Part shown: piece by piece, positions 1-64,000 of the stretch
Layout: each line of letters opens with the position of its first letter
How positions within the stretch are numbered: the stretch's first letter is position 1
Assembly: GCA_016748015.1 (NCBI GenBank)
Contig: JAAOMT010000566.1
Span: 1-64,000 of the forward strand
DNA: 64,000 bases
Direction: 5' to 3'
Source of the DNA: Geosiphon pyriformis uo1
Taxonomy: Eukaryota > Fungi > Glomeromycota
The notes under the pieces: model-generated
The model's database searches: none
What the model saw: the letters and a program-made list of their open reading frames with translations, nothing else
Told to the model about the DNA's origin: nothing
Made by a program: the position numbers and the translations under genes

Positions 1-760
1 CCCTAACCCTATCCCTATCCCTATCCCTATCCCTATCCCTATCCCTATCCCTATCCCTATCCCTATCCCTATCCCTATCCCTATCCCTATCCCTATCCCT
101 ATCCCTATTCCTATCCCTATTCTTATTCCTATCCCTATCCCTATTCCTAACCCTAACTCTATCCCTATCCCTATTCCTATTCCTATTCTTATCCCTATTC
201 CTATCCCTATCCCTATAAATATCCCTATCCCTATCCCTATCTCTATTCTTATTCTTATATTAATCCTTATCTTTGTTTTTTTTCTTATTTTTATTTTTAT
301 ATCTATTTTTATCTCTATTTCTATATCTATATTTATCTTTATTTTTATCTTTATTTTTATCCTTATCTCTATTTCTATTTTTATCCTTATTTTTATTCCT
401 ATTTTTATCTCTATCTTTATCTTTATCTTTATCTTTATTTTTATTTTTATCTCTATCTTTATCTTTATTCGTATTCCTATTATTTTAACTTTATCTTTAT
501 TTCTATTCTTATTTTTATTTTTATTTTTATCTTTATCTCTATTTCTATTTTTATCCTTATTTCTATTCCTATTTTTATCTTTATCTTTATCTTTATCTTT
601 ATTTTTATCTTTATTCTTATCTTTATCTTTATCTTTATTTTTATCTCTATCTTTATCTTTATTCATATCCCTATTTTTATTTTAATTTTATCTTTATTTC
701 TATTTCTATTTTTATTTTTATTCTTATTTTTATTTCTATATCTATTCTTAATTTTATCTC
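1..760 (+). repeat. Telomere-variant hexamer array (CCCTAT)n degenerating inward to TCCTAT/CTCTAT/CTTTAT/TTTTAT; copy 1
   Basis: Window starts ccctaa then (ccctat)n for ~110 bp. The 6-bp period persists while C is progressively replaced by T. Confidence 0.9.
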
Positions 761-1024
761 TATTTTTATTGTTATTTCTATTTTAAAATTAACAATTACT
801 TTTTTTATAATTTTACAAGTACAATATAATTATTATCTAATATATAAAATCAAAATTAAAAATCTCTTAACTAAATACAATTTACATTTTTTTATATGTA
901 ATTAGTTACTTAAATTAATTAAAAATATGTTATGTTAATGCTTAAATAGAAAACTTGTCCAAAAAAACCATTTTTTAAATAATTTTAAATAATATAATAC
1001 TATTNNNNNNNNNNNNNNNNNNNN

Positions 1025-1158
1025 ACCCCTATCCCTAACCCTAACCCTAACCCTAACCCTAACCCTAACCCTAACCCTATCCCTAACCCTAACCCTAACC
1101 CTAACCCTAACCCTAACCCTAACCCTAACCCTAACCCTAACCCTAACCCTAACCCTAA
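1025..1158 (+). repeat. Canonical telomeric repeat (CCCTAA)n, i.e. TTAGGG on the minus strand
   Basis: About 20 near-perfect CCCTAA units with an occasional CCCTAT, directly after the 20-N gap. C-rich strand on + fits a left chromosome end. Confidence 0.95.
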
Positions 1159-2010
1159 CCCTATCCCTATCCCTATCCCTATCCCTATCCCTATCCCTAT
1201 CCCTATCCCTAACTTTAACCCTATAAATATCCCAATAAATATCCCTATCCCTATTTCTATCCTTATCTCTATTTCTATTCCTATCCCTATTCTTATCCCT
1301 ATTTCTATCTCTATTCCTATCCCTATTCCTATCCCTATTCCTATTTTTATTCCTATCCCTATCCCTATCCCTATCCCTATCTCTATTCCTATTCCTATCC
1401 CTATCCCTATTCCTATCTCTATTCCTATCCCTATTTCTATCCCTATTCCTATCCCTATTTCTATCCCTATTCCTATTTTTATTCCTATCCTTATCCCTAT
1501 CCCTATCTCTATTCCTATTCCTATCTCTATCCCTATCTTTATCTCTATTCCTATCCCTATTCCTATCCCTATTCCTATTTTTATTCCTAATCCTAACCCT
1601 ATTCTATTCCTATCCCTATCCCTATCTCTATTTTTATTCTTATATTAATCTCTATTTTTATTTTTTTTCTTATTTTTATCTTTATACATATTTTTATCTC
1701 TATTCCTATATCTATATCTATCTATATCTTTATCTTTATCTTTATCTTTATCTTTATTCTTATCTCTATTTTTATCTCTATCTCTATCTCTATCTTTATC
1801 TTTATCTTTATTTTTATCTTCATTCTTATTTTTATCTTTATCTTTATCTTTATCTTTATCTTTATTCTTATTTTTATCTCTATCTTTATCTTTATTCTTA
1901 TCCCTATTTTTATTTTAACTTTATCTTTATTTCTATTTTTATTTCTATTCTTATTTTTATTTTTATTTTTATCTTTATTTCTATATTTATTCTTAATTTT
2001 ATCTCTATTT
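1159..2010 (+). repeat. Telomere-variant (CCCTAT)n array with inward C->T degeneration; copy 2
   Basis: Same graded hexamer decay as 1-760, followed by the same unique AT-rich flank (ttaaaattaacaattact...aatataatactatt) seen at ~780-1004. Confidence 0.9.
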
Positions 2011-3049
2011 TTATTGTTATTTCTATTTTAAAATTAACAATTACTTTTTTTATAATTTTACAAGTACAATATAATTATTATCTAATATATAAAATCAAAA
2101 TTAAAAATCTCTTAGCTAAATACAATTTACATTTTTTTTATATGTAATTAATTACTTAAATTAATTAAAAATATGTTATGCTAATGCTTAAATCGAAAAC
2201 TTGTCCAAAAAAAACATTTTTTAAATAATTTTAAATAATATAATACTATTAAAAATTAAGTCTATCAATTAACTAACTGTTTTAAAAGCATCTAACTTAA
2301 TATTATCTTGTTTATATTTCCAAAGTAATAATAAATTAAAAACTATATTATTATTAACAACAGACAAATTTTTATAAAAACCAAATATGTTAATGTTTTT
2401 ATAATTATATTTATCTTTTAAGACAATTATATCTCACTTTAGTTTACTTACAGCTTTGTTAAAAGTACTTATATGTATTAAAACTTTATTGATTTTAAGA
2501 TTAAGAATACTGCTTAATACAAAATTACCTTAAACAAACTGTTTAAACACAATAACTAATATATTAATAGGCTTAACAATTAAATTAACCAAAGTTGACA
2601 ACTTAACCAAATCGAATTCCAGAAATACCAGCTGAAAAAAAATTAAAAAGTTACTAACAACTACAGAAAAAAATATCAGAAATTACCAAAAGAAAAAATT
2701 CAAAAGAATTTGAAAAAACAAATGTCTTAATATAAAAAATATTATTCATAAATTATAATTTGAATACTTTGAAAGTCTTAATAAGTTTAAAATATTAATA
2801 TAATTTAAAAATTTAACAAAAAATTATAATATAATAAAAAAATTTTATTTATAATATATTACAATAATAATCTTAAAAAAATAATAATTAGTAAAATTAT
2901 AAATACTAATTTGTAATAGTAGTTAATACTAATTAATAGTAGCAATAAATACTAAATTAAAATATTAAAAAAAATATATTATAATGTATTTTTTTGTAAA
3001 ACTACAAATATATATATATAATAACTTTAATATTAAGAAAAACAATAAA

Positions 3050-6000
3050 TTATTAATTAATTTATTTAATAATTTTACTTTAATTTTACTTTAATTTTAC
3101 TTTTAAAATAAACATCTTCTAAAATTTTTAATCAAAAAAATATTTTGAAAACTGAATTATTACAACTTAAAATATTAAGAAACTTATTTGTATTATTTAT
3201 TAGCTAAATTTTTTAAAAAAATAATTTCTGATTATAATTATTCATGTTGTTATTAATTAATAAAAGTTTTATTATAAAAATTAAAAAAAACATATTAAAT
3301 AATTACGAAAATAGTCTTGGAAAAAATCTCAAACAGTAAATAGATTTTAGTTTATTTTTTAAAAAAGATTATATAAATATATACAACAATTAAAAATTGA
3401 AAAATAATTTATATTATGGCATTAAAAAAAAAAGCTTTTAGTATAAACAAAAATATTATCATACAAATAGAATTGAAAAACTTATAAAAAACTAATTACA
3501 ATTAAATCAAAATATTAGCAATTAAAATAACCAAAAAAACAATCTATAATAACATAATAATTTTTTTTCATATTAGATAAAGCAAATTTTATACTATTAA
3601 AACTAGTACTAAAATTCAACAAAACTTAAATACTTAAAGTTTTATTATTATTTAAAAATATTTAGCAGTTCATTAAAAAAACTAACTTATTATCAGGCTT
3701 TATTTGTAAAGATTTAACAATTTTAAACACCAAAATTTTTAACTTATAAAGCTTTAAAAATTTTTTAATAAAAACAATATCAAATTTTTTAAACTATTTT
3801 TTAAATATTTTATTAACCAAAAAATACATCATTTTTTAAATAATATTTTATATTATATTTAAATTTATAAATCTTTTAAAAGCAACAAATTTCTCAAAAT
3901 ACATTATAATATTAATAAATATAGTACTTTTAAATTAGTTTTATTTAATATTATCAACATTTTTAAAATTAAATTTTTAATAATTTTTATTGATTTGTTT
4001 ACAGAAAAAGTTTAATTACATATTTAGCAAATTATTTAAACTTACAAAAACAAAAACAGTTTAATAATCAATATTAAAGTATTTATATTTATAATTTATT
4101 ATTATATTAATAAGATTTAAAAAACAAATACATAATTAATTGTTTTTTTATATCTCTAAAAATTTTTATGTTAAAGCTTTAATAATTAAGTTTTTAATTA
4201 AAATATAAATCTGTTTTAAATCAAATCATTTTTTAAAATTAGCACACTTATAAAAATTATTTTTATTAAAATTACTATTTAAGATTATAAAAGAAGATTT
4301 ATTTATAGTTTTTATAATTAAAAATTAATTTTTTCAATTTAAATCAAACATATTACCAAAATAACATCAACATATAATTCTAAAATTAAAATAAAAAGCT
4401 TATTTTTAAAAAGTAACTTAACGGACAAAAATTAATTAAAAATTTTAGTAACTTTATATATATATTTAATTAATATATTATTTATAATAATTATAATACC
4501 AAAATATAAATAATTAAAATTCAAACCAGAAATAAAAACTCAAATATTTTTAAATTTGTTATCTATTTATAGATGTATTTTATTTTTTAATTTAGTTTTA
4601 ATAACAATAGAAATTAAATTATTTATTTTTTTATATTAATAAATAATATTTTCTTGTTTAGCAAATTATTTATATTTTTTATATTACATATAACAATTTT
4701 TCAAATAAAATTAGTTATTAAAATATTAAAAAAAAATTATTTTAAGTCAAAGTCAGACTATTAAACTTTGTTAACAAATTTATAACTAAATTAAATAAAT
4801 TTTTTAATTAAGTTTTTAACTTAATCATATTTAAAAGTACTAAAAAACTTATTTTTATAATAGTTTTATTATTAATAAATGTATTTGAATCTATTTATAT
4901 TATTATATTAAGAAACTACTAATACAAATATATTTAATTTCTTAATTAATTTACCAATTTGTTTTACAAGACTGATAAAACTGTTTTCAATTTTGTTAAA
5001 TATAAATCTAAATTACTAATAACTATTAAAAAAATTTGACTTATTCAAAAACCAAACTAAAAATAATATCAAAAAACATTTAAAAAAAAGTTTTGCTAAC
5101 AATAAATGCCCAAAATTTACTACTAAAAACTACTAAACAAACAATAAAAACAGATTTTTTTTGCATAAATTTAAGCTAATTTAAACTGAAAAAAAGTTTT
5201 TTTTTTAGTGTTAATTTATTATTAATTAAATTATATTTAAAAAAAATATAACTAAATTTATAATAGACTAAATAGAGAGCTAAAAACAAATAAAACAAAT
5301 AAAAAGTAATATTTTTTATAACAAAAACTATAACTAATACTTTAGTTAAATTTTTTTTAAATTAAAATATACAGTTGTATATTTAATATAAATATAGTTA
5401 ATTAAATTATAATTAATTACACAAAATTTTTTACCAATTAAACTAATAAAATTTTAAAAATTATAAGTATTTGTTTTTATAAGAAGTATATAAAACAAAG
5501 TTTAAAACTTATTTTTAGAATTCTATAGTTGTTTATTAATATTAGTTCTGATTAAACAAACTGTATTTTTTTTAATAAAAATAAATTATTTAAATATTAA
5601 AAGATTAGTTTAATTTAATTATCTAATTTAATAATTATTTTTTGTTATAATTTTATTAATTATATTTTAATTAATTTAATAATATCAAAATCAGTAAATA
5701 TAACTTATATAGTTTTTATAGATATTTTTATAAGAATTTTTTTTATAATAATTGCCTAATTTATATGATTATTTATCAGCTTTTTGAGATTAGTGTTTAT
5801 TATAATATCTTAATTATTTGCTAAATTTGCTATAATTAATAATTTTTTTTTAAAAATAAAAAATATCTAAATTATTTTACCAAATTTTAAGAAAGTAAAA
5901 GCTTTTTTAAAATTATTTACATCAAAAAAAAGGTTTTTAATAATCTTTAATTTGTCTTAAAAAACTTTTTATTAACAGTCAACAAATTTATATTTAAAAC

Positions 6001-6250
6001 AAAAAATTTATAAATCAGAATGTTTATTAGTAAATTTAATAAAAAAATAAAAAAGAGAAAAAATTATTTAAAACATTATTATTGCTGTTATTATTATTAT
6101 TAAAATTAATTTTATTCAAAAATTTTCTTAATATTTGTTTTATTACAATTTTTTTTGGCATTTTAAAAGTCATATTAATATTTTTTTAATAAATTTATTA
6201 CTACTTTTAAGCTAAAAACTTATTTTTTTAATTAAAATTTTTTTTTTATG
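3050..6250 (-). mobile_element. Heavily AT-eroded LINE relic (ORF1 plus endonuclease and start of RT), related to the LINEs at 10.2-31.5 kb
   Basis: Manual minus-strand reading: ~4130-4260 matches the APE segment (CASFKKC...KNSRDIEKTIDYV), and ~5105-5185 reads like LAKIYEKKSAPISRPLAFGGKIW of ORF1. No intact ORF; boundaries approximate. Confidence 0.6.
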
Positions 6251-6779
6251 TTCATACTTTTTGTTTTAGTGGTGTTTTTAATTTTAAAATTAATTGTTCT
6301 TCTAAATAGTAAGTTATTTTTAGAAATATTAATATTAATAATTATAATAAATTCTTTTAATATTCTATTTTTACATTTTTTTTAACTAATAAGTCCATAG
6401 TAACTAAGTCAAAACCAGATTTTTTTGGTTTTTTTATAGTTAAACTGCTATTTATATTAATAATTTTATATATTTAAACCAAAAAAATTTAAATATATCC
6501 AATTAAATAATAAAAAATAAAAGAAAACAAAAAATATTTCTTTTAAAAATAATGTAATTTTTTAAGAATTTGGAACATAAAAAAGAAAAAAGTTTTTTAA
6601 TATACAAATTATATACCTTAAAATTAGATAAAAAATATTAAAAAAAGCAATACATAGTAATTAGCTAAAATTATATTATAGTAAATCAATATTAATAACA
6701 CAAATACTTAAAATTAAAACATAATTATTATTAATATTACTAAATAAAATTTTATAAAATTTAATATTAATTGATAACT

Positions 6780-8400
6780 TAGGTATAAATGACTATGAGT
6801 TCAGTTAATTCGATATTTTTGACATGTGTAACTGTATTTTAAAAAGTATTTGAATGCAATAAGTATATTTTTCACAAAAGACTATTGTATAATCCATAAA
6901 TAAATTGATTTAAAATCTGTAGTATTGTAAAGTAATTAACTTTAATTGCTTAAATTTAACACAGATTTTGATAAAAACATTTCAAATATATGATAACTGT
7001 TTTAGTATTGCTTTGTTTAATACTAGTAAACCCAGTTAATAACTAATTAATATTGTTATAATTGCTAAAATATTGTAAAAATACAGTTTTAAACATGTTA
7101 AAATCTTGAAGTTTGTTTACAAAACATTAATATCACGAGTCTGTAGTATTTTATAAAAAGTATAGAATAGCTTGAAAAGCTTTAACATTGTTTTATTCAT
7201 TGACTGTAATGGCTTTTTTTATATTATTTAGTTATAATTAGATGTTGTTTTCTTTACCTGTAAATTTTTTAAGTTTGATAATTAGTGTGTATATTATTTG
7301 TACAAGTTGTTATTATTTTGATTGTTAAAAATTGGCAATTGATACTACTAGCAATTAATTAATTAAGATAATTAAAAGTAAGTATTATTAAAAAATAAGA
7401 ATAAGATTTGGATTGTTTAAGTTTTGTTAAGTTTAAACAATTGGAATTTAAACTTTCAGGTTATTTGAAAATAAGTTTTGATTATTATTTTCCTAATTAC
7501 TGTTTTTTTTTCTTTTGAATTGCTATTTGTTCAATTACTAATAAATCTGAAATTTGGTTAAAATAGTAGTAATTAAAATCCTAATAAGATTGTTGGTTGT
7601 AATTTAAATTCTTCAAAAAAATTGTCATAAGTTTCTAATAATTTGGTTTTTATTTGGTTATTTTAAAATAATACTCATAATAATAGTGTTTTTACAGTTG
7701 ATAATAATATAAATCTAGATAGTATGTAAATAATATTTCTTAATATATAGTAATAAAATGAATGTAAAAAAAATAACTCTGAATTTTTTCCAATTAGGTG
7801 ATTGTATTGATTTAGATATATCTGTTGGTGTTTATATTTTGTTTTTGTTTTTGTTTACAAATATTATTTAAAATTTTTCTAGAGTATACTTTTCAATTTC
7901 ATAATTAATTTTGGTAATAACTGAAACAAAAGTAATTTATTATAGAAATTTTTTTTGTTGAATTAGAATCTGTTTATTCTTTTAAAAAATTGAAAGTTAA
8001 TTCAGCTAAAAAATAGTTGTTGATTAATTTTAACTGTTGTTAATATTATTGAAATCAAGATTTAGCAAATTTCAAATGATTTGTTTTTATTACTTCTAAT
8101 TTTGCCATTTTTTTAAATAGTTGCTGTTGGTGCTAGTTTTTTGTTAAATTATACTTTATAAGAAGTACTAAATATTACATGTGATTATTTGGAAATATTA
8201 AAACAAATAACAAATCTGTAATTTAGTGTTTAATAACTGTTAATAATAGTAATTCCTGAAGGTTTTAAAGTCTGAAAATTTTGGTTAAGTTTTTTATATA
8301 ATAGACAAAGATTTAATTAATAGTTTTTTTCTATAAATTTTTTTTTTCAACAGATAACCAGTTTATTTTGATAGTTGTGCCTTTTTTAATAAGCTATTTT
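6780..8400 (-). mobile_element. Decayed Ty3/Gypsy gag relic
   Basis: Minus-strand translation of ~6900-7295 gives IIKLKKFTGKE...KKAITVNE*NNVKAFQAILYFL...QDFNMFKTVFLQYFS...QILNQFIYGL, a retrotransposon capsid signature with many stops. Confidence 0.6.
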
Positions 8401-11400
8401 TAAGTTTTTTATTCTTGTTTTATAGATTTTTTACCAAACTATTTTTAATATTAATTAATTAGTAAACAACAAAAAAAATAAAATAAAATAAATAAATAAA
8501 AATAAATAAAAAAATAAGAAATTAGTATTCTATTAAAGGCCATAATCAAAAACTATTGGTTTAGTGTAGTTAAGTATTAAATTTTATTAATATAAATTAT
8601 TAATAGTATAAAAATAATTAATATTTTTTTAATTAAGCAATAATAACATAAATTGGATATTAGTAGATATTTTTATTAATATAGATATGATTTTATTTTA
8701 AGTTATAAAAAATTAATTTTTAAAAGGAAAGATATTTAATAATTAGTTATTGCTAGTCACTATTTTTGTTAACTATTCTAAATTTTCTGCTTCTAATATT
8801 TTTACTATATATATATAATTTATGTTATATAAAATTTCTTAAAAAAAATCTTGTAATTCTTTTTTTTACTACACTTCTTTTTAATTGGCTATTTTTTTAC
8901 CAAATATAATTTTTATTTCTATAAATAACAGCATAAATAATTTCAATATATTTTTTATAATTACTATTGTTTTTATTTATAAAAAAACACAAATATATTA
9001 TTAATAAGTTTTAAAACAAGTTATAAAACTTTATATATATATCAAACTAATTAATATTATTATAAAAAAAGAATATATATTAATTTGTATTTGCTATATT
9101 TAAAAAATATACTTATTAATTATAAAAAGTATTTTGCAAATAAAATTAACTGAAATAATTTTTATTTCAAATAAACTAATACTATTTAATCTGTATTACT
9201 ATATGTATTTAATATCAAATAAAACATATTAAATTATAAATATTCAGCACTTTTAATTTTAATAAATTATTTATTAATAATTCAAATTCTATATAAACAA
9301 AAATTTATTGTTGTTTAAATTAATAAAAATATGTATTTTAATAATATTAATTTATTATAAATAAAAAATTAATATATTTAATTAAAAAATTATTTTAAAA
9401 TTTTCATAAAAAATTTATAAAAAATTTAATTATAAATATTATATGTTTTTAAAATATAATTAAAAAAATAAATTACAATAAAATATTAAATATATTCAAA
9501 TTTATTATAATTATAACATTTTTTTTCAAAATATTATACAATAAATCTTAATTTTTATCTTAAAACAGTTTATAAAATGTATTTTCTTGCACAAAAACTA
9601 TTTAAGAAATTTTTCTATAAATTAATTTTATATTATTTAGTATTTAGTAAATACAAATTATATTTTTACAATAATTAATTTTTAAGTTAATATTTTAATA
9701 ATTATTTTAAATTTATATTTATTGTTTAAAGAAATATATTAAATATATTAATTTTTAACTTTATATTAACCAAAAAAAATACATTTTTTATAATTAAAAA
9801 TATTTTAATTAATAAATTTGAGGATATTTTTTAAGTGTTTTAAATTATTTTTAACAAATATTGCTTATTAAAAATTATTTAATTAATGAAATTTATTCTA
9901 ATTAGAAATTGTTTTCTTAAATTTAAGTATATAAATATAAAGTTTATAAGAAATAATGCTATAATATTTGAATCTGTTTACAATAGTATTTTTTAATTAT
10001 AAAATACTATAAATTACTTAAAGCATAATAAAAAATTAAATATATAATCTAATTTTAATTTTATATAAAAAAAAGTTATTTTTTATTTTAATTAAATTAA
10101 TATTAATATTATAATATTACTAATAGTTTTTTTTGTTTTTTTTGTTGTTTTTTTGTTAATAAACTAATAAATTATTTTTAAATTATTTTTTATACTTTTT
10201 TTTTTATATATTTTATGAGTGAGATCTAAACACTACCTAGTACAATACATCAAATAACTAATTTAAACTAAGCATAAATTATGTATTTTCTATACACAAC
10301 CAGTCACTCGAACCAATCAAGACTACTCTAAGCATTTATATGAACTGAGATTAAATCTTCAACATTTGAGAAAAACAAACAAGACCTACAAAATCCAAAA
10401 CCAATACCAATAGCCTCAGCAATACCTAACAATTTCCTTACACTCATAAAAATCACTACAGACAGCCCAAAAACCAAAACCAAAACCAAATTATCACATG
10501 ATATTATCTTATTCTTCTCCATATGGGCATGATGCTTAATGTAAACCAACCAAATCTCATCTCTAAAAGCAAGACATAAGTTACACACAAATTTTACAAC
10601 CTTTTGTCCAGTTATTTTGGAACTACCAAAGACAGATATAGCTTCTCAAAGCCACTTTTTAAAAACAAAGCCTTTGCAAAGAGCTGTGTGAACTACAACA
10701 TTTGAAATACAGAAAAACAGTAATTGAAAAACATTTAAAGAAGAGACAGATAGACCAGAAAGCACACTCCAAGCAACAGCATGAGCATCCAACAAGTGAC
10801 AATAAACAGAATCATCAACCATGCAAGAAAAAATATGAGTAGAAATCTCTACCTTACTACAATATAAATACAGTACACTGGAGTAATATTTGTTATACAG
10901 ACACTTCTAAACAGCAACTGGCAGCCAATAGTGTAAAGCTTTTATAAAATATGTGTAAACACCAATCATAGATTTATTAGTAAAGTCAGCAGTCATGTGC
11001 AAGTCTAGATGCCACACCAATAATGAGCTAAGCCAATTAATATCCGAGTGCAGATTTTTATTTAAAACCCTAAAATCTAAACCAACCTCTCAATGTGCAC
11101 AATAAATAAACCAAAAAACCTTACAAATAAAGTGTCTAGAATTACCAGAGATGATATTATCTTTAGCTAAAATACAACATTCTTTTACACAAGAAAAAAG
11201 ACACCAGAATAAAAAAAAGCCACATTAGCAAGTGTATTAGCACGTCTATTATCCACAACACCTGAATGATTTTTTACTTTGTGCCAGCTAACATTCAAAT
11301 CTTTTTTCTTAATAATGTTTACAATATGCCAACACTTGACCCAACAGTGATTCCAAAAATCCAGATGAACTAAATCTAGTTCTAATTTGCATGCATCTAA

Positions 11401-14102
11401 GGCAGTCTGACTGTCTATAAAGATGCTAACTGATTTAAGAAGAAGAACACACTCAAAAGCCAATGTAATAGCCTACAATTCAGCCAAAATAGAAGACATT
11501 AGACTAGAAACTCTGACCCTAAACCCAAACCTATATTTTCAAAAAAGACTGCAGCACCAGCTCTCATGTCAATGCTCTCCAAGTTTCTTAGAGATCCATT
11601 CATATAGACAGAAAAGCTATTAGTTTCAAGATCTAGTAACCGATTATAAATCACACCAAACTTACTAGATTCTAGAATGTTCAAAAGTTCAATAATTCTT
11701 ACTGGAGAAAAACAAACAGAAAAAGAAGCTATACCATTGAGAAAGTTAACAAAAAGCTTAAACCAATTAGAAATAGGGCCACATAGGTCCAGTCTTTTTC
11801 AATGCTTGAAGATCTTCCAATCAAAAACTGCTTCATTCTTACTGTGAAGCTGTTCAACAAAAGCAATACCATATTGCTAAAGAGATGAAAGAAACTTAAA
11901 ATAGTTAGTCTTGCCAAGAACAAATGACATAGGAGTTCTATCACAAAAATGGAAAGAGTTGTTTATATGACCACCTAAAAACAAACTGCACTCATGAAAA
12001 ATACAAATTATGCCTGCCAAAAAATTATTTGAAGCACTAACTTTGATACAAGCTGGAGAGACCAAAGAGTAAAGTGGGCTCCAAGACAAAATCTGCAAGT
12101 CATAAGACCTGTGCAAAAACAACCAACCCAAAATTCCAACAGAGTTTGCAAAGCACACAATGGAAGCAATCTTGCTTTCAGTCTGAACTTGCTCAAAAGG
12201 TTTTAAATCATACAATGAAGGATGACAAAGCACATTATTGGAAAAATTGAGAAGCAGACCAGACTTCAGCTTCAAGCTTTTGCAAATCAAAGGATCCTAC
12301 TTATTACACACACTGATAGAAAAAAAAACTAAACTGTATTCTGTAGCTGACAATGGGGTAGAAAACTGCTAACACCAGATACAAAAACTGTTTATCAGAA
12401 ATGGCCTTTCTCAGGACCAGATTGGTAAAAAATCTGACATCAAAATCAGCCTTAGCCAGGCTGGATTTTAACAAACCTTCAGTTAACAAAAAAATCTCTA
12501 GGTAGCAATGAAACTCTCCTCTCTTGACAATGAATATAGACAAACTATTAATAGACAAATTAGGACATGCAACTCTGCAATTAATGAGAATTGTCACTGT
12601 TTTGTTATAATTAATAGAAATGTCATTGATCCAGAAAAAATCACTAGCAACTTTGAGAATGTGTTGAGTTGCAGCTTGACTGCTACTAATTCAAATTGTG
12701 TCATCAACAAAAGCACCAGCAGTAAGAAAAAATGTCAATTCAGCTTGAGATTTTAAATGACCAGTTCTGACAACATAATAAAAGTTCAGCCTATATTTAC
12801 ATATGCTTTCTTGTTTCTTGACTTTACACAAAAAAAGATCATAAAATATGTGCCAAAGAAATAGTAAAAACACCTTTCTTTGATCCAAACCATTGTGTAT
12901 CTAATATCCACTCTTCAAAACAAAATTTGTCATTACCTTATTAACATGATTATTGTAAATGTTACCAAAAAATTTAATGAACTTGTTACATATTTTTATT
13001 CTGACCAAATTGTTTTTAAGATGCTCCCATCTGACAGAGTCATAAGTTTTTCACATGTTTTACAAGACCAGCCAGAGTTTATGGTTTTTTTCCAAAGCAT
13101 CTTTAATAACTAAACTAATAGCAAAAATAGAAAATTGTGTTGTCATATCCTTTAGAACCAAGAAATTGTTCCCACATAAAACATCAAAAGTGCTGTATGC
13201 CAAAAAAATCTTGTCCAAGAGAATCTTGAAAAAGATCTTGCATGCAGTCTCAATTAAAGCAATAGGTTGAGTGTTTGTAAGAACTTCCTCCCACTCATAT
13301 GGTTTTGAAATCATTGAGACCCAAGCTTCTTTTTAAGCACCAGGCACTAATTCATAAGACAAACAAAAGTTCAAAAGCACCAAAAACATATCCAAAACTA
13401 ATTTGTTGCAATGTTTTTATAGCTTAACACCCCAGAAAAACCAGCAGCTTTGCCATTAAGCAGATTAAAAACCACTTCAAGTAGCTCATTAAAACTAACT
13501 AAACACATTATATTTGAAAAAGCATTATCAAAAACATACTCCAAAGGCTGATATTGACGAGACCAATTATCAGAGAAATCATCCACCACATTACAATTCT
13601 TGGTCCAGCCCTCCATAATAATGTTAATCTTGGTTTTATCTAGGTCATATTCTAGAATCAAGTCATTTTCAACTACCAGATAGTCCAAAACCACTTTTTA
13701 AAAAGGATGCTCTAGCATGTTCTTGATCATATGACTTTTATTGACTGCAAAATTCTCCATTTGTCTGTCAATAGCTGAACTTATACTCAACTCCTCAGCT
13801 CACAAAGATTCAGCAAGCTTAGAAGCACAATATGATTTTCGTGCACTAAAAAGAGCTAAGCATACATGATTAGAACCTGTGCCAAAGCACACCATATTCT
13901 GTATAATCATAGCCTTAATATTGTCCAAAGAATTCCAGTGTTTCATAAGAAAAGCAAACCTATCAACATTTTTTTTATGAGAAGTCTTAACAATTTTTGA
14001 GACCAAAAGCTCTAGCTTATAAAACCTAGAAGACTTCTTGTTAAAAATATTATTGAAACTCTTAAACCAGTTCTTTCTGAATATTTTATTAGCTGATAGT
14101 AT

Positions 14103-14827
14103 TGTTACGAGTTGGAGTAACAAGTTAACGGATAGCAAGAGAGAACAGGATTGTAGGGTGATGGAAATAATCAAAGGGGAATTCAACTTTAAAGAGCGAA
14201 TTAAATGAATATGGATTTAATGTGCGAAATCAGTCTCATAAAATATCTTAGTCACTATTCTTTTCAAAAGTAACTGGGGAATCTAAAGGTAGAGAGATAG
14301 TCCATACTGTCAACAATTAATTACTACTGGTATAATTCTATGCCTCATGTCAGCACTTTTAAAATTCAATATCAGATATCAACTTGTGCTTTTCAGTCAT
14401 GTTTATTCAAATAATCTTTAAATGCTACAATTATATATGTCAAGAAAAGACCAACAAGTAATTTTTTATCTTTAAGATGTTCAGATACTTGAAGATAAGG
14501 AAAGAGAAATTAGCGTTAAGAGAAGGATTAAAATGAAAGTTGTTATTTTATTTATTCTTGATTATTCAGATGCTTGTTATTACATGCTTTTCTACAACTA
14601 AGAGATTCATTGCTTATATAACTGTCAAAAGTGGTTAATGATCAGGTCAATAATCAGGTCATTGATCAGATCTTTAATCAGGTCAATGATCAGATCAACG
14701 GTCAGGTCAACAGTCAGGTTATTAATCAAGTCAATAATCACTTTCTAAAAATAGCATGGCTAATCATATGACATCAGTGGCTAATACATGTGATAATTAA
14801 TAAGAAGTATAGGTCTTAACCATAATA
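14103..14827 (-). repeat. 3' LTR of the Gypsy element
   Basis: Aligns along its whole length with 21170-21918. Starts tgttacgagttggag and ends accataata. A purine tract (GGAGAAGATAA on minus) lies adjacent at 14828-14838. Confidence 0.95.
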
Positions 14828-15366
14828 TTATCTTCTCCAAAAAGATTGAGTTCCAGTGAAATCAAGCTATTTATAGTGTAATCTATTTGAAGAGTTTTAT
14901 CTAACTCAAAGCTAACTAATTTATTGAAGTCTTTTGTAGATAAGGTGAATAATATTTGAGGTGAAATGAGTTTTGTATCCAAAAGACCAAATTTTTGTAT
15001 TAGAGTTTTGGCTCTTTTAGCAATGGTTAAAACTCTTGAAACATCTAATCGTATAATGCCCAAAATTTTTGTCTGTATTTCTGAAGTTGTTTTCTTCATG
15101 AGCTTCATGTCATCTATAATTTCACCAAGGTGACCATAAAGCTCTAGTTGTCTTTCATATAACAAGTTTTTGTCTATGGGTAAGATTTCTTTAATTGTTT
15201 TTTCAAGTGTGGTAGAAAGTACAAATATCGCTGCTGTTATACTTTCTAGCAGATATTTATCCATTTTGCTACCAATTTTTTCTCTTCTGGTAGTTGTTTT
15301 CTTTGGTCTAATAACAGTATGTGTTCCACTGTTATCAGTTATGGTAGTTTGTTTTCCAATGATCAA
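14797..15366 (-). CDS. Extra ORF of unknown function downstream of integrase in the Gypsy element
   Basis: 189-codon open frame between integrase and the 3' LTR, ending inside the LTR. No recognisable env or chromodomain motif. Confidence 0.5.
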   Translation of the reverse strand: MIIGKQTTITDNSGTHTVIRPKKTTTRREKIGSKMDKYLLESITAAIFVLSTTLEKTIKEILPIDKNLLYERQLELYGHLGEIIDDMKLMKKTTSEIQTKILGIIRLDVSRVLTIAKRAKTLIQKFGLLDTKLISPQILFTLSTKDFNKLVSFELDKTLQIDYTINSLISLELNLFGEDNIMVKTYTSY

Positions 15367-15680
15367 AATAGTATTTGGATAGTTTTTAATCCAATACTCA
15401 TGGAAAGTATAGAAGGCATTTTGAATGTTTTAATCCAGAAAATAATTGTTTATGTCAATTGAAAATACCTCTGTTTTGGAAATGATGCATTTATTTATAC
15501 TTGATTTTTGTTGATTATTTGAGTCGGTATTACCACAACAGACAACCAATCAGGTCGTTTGTGATATTTCTTGAGTTGCATGCTGTAAACAAGTCGATCA
15601 TTAAAGATTGTTTCAGATTGATCTTGAAGAATATAAGAACCATTGTTCAAAACTTTGTTGACTATAAAAAGTTCTTTCCA

Positions 15681-18600
15681 CTAGTTAGAGAATTTATCAC
15701 CATAGACGTTGTCTCTGTCTGAACAGTATTCTAATACCAAGTCACCAACACTTAAAGAAAGTATTTTATAAGTTTTCTTCTTTTTAAGCTTTTCTTGAAA
15801 CTGTTTTATCTTTTCAAAGGCAATTATTCGTGTTTCTACAAGTAAGTCAAAAATGGTACCCAGTCTTCTTTGCAAAATGTCTTTGTAATTCCCTATTGTG
15901 ATCTCTTCAAAGAGTATTGTCTCAATATCAGTTTCTATTGATAGTGTTGCCATTCATCTATAAAGCAGATAAAAAAGTTCATAACTTGTTATGTCATAAT
16001 TTACAGTTCTATAAGCAAACAAAGCTAAAAGCAGTACTTTGTCCCATAAGTTTGTTTCTTTACTTGTTTTGGCTAGGGTTTTACACAGTGTTCTATTGAA
16101 ACATTCCACTAGGCCATTTGTTTGGGGGTGATAAGAGGAAAAAAGTTTGTGATATATTCCCATTTTTCTACAAAGTTCTTCAACCAGTGTACTGAGAAAA
16201 GCTTTTTTTCTATTAGATAAAAGTTCTCTGAAGCAGCCATGATGGCAGATAATATCTTCATAAATGAAATTGGCTATTGAGACTGCTGTTTGATCTGGGA
16301 TGGCTTTTGCTTCTACCCACTTTGTAAGATAGTTGGTAGTTGTAATAATGTATCTGTTGTTATCAGGAGTTACTGTTAAAGGTCTAACAACATTTATACC
16401 AATTCTGTCAAATGGTTGACCAACAGAGATTGGATGGATATCTTCTTTGCAATTGGGTTTTTCTTTTCTTTGGCAGGTATTACAGGTTTTAATGTATTCA
16501 GCAATGTTTTTTCCCAAGGTAGGCCAATAATAGCAAGCTAAGATTTTCTGAATTGTTTTTGTTTTTCCAAAGTGTCCAGCTAATGAATTAGTGTACATAT
16601 TGTAGATCACAATTTCTCTTTCTTCAAATCTTATGACTCTTTAAGGACAATCAGGATCTTTTCTATTTCTTTTGTATAACTGGTTCTGGCAAATCAAATA
16701 GAATTTTGATTGTTTGTGTAAATGTTCTCTTTACTGTCAATTGTATTCTAGTGGGTATTGTTCTTTACCCAAAAATTCTATTAAGGCATAGTAGTTGTCC
16801 AAGTCTATTATCAAGTTTGGTTGTAAGAGAATTACTAATAATTAGGTTGGTTTGGTTTGAAGTAGTTGTACTGTCACTAAATGATAAGTCTAGAAAGAGC
16901 ATCAGCATTTTGATAATGTGCTCTTTTGCAATGTTAAATATTATAGTCGAATTCGTCCAAGTAGAGTATCTAGCAGGCTATTCGTTTATGTTCTAGTCTT
17001 TTTTTGTTGTGCAGCCAAACCAAAGCTTGGTAATCTGTTACCACCAAAAACTTTACATCAAGGAGATATTTATCCCAGTAGCTGGTAGCCCAAACTACTG
17101 TTAAGCATTTCTGTTTAGTAACTGAATAGTTCTTTTTTGCTGATGTAAAGGTTCTACTGGCATAGGCTATTGCATGTTCCCTGCCATCTTTATCTTTTTG
17201 TGAGAGAACAGCACCAAGTCTATAGCCAGATGTATCAGTGTGAAGGATGAAAAGTTGATCCAGATTAGGTTGCTTGAGAATAGGTTTTGTAACCAATTTT
17301 TCTTTGAGGGTTTCAAATGCTTTCTGCTGATGTGTGTCCCAATGATAGTTGACATTTTTCCTGAGTAGCTGATTGAGTGGAGAGACAATTTTGGAGAAAT
17401 TCTTAACAAATTTGCAATAATAGAAGGCCAAACCAAGGAAAAAACGTAACTCATGAATATTCATTGATTGTCTTATGTTCTGAACTTTTTCCACTTTGGC
17501 TGGATTAGGAAAGATTCCATCTTTTGTAATAAAATGGCCAAAAAATTGGGTGGATTGTCTTCCAAAGAAAGATTTAATTGGGTTGATCTTGAGACCTGCA
17601 TTTCTGAAAAGATCAAAAATCTTTTGCAAATGTTCAAGGTGTTCATTTCAGGTTTTTGAGTACACCATTATATCGTCCAGATAGACCAAAATAAAGTTTT
17701 CTTTTACTAATTTAAATACTTTATCCATTAAGTGTTGAAAGGTAGGAGGGGCATTGGTGAAACCAAAAAGCATGACTGTAAATTCATAGGTGCCATACTT
17801 GGTGATAAAGGCAGTTTTCTTCTGGCTTTCTGGATCCATCTCTACTTGCCAGAATCTAGCAGTTAGATCAATGGTTAAAAAAAAAGCAGCATCTTTGAAT
17901 TGGTCCAGTATTGCATCAATTTTGGGAAGTGGGTACATGTCTCTTTCAGTGATAGCATTTAATTGGCGGTAGTCAACACAAAAGTGTAGGGTTCCATCTT
18001 TCTTGAATATTACTACAACTAAGAAAGCTCATTCATTCTTGGTTTTTTGTATGAATCCAAGTTCTTTCATTCAGTTTATTTCTTTCTTGATGAACTCATC
18101 ATTTCAGTGATTGGATTGATAAGACTTCAAATGGATGGGGCAAGTTTCTCTGGTGGTAATAGTGTGTTGTATCACATAGGTTTGTCCTGGGGTATTATCT
18201 TCTTTTAAGATAACTGGGCTGTTTCTTGTCAACAGATTTTTAATGTCTATCTTTCTTTCTTCTGGGGAGAGTTCTCTTTGTTTTACTACTAATAATTGGA
18301 TCTCAGGTGGTTCATTCTCAAAAGACTTCTGTACTTCTTTTAATTAATCTCTTGGTATTAGGCTAATTGGTTCTCAATCTTTGTAATAAATCAGACATGA
18401 TTTGCATTTATCACTTGGAGAATACAAAGATTTATTGCACCAGCACCAGGCACAAGGGCCATGCTACCAATAACTGTATTTGGCTTTCTTGACAGGCTTT
18501 TGGTCAAAGGTTCTTAGAATATCATAGTAAGGCCAGCAGATCAGCTTGCCATTTATAATGATTTCTTCTTTATCAGCTTTAACATTGTCTAATGGCTTGT

Positions 18601-20780
18601 CATTGCTGGTGAAGATGGTGTAGGCAAGTTCAGCAGTTTCTTCTTGTTCTTCTTGTTTATCTTCTTTATCACTCTCTTCATCATCTGATTCCTCTGATTG
18701 CTCATCTTCTTGATTTTGTTTGGTTGCTGAAAGAGTTGTCCAATAGCAACATTTAATCACAATGAGTTTTTTACTACATCTTATGGTTAGCTCACAAAGT
18801 TCATAGTCAAGTAAGACTTTTGCTTTTTTAAGCCACTTATTGCCAACAATGATGGTGTATTCTTTAGCTTCAGAAACTTCCATGTTAGTTTCAATACTGA
18901 TGCCATTGATGCGAACAGGAATAGCTTTGGCAATACCCAGACCTTTTTTCTTGTCACCATGTATGTTGGTTATTGGTCAGATGGAAGGCTCATCAATTTT
19001 TCTGCCAATTGCTTCAAGGAAGTGTTTGGCAATTACACTAACAGATAATCTACTGTCTAGAATCAAGTCAATAAAGTAACCAGCCACTTGTGCTTTGCAA
19101 ATTAGAGGAGTAACATTGTTGTTGTCAGCAAGTTCAGCTTGGTGAGAGCGTTTATTGGTCTTTGGCATTTTTTTCTTGGGGATTAGAGATTTGCAGAGAT
19201 CTTTTCTGAACTGTAGATGGGTCATTAACTGGCCAAAGGTAATGTGTACTAGAGTTTCTATGAGATCTTTGACAACAAAATAAGGTCCAGATTTTTGTAC
19301 AATTTCTGGGGGTTCCAACTTTAGAGAGTTTTTAAAAACTTTGGCTTTTGGTGGCTCATTGTTATCAGCAGTGAAAGTTGAGACTTTGTTGGGATCTAGA
19401 ATGAAATCAACCTTGGCTTTTTTCTTTTTTCTGGTTGATTCAGAAGTGTTGATTGCTAATTCATCCATGTTATGGTCATTATCAGTTAAGTTAAAAGCAA
19501 AAAAAGGGTTTTCTTCTGGTTGGCTTGCACTTTCACTCTTTGGAGGTGCGCCTACCAGTTTAAAGGCTGATAAACAGTGGTTTTAACTAAAGGATCCTTT
19601 TCAAAGAAATTGATGTCAGCATGGTTGGGTCTTTGATTGGGAGTATTATTGTTGATGGGTCTATTGTTTTGATTGTTATTATTTCTGAGAACTGGAGGAG
19701 GTAAAGGAGAATTGTTGCAATTTCTTGAGAAATGTCCAGTTAATCCACATTTATAACATACAGGAAGACCATGATTTTGCTGTTTTTGATAAGAAGGTTG
19801 CTGGGGCTGATTAAAATATGGTTCATATCTGAGTTTTTGTGGTTGTTGGTTATCTCTAACTGCTTGTGCCAAAGGTTCTAATAACTGGACAAGATTGGCT
19901 GTAAGTCTATCAATTAATTGTTCATTTGGATCTTGAGTTTGGGCAGCAAAAGAAGCAGCAGCCATTTAAGAGACAGGAGCCATGACAGGAGCCATGACAG
20001 GAGCAGAAGCAAAAACTGGAAGTGTAGATCCCAAATGTATTCTTTGGTTGTTTTCAATTTGCTGGACAAGTTCAATGGCCATGTCCATTGTAGGGTTGTT
20101 TTTCAGGACCAAAAGAGGCCAAAGAGCATAAGATAAATTAGTTTTCAATCCTTTTGTGAAGAAATAAATCTTTTGTTCTTTTGTCCAATTTCTTCTAGAG
20201 TCTATACACTTAATTAACTTTCTGATTGCTTTAGCATAGTCAGTTACAATTTCACCAGGGCCTTGAGTTCTTCTTTCTAATTCCATATGCCACTTGAATA
20301 TCAAGATTGGGGTTCTGAACTTGTTTTCAAACTGGGTTGTAAAAGAGGTGTTGTTTTCTCTGTCATTTGCTGGCATTTATCTAATGATTCTTTGATAGGC
20401 ATTAGCATCAGTTTCTTATGAGAACCAGATAGCAGAAGAGCCTTGGAGGTAGCCACCAACAATTTGAAACTTGTACTCATCATCATATTGGTTGGCTTTA
20501 GCAGCTCTTTCAAAGTCATCCAACCATTTAATTGGATCTTGTACATCACCTCTGAATAATAGTAGTGGAGTGTTGTTTCTTCGCCCCAAGGCAGTTTGTA
20601 TACTTTGGAGGACAGCCAGGATGTTTGCTTGCATTGGATCTTGGACTATTGGTTCAGGAGTTACTGTTTGTGTGGAGTGCTCTGATTCACTTGAGAAAAT
20701 ATCAAAAATAGGGGCAGTTTGGTAACTTTCTTCTTCTGTTTTAAAGGGGTTTTCAACTAGTTGGTAAACAGCAATCCAAA
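15681..20780 (-). pseudogene. Gypsy gag-pol pseudogene (gag, protease, RT, RNase H, integrase)
   Basis: Collinear ORF fragments 20416-20634, 19966-20376, 19552-19965, 18977-19468, 18464-18883, 17648-17938, 16970-17629, 15954-16610 and 15681-15953 carry the canonical motifs. Confidence 0.93.
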
Positions 20781-21146
20781 TATGAATTTGGTGATTCAGA
20801 TATTCGAAATCAGGGGGCTGTTGTTCAAAAATTGTGGGATATAAGAGCTGATGGATGCTGGTATTTCTTATTTCAAAATTGTCTTCAAAATAAGCTTGAT
20901 CAAAATAATAGATGGTATAAGCTGTGTAGGTTTCAGCTAAATGCTTGTTTAGAAACCAGTTCCAAAAGTCTTAAAATTGTTTACTGAATTGTTTTTCAAC
21001 AGGGAAACAGATCAAGCAGGAGGGCAGAAGATTGAGTTCAATAAACTCTAGGTCATTTCTGTTGTGTGCTGCAAAGTGTTTTTCTGATTGCTGTGGCAAG
21101 TATGAATAATCACCCATACAATGAGAAAATAAGTGAATTTTGACAA

Positions 21147-21163
21147 CCTCACAGAGAGCACTA
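21147..21163 (-). promoter_or_regulatory. Putative primer-binding site (TAGTGCTCTCTGTGAGG, likely from TGGTGC...)
   Basis: Lies 6 nt internal to the 5' LTR and resembles the complement of an elongator tRNA-Met 3' end. Confidence 0.55.
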
Positions 21164-21169
21164 CTTTTA

Positions 21170-21918
21170 TGTTATGGGTTGGAGTAACAAGCTAACGGAT
21201 AACAAAAAAGAACAGAATTGTAGGGTGATGGAAATAATCAAAGGGGAATTCAACTTTAAAGAGCAAATTGAATGAGTATGGATTCAATGTGCAAGATTAG
21301 TCTCATAAAATATCTCAGTTGCTATTCTTTTCAAAGATAACTGGGGAATCTGAAGGTAGAGGGATAGTCCATACTGTCAAAAATTGATCACCACTGGTAT
21401 AATTCTATGTCTTATGTCAGCACTCTTAGAATTCAATATCAGATATCAACTTGTGCTTTTCAGTCATGTTTATTCAATTAATCTTTAAATGCTACAATTA
21501 TATACGTCAAGAAAAGGCCAACAAGTAATTTTTTATTTTTAAGATATTCAGATACTTGAAGGTAGGGAAAGGGAAATTAGCGATAAGTGAAGGATTGAGA
21601 TGAAAGTTGTTATTTTATTTATTCTTGATTATTCAGATGCTTGTTATTACATGCTTTTCTACAACTAAGAGATTCATCACTTATATAGCTGTCAAAAGTG
21701 GTCAATAATTAGATTAATAATCAGGTCAAAGATCAGGTCAATAATCAGGTCATTGATCAGGTCATTGATCAGGTCAATGATCAAGTCAATGGTCAGGTCA
21801 ACAGTCAGGTCATTGATTAGGTCAATGATTACTTTCTAAAAATTGTGTGGCTAATCATATGACATTAGTGGCTAATACATGTGATAATTAATAAGAAGTA
21901 TAGATTTCAACCATAACA
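21170..21918 (-). repeat. 5' LTR of the Gypsy element
   Basis: TGTTATGG...CCATAACA perfect terminal inverted ends; direct repeat of 14103-14827. Confidence 0.95.
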
Positions 21919-24859
21919 GCATTATAATCTTGCAAACTGCATTCTACATCACATTCAAATCCAAAAATTGCATGGAAGTGAAAAAATTATCAGAGAACAT
22001 GATGGTATTGGCTGCCATAGCATTTTTAAACTTGTCCCACTTTGCATTATTAGCACTCTTAAAATCAAACTTCCAGCAATCTTTATTTGCCTGCTTGTGA
22101 ATAGAGTTCAACTAAGTGTTCAACAAACCATTCAGATCTACTGACACAAAAACAGCTTGATGATCAGTGTCAAAGTAATCACTAATGTCTATAACATTGT
22201 AATCTACTATTGTACTAACTAAATTTAACAAAACCAATACATAATCAATTGTTTTTTCTATATCTCTTGAATTCTTTTACATAGAACTTCTTATAACTGA
22301 ACTACCCACCAAAGAATTGGCCAGCCCCAAACTGATATATTTTTTAAAACTAGCACTTCTTCATAAACCATCCTCATTGAAGTCACCACCAAGAATGATG
22401 AAAGAAGATTCATTAACAGTCTTTGCAATAAGAGAGTTGACTTCTCTAGCCTGCAAAAACTGAACCACAGATGAAGCACCAGTATACAGTCCCAAGACTA
22501 ACACAGAAAGTTTATTTTTGAAAAGCAGTCTGATGGATAGGAGCTGACCAGACACTTCAGAAACTTTGTATACATGTTTTGCCAAAGAAGAGTCTATGAC
22601 AACCACAACACCAGCACTCAAATATTCAGAATTCAAACCAGAGGTAAACACACAAACACCTTCAAACTTGCCAGCAATCCACAGATAAACTCTATCTTTC
22701 AATTTAGTCTCAATAATAATCGAAATCAAGTTGCTTATATTCTTATGTCAACAAACAACATCTTTCTGCTTGGCAGGAATGTTAATGTCCCAAACATTGC
22801 ACATAGTTATTTTCCAAATCAAACTACTCATTGAGATAAAGAGGATAACAAAAAATCTGAACCAGCAAACAAATAATTTAACTTTGCCAAAACTGAACTA
22901 ACAGAGGCTTTAAAAGCCACCAACTTAGATTCCAAACTGCCAACCTTAGTTGTCAAGACTTTTGAACTATTCAGACCCAAAGTTGAAACATTAGAAGAAG
23001 TAAAAAAGAAGATTGAAAGTACCAATTCAGAATTGTTCACAATTATATCTAAAGCCAAATCCTTTTTGGTGGCAATCAAAGGAGCTGAGACTTTAAAGGA
23101 AGGAGATGGAGCTTGCAGCACCAATTTTATGTTGCTGAGCTTGCACACAATACCAAAAACTTGGTCAGTTAATAGCTCCAAAGATCATTCCAAAGAGGCC
23201 AAACAAGCATTCAAAGACAAGTTGTCAGCTAAAACAAAAGGAAAACCACTACTCAAACCCAAGGTGTTAGAAAAAAGAGAACCAGAACCAGGAGTGAAAC
23301 AAAAACCATCAGAAGAACCAGCAAGCAAGACCACCTGGGCCCAAGATTTGCCACCAAAGACAGTAGAATGAAATATTAGAACACTTTTTTTCTTATACAA
23401 CCTTGTCAACTGAAGATGACATTTATCAAACACAACCTTTTTAAATGGTTTTAAAGGCCTAGAAGTGGATACAGCTAATGCATCACATTCCAAAGCAGAA
23501 TAATCAAACCTTCCATACTTTTTACACTAAACCAAATTCATCTTTGCCCAAAAAAGTTTAATACCACCAAGAATTGGCTCCATATAAAAGACAGATTTCA
23601 GATTATTGTTAGAGTCAAAACCAACTACAGCACAACAAATCCTATTACCAGTCTCTATAGATCAGTTTATGATGCAAGTTTTCCCACTAGCCTCTTTCAA
23701 AAGAATCCTAAGATCATGTGCTGTAGTACCTATTGGCAAAGTAAACAAGAGTATGTTGAACCAATTCTTAGATGCCCAAATCTTACAATCTCTCACAGCT
23801 TTGGCTATATGCACTGAATCTTTCCCAATCAGAAATGACTATTTTGAGGCCAAAAAATTTGCTTAATTCAATTCAGCAAACTCCACTATAGTCTTTTGTT
23901 ACATTCCAACTAATTAAATTTTGATCAACTTAATTTCTCCAAATTTAGATACTGTGGCAATAATCATGTCTTTAAGTATATTCATGAGAATATTTTGATT
24001 ACTACAGTCTGATCTGATCTCATTTCTTGTCTCTTAAGATTGCTGTTTATGTTGATCTCTTTTTTTCTGGCCAATAATACAGCCATTTCCATGCTCTTTT
24101 CTAAAGTGAAGATAGATCTGATAATTCCTTCAAATTTTGAGGGGGTAGTGGTCCTTCCAAAACTATTGACTAAAGAAAAAATTTCTCTGATCAACTGAGT
24201 TTTCACCATTGTTGATTTTTTTTTTACAGCTAAGAGATTAATATCCAAAGCAAATAACTTTTTAACTAATACTTCTATAGAAGTTTTGATGATTTTTGGG
24301 TCACACTTTTTTTCAAGAGAAATAGGCAAGTGAAAAGAGAGTACAACTTCATCGTCATCCATATAAAAATTGGAAAAACTGAGTAAAGAACCAAAAACAA
24401 CACTAATGTTAATTCATTTCATCTTGGGTATAATAGCAGCTGAGCCCAAAAAAGACTCATTATTCACACCAGATATGTTAATATCTTTATTATCATCTGA
24501 TAGACTTTTCACATCAGAATATATATTATTACTAGGCCCAAATTTACTCAAGGATATATCTCTTTCATTACCAGAGTGTTTGATATTACTAAGAACAACT
24601 TTTTTCTTCTGAGAAAAGAAACCACCAGCAGGACCATAAAAAGCATCTTTGGACGCCTTCTTCTTAGACATAATGCTATTTGTAGTAGTCTTTATATCCA
24701 TGAAAATGAGTTGTTTTTTTTTGTTTTTTTTTATTTTACAAGTGAGGTCCAAACACAACCTAACATTATACATCGAGGAATCGATCTAAACTAGGCATGA
24801 ATCATGCACTATCTACACGTGACCAGTCACTTGAGCCAATCAGAACAACACTATGCAGC

Positions 24860-27800
24860 TATATGAACTGACACCAAATCACTTATATCCAAAAAGAACA
24901 AGCAAGACTTATGAAAACCAAAATGAACACCCAAAGCATTAGCAATACCAAGTAACCTAACTACTCCTGCAGAGAACCTCGAAGCTAAACCATGAACCAA
25001 GATACTGGCCCAACTATCTAGCAGAATCAGTTCATTCTTCTCTATATATGCATGATGCTTAGCACAGACCGACTAGACTTCCTCCCTGAAAGCAAGACCA
25101 AGAGAGTACACAAACTTGACAATCTCCAAAACAGCAATTTTGGGGTCGTAAAAGATGAAAACAGCTTCACAAAACCAACCATTGAAAACAAAGCCCTTAA
25201 AAAGAGCCATGGACATAGAAGAATCAAAAACACCGGATGATAACAGCTGCAATATACTCGAGGAAGAATGAGAGGAACCAGAAATTGCCTTTCAAGACCC
25301 TACATGAGACTCCAACAACTGATGTCTAACAGACCCATCAACCTTGCAAGAAAACCCATGATCCGACATCTTCACTTCACCACAATACAAGCACAACATG
25401 CTAGGATAACATCTATCATAGAGGTGCTTTCGAACAGCAACTGGCAGCCAATGGTGTAAAGACTTTATAAAGTAAGTACGCATACTGGACGTAGACCTGC
25501 TGATGAAACCTGCCACTATGTGCAAATCAGGATGCCATACCAATGATAAGTGGGGCCAATCAACTTCAGAAGACAAGCCGCCCACCAAAACCCCAGAACC
25601 AAAACCAACCTCCTACTGTGCACGATGAATAGAACGATAAATATCATATACAAAATGCCTCGAATTTCCAGAAACAATGCCACCATCAGCTGATAAAAAA
25701 TGCTCACTCAAGCGAGGGGGAAGATACCAATTAAAGAGAGAAGTGGCACCAGCAATTGCATCAGCATGCTTATTTCCTGAAACACCAGAATGGCTCTTTA
25801 CCTTGTGAAAGCTAACCCTCAACTTCTTACTGCGAATTACGTTGACAATATGATAATGTTCGACCCAACACTGATTACAATAATTGGGATACACCAGACC
25901 CAACTCTGACCTGCAAGCATCCAAAGCCGATTGACTATCTGAGAACAAACAAACAGAGCTTAATAAGGGAATACACTCCATAGTCAAGGCAATGGTCTGT
26001 AATTCTGCCAAAGTAGATGACATCAAACCTGACACACTAATGCCCAAACCCAAACCAATGTCCTCAAAAAAAACAGCAGCACCAGTTCTACAGCCAACTG
26101 TGCCTAGATTACTAAGAGACCCATCCATATATACTGACAGGCTGCTAGCACCAGTTGCCAAAAGATGATCACAAACAGATACAAAATCACCAGACTCAAG
26201 AATGTTTGAAGGCCCACTATCACTCAAAACTAAAGACTGAGCATGAGAAGATTTCACACTATTGAGAAATAAAACAGAAAGCTTGAACCACTCAGGAACT
26301 GGGCCACGGGAGTCCAATCTCTTCTACCTCTTGAAAGTATACCAACTAAAAACAGTACCATGATGGTCACAAAATTGATCCACAAAGGCAATACCATACT
26401 GCCAAAGGGAAGGGAAAAACCTGAGAAACCTTAACTCACCCAGAACCTCAGACATAGGCACTCCACCATGAGATTGAAAGGAACTAATTAAAGAACCACT
26501 CAGAGACACACTGCAATCAAAAAGAACACGAATCATTCTTGCCAAAAAGTTATTAGATGTACTGACACGAATATAAACAGGAAAACTCAACGAATGAACA
26601 GGATGCCAACACAGAACTTGCAAATCATGAGACCTGTGGGAAAACAAACGACCCAAAATACCACCAGAGTTTGCAAAACTGATAAGAGAAGCAATCTTGC
26701 TCTTAGATTGAACTTGAAAAAATGACTTTAAATTATAAAATGAAGGGTAATAAATTGCATCATTAGGGAAATCAAGTGACAAACCAGACTTAAGCTTCAA
26801 GCCTTTATGAATTAGAGCATCCCACTTGTTGTACACATCAACAAGAATAAAACTGAACTGAGTTCTATAGCTGACTATTGGAAACAGAACTGTCAACACC
26901 AAATACAAGAACTGCTTATCTGAGACTACCTTCCTCAACACCAGATTGGTGAAAAAGCGAATGTCTGAATGCGCCTTAATCAGGCTAGGCTTCGAAAGAC
27001 CCTTAGTCGATATGAAAATGCCCAAATATCGGTGAGATTCTCCCCTTTTGGCAATAGAAATGGGCGAACTGCTAATAGAAAGAGAGGGATTGCTAACCCT
27101 GCTATTGATGGGAATGGATATCGTTTTGTCATTATTAATAGAGATGTCATTGACATGAAAAAATTCACTAGCAACATTAAGAATATGTTAAATAGCCATC
27201 TAACTGCTGCCAACCCAAATCATATTATCAACAAAAGCACCAGTGGCGAAAAAAGAAGAAAATCCAGCCTGGAATTCGGAATGACCATTCTTGGAAACAA
27301 AGTGAAAATTCAATCTATATTCACATACACTCTCCTGTCTTTTGACTTCGCACAAAAGAGGATCATAAAATATGCGCCAGAGAAGAGAAGAAAAGACCTC
27401 TCCCTGGTCCAAACCATTGTGCACACAATAACCACTAGTCAATTCAAAATCAGTTATGACTTGGTTGGTATGATCCCCATAAATACCACTAAAAAACCGA
27501 ATAAATTTACTACACATCTTAACCCTGACCAAACTCTTTTCGAGATGCTCCCAGCCAACCAAGTCATACACCTTTCGCATGTTCTGTAGAACCAGCCAGA
27601 GCTCTCTGTTTTTTTCTAAAGCATCCTCAACCACCAAACCAACTGCAAAAACAGGAAACTAGGTTGATGTGCCCTTAAGAACCAAAAAATTCTCCCCTCA
27701 AAGCACGTCAAAAGTACTGCATACCAAAGAAATTCTGTCAGAGAGGATCTTGAAGAGAATTTTGCAAGCTGTTTTGATTAAGGCAATAGGACGTGTGTTC

Positions 27801-29540
27801 GTCAAAACACCTTCCTACTCATAAGGTTTGGGAATCATTGAGACCCATGCTTCTTTCTAAGGGCTGGACACCAATTCACTAGACAAACAAGAGTTCAAGA
27901 GCACCAACAACAAATCTAAAACTGACCTATTACAATGTTTCCAAAGCTTATTTGAAATACCTGACAAACCAGCTGCTTTACCATCCGGAAGATCAGAAAC
28001 CACCCCCAAGGAATTCATCATACTCAATTGAACACATGACACCAGAAAAAGCTCTATCAAAAACATACTCTAGCAGCCGATATTGGAGGTGCCAATCATC
28101 TGAGACATCATCAACCACTCGACGCTTTCTAGTTCAACCTTCCATGATTTCATCTACCTTTGATTTGACAGATTCAGGCTCCAAAACCAACTCATCTCCC
28201 ACAACCAGATGATCTAAGACCACCTTACAAAAGAGATGCTCCAAAACACTCCTAATAGTGTGACCTTTGTCTAGTTCAAAACTCTCCATCCTCTTATCAA
28301 TAGCCTGCTTGATCAAAGATTCTTCAGCTCGTCTGGACTCCAACAACTTAGAAGCACGGTACAACTTTCTTGCTTTGGCCAGTGCAGAATGAATGTGATT
28401 AAAACCAGAACCTGAAAGGAACAGGGACTTTACCTCTGACGCACCAGAAGAATCAAGCTTATCCCAAGTCTCCAACAAAGAAGCAAAATCCCCACCAGAA
28501 ACCAAGTGAGAATCCCTAACCAGCTTAGACACCAGCAGCTCCAGATAATGTAACCTGAACGAAACCTTATTAAAAACACTATCATAACTCTTGAACCACT
28601 TTTTCTTGAATGTCCCACCAGTAGAAAGCACCACAACTTTACGAACAATGTCCCACATAACATCCAGATAAGAAAACTGTTTAGCCACAACAAACTCATC
28701 CAAGAACATAACAGCATTTGCAGCTGTAGCATTCCTGATTTCCGACCACTTAATCTCACTGGTATTTTTAACATCATACTTCCAACGATCCCTATTGGCT
28801 TGCTTGTGCATTGAGTTCAGCTGAACATCGAGCAGGCCACCCAGTCTTACAGAAACATAAACAGCCTTGTGATCGGTATCAAAATATTCCTCAACACCAT
28901 CCACACCACAATCCACCACTGCACCAACCAAATTAGAAGAAACAAACACATAGTCAATAGTCTTAGTAATACCACAAAAATTGCACCAAGTAGGTGATTT
29001 CACAAAAGAGCTCCCCCCCAGAGAGTTAACCAAACCCAAATCAGAACATTTCTTGAAACTGGCACATCTGTGTGAATCATCCTCATTAAAATCACCACCA
29101 AGAATAACAAAGGAGGACTCATTAACGGCTTTAGCAATGAGAGAGTTGATCTCACCAGCCTGAGAAAACCAAGTTACTACTGACACACCAACATAGATCC
29201 CCAAAATAGACACTGAGAGTTTATTTCTGAACAACAATTTGATAGATAGGAGCTGACCAAACACTTCAGAAATCTTGTAGACATGCTTTGCTAAAGAAAA
29301 ATTCATAACGATTAACACCCCAGCACCCGAAGAACCAAAATTCAGACCAGAAGTAAAAACCCGAACACTATCAAATTTGTTGACCAACCACGGATGAACA
29401 TTCCCTTTAAGCTTTGACTCAGTGAAAATAGAAACTAAATTGCCCATATTCTTATGCCAACGAATAACATCATCTTGCTTCGCAGGATTGTTCAACCCAC
29501 GAACATTACACATAGCAATTTTCTACACCAGACCACTCAT
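24860..29540 (-). pseudogene. LINE-B ORF2 (APE endonuclease, RT, RNase H, C-terminal CCHC), interrupted by stops
   Basis: CNVRGLN, ESKL, LGGDFNE, IDYV, TDHKAV (APE); QGEVFSS, FVDNM (RT); YMDGSL, AELQ, SDSQSALD, VKSHSGVSGN (RNase H); CLYCGEVKMSDHGFSC. Confidence 0.92.
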
Positions 29541-31336
29541 TGAGAAAGAGGTAGAGGAAGAGCACTACCTGCCAAAGCCAAACCATCTAGGCGCGCCGAT
29601 AGGCTCATGACTGAAGCAGAGAGACCTTCCAACATGTTTTCCAATTTCACAACCTCAGGTGAGGCAGTCGAACCTGTAACAGCAGCAGTCTTGTCACTAG
29701 TAGCATCATCCGAACTCACTCTCATCACTATATCCTCCCCTTGATTCTGTGATGAAGGGGTCACTGGCAGCTGACATCCAGGACTAGGCTGGGAAACTGC
29801 CAGCATGAATAAGTTCAACCTCTTAGCCAACTTACCAATTTGTCCCGCGAGGCTGACAAGACTGCTTTCAATATTTTTCAAATGGTCTTCCAATTTACCA
29901 CTAACAATCGGGAGAGGTTTACCATAAGATACAGAACCAGATTGAGCTAAACCACTAAATGATGCTAATGGAAGTGGTTTACCAACCACGGAGGCCCAGA
30001 TTTTTCCACCAAAAGCCAAAGGGCGGGAAATGGGAGCAGATTTTTTTTCATATATCTTAGCCAGATGGAGCTGATCCTGAGCTGAGAGAGGAGCTCTCTT
30101 GCTCCTAGGACTTGAGGACACACCAGCACTACAACAAGTGAGAGAAGTATGACCGGAATTTCTGCAAATTGAGCACAGTGCAGTGGTCAAATGAGACCAA
30201 CAGAGACCAACACCTTTTATAACAGGAGTGTTTGCCATTGCCTGAACAAGACTACCCTCAGAATTGAAGCACACAGTGGCACAGTATGCCCGGACATAAC
30301 TGACAGAGCTGCATTCAATAACACATGTTTTCCTATCAACCAAACCAATGAAGTTCCAAAGATCATGAGTGGTGGTATCCATAGGAAGAGTGTAAAGCAA
30401 AGCCCTGAACTCATCTCTGGCATCCCACATTTGTTTGTCAATATCGGCCCGGGCCACACACACTGCATCTTTCCCAATAAGGACAGACTACTTAGCCGCC
30501 AAGAGATCAGCCTGAATTTGATTTTCCAATTTGATAATTGCCTTTTGCCATAGATCCACCAACTGCATTTTAATCGACTTAATAAGTCCAAATTCAGAAA
30601 TGGCTGCACACACTGTCTCAATGGAAGTTCCCACAGGGATTTTTTTCAACACAATTGCCCGATTCATACGATTGTTGATGGGGCACTTAAGATTGGTGTT
30701 TACCACAACACCACGATCATTTGCCAATTGAGCAGCCACTATCATCGCCTTTTCAGAAGTAAAAGACACCTGGATGATTCCACCAAATTTTGAGGGAGCA
30801 GAGACTCCCCCAAAACCATTTACATCTGAGAAAATTTTTCTGACAAAGTTCAATTTCTCCTGAGATGATTTTCCAGCAACAGCCATGAGATCAATATCTA
30901 AAACAAAGAACTTGCGAACAGGCACTTGAACAGATGGTTTGATAGGCAAAGGGGGTGGAAGAAGGAAGGAATCATCTAACACGTCATTGTCTACATCAAC
31001 AGTACCATAATCAATTACACCCAGAGGCTTCCCTAATACTTTTTTGGTCTTTACACACAAATTCTTAGGCGTTTAATCAGGATTCCCTCCTGTGAAAGCA
31101 CCATTCTCACCATAGTCAACACTGGTTTCCTCAACCAAGCACTCCTTTTCCATGTCAATACTCTCAGATTCAGTAGTGTCACCCACCTCAGAATCCCATG
31201 AACAATTACCAAGAGCTTTATAAACAACCTTACTATTATTCACACTCTCTGCCAATACACCACTCTTTCTCTTCTTCCTCGATACAACCGTCTTAAAACC
31301 ACTCTCAGAACCAGAAACTTTGGTAGTCTTCTTCAT
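29537..31336 (-). pseudogene. LINE-B ORF1 (gag-like, RRM-like segment plus CCHC knuckle), two in-frame stops
   Basis: Fragments 31073-31336, 30488-31060 and 29537-30463 share one frame. CSICRNSGHTSLTC knuckle; C-terminal coiled-coil-like segment. Confidence 0.85.
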
Positions 31337-33164
31337 AACAGCAATAACAGAGCCAACAGTAGCCTCGTAATCGAAAAATGGTTTTGATTTATTGTACTGA
31401 ATGGTTAAAAAACTTCTCTCGAAAAAACTTTAGACTCTTTTTTGGGAATTTTGGACAAAGAAGAGAAAAAAGTTTTACTTTTTGTTTATTTGAGTTGTTA
31501 TTAAATAAAAAAATATTGATATAAATTAAAAAAAACAAAAAAACTTCTTTTTACAGAAAATATGCTTTTAGAAAAATTTTGGAGATAAAAGGGAAAGAAG
31601 TTTTTTAAGTATTATATTTATACTTTAAAAACTATTTATATTGTTAAACTTATGATAAAATGATTAATTTTGTGCCAATTATTTTTTGTAATTATTTTGT
31701 ATTAAAAGTTAACTTTTTTGTAGAAATTTTTCTATAGTATTTTTTTAACTATAAAATCTCAATAATTTATAATAAATTAAAAAAAAATAGAAAAAAAAAA
31801 TATGATTTTAATAATAATTAGAAATAATTTATTGCATAAATTCTACTTAGATTTAAATAAGAAATTAATTAAACTATTAAAATTTGTAGTTAGTTAATTT
31901 TAAAGTATTAATTTTAAATATTTTAAAATTTTAAAATATTTAAGAATTTTTGGAGGGTTTTTAAAAAAATATTTTTATTTTTTTTGTTTGATTTGTAATT
32001 TATTATCTAATTTTAAAATTATAAAATGTTAAGATATATTTTTTTAAAAAGAAAAGCTATTTTTTTATATATTTTTGAGTAATATTTATTCAAGTTTTAA
32101 CACTTTTTTCTTTGTAATTATTTTTTTGAATTTTTTAAAACTAATTATAAATTTCAGTAAACTCTTTATATTTTAGTAAATAATTGTAAAATTCGTGAAT
32201 TTTTGCATATTTCGACCAATTTTTACTGTTATAAAGTTCGAATTTAGTTATATTGTATACTTGTATAATTTGAATTATTAATTGAAATATAAATGATCAA
32301 TAATTTCATAAAATAATAATAAAATAATTAATAATAAAATATAATTTAATTAATATATAATAATAAATAATAATAAGAATTATAAAAGTAATATTATGCT
32401 AATTTTTATTTACTTTTAGTAACAATGTGTTGCAAATAGATTGATTTAACAATTTTTTATATTAATTAATATTTTTATTTAATATAAAAACTTAAAATAT
32501 TTTATATAATTTAATAAAATCTTTTTTAAACAACTTATTTTTAAAAAATACAAAATTTTTTTATATGTAATAAAATTATTATAATTATTTTTATATAAAT
32601 AATTTTATATATTAATTTTATTATTTTTAAATTTTTTATAATTTTTTATTTAAGTTTAAATTTTATTTATTAATTAAAAATTAACTTAATTATAATAAAT
32701 AACAAATATATATTTTATTTATAATATATATTTAACTAAGACTTAAAATTTTGTTTGTTATTTTTAAAATTAATTTTATTAGACAATTTTAAATAAAAAT
32801 TTAAATTTTATGTTTTAAAAATAATATTAATAAATATTAACACAATACACTAAAATAAATAAAACTTAATATTTTAACTTTCACAAATATATATGTAACA
32901 ATAAAATATTATTTACTTTTTTCTAAACAAATTTTTAATTACATATAATATTAATGTAAATTTGTTTAAATAAGCAGTTATTATTTCTATTATAAAACAA
33001 ATATCCATAATTTATATATAAACAAAAAAAANNNNNNNNNNNNNNNNNNNNNNNNNNNNNNNNNNNNNNNNNNNNNNNNNNNNNNNNNNNNNNNNNNNNN
33101 NNNNNNNNNNNNNNNNNNNNNNNNNNNNNNNNNNNNNNNNNNNNNNNNNNNNNNNNNNNNNNNN

Positions 33165-35179
33165 TTTACTTATAAAGTCCTTTCCATCATCAGAAGACAC
33201 CGTATTAAGCCGTTCTAATAACTTGCCTAATTGATACATGTCCGAAAGAGTTGTGTAGGTATTATTCTCATCACACGTGCCATCATCCCAGTCTGTCAAT
33301 AAGCTGTCGAATTTTTCGTTTATTTTACCTCCATGCTCGAAATCAATAAGAACATATTCGTAGCCTTGAGAATTATTCGAATCGTAAATAATATTCGATG
33401 AACGAATGTCGCGATGGACGAAATCTTTTTCATGAAGTGTCTTCAGTCCAGTTAGCAAACTGCGCGTCATCACTCGTGTTGTTTCCTCGTTTTCCGGTGA
33501 GCGTTCAAGGCCACGTGTCTTCAGTTTAACTGTATATCTCCCTGGACCTTTCCGATCGGCTTTAAAGGATGGTGCTTTGAAGATCTGAACGAGTCCGTGA
33601 TGACCTTTGGCAAGCTCGTACATGTCCTTTAATGTATCAACACGTTTGCAGTCCTTCTCTAAGCCATAGAGTTCACTCTCCGGAACAACTTTCTTAACAT
33701 GGTCTTCAAAGAAAGTAATTGTAGAATGTCCGAGGTCCAGTGACTTACCGAGAGGGATTACTTTAGCAGGGAAGGCATTCTTTGTGATCATGGTTTTAAG
33801 GATACGAACAATATTGATGCATATCTTGACAGATGTGTATCGAGCTTTGAGATCATACAGGTAAAGTTCTGTGGACAGTGGAACCAAAGTCTTGCTGGGA
33901 CCATCAATTGCATAAAAGCACATAATGTCCTTTGCTACAGCAAAACAAATTAAAAATTGAATATTCCCGAAATATAATGGATCGAGCTTGCTAAACTTGG
34001 ATATGAGCTCTTCTTTGGCAGTTTCAAGATCGATTCGTGCAGCCTTCTCTTCATTTTTTATCACTACTACATCTTTAACATATCCAAGAAGGTCAGGTCT
34101 AGTATTTTTTATTGTCGCTGGATTGCTTTTTGATTTCGTTGTATATCTCCTTAGAAAACAAAGTGTAAAATTAATGTTAGACATGGAAACAAAAACTAAT
34201 AAACACCAAGAACAGCATACAAAATGAAAACATACCTCTCATTCGCGTTACGGAAAAATTCGATTTGAAAATCAGAGTTACTGCAAAGTAATTCCAGAGG
34301 AAATGTGGTTAATCTATCCACGGCCCCAGCCAGCTGTATTTCGGTTTTAATTTGGGTAAACCTCGTCTCAGAGAGGGCAGCCTTGATCACAATTGCTAAT
34401 TCACTCGCCCTATCTATTTCATCATAATAGATACAGTCATCAAGTTCTCGAAACTGGCATTTGTCAAAATAAGATAATATTGTCAATTATGAATAGATTA
34501 AGAACAGCTAATATGAAAATCAAGGTCATACTTTTCCTAAGTCCGAGTATAAACACACGGGAAGCTTTGCAAGAAGAGGCGTATTAATGAGGTCCACCAG
34601 CTGGTCAGCATGAGTTGGCATAATATCAAATGGCTGAATGAGGTTTTCACATAGAAACTTAGTCTTGTCGCGCTCTATTGTTAAAATTGTTAAAACTGGG
34701 GAGACTATCAACATTAACGTATAAATCTGTGTTAAAATGTACAATACCGCTGCGTGGTCTTTTTGGAGGACGCTCGAGTTCTGCAAGTGAAACAACATTC
34801 AAGAACGTTGAAGTTGAGAGTGCAACACTCATGAGTCAGTCATTACCCAGTCATAAACTCTGTCCCCAACCTTCAAGTCACAAGTCACAAAGTCGTTACC
34901 TATCTTAGTTATTTCCATCAAAGAATTTTGTAGTTTTTGCACCTGCAACTCCCATTTATCTCTACTCGTTTTTAGCTCTTTCTTCACTCCTTCTAGCATC
35001 TCTAATGCTCGCTTCTCCGTTTCAGTGAGCTCTTCTTCTTCTACATACAACTTGTCCTCCAACACCTTCAGTTTCTGCCCACGTTTCCCCTCTTCAAAAT
35101 TCTTCAATGCAGCCTTTGCTTCATTCAGCTGCTCCTTCGCATCTTTCAACTCGTTCTCAATTTTTTCGACAGTCGCCAT
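33165..35179 (-). CDS. Crinkler-type protein: N-terminal coiled coil, PD-(D/E)xK nuclease-like domain and C-terminal protein kinase; 3' end lost in gap
   Basis: Predicted exons 35179-34900, 34780-34748, 34674-34532, 34453-34236 and 34149-33165 are joined by GT-AG introns in consistent phase. Motifs RPDLLG...KNEEK, HRDIRSSNII, LIDFEH, SDMYQLG. Higher GC than flanks with CpGs retained. Confidence 0.8.
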
Positions 35180-38100
35180 TTTTTTAGTTTGTTTGTGTGG
35201 GAGGACGTGATGCTAATATACTAATGCTGATCAGTGGCTTAATCAATGACGTACGGTATCAGGAACATTCGAGACCTTTTCCATTTTATGTAGCGTGACC
35301 AATGATAAAAAACTCGCGATTATCCAAGTTTTTATTAAAAGGACACAATAAATATTGCTAATTGTTTAAAATTAAACAAGCACTCTAAAGACATCAAATA
35401 TTGCACCACCACTGAAATTCTCGACATAGTATATTGGAGGGGTTGTTATTTTATTAATAAAATAATAAACCACATGATACTATATAATAAATCATGTGCG
35501 TTGCACGTTCACATAATCTATTAGGAAACAATTTTAAATTACTTTATTTTAAGAGTGACTCTTAAAGTTATTTAAGAGACTCCCAGGCTTTCCCTTTTCT
35601 ATATAAGAATGCCGCTTGCTTTATAACTCTGTTCTTTCCACAATATTCTTTGGCATTTCAGAACGCGTTTTTTTCCCAAAAAAAAGCAAAAAAGAAACGT
35701 TTGTTGGTTTAGAGTGTTTTTTATAATTAAAAACCCGTTGTTTTCATTGAAAGTGCATTTTGTATTAAAAATCCTTTTAGTAAATACTGTTCTAAATGCT
35801 GAAAATTCACTCTATTTACTATTGGTTTCTATTTAAAGTGTTTACAGAAAAATTTAACTACTTAATAAATTTCTAAAACATTATTTGAAAAAAATGCATT
35901 AGTTTATAGATTTTATTATAGACTATTTAATAATGTATTTTTTATTATTATTATATTTTTATTTATAAAGCCTTTATATTTAAAGTATTTGATGTTTTTA
36001 ATGTGTTTATACTAAATAACATAACTTGTAATAGTCGACTACACAATACAAAAACATCAATAAAGACTTAAGTTTATAAACAAAATTTACTTGTCGAAGT
36101 AACCAAAAAAATAAGTTATACTTATTAATAGCTTTGGGTTAATGTATTTTCTTCTTATGCAATTATTTTGGTGTTTTACTATTATTATATTTTCAAATTT
36201 GTGCTTACAAAAAAATTAAATATTTGATTTAATATTATTTTATTCAAATTAGAATTTTTACAATTGTTTAGCATAATAAAAACTTATAAATTATAACTTT
36301 GTTTACATTAAAATATAATATTATTTAATTATGACAATATTTTAAAGAATATACCAAAACAATAAACAAAAAACATTTAAAAATAAATTTTAATTATTAT
36401 TATATTAAAAAAAAGCTAATTTACAGTTTTATTAAAAAAATAAATCTAGTTGTAACAATTTGTTACATAAAACAACCTCGAAAATAGCTTCAATTAGGAT
36501 CGGGAATTTTATTAAATTTAAAAAAATAACATATAATAATAATGTGTATTATTTATTTTTATTGGACAAATTAAAGTTGAATTATTAATTTTACTAAAAA
36601 TAAATGCAATGTTTAGTTATTGCAAAATAAGAAATAAACAAATAATTGATTAAATCTTACTTAATTTTAACATTTTATACTATTGTTTTCTAAAAGACCA
36701 TATTTACTACAAATGTATTTTGTGCATAGTTTTCTTTTTTTTAGTAGCAAATTTATAATATTTGGGTTTTAAATGTTCTTTATATTATAATACTAATAAA
36801 TTTTCAACTTGTTTAAGTTTATTTTTTTTATTGATATTATTAACTTAATTGTTTTTTAGAATTTGGTCTTGATTTTGAAGTATAGGCCCCACTTTTTTAT
36901 GTTAGTCAATAAATTGTCTTAACTATATTATTATCTTATTATAATTATTATGTTTAGTAGCAAGTTGTGTAATTTGTTATATAAGTTTTTATATTTTACT
37001 ATATTTTTGTTTTCTTTGTGTTACAAGATATAAAACATTAATAATAGTCTTAGATACAATTAAAGGATTTAAAATTACTATTTTATCAGAAAAATTTTTT
37101 GCAACCTCTTAATTTACAAAGCAAAAAACTTTAATGACTAAATAATTGTCTTTTTTTTTATTAGTATATTATTACAAAAGTATTATTTGAATATGAAATT
37201 CATAATTTTTGAATGTAATATTACTTAAAAATAATGACAACAAATAATACTACAAGATATACTAAACAAATATAATAAAGAAACAAAATTAATAATTATA
37301 ATAAAATATAAATTTTTATTGTTTTTTGGTCATAGATCTGTAACTTTTTATGTTTTTTTTATCAACTTTAGTAATTATTGATTTTAATAAAATTTGTTTC
37401 ATGTTATACAAATTTTCAATAAAATCACTTATTATATTAAAACTGAAATTTTAAATATTAAAATTTGGTTAGATAAATAACTTAAAAAAGTACATTAAGA
37501 AATAAATTTTCTTATCTTATTATAAGTATTGCTATTTAATAATAATTAATTCATAATAAAGTATAGACATTATATCATTTTTAAATATTCTATAAATAAG
37601 ATATAAGGCATAAGATATTGAATAATTTGTTTGTAAATTTTAGAAATAAAATTATGGCCAATTGATATAATTTTTATATAAAATAAAAGTACATAATATT
37701 CAAAAAAATGATTCTATTCTGTCTTATTTTTAAGTTTTGTGTTTAATGTACCAGCAAAATTACACAAACTGTTATTTGTTAAAAGCATATATTTAATACT
37801 ATTATTGAAATTTTTAATATAAGAAATAATTTAAGTTTTTGCTGTAAATATTTTTAATGTAAATATACAGGCTTATGCTTATCAGCTAATATAAAAAGCT
37901 CTTATTAAGTAATTTTTAGCATTAACATATGTTTCAGTAAGTTATAATTATTATTTAAAAAATTTTCTTAATATAAACTATTATAACATAAAAAAAATTG
38001 TGAACAAAGCTTTTATATTAACCATGAAACTTTATCAAAAATTGTTATATTTTGGTTGTTTAAATTTAAAAATTTTAATAACTTTATACAAAACAAGATT

Positions 38101-41100
38101 TGAAAACAAATAATTAAATTATTAAATACTTTATTTAAATAAAATCGATTATAAATTTCAATATTGAAAAAAAATCAATTACCAAAATACTAATATAATT
38201 TTAAAACTAAATATTAATAAAATTATAACTATAAAAATAAATTAATTAATTATCAATAACTTAAACAAACTATTATGTATTTATAAATCTTAAAAAAAAT
38301 TTATTAAATTGTATTCAGAAAGAAATGTTTGTAAAAAAATCAAAATTTATTTAATTTCTAAAAGTGTTTTCAAAAAATTATAAATTTGTAAAAAACAATT
38401 ATCTATAATATACATACATACTTTATACATAAATGTTTAAAAAACTCAAACTCCAAAAATATTGGCTGATTAATACTAAATAATGTTAACAAAATACATC
38501 AAATTTTGTAATGTTTTTTAAAAAAAACTCAATTGTAAAGAAATTTTACATATAATATCAGTTGGTTAATTTTTTGATTATTTTTAAATCTTTAACAGTA
38601 ATTGTTATAATATAAAATTTTTATTTAATAACTTTAAAACGAGAACAAAATTGAAAATAGATTTTATTTTCAATAAAAATTATATATATAATAATTAATA
38701 AATTATGCAAAAATAGGAAATAATAACTGTTGTTAATTAAAATATAAAATTTATTAATAAAAAGAAAATATATAAAAAACTATTAGTAATTTATAATATA
38801 ATTAAAAAAGCTCTTAGAATATTGCAATCTATATAAAGGTAAAAAAAGTATAATAATAATAACTAAGTAAATAAATAAATATTAATAATATAATTAAAAA
38901 AGCAATTACAAAATAATAACATAACTGAAAATTTTTAAATAAAAATAATGGTAAATGAAAGATTTATTAACTAATTATTTTCAAGAATACAATTATAGAT
39001 TGCAAATAATAACAATAAGTTGTTTTTTTATTAATATTATGGGTAGAAATTTTTCATCAAACTATTTATTAGTGAATAAAAAAAAGAGAGTTTATAACAA
39101 ATAAAATTTTTTAATTAATTTTCTTTTTAATTAATCATATTTCAATTAATTGTGTTGTAAATCAATCATTTCTTCAATTAGTTATCTTTTTAAAATTAAT
39201 TTTTAATTAAAAAATTGTTGTAATTACTTTATTAATATATATTTTTATTTTTATTATAATTATTACGCTCTAAGTTATTTTTTGTATTATATTGATTTTG
39301 TTTCAGTAAATTTTTTACTGCATAACACTATAAAATAAATTTTAATATTTACAATCAATTGTAATACAATTAAATATAAAATTTTTTTTATCTGTTTTAT
39401 AAAAAAAATAGCAAATTCACTAATGAAGCAATATTTAATAGTATTTTAAAATAAAAAAGAAAAACAATATAAAAAAACTTTATAATGCCAACTTGACATT
39501 ATTTTTAATTTATTAGTAGATACAGAAATACTTATTTTTTTTAAAAATAAAATGAATTCAAAAAAATAATCAAAACAATTTCTTTAAACATTGATAACGA
39601 AATTTTAAATATTGTTTCAATTTATTATAAATTATTATGAAAGAATCGAAGTTTATTTTTTCTGGTTTTGAAATCAAAATCATGTTTTAAAAATTTATTT
39701 GGTCAATATATTGCTATTACAATTTAAATTTACAAAAATACAAATAAAAAGCGTTTTTATATTGCATATTTTTCATTTTTTTAATTCCTTTAATATATAA
39801 AATATTCTTAAATGAATTAGTTTTATTTCTATTAATAAATTTAACATTATTCTTAATTGATACTAAAATTTAACATCCTTAAATTGTTCTAATAAGATAT
39901 TAATTACTTAAGAATCTAATATGTTAAACAAATTTTATTTAATTCACAATTCAATAATCATTTTATTAATTTAAAACGTGGGTTAAAAAGCATTTTTCAT
40001 ATTATTAATTAATAATACTATACATTTAATTAATGAAAATTATGAAATAATTTGTTTAAAAGATAATTATATAATATTATAAAATTATATTTAAAAATTG
40101 CAACATATTAGTTATTATAAAACACATAAAGCTATAGGTAATAATTTTATTATATATTAATATTTTTTTAAGGTTATTATTCAATATAATTGGATATCTG
40201 AGACTTTAATAAAAAAGTTTAATACTACATATAATATTCTCACTCATGTAAATATTATATTATAGCACAAAATCGAAATATAAATCAGGTTTTATAATAT
40301 TGTATCAATTCAAAATATCAACATTAAATATTAGATATGAAAAATTTAACAACTACCAGAATAGGAAAAAAAAGCCTAATTATCCTTAATTTGATTTTTA
40401 TATTTACTATTTTTGTAAACTCATTACTTTTTTGTGACTTTTTATTTATTTAAAAATACTTTGTTTTTCTATTACAAATGAACATATTTATAAATATTTT
40501 GTAAAATAATGTTTTAAATATAAAATTTATTTATATTTCTATTTGATCTTGAGTGCATATTTATAAAATTAATCAATAAATTAGTAAACTTTTTATTTGC
40601 AACAATAACATAAATTCTAATAAAATTAATAATATTACTAATTTGTATATATAAGACTAGTTAATTTGACAATTTTGGTTGTATTAACTGTTGTACCAGA
40701 AGCATTTAAAGACATCATAGTTTAATTTATAAAATTAGAATACATTAGGCAAATTAAAAAAAAAGATAGGTAAACAAAATAAGTGGTGGCAGGAATAAAT
40801 AAAATTTATATTTACATTACTGCTTTCATGCTTTGCAAATAAAGTTTTTGACAATCAGCTTTTTAAATGAATATATTACTTTATTAGACTATTTACCATA
40901 GTAGATCACATTTTGTTTAATAATAAAAAATTTTTAGATTACACAAAATAAACAAAAAAATAGAAATAAATATACTAGAATTTTTTTGATAAATTATGAG
41001 TTCACACTTGATACAAACAAAGAATTACTGAAAGAAAATTTAAAAACTATAAAAAAAAGATGCCAAATCAAAAAACTTCTTTTAAACTTATCTTTTAAAT

Positions 41101-41379
41101 TAGTTCATTTTAATGAATCGAAAATTACAAAAATTTTTGATCTTATTTTAAAAAACATCTTTAATTTATTCTTCAATAAAAAATTAAATTTATAATGAAT
41201 TTAATCAACAAAATAGGGAACCAATTTAACATATATTTTCATTTCTTAATTTTCATTTCTTTTAGCTTAGTATTTGGAATAAATTCTAATTCACAATAGT
41301 AAGTTTTCATAAATTTCTTTATATTAAAAACAGGATAAATAATAAATATAATTTCAAAATTTAAAAGGGACATTTAATG

Positions 41380-43107
41380 ATACTCATAAGCAACATATAA
41401 GAAATAGAAATTTATATGTATAATCCTTTAGAGTTAATAGAAAAAATCAAAAAAAATAAGAATTGAAAATAGAAATTTCAATATTTTTTTTTATAATTAA
41501 GTTATATATGTATGAAGAAAACTAAATTGTAATCAATAAAACTGTATTAGAATACACAACAATAAAACTTTGGGCACTTAATATGTTAATATCTTTTTCA
41601 GTAGTTTTACCACACTGGGAAAAGCTTAATAAATTTGAATATATCCAGTAGAATAAATTAAATTCAACTAGCATAAGTGATATCAAATTTAAAGAAATGT
41701 TTATTTTTGGTATTTATACATCTTAAAATCTACCACCTAAATTCAATATATATATTTGATACAATATATAAAACTTGAAGAATCCCAAATTTTCTACTAA
41801 TATGCAGATTTGAACATTCAGCAGTAACTGGTTTTAATGAGTCAAAAAATTATTTTTTTGGTAAAGAAATTAATGGAAAAAATAACACAATTTTGGTAAA
41901 TGATTTGGTAATTTATAATTCTATATTAAATAAATATACAAATTTTACAAAAAATATTTTTTTAGTGTCAATAATAAAATATACTGCCACTTTATTGAGT
42001 AATAGAAAAATATATGTTCTTGGTAGAGCTTTTACTGAAAATAGTTATAATTTTTCCAATATATCTAACATATATGTATATGATACATTTACTAGAGAAT
42101 AAAATCAAAAAGTTTTTTATCTGATTAAAGAAACTTATTTATTAATTTGTTTTTTAAAGAAATCAAGCTAATTTATGAAAATTAATTATGTTTTCAAAAT
42201 TACAGTTAAGGATATACTAACAGCACAAAAACTGCATATAGTTGTTAATAGTAAATAAAAAGTATTTATTATAGAAACTTCTAAACTTACCAAAATTTAG
42301 AAGCTTTATTGTTGTTAATCTTTTTTTTCAAAATTTAATTAGCTCTGAATAATATTATTATTATTTTTGAGGAGATGAAAACAAATACAATGTAAACTTT
42401 AAACAATTTAATTATCTTAGATACTATTAAAACACCATTTGTTTGGAAAATACAAAACACAACTAAAAAACCTCTATTTGTAAAAATTTAGCATACAATA
42501 ATCATAGTTAAAACAAATATTATTGTGGCTTTTGGTTAGTTATATTTGTTTTATTTGAAATATTATTAAACACATTAAATATTTATTTATTTTAATTATA
42601 ATTTTTGAATGTACTAAGTCTTAGTGTAAGTATTCAATTTAGAACCATTTTTGAATCTAAAATTTTTTCGAATATTAAAATTTAAATTTTAAAATATAGA
42701 AAATATTTATCCAATATTAGCAATTTTGGGTCTTAGACTTGATAAATTTTAATTGAACAACAAAATATAAACCTAATGTATTGAAACTCACAAAACATTT
42801 CCTAAAATATCAAAACTTATCTGAAATTAAATCCAGCACAGAATTATTTTCATTTTCATTCTCATCTTTATCTTCATTCTCAACAACAATTAATATAATC
42901 ATAACTATTATCATAATATATAATGTTTTAATTCTTTTGGTTTTTGCAATATTGATGCTTAGATATTTCAGAAAACTAAAAAGCCAAGAACTAAATAAAA
43001 ATAATTTCACTTCAGCATCTTCAAGTTTTGATTGTAATTACTATAATCAATCATGTTTAATTTCTAGTTTTTATGTATTCAAATCTCTTAAAAGCATAGT
43101 AAAATAA
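41380..43107 (+). pseudogene. Decayed Kelch-repeat / galactose-oxidase-like single-pass membrane protein gene
   Basis: YTATLLSNRKIYVLG...IYVYDT Kelch-like blade (41893-42102), further blade-like fragments, then a Ser-rich stalk, TM helix and basic stop-transfer (42781-43107). Many stops; boundaries approximate. Confidence 0.5.
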
Positions 43108-46100
43108 AAATATCATATGCCTTTTCAAAATAAATATTGTGGTTTGTTAAGCTTTCTTAGTTACTCTGATACAGTCATCATCAATGAGTACAGAAAGAGC
43201 TTTTTTTTGTTCAAAATTTAGCTAATAATGATATTTGATATCTTTGACTAGATTTTTTAAAAAAAAAATCAAAAAGATAAATAAAATAGATTTACAAAAA
43301 TCGTTTTAAAGTATCTTAAAAATATTTTTGTTTTTAAAAGTTGTTATTTCTAATTTGAATTCTATTATTTTATAAATAATATTTTACAATTTAAAAACAT
43401 TTATAATGTTCTTAAGTATTTGTGTTTAAATTTTGCAAAAAAAAATTTTATATTAAGTATAACAATATATACAGTTTTGTTATTTTTTACATAAAATTGT
43501 ATTAAGATAAAGATTTTTGAATAATATTAATTCTATTTACATATTATTTAATATGATTAAAAGAAATTTTTACAATTAAAACATATATATTTTAATTTAT
43601 TTAGGAAATAATTAAAAAAAATTGCAAAAGAATCTAAAAAAAGTTATTATTTATTAAAATAATTGTTATTTAAATAAATTTAATCATAAAAAAGACTTAA
43701 TTTTAAAGAGATAAACATATTTAACATAATACAGCAATATATAAAAGTTAATTAATCTTAAAATTTACATGTTTAATAAGTAATAAAACTTTTATTTATT
43801 ATTTTTAATAATCAAAAATATTTTTATTTAAGTATTTTTTTCAGATCTGTATTGTTTTATTAAAAACTTGATTATTTACATGATTGAAAATTAGAATAAA
43901 AAATACTAGAATTATTTTAATTAAATTTTTTTTTTTAAATAAATTTTCTCTGCTTTAAATAGTTAAATTATTTTAAATTTCTTAATTTAATACAAGAAAA
44001 ATTTTTGTTTTTGTTTTTGCTAAAGTCGTATAAATTTTAAAATAATATGAGTTTGGTTTTTGATAATGGCTGTTTGTTTAAGTATCTCAATTTAAAGCTT
44101 TTATACAAAATAATAGAATGTAAAGAATAATAATTTTTAAATAAAAATTCTGTGTATTATTTAGAAATAAAAAAACTCTGTTTATAGTTTAAAATAATAG
44201 ATATTATGATTAGAATCTTGTATACAAAATAAAATTCTTTAAAACCACATATTAAAAATTTAAGTTTATGTTACTGCTGAATTAAAATAAGACTGTACAA
44301 AGTTTTTGTAAGTTTACATAAAAATAAATTAATTTATACAATAGAAAATAAGCAAAATTTTAATACACATTATAATTGTAAATATAAAAATAAATTTTCT
44401 CATAAAAAATTTAATATACATTTATTTAATTATAGAATTAAAAATCAATTTAAAGGTTTTAAATAAAAATTTATTATTTATTTAAACAATTAATAAGTTA
44501 AAGAAAAATCTATATCATGAATTTTGTTCATTAATTAAAAAAAAGATTTTTAAGTCTTTATTTAAATTCTAAAAGATTACACTTTTAAAAATAGTTTTAA
44601 AATATTTATAAAGCTAATTATTTTTATTAACTTTGGCTATCAAAATTAAATTATGTAAAATACAAGTTAGGCTAATAATAAAAATCTAAATTTTTTCGCA
44701 ATAGATTTAAGCCAAATGATTTTTATAACCCAAAAAATTGGGTTTTTAATTTTTTTTCTTGCAAATTACTCATTTTAAGGAAAAAATCCAAATGAATAAT
44801 CCGTCTTAAAACCAAAAAGAAATGTTAATTAAATGAAAATGAACTTGACTTTGATGATTTGGCATTCATATTTTTAAAATATCAAAGTACATTTTTCCAT
44901 AGCATGTGATTTTGACAATAGGGAATTATATGAACAAGACTTGTGGACTCGCAGTCATACATTGACTCTAAATTTACTGAAAAAGTGCTTTATAAAAAAA
45001 TTAATAGATAGCAAGGAACGAAGATTTTTTTATTTTGTAAAAACAAATTTAAACAAACTGGGTACATCTCATGACAAACATGACAAACTACAAAATAAAA
45101 TTCAATTAATTTAAAAAAATTTTGGTCTTGTCCACCCTTTAATATATATATATATATATAACACTCAAGAATAGATTAAATTACTTTTAATGTGTGTTAT
45201 AAATCACAAAAAAATAATCTAGATCACCAAGTAAATCAATTGAGAATATGTTCACCGAAAAACTTAGTCTTTAGAAATGCGTTTTTTTGACTTTTCGAAC
45301 ATCAATTTAATTATTTAAATTTTTTTTTAAGTTTTCAAAAATAACTTTTAGTTAGGTCCTTGCTTGTTGACAACTCGAAATTTGAAGAAAATTTGAAGAG
45401 GAAATAAACAAACAAATTTTGATAAAATATTATATAAAAGAAGAATTTTTATAGAGCATTTAAAATGTAATTTATTAACATGGAAAATTTAAATTTCAAA
45501 ACATATATACTTTCTATATTTTTAAATCTAAATATTATTTTAATTATTAAACAAATATATTTATAGTTAAATATTTAATTTCTTTATAAATATTTATATA
45601 ATTTTTAAAATTTACTAGATGCTCAAATGGTGAATGGTGAAATTAAGCAATTTTTTAAATAATATTTTTTATTTTTAAAAGCAATTTAAACATAATATTT
45701 AAAGTTCAAAAACCTGACACATTATTTCTCTGGTGGGATTAATTTCTAAATTAATAATTCCTTTTCACTTCAATAAAAATATTAATTTTTTTAAAATAGG
45801 TAAAATATTAAAATATTCAAATCTATCATCTTTAAAAAGTTATTAGATGAATTGAATTTTTTATTCATACCCAAATTTGTCGAAAATCACTTTTTTTATT
45901 AAATTATTTTGAGAATAAGTAACATATCGAGTTGAAAATTTAAATTGTTTCATCTCTTTTATGAAGTCTTCTCATTATTGATTAATTAATTAATTAATTT
46001 AAATTTAAGACCTTTTCTAATTTTTTTTCCGAACGAAATCAACATAATCTGGTTTTTTTTATTGTTTAAAAAGTTTTTTTAACAAGAAAAAATTAGCTTT

Positions 46101-47607
46101 TATGTCATTGTTGCTAAATTAATGATTTATATTTTGTACAATTAATAAATTAAATTAAAATTTTGAACGTTTTTAATCATATAATTGGTGGGAAATTTAA
46201 TAAATTATAATTTTAGTATTATTTATATTTTGAATTTGATATATGATTAAGAGAAAATATATAAGACATTTAATCTATTTAAATCATACATATGAAAAAT
46301 TTTTAAAGATATTATTAAAATTATTGTAATAACATAATTTATATAAATTGTTTTTCAGTAAAACTATTTGATGCAAATAAAGATTTTGTTTAGAGGCAGT
46401 CAAAAATAAGTAATTGAAAATTATCTGAAAAGTTTTACAACATTAAATGTAATTTTATGATTAGAAAACACTCAAAAATAAATTTGACTCAATGATATAT
46501 ATTTTGACATACATAGATGAACACCAACTATCTGAAAAAAGCTTACATATGTCCAAAAAAAGCAGTTTTTGATGAGTAGCTCTTTTGAATCAATAAAGAT
46601 TTCTTTATTGAAATTTTATATTCCAGCAAAAAATATTTCATTTTTATTTGGTTAAAATTTTTTTAAAAAACTCAACAAAAAGTATCTTGAAGCTAAGTTC
46701 CAATCGACTTAATTTAAACTTGAAAATGATAACCATGAAAATTAAAGGCATACTAACGATATATTAGTTAAAATTTTAATTCCCTAAATATTTATGAATT
46801 CAAATTTAAATAAAAAAATTTAAATTACTAATTTTTGTTTTATTTATAATTATATAGACTATTAAAATAAAACTAAAAAATTAATTAATCTGATTAAAGG
46901 CAATTTTTAGTCAAACAATCAATAAAAATTTAAATTTATGATACTCTTAATACATTATAAACTTTTACAAATTAATAAGTTTTTAGAATAAATAAAAATA
47001 TTCCTTTAAGTGAATTAAAAGGAAATAATCTCGTATAATTTTAAAGAAAACACGTTATATATAAAACTTTTGATAAAATTCTAGCCAAAAAGTTTGCAAA
47101 TTACAAATAAATGTTTTCTATATCTAGTTAAATCCAAATTTATCCTATTAAAATCAATCAATCATTTATAATTTGAATAATCGAATTTTAAAAACTTTCA
47201 AGATTACCCTTTTAACAGTAATATAAGAAATAGGATAAATATATTTTGATTTGGATATTTAGAAAATATTCTTTAAAGATAATAGTTTACTCAATGAATT
47301 TGTAAAAAATTTCTAATATTAATTCTAAATGAGATAATTTTTTATAACCTTTTAACAGCGAAAAAGGCTATTAATAAAGGATATTAAGAAAATTTTAATA
47401 TATAGAGCACTAAATTATAATTTAATTTAATTTAATAATAATTTAGAGTCCCATTTCAAAAATATTTATTCGAAGCTAATTGCCAAGATTTATTAATTAA
47501 TCTAAGGAGAATAAATTTACTAAAAGCTCTTTCTTTTTGTTTAACCTAAAAATATTCTCAAAAAAGAAGTGAAACATTGAATTTATAGCAAAAGAAAAGA
47601 TTGGTTG

Positions 47608-49262
47608 CTAATTATTATTATTATTATTATTATTTTCATAAATTTTCTGAGCTAAAAAATTTCTGAATTTACTCATTGATTCGCAATTGTTCATTTCAAT
47701 CCCAAAATAAGGCCCATTATGAAATAATTTGTTCGGAACTTCGTTTATTGATTGACCAGCATTACACTCCTAAAGTAAAAAAAAAGAAAAAAAGAAAAAA
47801 AAAAAACTTATTTTTTTCAATGCCTTTGCTAAAAATTTCTTAATTCAATATAAATTATTACTAACCACATTCTCTTCAGGATACTGCGAATTAAACCATT
47901 CTTCACTTTGACTTGACATCAAAGGAAAAGAATTACAATCCCAATACGTATTTGAGTCATCAGGACAATTACAATTACTCAATGGTTCAATCCAAATTTC
48001 AGTACCAAAATGTCTCCACCCCATTGAAGACGAAGGAGAGTGTGGCACATGATCATTTCCATGGGTGAAGCGACGATGAAGAATTAATTGGTTGAAACTA
48101 TCCCTAAAGTGCTCGTTTCCAACTCTCGGAGCCCCAAAAGTATAAATACTCTGCCCTATACCGCTTAAATTAATATCCGGCCAAATATTCATATTTAAAA
48201 TTTTATATCTTTCAAGTAACCACCTCACTGCAGCAATGCAAGCATATGCTTATATATATATATATAATAGTTAAAAAAAGATTTAATGTTAAAAAAATAA
48301 TTTTATAATTTTTACTTCAAACTTTAAAATAAAAGACATTTAAGAAACTAACCTCCACAAATACCATGTCCCGTAAATACAATATTAAGGTTTTGAGTTA
48401 GCTTTGTAAATTTCATTAAAAATAATTTAATACTTTGAAGTAAATTAGGAAATAATAAATCCAAATCTTTCAATAATTGTGAGTCTGCACGAAATTTTTC
48501 GTCAAACTTTGGAATATTTTTAAAATGAAGTGGCACTTGTTTTGAATTTCTAGAAGCCCATTCTTCTTTCGTTAATTTCTAATATAAATAAAGAAACATT
48601 GTTATTTCGAAATTTTAATTGATTTAAAATATTAAAGGAGTTAAAGATAATTACTGATCCTCCAAACGCTATTATTAAAAGGCCATCAGTTTCTGAATCT
48701 AAGTAAAACTGAACCGCCACTAATAAATAGTATTTTGAAAGCTATTAGTTTTTGTTTTTTTTAAAAAAAAATTTAAATTTCAAAATAATTTCTTTTTCTG
48801 AATTTAAAAACCTTTAATTTGTAAACCAGGCACTCTTGAGCCAACGTTATTTAGACCGAGACAGTCAAATGCATTTACTATGAATGCAATATACGAGGAA
48901 ATTTTTAGCTCACTATTATCAAATAAAATTCGGCTCTTAGGTTGTGATTGTGAGCGTTTTTTGGTTTTATTAATTTTTTGTGAGATATTGATTTGATTTA
49001 TCCAATTAATCATTGTAGGAGAGGTGTAATTTATATCTGCTTTTTTAAACTTTTGAATTACTTTAGAGGCTATCCAGATACTGCTGTGGTTTTCATGAAT
49101 CAAAAAATAAAAAATTAATGCTATAAAAATTGCAGTAATAATCTTAAATTTTCTTGAAAAATCGACCTTGAATCGTATTTGATTATTAAAAGAACCCATT
49201 TTATTGATTTTCAAGATGGATATAATAGAGTTTTTATGGAATTTTTTTTCAAGATGCACCAA
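47608..49262 (-). CDS. Lipase class 3-like protein L1 (multi-exon; nucleophile elbow TGHGICGA, no catalytic Ser)
   Basis: N-terminal hydrophobic segment; YTFGAPRVGN, DHVPH, HFGTEIWI; last exon ECNAG...HNGPYFG, stop at 47608. Start may be the ATG at 49199. Confidence 0.85.
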
Positions 49263-50174
49263 TTATTAAAAAAAGATCTATAGATCGAGCTTAATTGTTT
49301 GTTTAAAACATCTCATTTAAACAAAATAAAGTAATAAATAATATAATTTTAATATCTATCACACTATATCTTGTATCCCCAAAGAAGTTTTCAAATTTTT
49401 ACAAATTTATAAACAAAATTATTTAATTTTATTTTAATTTGAAAATAAGATTTTATTTCAGGTTTATTTAATAAATACATTAAATGAGATATTTAATTGA
49501 AATATTAATTAATGAGAAAAAGTATTTCACTTCATTGATCTTTTAGAAAAAATATTTTTAAATAATTGCTATAGTTTTTGGTTTTAGACTTTAATCATCT
49601 AAAGTGAAACATTTCAATATTTTATGTAGAAAAAGTTTTAAAATTCTAACTTGACTTCGACTTTATTTATTAAATAAAAGAAATCGAAAGCTTTACGGAA
49701 GAATAATCAGAATTACAGCGCTCCAAGATTCCCCGATGGTTTCATTGTGTATCATTGTAAATGAATACAGTAGAAAAAATATTAAAAATTTAATTTCAAT
49801 AAGAAGTTAAATCATTATATAAAACCAACTATTTGGAAATGAGAACTTTTCATATTTAATAATTATTAAAATCCGGCAAGCTTTAAAACTTAAATTTGGA
49901 AAAAAATCTATATATTACTTTTAAATTGATCTGAAAAACCTCTTTTTTTTTAATCATTCTGGAAAATGAATATTTGATTTAGCTTTTAATAATTTCAAAA
50001 AGTTGAAAGTTTTTTGTCAACAAATAAATCTAATGATCTCGACTATTATAAATAATAATAATAATAATAATAATAATGAAATTTAAATTTGATATTAAAA
50101 ATAAAAAAATTTAAAAAAATATATTTTAAATTAAATAATAATAATAATAATAATTTAATGGTATAATTCTTTTA

Positions 50175-50206
<32 letters not shown>

Positions 50207-50834
50207 CTTGTGTACAAAATAAGTTTAAAAAATATTGTGTATTTTATGTTAAAAAATGAAAAATGAAAAAAAGATATTATATAAAACAAAAAGTAAAAAT
50301 ATTATAATTTTATGTTTGAATATAAATTTTATTTATTATTTTATTATTTTATTATTTTATTATTCCTTTAAATTCTTGAATAAAATTGATAAACTTGTAC
50401 AAAGATTACTTTTATCAATATATATATTTTAATTTATATAATATAATTATTTCAAAAAAATTTACTTTGTAAAAAAAAGTTTTGTCGGTCATAAATTTTG
50501 TTTTGAATCTACCTGTGTTTATGTTCTTGTCTTTTTGATAAAACTTTTTAAACTTTATTTATAAATAGATAGTTATAAATAGTTTCTATCAGCCTATCCT
50601 ATTTTCCAAAAACGATTTTCTTTCATCATTAATTTTTTACCGCTAAAAAGATCAATAAATAATTCTAACCAATCTCATCAAAACGATATATCAAACCCCC
50701 AATTTTTCAGTGTAACATGTTAACTTGGGAATCTGTATTTTTTTTAAAATTTTAATAAACTTTACCCCTTTATATTAATATAAACATATATTCATTATAT
50801 CTACACGCGATGACTAAACTCTTAACCCAAGTTT

Positions 50835-50840
50835 AATAAT

Positions 50841-50876
<36 letters not shown>

Positions 50877-50879
50877 AAC

Positions 50880-50917
<38 letters not shown>
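50835..50917 (+). repeat. Compound (AAC)n(AAT)n microsatellite just upstream of L2
   Basis: Direct reading. Confidence 0.9.
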
Positions 50918-50919
<2 letters not shown>

Positions 50920-50935
50920 GTTGCTTAATTACATT

Positions 50936-52448
50936 ATGAGTTCATCAATCAAAAATCACCACACATGCTCAATGAAGAGTTCTTCTTTTATATTCCTTTT
51001 CAATCTGCTTGCAATACTTGTGCTTTCTCAAGATAGTTTGAGAAATTTAAATTTAACCAATCTGGACGGAAATTCTAGGTATTTTTTTTAAAAAAAAGGT
51101 GATATAAAACTGTTTTCGAGACTTATGAAAAAAAAAAAATAATAATTTCATCAATTTCCATAATAGACTTCTTTCTGATAAAAAAGAATCTATCACCGTT
51201 AAGAATAAGACGAAGCCGAACGCGAGCGACGACGACGACGAAAGGTCTGAAGACCAAGAATTTCTAGAAAAAACCTACCACCAAAAAATTGAACAGTCTA
51301 GAGCAAAAAATCAAATCATTTTTCAGTCAAATCAAAAAAGAAATTCCATAATTCAACCTATCTCAAAAATTAGGAAAGATATATCCATCCTGAAATATCT
51401 AACATATGCGAGACACAACAAAAGGCTCTATTGTTCACCAAAACGAGTAGTTAAATTTATAGAAAATTTGGATCTCACAGGTTTTTTTTTTCACCATATA
51501 AATTTTTTTTTTCAGTTCCTAAAACTTTATTATCACTAAAATTAAATGAATAATTTGGCTCTTCTTTAGGGAGAGTACATAAAACATTTAATAATCTTAT
51601 ATTTTCCCTGAGAGCTCCTGAAATACGTTACTTAAGTACGTGGTCTAAGGAACGAGAAAATATACTTGTACCTTATTTGGAAGTTAAGGACGCAAGAGTG
51701 GATAAAAAATTTTACCAGGATTTTCAAATAGTCTCTCAGGAAATTCAGTCATACCTTTTAAAAATCATGAAAACTGGCAACCAGAGATATTTTATTTTAA
51801 CTGGACATCGATTAGCGGGCGGTCTGATGATTTATTTATTTATTTATTTCTTGAAATATTTGAGAATTAATGATTAAGATACTTCAAGTTTTTGTTCTTT
51901 CTTTTTTTCAAAAATACAGTTTATGCGATATTTACGGCACTAATGATGAAAAATATACCCTCTTCAATTAAAACATTTAATGTCTTCACTTGGGGATCTC
52001 CGCGGTTTGGGAATGCCGCATTTGCAAATCATGTCAATTCTGTTTTAAATGTCCGTCGAGTAACTTTGATGGATGACCAAATCACAAGGTTCCCAATTTA
52101 TACCAGCACATCAGATTTAACTTCGTATCTACATCCTGGGGAAGAAATATGGATAAAGAAAAAATGTGATTGTGATAATTTCGAATATTTTAATTGTCCG
52201 GGGGTGAAGGAGAAAGATGAGTTGAAAGAAAGTCCGGTATGCTATATATTTATAAGAGATTTATAAAAATTTTGGCTTTTTTTGTTGTTGTTAAACCTTG
52301 ATTAAAAAAATTAAAAATTTATAAATATTTTTGATTTTTACAGTTTTGTAATAATTCTCAACCAGAGCATGACCCAGATTTTACATATGATGGTCCCTAT
52401 TTTGGTTTTATATTTGGTCATCAATACCAAATTTGTGAAGAAGTCTAA
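50936..52448 (+). CDS. Lipase class 3-like protein L2 (multi-exon; elbow TGHRLAGV, no catalytic Ser)
   Basis: ATG at 50936 with signal-like FIFLFNLLAILVLS. Open exon ~51167-51480. FTWGSPRFGN, DDQITRFP, HPGEEIWI; last exon ...DGPYFG...EEV stop. Confidence 0.85.
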
Positions 52449-52742
52449 TATATATATATATATATGTATATATTAGATACCTAAATTTTAAATTCACTAT
52501 TTGAAAATATAAATATTTATTAAAACAACTGTCTTTTACTTAAGAAATCAGATATTCTAAAAAAATATGCATGAAAAAATTTTCTGATTAATTATCATCT
52601 CTAGTATTTTTCTGTCTTGTTATTGAATTATATAAATTTAATGCAAAAAAAAAATTTCAAAATTTTAATTTATCTTTTATTACATTATTCAAAGCATATT
52701 TCTTTTTAATAAACTAAAAATTAAGAATTCTCAAAACTTGTT

Positions 52743-53680
52743 CTAATTTAGATATCTTTTTTTGAAACAATTTTTAAACATTGTTCGCCCAAAATATGGA
52801 CCAAAATGCTCATGATCAAGATGGGATTCTCTATAAATTTTGATTGAATCTTGAAAATTTATTCCTGGATATATGGCTTTATGCAAATGATTTCTTGCAT
52901 TGCAATCCTAAACAAAGTTTTGAAATTTTTTTAATTTTAAAATTATTAAATAGGAAATGAATTATAAATTTATCGATTTTTAAAATTACCTCATGTTCAT
53001 GTAATGTATGCGTATGATAACATATATAAATCTTTGAATTTGGACAATCACATGAAGGAGGTTCTATCCAAAACTCTTTTTGAGAATGTCTGTATTGAAT
53101 TTTGGTTAATTTTGTTGTTGTTGTTGTTGTTGTTGTTATTTCTTTAGGCATATTTATTCCACGAAAAAATCCTTCAATTGGAAAATTAGGTATCCAATCA
53201 TCACCATAAGTCACCCTCCAAACTTTATGTAACATATGTTGAACGTAATGAACGAATATTTCATTTCCAATTCTTGGCTGGCCGAAAGTAATCACGCTTA
53301 CGGTGGCTTCCGTATTATTTCTTTTATATTCAAGTGCAGCAAATACAGCTAAAGCTAAAAAAATTTAAAAGAGGTTAACAGTGAAAATTTTTAAATTTTT
53401 ATTGTAAAAAAAAATTCGCAAATTCTTTTTTACCGGCTCCAGTACCAAAGCCTGTAAATAAATATTCATTCAAATTATTTTCCCTTTCATACTTTTCAAA
53501 TTTCGTCGAGAAAAGTTCTCCCCGAGATTGCCAAAATTTATAAAGAAATCTGGAGACTAACCCATATTGTACAGGTGGGTAAGGAATAAAATCCCATACT
53601 AATCCGCCTATACCAAATTTTAAATAATCAATGTTATCTTCGACAGCACTAAAAGCGATTATACTGCTTGAAAACTTCAC

Positions 53681-53722
<42 letters not shown>

Positions 53723-54259
53723 AATAAATGAAAAAGTTTAGCTTCAAGTAATTTTTTCGAAAAAACAAGAATAATTTTTTTACTAACCCCAAGCCCTAGC
53801 AGCTGAACGACGATTCGCGAAAAAATCATTTGTCGCTTTTTTGATAACTTGTTGGCAAGTTGCCTCCCAGGCAAATTTTGCACTTTCTGATAGTTGACGC
53901 AAAACATTTTCATCTTCAACAACCATTTTTACCATGGCAAAATTTGTATCATAATCTCCATCACCATCACCACCACCATCACCATCACCACCATCACCAT
54001 TATCACCATCAATATCACCACCTTCAATATCTGCTATTGTAGCCACTGTATTATTAAGAGTGAATTGGAAATTTCTTTTTTGATTTGATTGAATTATAAA
54101 ATAATTTTGTTTGATGTGAGATTTATTATTATGGAATGACTGTGAACGAAAAATGATCTCCGTAATAGATGGACTTTTATTATGAAAATAAAAAAGAAAA
54201 ATTAGAGGCAACAAGGAAAAGAATGCGTGCGGCCAAATAATTTTCACAATATAAAACAT
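52743..54259 (-). CDS. Lipase class 3-like protein L3 (multi-exon; elbow TGFGTGAA, no catalytic Ser)
   Basis: Signal-like N-terminus and Gly/Asp repeat; ITFGQPRIGN, DDWIPNFP, HSQKEFWI; last exon DCNAR...HFGPYFG, stop at 52743. Confidence 0.85.
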
Positions 54260-54660
54260 TCTAATTTTTGAAAAAGTTCCGCGTAGTTTGAGTTGCTTCA
54301 AGTAAAAAATATCTTGACCATAATTTAGCTCAAGAGATTTGATTTTAAAATTTTTTTTTTCCTAATTAGGATATTCTTATCAAGATTTTTTTATAAGGCT
54401 GCGGAAAAAATTTTTGAATTTTTTCTCAAAATAAATATTTACATAATTTCTAAATACATGGAAAATCTCGGTCTTTGAAATTCTTCCGATTAATAAATAA
54501 ATATATAAATATTTTTCTGAAATACATTGAGTTATCGCATCATGATCGTCCTAAATAAAAAATTAGCGTTATTTTCCGCATGATAAAGAATTTTAAAAAA
54601 GTGTTTACTTCAAAAATTTAGAATATATAAACACTGACATCAGTGTAAACAATTCAAATT

Positions 54661-54689
54661 CCTCCCCTCCCCTCCCCTCCCCTCCCTCC
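54661..54689 (+). repeat. (CCTCC)n tract in the L3/L4 divergent intergenic region
   Basis: cctcccctcccctcccctcccctccctcc ~40 bp upstream of the L4 ATG, downstream of a TATATAAA at ~54624. Confidence 0.8.
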
Positions 54690-54730
54690 ACTTTTAACTT
54701 GAAAATTTTTTAAAAGGTGAAGAAAGAAGA

Positions 54731-54855
54731 ATGATTTCTCAGAGAAAACACCTAATGACTAAGGAATTCTACGCGAGGCTTAAAAAACTTTCTCTCAAAA
54801 GATTTATTTCTATTATTCTTTTTTTTCTTCTTTTATTCTTTTTATCCCATCTAAG

Positions 54856-54891
<36 letters not shown>

Positions 54892-56316
54892 GTTAGATCA
54901 AAATCTTTTTGATTATCCCCTAGAAAATATAAAAAAATTTGATTTCTTTCATCACTCTGAGCCAATTTTAAAACTCAAAAAAAATTTAACAAAAGATATT
55001 GCAAAATTCGAAATTTCACTTTTCCAAGAAAGAAATTCTTTTGGCCCCATTTTTATAAAAGATTTAGTCGATGATCAGAATCTTTTGGAATTATTTTCTA
55101 CCAAAGCAAATTTTGCCAGGATATCACATTGTTCCCTAAAACAGTTACTACTATCAGGAAAAGGTGAGAATCGGACTTCTTGCGTTGAAATATAGATTAT
55201 AATATTTTAATTCATTTGTAAATTTTTTCAAAACAGTTTTCTCTGATGCTTTGGTTTCCATTATGGAACACGATCATTCAAAATTGACTCTAAGTTTTGC
55301 ACATATTAATAACAATAATTTTGAAAACACGCGATCCCGCATATCGCAGATTTTTAGAGTCGTTCAATTCCCAGATGTAACTGGTGCTTGGGTAGCAGGC
55401 ATATACCTCCGCTTATGGAAAATTTATTTTCAGAAAAAATTTTTGGGGGGGCTTCAAAAATTTTTGTCAAATTCACTGAAGAAATATGATTATTCTGATT
55501 TTTATTTCACTGGATTTGGCCAAAGTTGTCGTAAGTTTTGAGTTTATTCATTAAAAGAATAAATTAAAATTACTTTGGACTTTCGAATTTAATGTTTTTT
55601 GAATTAGCATATGCAATTTTTGCTGCCCTGAAATTTTTGGAAATCTATAAACCTTCAAAAAAACCTATCGTTGTTACTTTTGGCCAACCGAGAATGGGAA
55701 ATGAAGTTTTTACCGCTTTTGCTCAAACCAAACTTGAGGCAAGAAATTTTCCATTTGATTTTTGTTCCCAATTTGTTTCTGAAGATTTTGCTAATAATGT
55801 CTTTAATTGAAATCGAAAAACAAGATTTTTCGTGTTACACTTATGGATGATTGGTTACCAGATATCCCCATACAAGGAAGAAGATATTTTTCAAAATGGG
55901 ATGATACAAACAAAAGGCCAACGAGTTTAGTGCTTCCTGTAAAAGAAAGATATACACATTTCAAACCTGAATTTTGGATTGAAATTAATTGTGAATGTTC
56001 ACAAGACATCTACCCAACTGTGTACAAATGCTTGAACACCCATTCATTCGATGAACATCCGGTATGAATTTGATATTTAAATGTTAATAGAAAATCTCTA
56101 AAATATTTTTGCCCAAATTCCATTTTTTCTCAACCTCTTTAGGAATGCAATGCTCGTAAACATGAGATCAACATTTCACATGGCTTTCTGCATGAAAATA
56201 AATCCGATGAATTTCATTTTGGTCCGTATTTTGGACAAAACATGAATGATTGTCAAAATTTAAATAGAACTATGATTAAAGGTATAATCTTACAAAAAAA
56301 AGTACCAACCTTTTAG
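54731..56316 (+). CDS. Lipase class 3-like protein L4 (multi-exon; elbow TGFGQSCP, canonical Ser position is Gly)
   Basis: N-terminal TM/poly-Leu; VTFGQPRMGN, DDWLPDIP, HFKPEFWI; last exon ECNAR...HFGPYFG, stop at 56316. Confidence 0.85.
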
Positions 56317-57156
56317 TATGCATTTAGAGACGTTATCATTTAGAAAATAGCCAATAATATTACTGTATGTGACTTTATAATGACAGTCAATCATATTGCT
56401 ACATGTGAAATTAAAAATTACCCATAAATTTTATTACGTTAACAAAAAAGATTTAATGCAAATTTGTTTCAATAAGGCATTCTGAAGTCTTTTTATCCTC
56501 TTATACAACTTTAATTATGTTTCATCATATTTTAACTTGATAACATTGTTAAAATCTTGCTGAACAAGATATTATACTATTAACTCCAAAGCATTCTGTA
56601 AATAACTTTTTGATATTCTATGTTATCATCTTACTCTTCTCAATAATTAAATTCACAATTTTTGCTTGGTAAGTAACTAGTTTATCTGTGTTTTTTTTTC
56701 TTTTGAATAATTAATGTTTTTTGCTAATATTTATTAAATTTTACAATTAAAGTGCTTTACAACTCTTTTATTAAGTTACTGATACTATTTTTATTATTAA
56801 AATTATTATTATTAAAGTTAAAAAGTGTTAAAAAAATTCTTTTATGCTGAAAAAATTGTGTATTACTATTAAAGATATCTTACACTAAGCTTGAAAAATA
56901 AAATTGTATAACAGAAAGAATATTTATTTTATTATTTTCAATTTCAAATTTAAATATCTTTGAAATAACTACTTTATAAAATAGCATTAATAATAGCATT
57001 TAAAAAAACATAATAATACCAGTATTTATAGACTAAATACAAGATATTATGTTTAAAAAAATAAAATAATTACTTGTGTATTATAAAAATTTAAATTGTT
57101 AACATCAACTTAATGTATTATCAATCAATAAAATTGTTTTGCAACCAGCTATGATT

Positions 57157-58078
57157 AGAGAGTTTGCGCTACAATGATTTCTTTGTAAATTTACTTCTAG
57201 CAGTCCCAAATGGAATTACTTGTAGAACAGAGTTTGCGTTACAATGATTTTCCTTGTAAATTTATTTCTGCAATTGGCTAGTGATGTCACGTAATTTTAA
57301 TGCAAACGCGTATCAAATCTCACCATTTGGAGTCCGAGAACTTGACTTTTGACAGCCTGCGAATGGCTACACTTCTGCTACTACTTCATAAGCGTCAACA
57401 ACAACTGGCTATAACAATGAAGACAATATTTGAACCTGAACGTCCATTGATTCCCAATACGAGACTTGATCTAAATGCACTTGATGAGGGAACGTGTGTA
57501 GCATTTTTCCGGTATGAAGATTAAAGTTTTATATGACTAATGTGACAATAATGTTTTGAAAAGTATATTGAAGACAACGGCTTATAGATTCAACAAAACA
57601 CAGATAGAACAACTTGTTGAACACTTCCGAATTCCATCAGTTATCATTACAGAAAATCGTTTGCGGGCAACTGGAGTTGATTCATTATGCATGTTACTTC
57701 GGCGAATGGCTTATCCAAAACCGACATGTTGATACTATTCACCTTTTTGGTCGACCAACTGATGAAATTTCTCGTTTCTGCCAACAAGTTATTTGCGACG
57801 TGACAGGTAGTAGATAGTATAGTGAATGCTTATTCACTAACAATAAAAATGACCCACAGTCTTAAAATAGGTTCGAGAATATCTCTCTTAGGTTTGGACA
57901 TATTGTAAGACATACCTTGTCAGCTTTTGGGCTACAGATTGCAAAAAATTAGATAACAAAATCTCTTACTTGTAGAGGAGATCTACAAAGAATTCCGGTT
58001 TTAAATTTCTTTGTACAAGCCACAAATTTGTGGCTACATGTAAATTTACAAAGAAAATCATTGTAGCGCAAACTCTCT
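57157..58078 (+). mobile_element. Non-autonomous PIF/Harbinger-superfamily DNA transposon (internal deletion derivative)
   Basis: ~38-bp TIRs AGAGAGTTTGCGCTACAATGATTT(T)CTTTGTAAATTTAC and 3-bp TSD ATT. Internal fragment FFR|F...LCMLLRRMAYP / LFGRPTDEISR resembles the N-terminal HTH part of Harbinger-type DDE transposases. No DDE core. Confidence 0.85.
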
Positions 58079-58750
58079 ATTATATCAAATTTTTTAAGTC
58101 ATTATTAAAAATGATACTTTTTTTATATATGTTTTAGTATTTTATATTATATATAATATTGAAATTGTAATAAATTTACTTTTTTAACGCAATGTAGATT
58201 AAAACACTTGACTTTAATACAAAGAAAAAAAATTATTTATATATAATTTTAGTAATTATAATGATCGTGGTCAGAGATTGTGATTTCTAGTAAAATTTAA
58301 TAAAAAGTTCTTTTGAATTATTGTGTTTAACAGCTAATTATCAAGCTTCTGAGATCAGGAATAGCATTTTCTTACAAAATCCATTATTCAATAGTAAATA
58401 GCCAAAAATCTGAGATTTTTGATGCAAGATTTCTATCATTTAATTTCCTCAGTTAATAATTATTTTTAGTTAAATTTATAAATTAATTTCTTTCTTTGAC
58501 TTGAGGGCAAAAGAAATTTTAGTTTTTAAAAAATGAACGAGCCTACAACTTTATCAAAAAATAATATTTTTTATTTTGAACAGCAAATCTGAAAATTCTA
58601 ATATGATAGAAGTCTATTATAAGAATTGAAAGCTAAACCATTTATAAAGACATTTTTTATCTATTTGAGATTTAATTTTGATATTTTCATAACTTATATT
58701 AAAAATATTTTATTTAAAGACTAATCAGATAGAATGCATCGCAATAATAC

Positions 58751-59847
58751 CTAATAGAGATTACTATTATCGTTAAAGCCTCCGTTAATAGTACCAGAGG
58801 AAAAGTGACCATTTTGCTGGTTACCAATGGATCTCTTATCGTTGAAACCTCCATTAATTGTCCCAGACGAAAACTGACCGTTTTGTTGATTACCGATGGA
58901 TCTTTTATCATTGAAACCTCCGTTAATTGTACCAGACGAAAAGTCACCATTTTGTTGGTTACCTATGGATCTCTTATCGTTGAAACCTCCATTAATTGTC
59001 CCAGACGAAAACTGACCATTTTGTTGATTACCGATGGATCTCTTAGTGTTGAAACCTCCATTAATTGTCCCAGACGAAAACTGACCGTTTTGTTGATTAC
59101 CGATGGATCTTTTATCATTGAAACCTCCGTTAATAGTACCAGACGAAAACTGACCATTTTGTTGATTACCGATGGATCTTTTATCATTGAAACCTCCGTT
59201 AATTGTACCAGACGAAAAGTCACCATTTTGTTGGTTACCTATGGATCTCTTATCGTTGAAACCTCCATTAATTGTCCCAGACGAAAACTGACCATTTTGT
59301 TGATTACCGATGGATCTCTTAGTGTTGAAACCTCCATTAATTGTCCCAGACGAAAACTGACCGTTTTGTTGATTACCGATGGATCTTTTATGTTGAAACC
59401 TCCATTAATTGTCCCAGACGAAAAGTCACCATTTTGTTGGTTACCTATGGATCTCTTATCGTTGAAACCTCCATTAATTGTACCAGACGAAAACTGACCA
59501 TTTTGCTGGTTACCAATGGATCTCTTATTGTTGAAACCTCCATTAATTGTCCCAGACGAAAAGTCACCATTTTGCTGGTTTCCAATGGATCTTTTATCAT
59601 TGAAACCTCCATTAATAGTACCAGACGAAAAATCACCATTTTGCTGGTTACCAATTGCATTGGAATTATATCCTAATCTATCACCATTATGGTTGAAGCC
59701 TCCGTTAATAGTACCATGGGAAAACTGGCCGTTGTTCTGATTACCGATACCCCTCTTTGCATTTAATGCAGCTGCACTAGACGTTGAAAATGTAGACAAG
59801 AGAAAAATAGCTGTGCAAATTTGTGTAATAAAAATTTTACCAGTCAT
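58751..59847 (-). CDS. Kex2-processed repeat peptide precursor, copy A (14 core units; one 1-nt frameshift at ~59390)
   Basis: Signal peptide MTGKIFITQICTAIFLLSTFSTSSA, then AKR, then 69-nt repeats SIGNQQNG(Q/D)FSSGTINGGFNxKR, ending FNDNSNLY-stop if the single-base deletion is corrected. Confidence 0.85.
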
Positions 59848-60820
59848 TTTAATCAATCTTAGTGTTTTTAAGGCTTTTAAAAAAATGTATTGGAAAGATT
59901 TCTTTTAGATGTTTTAGAGTGTGAATGAAGAGATNNNNNNNNNNNNNNNNNNNNATTGGGAGCATCAAAAATTAGATATGCTTGGCTAAACAAGTTTCAC
60001 CATTCATGATAACATGAACTAATAGTCCTCAAAATATTTCAGAGTTTTCCCTAACCTGGTAAAAAAGATAGAAATAACGCGAAAACTGTTTCTTTAATTC
60101 TGTATAATTAACTTGACTTAAACGACATTTCAAATTTAAAAACCTATATTTTAGTTTTTACTTGGAAATGTTTAAAATATTTATCTACGGAGGGTGGCTA
60201 TAAGTTACCAAACAATTAAATAACCAATAAAGAAATATAAATTAAAAACTTACACCAATAAACTATTTAATTAATTTATTACACATTATTAAACGAATTT
60301 TTTGTTCTCGTACATTGAATTAAGAAAAAATGGTGTTTACTACAATTGGAAAATTTTTAGTTTAGTCTAATACTTATTTTTGATTTTCCCAATAAACTGT
60401 TCGTTTCGTTTCCTATTATGGTCTGTAGTGTTCTTTCTTTCAAATATAATCTATTTATAAAAAACTTGAATCAATAGCACTTTGCTACAGTATAACTAAA
60501 TGAGTATATTTTTAAATTGGAGAGATACATAATTATATGCGTATTTTGCGTTTTACCAGGATCTATCGAGCACCAACCTATTCTTTCTCATCATGAAAAT
60601 TTCAAAAAAAGGCTAGTGCTTGGTCATTCTTGCGGCCTAAATGAAACCTTTTCGATAAAGGTACAAGCCATCTTTTTCAAGGTTGATTTCAATGGTAACC
60701 GCATGCTTAGCGAAAACTTTGTTACCATAGGAGACCTAAATGAAATACCGAGAAGAAAAACAGTCATATTTAAATTGAATTTGTTTCAAAATTAAACCGA
60801 GCATGAGAATGGGAAAATGG

Positions 60821-60828
60821 TATAAAAG
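60821..60828 (+). promoter_or_regulatory. Putative TATA box for precursor copy B
   Basis: TATAAAAG ~115 bp upstream of the ATG at 60936. Confidence 0.45.
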
Positions 60829-60935
60829 AAGAGGTTCGCCTGTTCAATATCTCTTCATTCACACTCTAAAACATCTAAAAGAAATCTTTCTAATACATTT
60901 TTTTAAAAGCCTTAAAAACACTAAGATTGATTAAA

Positions 60936-61664
60936 ATGACTGGTAAAATTTTTATTACACAAATTTGCACAGCTATCTTTCTCTTGTCTACATTTTCAAC
61001 ATCTAGTGCAGCTGTATTAAATGCAAAGAGAGCTATCGGTAATCAGAACAACGGCCAGTTTTCCCATGGTACTATTAACGGAGGCTTCAACAATAATAGT
61101 GATAGATTAGGATATAATTCCAAAGCAATTGGTAACCAGCAAAACGGTCAGTTTTCGTCTGGGACAATTAATGGAGGTTTCAATGATAAGAGATCCATCG
61201 GTAACCAGCAAAATGGTCAGTTTTCGTCTGGTACAATAAATGGAGGTTTCAATGATAAGAGATCCATCGGTAACCAGCAAAATGGTGACTTTTCATCTGG
61301 TACAATTAATGGAGGTTTCAACGGTAAGAGATCCATCGGTAACCAGCAAAATGGTGACTTTTCATCTGGTACAATTAATGGAGGTTTCAATGATAAGAGA
61401 TCCATCGGTAACCAGCAAAATGGTGACTTTTCGTCTGGTACAATTAATGGAGGCTTCAACACTAAGAGTGACTTTTCATCTGGGACTATTAATGGAGGTT
61501 TCAACGAAAAGAGATCCATCGGTAACCAGCAAAATGGTGACTTTTCGTCTGGTACAATTAATGGAGGTTTCAACGATAAGAGATCCATAGGTAATCAACA
61601 AAATGGTCAGTTTTCGTCTGGTACAATTAATGGAGGCTTCAACCATAATGGTAATCTCTATTAG
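60936..61664 (+). CDS. Kex2-processed repeat peptide precursor, copy B (intact, 242 aa; 8 full core units plus 1 truncated)
   Basis: Intronless ORF with signal peptide, KR-delimited 23-aa repeats and C-terminus FNHNGNLY. Confidence 0.92.
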   Translation: MTGKIFITQICTAIFLLSTFSTSSAAVLNAKRAIGNQNNGQFSHGTINGGFNNNSDRLGYNSKAIGNQQNGQFSSGTINGGFNDKRSIGNQQNGQFSSGTINGGFNDKRSIGNQQNGDFSSGTINGGFNGKRSIGNQQNGDFSSGTINGGFNDKRSIGNQQNGDFSSGTINGGFNTKSDFSSGTINGGFNEKRSIGNQQNGDFSSGTINGGFNDKRSIGNQQNGQFSSGTINGGFNHNGNLY

Positions 61665-61907
61665 GTATTATTACGATGCATTCGGTTGTATTTTATCTGA
61701 TTAGTTTTTAAATAATATAATTTAGGAAAAGATCAAAATTAAATCTCAAATAGATAAAAAATGCCTTTATAAATAGTTTCGCTTTCAATTTTTATAATAG
61801 ACTTCTATCATATCAGATTTTAAATTTTGTTATTTGATACAAATAACGCTATTTTTTTTGGGTTTAAAAATTTTCAATCAGTTGCAANNNNNNNNNNNNN
61901 NNNNNNN

Positions 61908-62531
61908 AACCAGCAAAATGGTCAGTTTTCGTCTGGTACAATTAACGGAGGTTTCAATGATAAAAGATCCATCGGTAATCAACAAAACGGTCAGTTTTCG
62001 TCTGGGACAATTAATGGAGGTTTCAACAATAAGAGATCCATTGGTAACCAGCAAAATGGTCAGTTTTCGTCTGGTACAATTAATGGAGGTTTCAACGATA
62101 AGAGATCCATTGGTAACCAGCAAAATGGTCAGTTTTCGTCTGGTACAATTAATGGAGGTTTCAATGATAAAAGATCCATCGGTAATCAACAAAACGGTCA
62201 GTTTTCGTCTGGGACAATTAATGGAGGTTTCAATGATAAAAGATCCATCGGTAATCAACAAAATGGTCAGTTTTCGTCTGGGACAATTAATGGAGGTTTC
62301 AACACTAAGAGATCTATTGGTAACCAGCAAAATGGTCACTTTTCCTCTGGTACAATTAACGGAGGTTTCAATGATAAAAGATCCATCGGTAATCAACAAA
62401 ACGGTCAGTTTTCGTCTGGTACTATTAATGGAGGTTTCAACACTAAGAGATCCATCGGTAACCAGCAAAATGGTGATTTTTCGTCTGGTACTATTAACGG
62501 AGGCTTTAACGATAATAGTAATCTCTATTAG
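61908..62531 (+). CDS. Kex2-processed repeat peptide precursor, copy C (5' end lost in gap; 9 units visible)
   Basis: In-frame repeats from the gap edge to FNDNSNLY-stop. 3' flank is homologous to those of copies A and B. Confidence 0.85.
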   Translation, partial: NQQNGQFSSGTINGGFNDKRSIGNQQNGQFSSGTINGGFNNKRSIGNQQNGQFSSGTINGGFNDKRSIGNQQNGQFSSGTINGGFNDKRSIGNQQNGQFSSGTINGGFNDKRSIGNQQNGQFSSGTINGGFNTKRSIGNQQNGHFSSGTINGGFNDKRSIGNQQNGQFSSGTINGGFNTKRSIGNQQNGDFSSGTINGGFNDNSNLY

Positions 62532-63211
62532 GTATTATTGCGATGCATTCTATCTGATTAGTTTTTAAATAAAATATAGTTAATATAAGTTATGAAAATA
62601 TCGAAATTAAATCTCAAATAGATAAAAAATGCCTTTTATAAATAGTTTTGCTTTCAATTCTGATAATAGACTTCTATCATATTAGATTTTAAATTTTGTT
62701 ATTTGAAACAAATGACGTTATTTTTTTGGGGTTTAAAAATTTTCAATCAGTTGCAAATCAAGATAAATAGTTTTTATTCTTAATAAAAATGCAATTTTAA
62801 TGAAATTGTAACAGTTGTAATATCATTCTTAAATAAAAAATATAACTGATTTCTTATTTTTAATGGATTATTCTTAAGATTGTTTTCATTTAACTATATC
62901 TTATTCCATTCTTTTTTTCTCATCATCTCTCACCTGTAACAATATCATTACTGGAATTATAAAAATAAAACTTGGTCAATCAATATAATTTAGTTCAAAA
63001 AGTTTGAATTAACTTCTTATATAATAAAAAAACAACTCAATTTAAAACTTAAGAAATTCTAAAATAGTTGCTTTTCTCGGGAATTGGATATAATACCAGA
63101 ATAATAACCATATCTAATTTTCTTATTTAGTATTGAAACCTTCATTAATCAGACAAAATATATACATACTTTACCTACATTATCGTTGAAGCTGTCGTTA
63201 TTAGCACTTAC

Positions 63212-63212
<1 letters not shown>

Positions 63213-63272
<60 letters not shown>

Positions 63273-63289
63273 TTAATAATAAAAACAAC

Positions 63290-63323
<34 letters not shown>
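63213..63323 (+). repeat. (AAT)n microsatellite
   Basis: Direct reading; explains the spurious poly-Ile ORF. Confidence 0.9.
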
Positions 63324-63328
<5 letters not shown>

Positions 63329-64000
63329 GTTCAGTGTGTGATGAAACAATTAACTTTTTGAATTGATCATGAATTTAAAATAATATTAAGTTTACATTTT
63401 TACTTTTGGATTTTTTACACGATCAGCTTTAAATCAAAGAATAAAGTTCAGTTAAAGATTTTTTTGAACAGTATTTTTTATTGATCATTTATTGAATTTA
63501 AATATTTTAATAAAATGAAGCGAAATTAAATAAGGACAAAAATAAATGGGGCTTTTTTAAATCAATTTTCATTCTGTTGGAAAGAAATTTTAATATAGAA
63601 TTATTTATTCGCATAAAAATAAAAGAATTGCTGATTATTGAAGAATTTCTTCTTTTTTCTCAAGGATCTCTGATTTATTTTAACATCATCTTTATACCAA
63701 GCCAAAGATGAAGTAGTTTAGTGATGAAAAATTTGTTGAAATTTTCCAATGAGAAATCATTATAATATGGCTAAGAATTAGAAATCCACTAAAATATCGC
63801 GTTTTTTGATGATTACCATAAAAAGTATCCTTGGGATCCTTATGCCAAATCCTCTAGCCGCAATAGAATAATTTGCGATTCATTTTTATTTTAGAAAAAG
63901 ATATTTTTTGAAAATTAAAAGATAATGACAGAAATGGTTTTGATGTCTTTGATCTTTTTAATCAAATAGTAAGCCATTAATTTTAATTGATACACGAAAC

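Follow-up and report, generated by a model that had tools for sequence, protein, structure and literature searches.

The four Geosiphon pyriformis genes described here share their fold (Z 25-26) with the fungal class 3 lipases, among them those of Rhizomucor miehei (3tgl), Rhizopus (6a0w) and Thermomyces and the Aspergillus feruloyl esterase A, as well as a lid, the TFGxPRxGN motif, the triad Asp, the YFG-x5-Cys end and probably the pre-pro layout. Unlike these enzymes, the family to which the genes belong lacks the nucleophile Ser in 171 of 182 domains among the matches listed, has mostly lost the oxyanion Ser/Thr and the VHxGF His, and has an extra CxC loop and a HxGPYFG spacing, with copies numbering in the hundreds range within a single genome. 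That the lipase fold can hold a ligand without its Ser is indicated by the structure titles of 1gt6 and 2bjh, which name Ser-to-Ala mutants with bound oleic acid and ferulic acid, respectively. In plants, the non-hydrolytic EDS1, PAD4 and SAG101 have the same fold class (Z 16-18 against our models); SAG101 is described as lacking the conserved triad and tomato EDS1 as depending on the triad residues except Ser (10.1101/2021.12.15.472806). These three proteins act in intracellular signalling and carry a C-terminal EP domain, whereas the Geosiphon family is single-domain, likely secreted and massively duplicated; L1-L4 stop 3-24 residues past the last Cys, and no Pfam EP match was found in 29 long relatives. 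Scabies SMIPP-S and insect clip serine protease homologs are described as expanded, enzyme-derived groups with a mutated triad and host or immune roles (PMC4930577, PMC10369957). Like SMIPP-S, the Geosiphon family comprises numerous paralogs whose triad is broken and which purifying selection maintains, but SMIPP-S are trypsin-fold proteins of animals with 16 reported paralogs, whereas the Geosiphon family has a lipase fold, about ten times the members, and belongs to a fungal mutualist. The initial annotation had also offered GID1 as a model, a non-catalytic alpha/beta-hydrolase of a different hydrolase family that binds its ligand under a lid. The parallel is imperfect, since GID1 is reported to keep Ser and Asp and to lose His (10.1101/2021.12.15.472806), the opposite of the pattern in L1, L3 and L4.

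The genes lie within a window of 64,000 nucleotides, the whole stretch of DNA analysed, with the following features:

47608..49199, minus strand: L1, putative pseudo-lipase gene, 5 exons, 407 aa
49199-48812, 48719-48655, 48578-48353, 48248-47866, 47769-47608, minus strand: L1 exons
48371-48354, minus strand: L1 elbow GHGICG, nucleophile codon GGT (Gly for Ser) at 48363..48365
50936..52448, plus strand: L2, putative pseudo-lipase gene, 5 exons, 376 aa
50936-51078, 51167-51480, 51570-51821, 51920-52236, 52344-52448, plus strand: L2 exons
51803-51820, plus strand: L2 elbow GHRLAG, nucleophile codon CGA (Arg for Ser) at 51809..51811
51822..51919, plus strand: L2 intron 3, 98 nt, phase 1, adjoining the elbow
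52237..52343, plus strand: L2 intron 4, 107 nt, GT..AG
52743..54259, minus strand: L3, putative pseudo-lipase gene, 4 exons, 415 aa
54259-53788, 53679-53434, 53354-52990, 52907-52743, minus strand: L3 exons
53452-53435, minus strand: L3 elbow GFGTGA, nucleophile codon GGT (Gly) at 53444..53446
54731..56316, plus strand: L4, putative pseudo-lipase gene, 5 exons, 422 aa
54731-55163, 55237-55530, 55608-55738, 55825-56061, 56143-56316, plus strand: L4 exons
55512-55529, plus strand: L4 elbow GFGQSC, nucleophile codon GGC (Gly) at 55518..55520, Ser at n+2
55739..55824, plus strand: L4 predicted GC-AG intron, 86 nt, required for an intact frame

The initial annotation had read these genes as a cluster of four intact lipase-3 paralogs without the catalytic Ser. 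Codon by codon, the nucleophile position of L1, L2, L3 and L4 indeed encodes Gly, Arg, Gly and Gly, with the family profile GH(g)iGG falling on GHSLGG of Thermomyces lipase, and in all four the elbow is directly followed, as had been claimed, by an intron, which is of phase 1 and GT-AG type. The spliced models are stop-free and 27-29% identical in pairwise comparison, and a single exon of each gene suffices for a Pfam Lipase_3 (PF01764) match of 24.6-49.9 bits (cut-off 22); the frames of L1, L2 and L3 are intact as they stand and that of L4 only given its predicted GC-AG intron, with which the exon length agrees with the paralogs. The TFGxPRxGN motif and the D-x-x-P acid loop, said to be kept throughout, do not extend to L2, which has TWGSPRFGN and, without the Pro, D-Q-I-T. 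An annotated G. pyriformis protein, P0022, matches L2 and has an identical elbow, though its public model cuts 43 aa more out of L2 exon 2.

The triad Asp, aligned to the D of THTNDIVP in Thermomyces lipase, is present in all four proteins, and the presumed catalytic His before GPYFG is His in L1, L3 and L4 and Tyr in L2. The sites are Gly223, Asp292 and His371 in L1, Arg233, Asp289 and Tyr357 in L2, Gly236, Asp292 and His395 in L3 (which also has a Gly/Asp-rich linker and a poly-Thr loop), and Gly239, Asp295 and His390 in L4. As one more residue separates the His from YFG than in Rhizopus lipase, we treat the register of the His and its pairing with the Asp as putative. The oxyanion-hole Ser/Thr (F-R-G-S/T) is gone from L1-L4 too, a point missing from the initial annotation; a Ser of L1 (FGGS) lies close to this column, in uncertain register. 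Judged by these residues, the loss of the canonical hydrolase machinery is supported for L1-L4.

Searches returned at least 162 family proteins, and a Lipase_3 match was found in 29/29 of the longer relatives. Ser-less proteins made up the search profile, and the best 150 matches were listed, so that other Glomeromycota could have relatives, and Geosiphon active lipases, below the cut. All 50 family proteins for which an organism name was obtained are from G. pyriformis (112/165 came without a name), and the family is likely confined to this fungus. A tally of the nucleophile column among the matches listed gave, in 182 domains, Gly 137, Ala 23, Ser 11, Arg 6, Asp 4 and Phe 1. Within the same matches the triad Asp is kept in 182/184 domains, the presumed His in 141/164, and the oxyanion column is Ser/Thr in 7, Pro in 48 and Lys in 26 of 156; none of 138 complete domains has the full set of Ser, oxyanion residue, Asp and His. 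The His is kept in 108/119 Gly-type and 0/5 Arg-type domains among these matches and so tracks the pocket, although the link between Arg and His loss counts only three independent origins (sign test p 0.25). Twenty-six columns are conserved at ≥90%, of which L1, L2, L3 and L4 retain 25, 25, 26 and 25, a likeness that is not due to chance. Two or three domains occur in 19/161 annotated family proteins among the matches listed; mixed-subfamily neighbours recur (P0013, P0026), and some annotated members appear truncated. A metagenome scan with a 15-sequence alignment gave 96 pattern matches and no confirmed relatives, and the ESM Atlas yielded generic Lipase_3 clusters only.

Superposition on Rhizomucor miehei lipase, a check proposed in the initial annotation, gave the same fold at Z ~26: the model of P0022 matched 3tgl with Z 25.9 and rmsd 2.6 over 238 aligned residues, and that of P0002, a relative of L1 (pLDDT 89), with Z 26.3 and rmsd 2.5 over 245. 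Both models thus have the alpha/beta fold of this lipase with a lid. The lids are hydrophilic on average (mean hydropathy -0.92) and keep a Trp column in 112/162 of the matches listed, those of L3 and L4 being without the Trp. The most variable parts of the family proteins are the loops around the groove, which vary far more than the core.

Median pairwise core identity is 31% among 177 domains of the matches listed; L1-L4 are 52-63% identical to their nearest paralogs (L1 to P0001-P0004, 60-63%), and each has the elbow type of its closest paralogs. This sharing of elbow types with near paralogs rejects four independent recent losses of Ser. A local tandem origin was likewise rejected (AU p 9e-5), and the four genes belong to different subfamilies of a genome-wide family; the proposed pseudo-lipase cluster is accordingly Ser-less but not a local cluster. 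The locus sits close to a telomere-type end, among retroelements in decay. A tree in which Ser was lost just once, so that every Ser-bearing row falls on the same side, was rejected as well (AU p 2e-8; 60 of 186 rows, five long-branch rows omitted). Horizontal transfer is not suggested by the spliceosomal introns and the fungal best structural matches. Neutral substitution was simulated for each gene under two mutation models: at the nearest-paralog identity 0/400 runs were still without a stop in either model, and halfway to that distance no more than 5/400 were. These runs exclude neutral decay over most of the interval after each gene's split from its nearest paralog; together with the 26 near-invariant columns, the stop-free frames bear out the earlier proposal that the genes are under selection.

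Spliced contigs of L2 were present in two samples from two studies (runs X2 and X3), neither run being on record as RNA, so that their DNA or RNA type is guessed. The comparison took in L2 from exon 2 on, with 51160-51774 without cover. The X2 contig (record 2) lacks intron 3, covers the Arg codon and shows 0 differences, and the P0022 elbow is the same; the L2 elbow is therefore no assembly or splice artefact. The X3 contig lacks intron 4. Over GHRLAGV, a spliced contig of a paralog shows 3 synonymous changes against L2 and 0 that replace a residue; in the three codons upstream it does carry replacement changes. The spliced L2 contigs are probably cDNA-derived, though a retrocopy could also be their source, given the guessed run type. 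Of the four genes, the contigs concern L2, whose transcription they make likely.

L1-L4 have N-terminal hydrophobic stretches (aa 20-34 in L1; a poly-Leu anchor in L4, whose start codon is uncertain), 6-8 Cys and 4-5 sequons. A KR or RR, at aa 81-82 in L1 (KR), lies 20-60 aa ahead of the mature domain in 62/90 proteins against 28.4 expected. These features agree with the suggestion that the proteins are secreted or membrane-anchored, but by a simple test a hydrophobic N-terminus occurs in just 28/161 family proteins, and 24/81 of those of at least 330 aa, among the matches listed; truncated gene models may be the cause.

We favor, at a probability of roughly 0.55, the reading that L1-L4 are divergent members of a very large, likely Geosiphon-specific family of Ser-less lipase-fold proteins, kept intact by selection, whose likely task is to bind lipids or acylated ligands and not to cut them, and whose predicted site of action is the cell exterior or the Nostoc compartment. 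A single early Ser-to-Gly change would have been followed by birth-and-death expansion and scattered reversions to Ser. The proteins would enter the secretory route via an N-terminal signal or anchor, and the pro-region would be cleaved at the KR site. An acyl chain or similar ligand could still be held in the lid-covered groove, its polar head bound by the Asp-His pair next to the Gly cavity without an acyl-enzyme being formed, and the variable groove loops would provide a repertoire of specificities. In the L2 type, with Arg in the pocket and no His, the pocket is likely closed or re-purposed, to judge from its residues.

The same loops, far more variable than the core, would also suit pseudoenzymes that bind proteins: they would serve as decoys to lipase inhibitors, or would partner or regulate host-surface proteins or the small number of members with Ser. 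The L2 type, its pocket plugged by Arg, is the best fit, and SAG101-EDS1, non-catalytic insect clip proteases and SMIPP-S acting against complement are described precedents (PMC4930577, PMC10369957). We nonetheless consider it doubtful, as the pocket His and lid Trp kept in Gly-type members argue for a pocket in use, no partner is known, and the multi-domain proteins with recurring mixed-subfamily neighbours, which would favor it, are perhaps fused neighbouring gene models. Catalysis without Ser is a further reading: Asp-His would activate a water molecule, or a hydroxyl of the substrate, in the Ser-to-Gly cavity, and the reaction would be slow hydrolysis, acyl transfer or of the lyase type. 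Alpha/beta-hydrolase enzymes with a His-Asp dyad and no Ser nucleophile exist, the nucleophile site is dominated by Gly rather than a random residue, and Asp and Gly-type His are retained at ~31% identity. This, too, is unlikely: the oxyanion residue is randomised, His was lost in 17 changes on the tree, unlike a catalytic residue, and L2, with neither Ser nor His, cannot work in this way.

Normal lipase activity regained through another nucleophile (L1 Cys at n+2; L4 Ser at n+2 or Cys at n+3) or through RNA editing is hardly credible. Gly GGY and Ser AGY are one base apart, but the Arg codon is unaltered in the spliced L2 contig; an n+2 Ser does occur in 4/5 L4-clade domains, 3/5 of which lack the His, while the L1 Cys is private among close paralogs and a Ser or Cys anywhere from n-1 to n+3 is found in just 20/176 domains among the matches listed. 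It is very unlikely that the family is a neutral by-product, copies driven by transposons and now decaying, even though 64% of the assembly is reported as repeats (PMC9453076), decayed retroelements lie around the locus and some members look truncated. Stop-free frames at 52-63% nearest-paralog identity are beyond neutral decay, the core and Cys pattern are invariant, the spliced L2 contigs come from two studies, and the retained introns show that L1-L4 are not retrocopies.

The literature searched, from which the genome paper and its supplements stood apart, listed no paper on Ser-less lipases in Geosiphon or Glomeromycota. The available text of PMC12574304, PMC10079182 and PMC9620820 makes no mention of the family, and one supplementary file of PMC9453076 gives no Lipase_3 count. 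G. pyriformis is described as the sole fungus known with nitrogen-fixing endosymbionts (PMC8786786); it lives with Nostoc, and FAS1/FAS2 were undetected in every Glomeromycota genome analysed (PMC11134847). How this fungus picks Nostoc and gets lipid is a question on which the family may bear, the organism itself being the sole tie between family and Nostoc. In a fungus that lacks fatty acid synthase, ligand-binding proteins of this kind would capture lipid from the partner, or they would recognise the surface of the cyanobacterium. More tentatively, one lipase may have given rise to upwards of 150 lipid-recognition proteins that do not cut, forming in a fungus the counterpart of variable receptors or lectins; these would select, coat or milk the engulfed Nostoc and bring cyanobacterial lipids, still intact, to a host that cannot synthesise fatty acids. 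To our knowledge, the family would be among the largest pseudoenzyme expansions in fungi. Malar et al. (2021, Curr Biol) reportedly noted a Lipase_3 expansion in their Geosiphon genome paper; with ~94% of the domains among the matches listed Ser-less, domain counts would call these proteins lipases, and extra fat-digesting capacity would be the wrong reading. The family instead supplies concrete candidate proteins for recognising the partner or capturing lipid, and its Ser-, Gly- and Arg-type paralogs are natural internal controls.

We modelled the four lipase-3-like genes of the window, L1 to L4, from three-frame translations with exons joined by coordinates, and obtained stop-free frames in all four spliced models, which share 27-29% pairwise identity.

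Features in the L1-L4 region (coordinates, strand, description)
49199-47608 (-): L1 pseudo-lipase gene, 407 aa, spliced model
50936-52448 (+): L2 pseudo-lipase gene, 376 aa, spliced model
54259-52743 (-): L3 pseudo-lipase gene, 415 aa, spliced model
54731-56316 (+): L4 pseudo-lipase gene, 422 aa, spliced model; predicted GC-AG intron needed
54731-54900, 53113-53140, 53960-54020: gene-internal microsatellites within L3/L4 coding stretches

All introns were GT-AG except one in L4, predicted as GC-AG because the frame is intact only with it, and, as the initial annotation had noted, an intron (phase 1 in each gene) lies directly behind the nucleophile-elbow motif. The family-profile alignment placed the nucleophile column of L1-L4 on the Ser of GHSLGG in Thermomyces lipase, and at this position the genes carry GGT (L1), CGA (L2), GGT (L3) and GGC (L4), confirming the earlier description of four intact paralogs lacking this Ser. 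The F-R-G-S/T oxyanion motif was not found in any of L1-L4, and the remaining motifs, described as retained throughout, did not fully hold for L2, which reads TWGSPR in the TFGxPRxGN motif, DQIT in the D-x-x-P loop, and has Tyr in place of the presumed His. Among the coding microsatellites, the L4 anchor has a poly-Leu tract, the end of L1 a poly-Asn tract, and L3 both a Gly/Asp repeat in its linker and a poly-Thr tract in a loop next to the acid residue.

Four public sequencing runs matched, none on record as RNA, and contigs were compared with L2 from exon 2 onward, the first 615 bases of the compared stretch having no contig cover. A 407-nt contig with adapter ends from run X2 joined 51775-51820 directly to 51919-52235 with 0 differences, covering the Arg codon and omitting intron 3, and a contig from run X3, of another sample and study, omitted intron 4 (107 nt, GT..AG). 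Both runs also contained a spliced L2 paralog whose elbow, GHRLAGV, shows 3 synonymous and 0 replacement differences to L2, with amino-acid differences in the three codons preceding it. The spliced contigs likely derive from cDNA, the run kinds being guessed.

Three single-exon homolog searches returned 12, 9 and 2 proteins, every one named Geosiphon pyriformis. One of these, P0022, shows 100% identity over L2 exon 4 and agrees with the L2 model except for one additional intron; no identical protein was returned for the L1 or L3 exon, and so these two genes seem to have no entry among the public proteins. A profile searched against 1.84 billion representatives, each standing for one 50%-identity cluster, gave a list of the best 150 matches, 143 of them with E values up to 1e-30. 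Made from proteins that lack the Ser, the profile biases this list towards such proteins, and Geosiphon lipases that are active, or relatives elsewhere in the Glomeromycota, could fall below these 150. All searches together assembled at least 165 proteins. A species look-up of 30 assigned 27 to G. pyriformis and the other three to Paraphysoderma, Coemansia and a nematode; these three, lipases with the ordinary GHSLGG elbow, serve as the outgroup. The four genes are part of a family of at least 162 proteins, provided the remaining ones are Geosiphon too, in which 50 of 50 species-named members come from G. pyriformis. Some annotated models are joined to kinase, Sel1 or methyltransferase domains, possibly annotation joins.

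We then tallied the active-site columns over 192 family domains, excluding L1-L4 and the three outgroup proteins. Among the matches listed, the nucleophile column (182 domains) held Gly in 137, Ala in 23, Ser in 11, Arg in 6, Asp in 4 and Phe in 1; the triad Asp was kept in 182/184 domains, the His before GPYFG in 141/164 and an oxyanion Ser/Thr, by a deeper profile, in 7/156. With all four columns filled (138 domains), Ser-Asp-His occurred in 8, and together with the oxyanion residue in 0. Forming an acyl-enzyme is impossible in the lipase fold without Ser and an oxyanion residue, and canonical lipase activity is very probably absent; passages of 10.1101/2021.12.15.472806 describe the need for an oxyanion hole. 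A small Ser-bearing group (P0115, P0123, P0127, P0129, P0162), in which the oxyanion Ser/Thr is missing wherever the column is filled, may comprise proteins that have regained or kept some activity, and would provide natural controls for assays.

Predicted structures bore out the assigned fold: the AlphaFold models of P0022 (L2; pLDDT 66) and P0002 (63% identical to L1; pLDDT 89) matched Rhizomucor lipase over the full length of that lipase with Z 25.9 and 26.3, respectively, and EDS1-family chains with Z 16-18.

Topology tests used 60 of 186 rows with the nucleophile, His and oxyanion columns masked. L1-L4 belong to four well-supported subfamilies, those of L3 and L4 being sisters, and a common grouping of the four was rejected (p-AU 9e-5). 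A tree with every Ser-bearing row on a single side was likewise rejected (p-AU 2e-8); Ser-bearing P0012, P0053 and P0106 are nested in supported Gly/Ala clades. Most simply, Ser would have changed to Gly early and reappeared later in some members, although the root, placed with only distant outgroups, is weak. Elsewhere in the same species, P0013, P0026, P0135 and P0044 are annotated with 2-3 lipase-like domains of differing subfamilies (L3, L4 and L3 types in P0013; an L4 type and an L1-clade type in P0026), either as genuine tandem proteins or as fused neighbouring genes, and mixed clusters thus recur.

Paralogs 52-63% identical to L1 and L2, and 44-55% identical to L3 and L4, share the elbow type of the respective window gene, and the frames thus remained open after Ser loss. 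In a substitution-only neutral simulation (two mutation models, 400 runs), 0/400 runs stayed stop-free down to nearest-paralog identity for every gene under both models, and at most 5/400 at half that distance, results that apply to long branches and would be compatible with one copy having begun to decay only very recently. Median core identity within the family was 31% among the matches listed, and of 26 columns at least 90% conserved, L1, L2, L3 and L4 retain 25, 25, 26 and 25. Neutral decay, raised from the outset as a competing explanation, is accordingly highly improbable.

Each of L1-L4 starts with a hydrophobic stretch near the N-terminus (hydropathy 2.97, 2.49, 1.91 and 3.25) and has 6-8 Cys and 4-5 sequons; the linkers of L1, L2 and L3 contain KR. 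Across the family, KR/RR lies 20-60 residues ahead of the first conserved Cys in 62/90 proteins versus 28.4 from shuffles, an enrichment that would be consistent with pro-protein processing, and members may be exported as pre-pro proteins. The same hydropathy test, however, detected a hydrophobic N-terminus in only 28/161 annotated relatives, which counts against such export.

Three adjacent genes at 58748-62531 encode signal-peptide proteins with Gly/Asn-rich repeats of ~23 aa divided by KR, one on the minus strand with a frame break and two on the plus strand, the last interrupted by an assembly gap. By description they resemble GpRIC1-3, characterized in passages of PMC8786786 as GN-rich and possibly carrying Kex2 sites, and, lying 2.4 kb from L4, they make two putatively secreted families neighbours. 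The window further contains telomere-type CCCTAA/CCCTAT repeats at 1-2300, decaying inward, with two copies flanking an N gap near 1005-1024 (the lipase-like genes lie ~47-56 kb from this end); nested decayed retroelements at 11800-31500, judged from ORF translations, with LINE-like endonuclease/reverse transcriptase/RNase H frames and an LTR-type gag-pol-integrase set; a kinase-like ORF at 33012-34238 (-; Pkinase E 5.9e-9) running into an assembly gap; and short broken frames at 57420-57830 (+) resembling, by appearance only, a decayed transposase-type gene.

The missing Ser and oxyanion residue, together with Ser-to-Ala mutants of the lipase fold solved, by their structure-entry titles, with oleic or ferulic acid bound, suggest that the family binds lipid-type ligands without cutting them, a reading to which we give a probability of roughly 0.55. 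Among the matches listed, 112/162 retain Trp in the lid column, although the average lid is hydrophilic, and variability is highest in the lid itself, in the loop behind the acid and in the loop ahead of the His; a conserved scaffold with a polar pocket, framed by variable rims, would form the binding device. A protein-binding decoy or regulator seems rather unlikely as a general role and suits the Arg-plugged L2 type best. The His is kept in 108/119 Gly-type versus 0/5 Arg-type domains among the matches listed; Arg has three origins on the tree, too few for its link with His loss to reach significance (p 0.25). Asp-His catalysis without Ser, for which the retained Asp and His could speak, is less likely again. 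The family His lies one residue more distant from YFG than in Rhizopus lipase, so that it is only presumed to be the catalytic His. An alternative nucleophile or RNA editing, set beside an Arg codon read without difference in a spliced contig, is the least probable of all.

By fold, L1-L4 belong to the Lipase_3 family, but they failed the tests for an active lipase. With respect to the SAG101 and GID1 precedents named earlier, they belong neither to the EDS1 family, whose EP domain they lack, nor to the GID1 type, whose triad loss, as passages of 10.1101/2021.12.15.472806 present it, is opposite to theirs. By analogy, the most similar mode of working may be that of two expanded pseudoenzyme families, scabies SMIPP-S and insect non-catalytic clip proteases, as portrayed in parts of PMC4930577 and PMC10369957. 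At the level of titles and passages, the literature searched contained no report of Ser-less lipases in G. pyriformis. The genome paper of this species reportedly mentions a Lipase_3 expansion, which is probably already known; the new point, as judged from sequence, is that this expansion appears almost wholly non-catalytic. Passages of PMC11134847 describe the phylum of Geosiphon as being without FAS1/FAS2. For a fungus living on Nostoc, binding without cutting would most plausibly serve lipid capture or partner recognition, and a function that concerns Nostoc itself is a tentative, somewhat doubtful possibility.

Follow-up and report, generated by a model that had tools for sequence, protein, structure and literature searches.

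Three neighbouring arrays of a 69-nt tandem repeat lie at positions 58751-62531 of the window, which is the whole analysed stretch of 64,000 nt (contig JAAOMT010000566.1), and they raise the question of whether the locus encodes secreted precursors that release many copies of one small peptide, an uncleaved repeat protein or no product at all. A reading of the sequence only had proposed three signal-peptide repeat precursors at a subtelomere of a probably symbiotic Glomeromycotina fungus. The organism is Geosiphon pyriformis, and CCCTAA telomere repeats occupy positions 1-250 of the window, in agreement with both the assignment and the subtelomeric site. Period-69 arrays were found by TRF with 12.9, 4.8 plus 2.6 and 8.8 copies (scores 1338, 574 and 915), far above chance, and translation gave a 23-aa unit, SIGNQQNG[Q/D/H]FSSGTINGGFN[D/N/T/G/E]-KR, in all three paralogs. 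The arrays and their consensus were therefore as described, but only copy B is an intact precursor gene, copy A being frameshifted and copy C lacking its 5' end. The features of the locus are as follows.

58751-59847, minus strand: copy A, with its ATG at 59847 and its stop at 58751-58753; it carries a 1-nt frameshift as assembled
59389-59391, minus strand: position at which copy A lacks one nucleotide, in codon 21 of the fifth unit; the plus strand reads GGATCTTTTATGTTGAA here
59935-59954, no strand: assembly gap 88 nt upstream of the copy A ATG, in the promoter or leader of A and touching no coding frame
60821-60935, plus strand: upstream region of copy B, comprising the TATAAAAG box (TATA box) at 60821-60828, which lies 115 nt before the ATG, and the leader
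60936-61664, plus strand: copy B, 242 aa plus stop, the sole intact signal-peptide-to-stop ORF of the three
61888-61907, no strand: assembly gap, at which the non-coding 3' flank of copy B is joined to the middle of the array of copy C
61908-62531, plus strand: copy C, a 5'-truncated array that ends DNSNLY, then stop

Copy A is laid out as a signal peptide, a KR-ended propeptide, a degenerate first motif, a KR-free linker and then 14 standard units of the SIGNQQNG type. The missing nucleotide splits it into an open frame at 59239-59856 and a second frame running down to 58751; frame 0 leads from the ATG part of the way through the fifth unit, and the other nine units, down to the stop, are in frame 2. 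No indel was reported at this site from the contigs of public runs, whose coverage of the exact site is not demonstrated. In copy B, a degenerate first motif is followed by eight units and one truncated unit, and its protein is identical to that encoded at C727:169198-169923. Copy C starts mid-unit right after the gap and comprises one partial and eight whole units; it lacks a start codon, a signal peptide and the first units. The unit numbers read earlier (14, 8 + 1 and at least 9) were thus recovered.

The segment that carries copy B (59955-61887) is an island flanked by both gaps, so that neither its place in the scaffold nor the direction in which it lies there is proven. It is 98.9% identical to C727:168972-170315 over 1346 nt. 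Among the contigs of three public runs (4701 nt compared), none spans either gap. The 3' flank sequence before the second gap recurs after copy C, at about 62720-62760. Distinct 3' flanks and distinct synonymous patterns indicate that A, B and C are separate copies, not one copy assembled three times. Open reading frames that span Ns (61827-62531 and others) were set aside as artefacts, since no frame continues across the gap at 61888-61907.

Selection on the arrays was evaluated over 30 internal units of copies A, B, C and a further copy, D, giving a dN/dS of about 0.09 (pS 0.31, pN 0.037). Synonymous change occurs at 12 of the 23 codons of the unit; the Lys codon of the KR site varies synonymously only (AAA/AAG), and the K and R residues are invariant. 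Amino-acid change between units is centred on positions 9 and 21: when these codons are left out, pN falls to 0.005 against a pS of 0.33, and for the two alone pN is 0.335. Purifying selection acts strongly on the peptide sequence and on the KR sites, with positions 9 and 21 being either free or diversified.

As to expression, the stretch is present in one study only among the public runs, and in no run recorded as RNA. Runs X2 and X3 share their sample with the DNA run X1, and their type is a guess ('DNA?'). Their pieces fall on coding repeats only, with zero in all the intergenic bins that X1 covers; the longest exact piece on copy A measures 111 nt, and for pieces that are 90-95% alike the depth rises to 47,537. 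Neither run covers the 5' leader or the start of copy B, and the deepest pieces derive from paralogs. This pattern is that of RNA or cDNA, and expression of the family is possible.

None of the KR-repeat genes of this family is found in public protein sets, probably because the tandem repeats were masked. Tandem-repeat genes are often lost to repeat masking. The same loss has been noted for AGL genes (PMC8786786). Decaying or silent subtelomeric repeat DNA, consisting of pseudogenes or assembly duplicates that yield no product, would be in line with this missing annotation, with the lack of a run recorded as RNA and with the state of the three copies (A frameshifted, C truncated, B between two gaps). 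It is nevertheless very unlikely, given the low dN/dS with its widespread synonymous change, the intact copies B, D and that on C727 with their conserved promoters, and the flanks that differ between copies, while masking offers an explanation for the annotation. The frameshift in A and the incompleteness of C also count against a reading of the locus as functional precursors.

The architecture of Kex2-processed repeat proteins, as recognised earlier, was borne out, with a signal peptide, a KR-ended propeptide, KR-ended units and a last unit without KR. The signal peptide of copy B spans about residues 1-26 and is followed by the propeptide VLNAKR; as judged by inspection and hydropathy only, its n-region contains a Lys, its hydrophobic core is 14 residues long, its c-region of small residues reads STSSAA, and in the h-region ITQICTAIFLLSTF the Kyte-Doolittle mean over 11 residues rises to as much as 2.2. 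In alignment, the sequence upstream of copy B, with the box and the leader, is near-identical to that upstream of copy D, the C727 copy and copy A, where homology extends up to the gap at 59935-59954, with one variable column over B positions 70-170. In addition, other mature parts have the same signal peptide, propeptide and KR in front of them, namely those of a C615 gene of GNGN type and of small ORFs on C357 and C354. These common N-terminal parts would fit a shared secretion and processing cassette.

All 30 internal junctions of copies A, B, C and D read K-R. The genes therefore carry the three or more near-identical repeats, with a dibasic Kex2 site behind every one of them, that mark a KEP; the presence of a kexin in the organism is indicated by a P-domain match (PF01483 P_proprotein, 53 bits, above the cut-off) at C608:604583-604753 in a 468-aa open frame. 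The units begin Ser-Ile or Ala-Ile, and no STE13 dipeptide spacers (X-Ala/X-Pro) follow the KR. Kex2 prefers an aliphatic residue at P4. The P4 residue of the KR site is Asn, which counts against processing by Kex2.

Gene anatomy, selection, the shared leader, the kexin match, the conserved promoter, the X2/X3 pattern and the literature on KEPs and GpRIC all support the same reading: the G. pyriformis paralogs probably encode secreted polyprotein precursors of the KEP type. We infer secretion, cleavage, expression and a role for the peptide along the following lines. The N-terminal signal peptide would direct the precursor into the ER, and a late-Golgi kexin would cut after each Lys-Arg, first after VLNAKR and later after every 23-aa unit, whereupon K and R would be trimmed by a Kex1-type carboxypeptidase. 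Each copy would then yield one 52-aa product of two motifs and many linear 21-aa peptides SIGNQQNG[Q/D/H]FSSGTINGGFN[D/N/T]. For copy B, the predicted products are the 52-aa bipartite first one, six 21-aa units, one fused unit, in which an internal 24-nt deletion takes out one KR, and a final unit that ends HNGNLY. The 21-aa peptide is acidic to neutral, rich in Asn, Gln and Gly, and without Cys, Pro, Lys or an N-glycosylation sequon; the main forms have predicted monoisotopic masses of 2140.94, 2127.91 and 2126.96 Da, and for the 52-aa first product 5401.451 Da is predicted.

The same genes could instead encode an uncleaved Gly/Asn-rich cell-surface protein, disordered or beta-solenoid-like, in which the KR pairs are charged spacers, comparable to the AGL/IDP families of Glomeromycotina (Schultz et al.). 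The mature part of copy B contains 21.9% Gly, 19.0% Asn and 0% Pro, and with its ER signal peptide it falls within the class of GN-rich secreted IDPs/GpRIC (at least 15% Gly, at least 15% Asn, low Pro; PMC8786786). Moreover, the motif occurs without KR inside ordinary proteins encoded on the same 451,114-nt contig (KAG9291947.1 and KAG9291973.1), and type-2 paralogs carry KR after every second motif only, their linker motifs being KR-free, indicating that the motif can work uncleaved. AF2 modelled the array as one beta-hairpin per unit in a continuous stack, but the confidence is low (pLDDT 55, pTM 0.47); such regular two-strand units would fit a repeat protein that stays uncleaved as well. 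Against such a protein stand the invariance of KR at every internal junction and its absence precisely from the C-terminal unit, a propeptide that closes with KR too, and the lack of a GPI signal and of a Ser/Thr-rich stalk. An uncleaved protein thus has a modest chance of being correct.

Precursors of dikaritin, ustiloxin or borosin type, whose peptides are cyclised or otherwise modified after Kex2 cleavage, have the KEP architecture in common with the Geosiphon genes where the ustiloxin type is concerned (PMC7329392). The sequence-only reading saw no UstYa or tyrosinase in the window, and the search, extended genome-wide, likewise gave no match to UstYa (DUF3328, PF11807) or tyrosinase, an absence that is weakly shown since control genomes were silent too. 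No UstYa-type ORF was found among the neighbours of the array genes, which are class-3 lipase paralogs and retroelement remains. The type-1 core contains Phe, but no Tyr for the ether cross-link of ustiloxins and dikaritins and no Trp, Cys or Pro for another. A modified peptide of this type is therefore extremely unlikely, and a linear KEP-type product is preferred.

Amplification by both unit number and gene number, as proposed earlier, is also seen beyond the window, where further paralogs were found in the genome. They include an additional type-1 copy 13 kb beyond the window, a head-to-head paralog pair on another contig, genes with 54-aa bipartite units, a gene of one unit and the KR-free relatives. 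A type-2 gene lies at C549:403269-404339. GNGN-type genes are located at C615:349 kb (478 aa, 3 KR) and C580:252 kb (496 aa, 10 KR); the alignment of copy B with the former is confined to the signal peptide, and a type-2 gene gave no alignment with the latter.

No homologs of the KR-repeat genes were found beyond Geosiphon in the collections searched. Copy B gave noise only in Pfam, NCBIfam and Protein Data Bank sequences, and a word-index protein search with copy B or the type-2 gene, restricted by length window and word index, had no match. Among 1.84 billion representatives, phmmer with copy B retrieved KAG9291947.1 (E 1.9e-4) as the sole family match; its other matches, of MORN and LRR types, were rejected as chance repeat proteins. 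No relative was found in the ESM Atlas, none of 141 pattern matches in JGI metagenomes was confirmed, and an exact-sequence search for encoding contigs had no match. The core peptide is also absent from the two searched supplements of KEP catalogues (PMC6339444, PMC7329392). The earlier view that the core is not a known peptide accordingly holds across these collections.

The wider claim of an undescribed secreted peptide overstated the novelty, although the core itself was not found. KEPs have been catalogued by the thousand in fungi, including Glomeromycotina (PMC6339444, PMC7329392), and are abundant in Rhizophagus (PMC6339444; Le Marquer et al. 2019). They share with the Geosiphon genes a signal peptide and short, near-identical KR-ended units that occur multiple times in a gene and in multiple genes of a genome, also in R. 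irregularis, and the Geosiphon unit length lies within their commonest class (9-24 aa). The KEPs of R. irregularis mostly have a STE13 spacer after KR, whereas the Geosiphon array has none. Both surveys (Le Marquer et al. 2019, PMC6339444; Umemura 2020, PMC7329392) predate the sequencing of Geosiphon. The cluster thus adds a family to a kind of fungal gene that had been catalogued before, and is not a new kind of system.

In the same species, PMC8786786 (citing Hoffrichter 2018) reports GpRIC1-3, very highly expressed secreted proteins that are rich in Gly and Asn and, with their KR sites, have been proposed to be cut by Kex2; they made up 22.3%, 5.0% and 3.0% of cDNA library reads. They resemble the window family in the ER signal peptide, in a mature part rich in Gly and Asn and in KR di-motifs taken for Kex2 sites, and are said to be alike by BLASTn to Paraglomus and Ambispora GNGN-type cDNAs, with ORFs of 456 and 470 aa. 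Compared by description only, GpRIC (records MH580277-MH580279, TSA GGEK01) fits the GNGN-type genes on C615 and C580 better than the SIGNQQNG genes. Protein searches with copy B, the type-2 gene and a GNGN-type gene gave no protein named RIC; the last retrieved the Geosiphon hypothetical protein G9A89_006378 and weak matches only, from a database that may or may not contain GpRIC. On these descriptions, identity of the window family with GpRIC is unlikely.

Other fungal precursors suggest what such peptides may do. In Ustilago maydis, Kex2 cleaves the repeat precursor Rep1 into peptides that assemble as amyloid-like fibrils on the aerial hyphae. Like Rep1, the Geosiphon protein is predicted to be a KR-cut secreted polyprotein giving many similar peptides as surface material rather than a hormone, and its beta-prone Asn/Gln/Gly-rich composition would suit self-assembly; the two have no sequence similarity, and Rep1 peptides are longer (35-53 aa). 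The alpha-factor precursor of Saccharomyces (MFalpha1) likewise has a signal peptide, a KR-ended pro-region and tandem units released by Kex2/Kex1, but the Geosiphon array lacks its Ste13 dipeptide spacers, encodes an unrelated peptide and has a much shorter pro-region, and we know of no link of the Geosiphon family to mating. By analogy with Rep1, our leading guess is that the peptide is extracellular and beta-prone and associates with itself at the surface of the hyphae or of the symbiosis; the second guess is a diffusible signal.

To our knowledge, no fungus other than Geosiphon harbours intracellular cyanobacteria, and among living organisms it offers the closest model of how arbuscular mycorrhiza arose. 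According to PMC8786786, the transcripts most abundant in it encode KR-bearing Gly/Asn-rich repeat proteins. A bolder view, which is quite unlikely, is that the invariant scaffold with variable positions 9 and 21 would form a lineage-specific extracellular peptide system at the fungus-Nostoc interface, as an amyloid-like symbiosome matrix or a signal of cyanobacterial differentiation, distinct from GpRIC and any described fungal peptide. The annotation gap carries over into all counts of the secretome or of effectors that rest on the published Geosiphon gene set. The cluster adds to this set a distinct, strongly constrained peptide family that is wholly missing from public annotation, with exact peptide masses and sequences now given for peptidomics, together with a testable hypothesis of processing.

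Three arrays of a 69-nt unit lie at 58751-62531 of C549 (contig JAAOMT010000566.1), in a genome assembly of 128 Mb and 792 contigs. TRF assigned them a period of 69, with 12.9, 4.8+2.6 and 8.8 copies and matches of 88-95%, and the in-frame translation of the unit is [S/A]IGNQQNG[Q/D/H]FSSGTINGGFN[D/N/T/G/E]KR. The arrays belong to three genes, designated copies A, B and C:

ATG at 59847, stop at 58751-58753, minus strand: copy A, with a head as in copy B and 14 units
60936-61664, plus strand: copy B, a complete ORF of 242 aa
61908-62531, plus strand: copy C, beginning mid-unit at a gap, with 8 whole units and a partial one

Copy B opens with MTGKIFITQICTAIFLLSTFSTSSAA, followed by VLNAKR and a two-motif first product whose motifs are linked by NNSDRLGYNSK instead of KR. 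Six standard units come after it, together with one fused unit that lost its KR through a 24-nt deletion, and the last unit ends in HNGNLY-stop without KR. In copy A, 1 nucleotide is absent from codon 21 of the fifth unit (plus strand, ~59389-59391), so that the gene is spread over two frames as assembled. The sequence-only reading had described three KR-delimited arrays with 14, 8+1 and at least 9 units; TRF and translation show that the arrays are real, with the qualifications that the frame of A is split and that C lacks its 5' end beside a gap.

A signal peptide, a KR-closed propeptide, KR after each unit and a last unit without KR are all present, and this four-part anatomy, as predicted from the ORFs, is what defines a Kex2-processed repeat protein (KEP). 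A kexin P-domain gene was also found in the genome. The KEP assignment made earlier is thus well founded on anatomy, though unproven at the protein level. These are very probably genuine genes encoding secreted repeat proteins delimited by KR, and the balance tilts somewhat towards their being actually cut into free peptides. Kex2 cleavage and Kex1 trimming of the window copies, modelled in silico, would yield a 52-aa first product and mainly three 21-mers:

SIGNQQNGQFSSGTINGGFND: 9 copies, 2140.941 Da
D9 form: 4 copies, 2127.909 Da
T21 form: 4 copies, 2126.962 Da

The predicted peptides contain no Cys, Pro, Lys or Arg, and the Ste13 spacer is absent.

Selection was assessed on 30 internal units from A, B, C and the further copy D, among which 14 of the 19 variable nucleotide columns are third codon positions. 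Across all 23 codons the synonymous difference between units (pS) is 0.31 and the non-synonymous one (pN) 0.037, giving an overall dN/dS of 0.09. Without codons 9 and 21 the values are 0.33 and 0.005, and for these two codons alone 0.05 and 0.335. The Lys codon of KR is AAA or AAG, the residue being unchanged throughout. Gene conversion among units may homogenise their sequence, yet it cannot yield such an asymmetry, which therefore indicates that selection preserves both the exact peptide sequence and the dibasic site. Positions 9 and 21 of the unit, judging from their codons, are free or diversified.

The family extends beyond the cluster, in genes with the same 23-aa unit (type 1) or with a longer one (type 2):

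C549:76960-77712: copy D, type 1, intact, 250 aa
C727:169198-172194: type-1 head-to-head pair, a second such pair
C549:403269-404339: type-2 gene, 356 aa, 54-aa unit of two motifs
C549, ~396.2-397.0 kb: gapped type-2 gene, 54-aa unit of two motifs
C778:100817-101077: minimal gene with signal peptide, PRR, one two-motif unit, KR and a short tail

Within the C727 pair, 169198-169923 encodes a protein identical to copy B, and its partner sits behind a 1468-N run. With D and this pair added to A, B and C, the proposed amplification by both repeat number and gene number holds. In type-2 units DNSGR[Y/N]GYNSNS links the motifs, and KR occurs only after every second motif. Two relatives on C549, KAG9291947.1 and KAG9291973.1, are KR-free, with three degenerate motifs (xGNxNNGxxSxGxINGSxN) before a Cys-containing C-terminal domain. 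Motif columns G, N, N, S, G, I, N, G and N are invariant in all six family members aligned. Since the first product of type-1 proteins is still two-motif, the 23-aa unit seems to derive from the second motif plus KR by expansion. The KR-free relatives and the type-2 linkers favour the main rival of cleavage, a Gly/Asn-rich surface protein left uncleaved, as does the regular stack modelled by AF2 from a small family alignment (two short strands per unit; low confidence, pLDDT 55, pTM 0.47). On the side of processing stand the anatomy of the type-1 genes and the selected dibasic site.

The leader, comprising signal peptide, short propeptide and KR, also heads unrelated small ORFs:

C357:377716-377967 and C354:104983-105252: 83 and 89 aa, mature parts unrelated

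One of these is Cys-containing with additional KR sites. It also shares 50% identity over 28 residues with the leader of one of the GNGN-type genes, a separate large set of secreted repeat genes. The recurrence of the leader on the C357 and C354 ORFs suggests a common secretion and processing cassette.

By exact look-up, B, D, the type-2 gene, the minimal gene and the GNGN-type genes tested are missing from the public protein collection, which does hold the non-repetitive relative KAG9291973.1. An exhaustive phmmer search gave KAG9291947.1 of Geosiphon pyriformis as its sole true match and no near-identical protein. Evidently, genome annotation missed the tandem-repeat genes. Sequencing runs containing window DNA come from one study only, and none is recorded as RNA. 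DNA run X1 covers all of 58300-63000. In X2 and X3, from the same sample and recorded only as 'DNA?', the coding repeats alone are covered, with zero depth in every intergenic bin and no coverage of the copy B leader. Exact pieces of 43-111 nt on A and C have word depths of 30-74; pieces 90-95% alike, and therefore derived from paralogs, reach depths of 11,182 to 47,537. This pattern is suggestive of RNA or cDNA, the library type being unrecorded. At window 61223, X1 and X2 contigs both pass from copy B unit 2 into unrelated sequence (TTTCCGAAAACAGTCACGAACTATCACATA), which could be another locus, vector or a chimeric contig.

Two gaps affect the cluster, neither bridged by contigs from public runs:

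59935-59954: gap, 88 nt upstream of the copy A start codon
61888-61907: gap, bordered on the left by the non-coding 3' flank of copy B and on the right by the interior of a repeat unit

As far as the first gap, copy A shares an almost unchanged upstream sequence with B, D and the C727 copy; this gap therefore cuts promoter or leader and not the reading frame. Continuity or frame over the second is meaningless, and ORFs spanning its Ns are artefacts; the sequence immediately to its left is found again downstream of copy C (~62720-62760). Copy B sits on a 1.9-kb island flanked by both gaps, which matches C727:168972-170315 at 98.9% identity over 1346 nt, and the place and orientation of this piece within the scaffold are unproven. 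A, B and C are nevertheless distinct loci, because their 3' flanks and synonymous sites differ. A long (AAT)n microsatellite (63216-63330) lies directly downstream.

Geosiphon pyriformis is a Glomeromycotina fungus harbouring Nostoc. CCCTAA repeats at window 1-250 place the cluster ~58 kb from a chromosome end, in agreement with the subtelomeric site proposed. The repeats recur at 1025-1200 beyond a gap (1005-1024), and telomere plus subtelomere are present twice in tandem over 1-2250, the unique stretch 781-1004 being almost identical to 2027-2250; probably two telomeric contigs or haplotypes were scaffolded head to tail. Between telomere and cluster lie retroelement remains and a kinase fragment, along with class-3 lipase paralogs in a row. 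The remains (14000-31000) comprise an LTR element with RT_RNaseH and integrase and a LINE with Exo_endo_phos and RNase H. Lipase paralogs occur on both sides of the cluster (window 47608-56316 and C549:64188-65732), several ORF fragments matching Pfam Lipase_3. No peptide-modifying enzyme was found near the cluster; profiles for UstYa oxidase and tyrosinase, noted before as not visible in the window, matched nothing in the whole genome, a search in which control genomes were likewise silent.

KEPs are common in Mucoromycota and Rhizophagus according to surveys of 250 and 1461 fungal proteomes (PMC6339444, PMC7329392). The core motif is absent from the supplements searched of both, in keeping with the sequence-only reading, which recognised in it no known pheromone, RiPP or plant-peptide mimic, and both surveys predate Geosiphon sequencing. 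From the early-diverging families Ambisporaceae and Paraglomeraceae, Schultz et al. (PMC8786786) described secreted proteins that are disordered and rich in Gly and Asn. Their paper points to Geosiphon cDNAs GpRIC1-3, with KR di-motifs read as Kex2 sites, and the note to its Table S9 states that, in a cDNA library from Geosiphon, their transcripts accounted for 22.3%, 5.0% and 3.0%, an abundance that the X2/X3 pattern would also suggestively fit. The GNGN-type genes, some with KR or KRD sites, include the following:

C615:349136-350569 (478 aa)
C580:252718-254208 (496 aa)
C615:331749-334973
C701:154408-155214

As reported there, the GpRICs have nucleotide likeness to GNGN-type cDNAs and ORFs of 456 and 470 aa, features that fit the C615/C580 genes better than the SIGNQQNG genes; by that description, the GNGN-type genes are likely the GpRIC genes. 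Copy B aligned with the C615 gene over the signal peptide only; between the type-2 gene and the C580 gene no alignment was obtained. On these comparisons and the reported description, the SIGNQQNG family is treated as a branch distinct from the GpRICs within one broad class, and it is unlikely to be among the RICs already described. It belongs to a known kind, the KEPs, and not to a new one. Its interest, moderate overall, lies in the striking selection pattern, the stepwise change from two-motif protein to polyprotein and the unique symbiosis of the organism.
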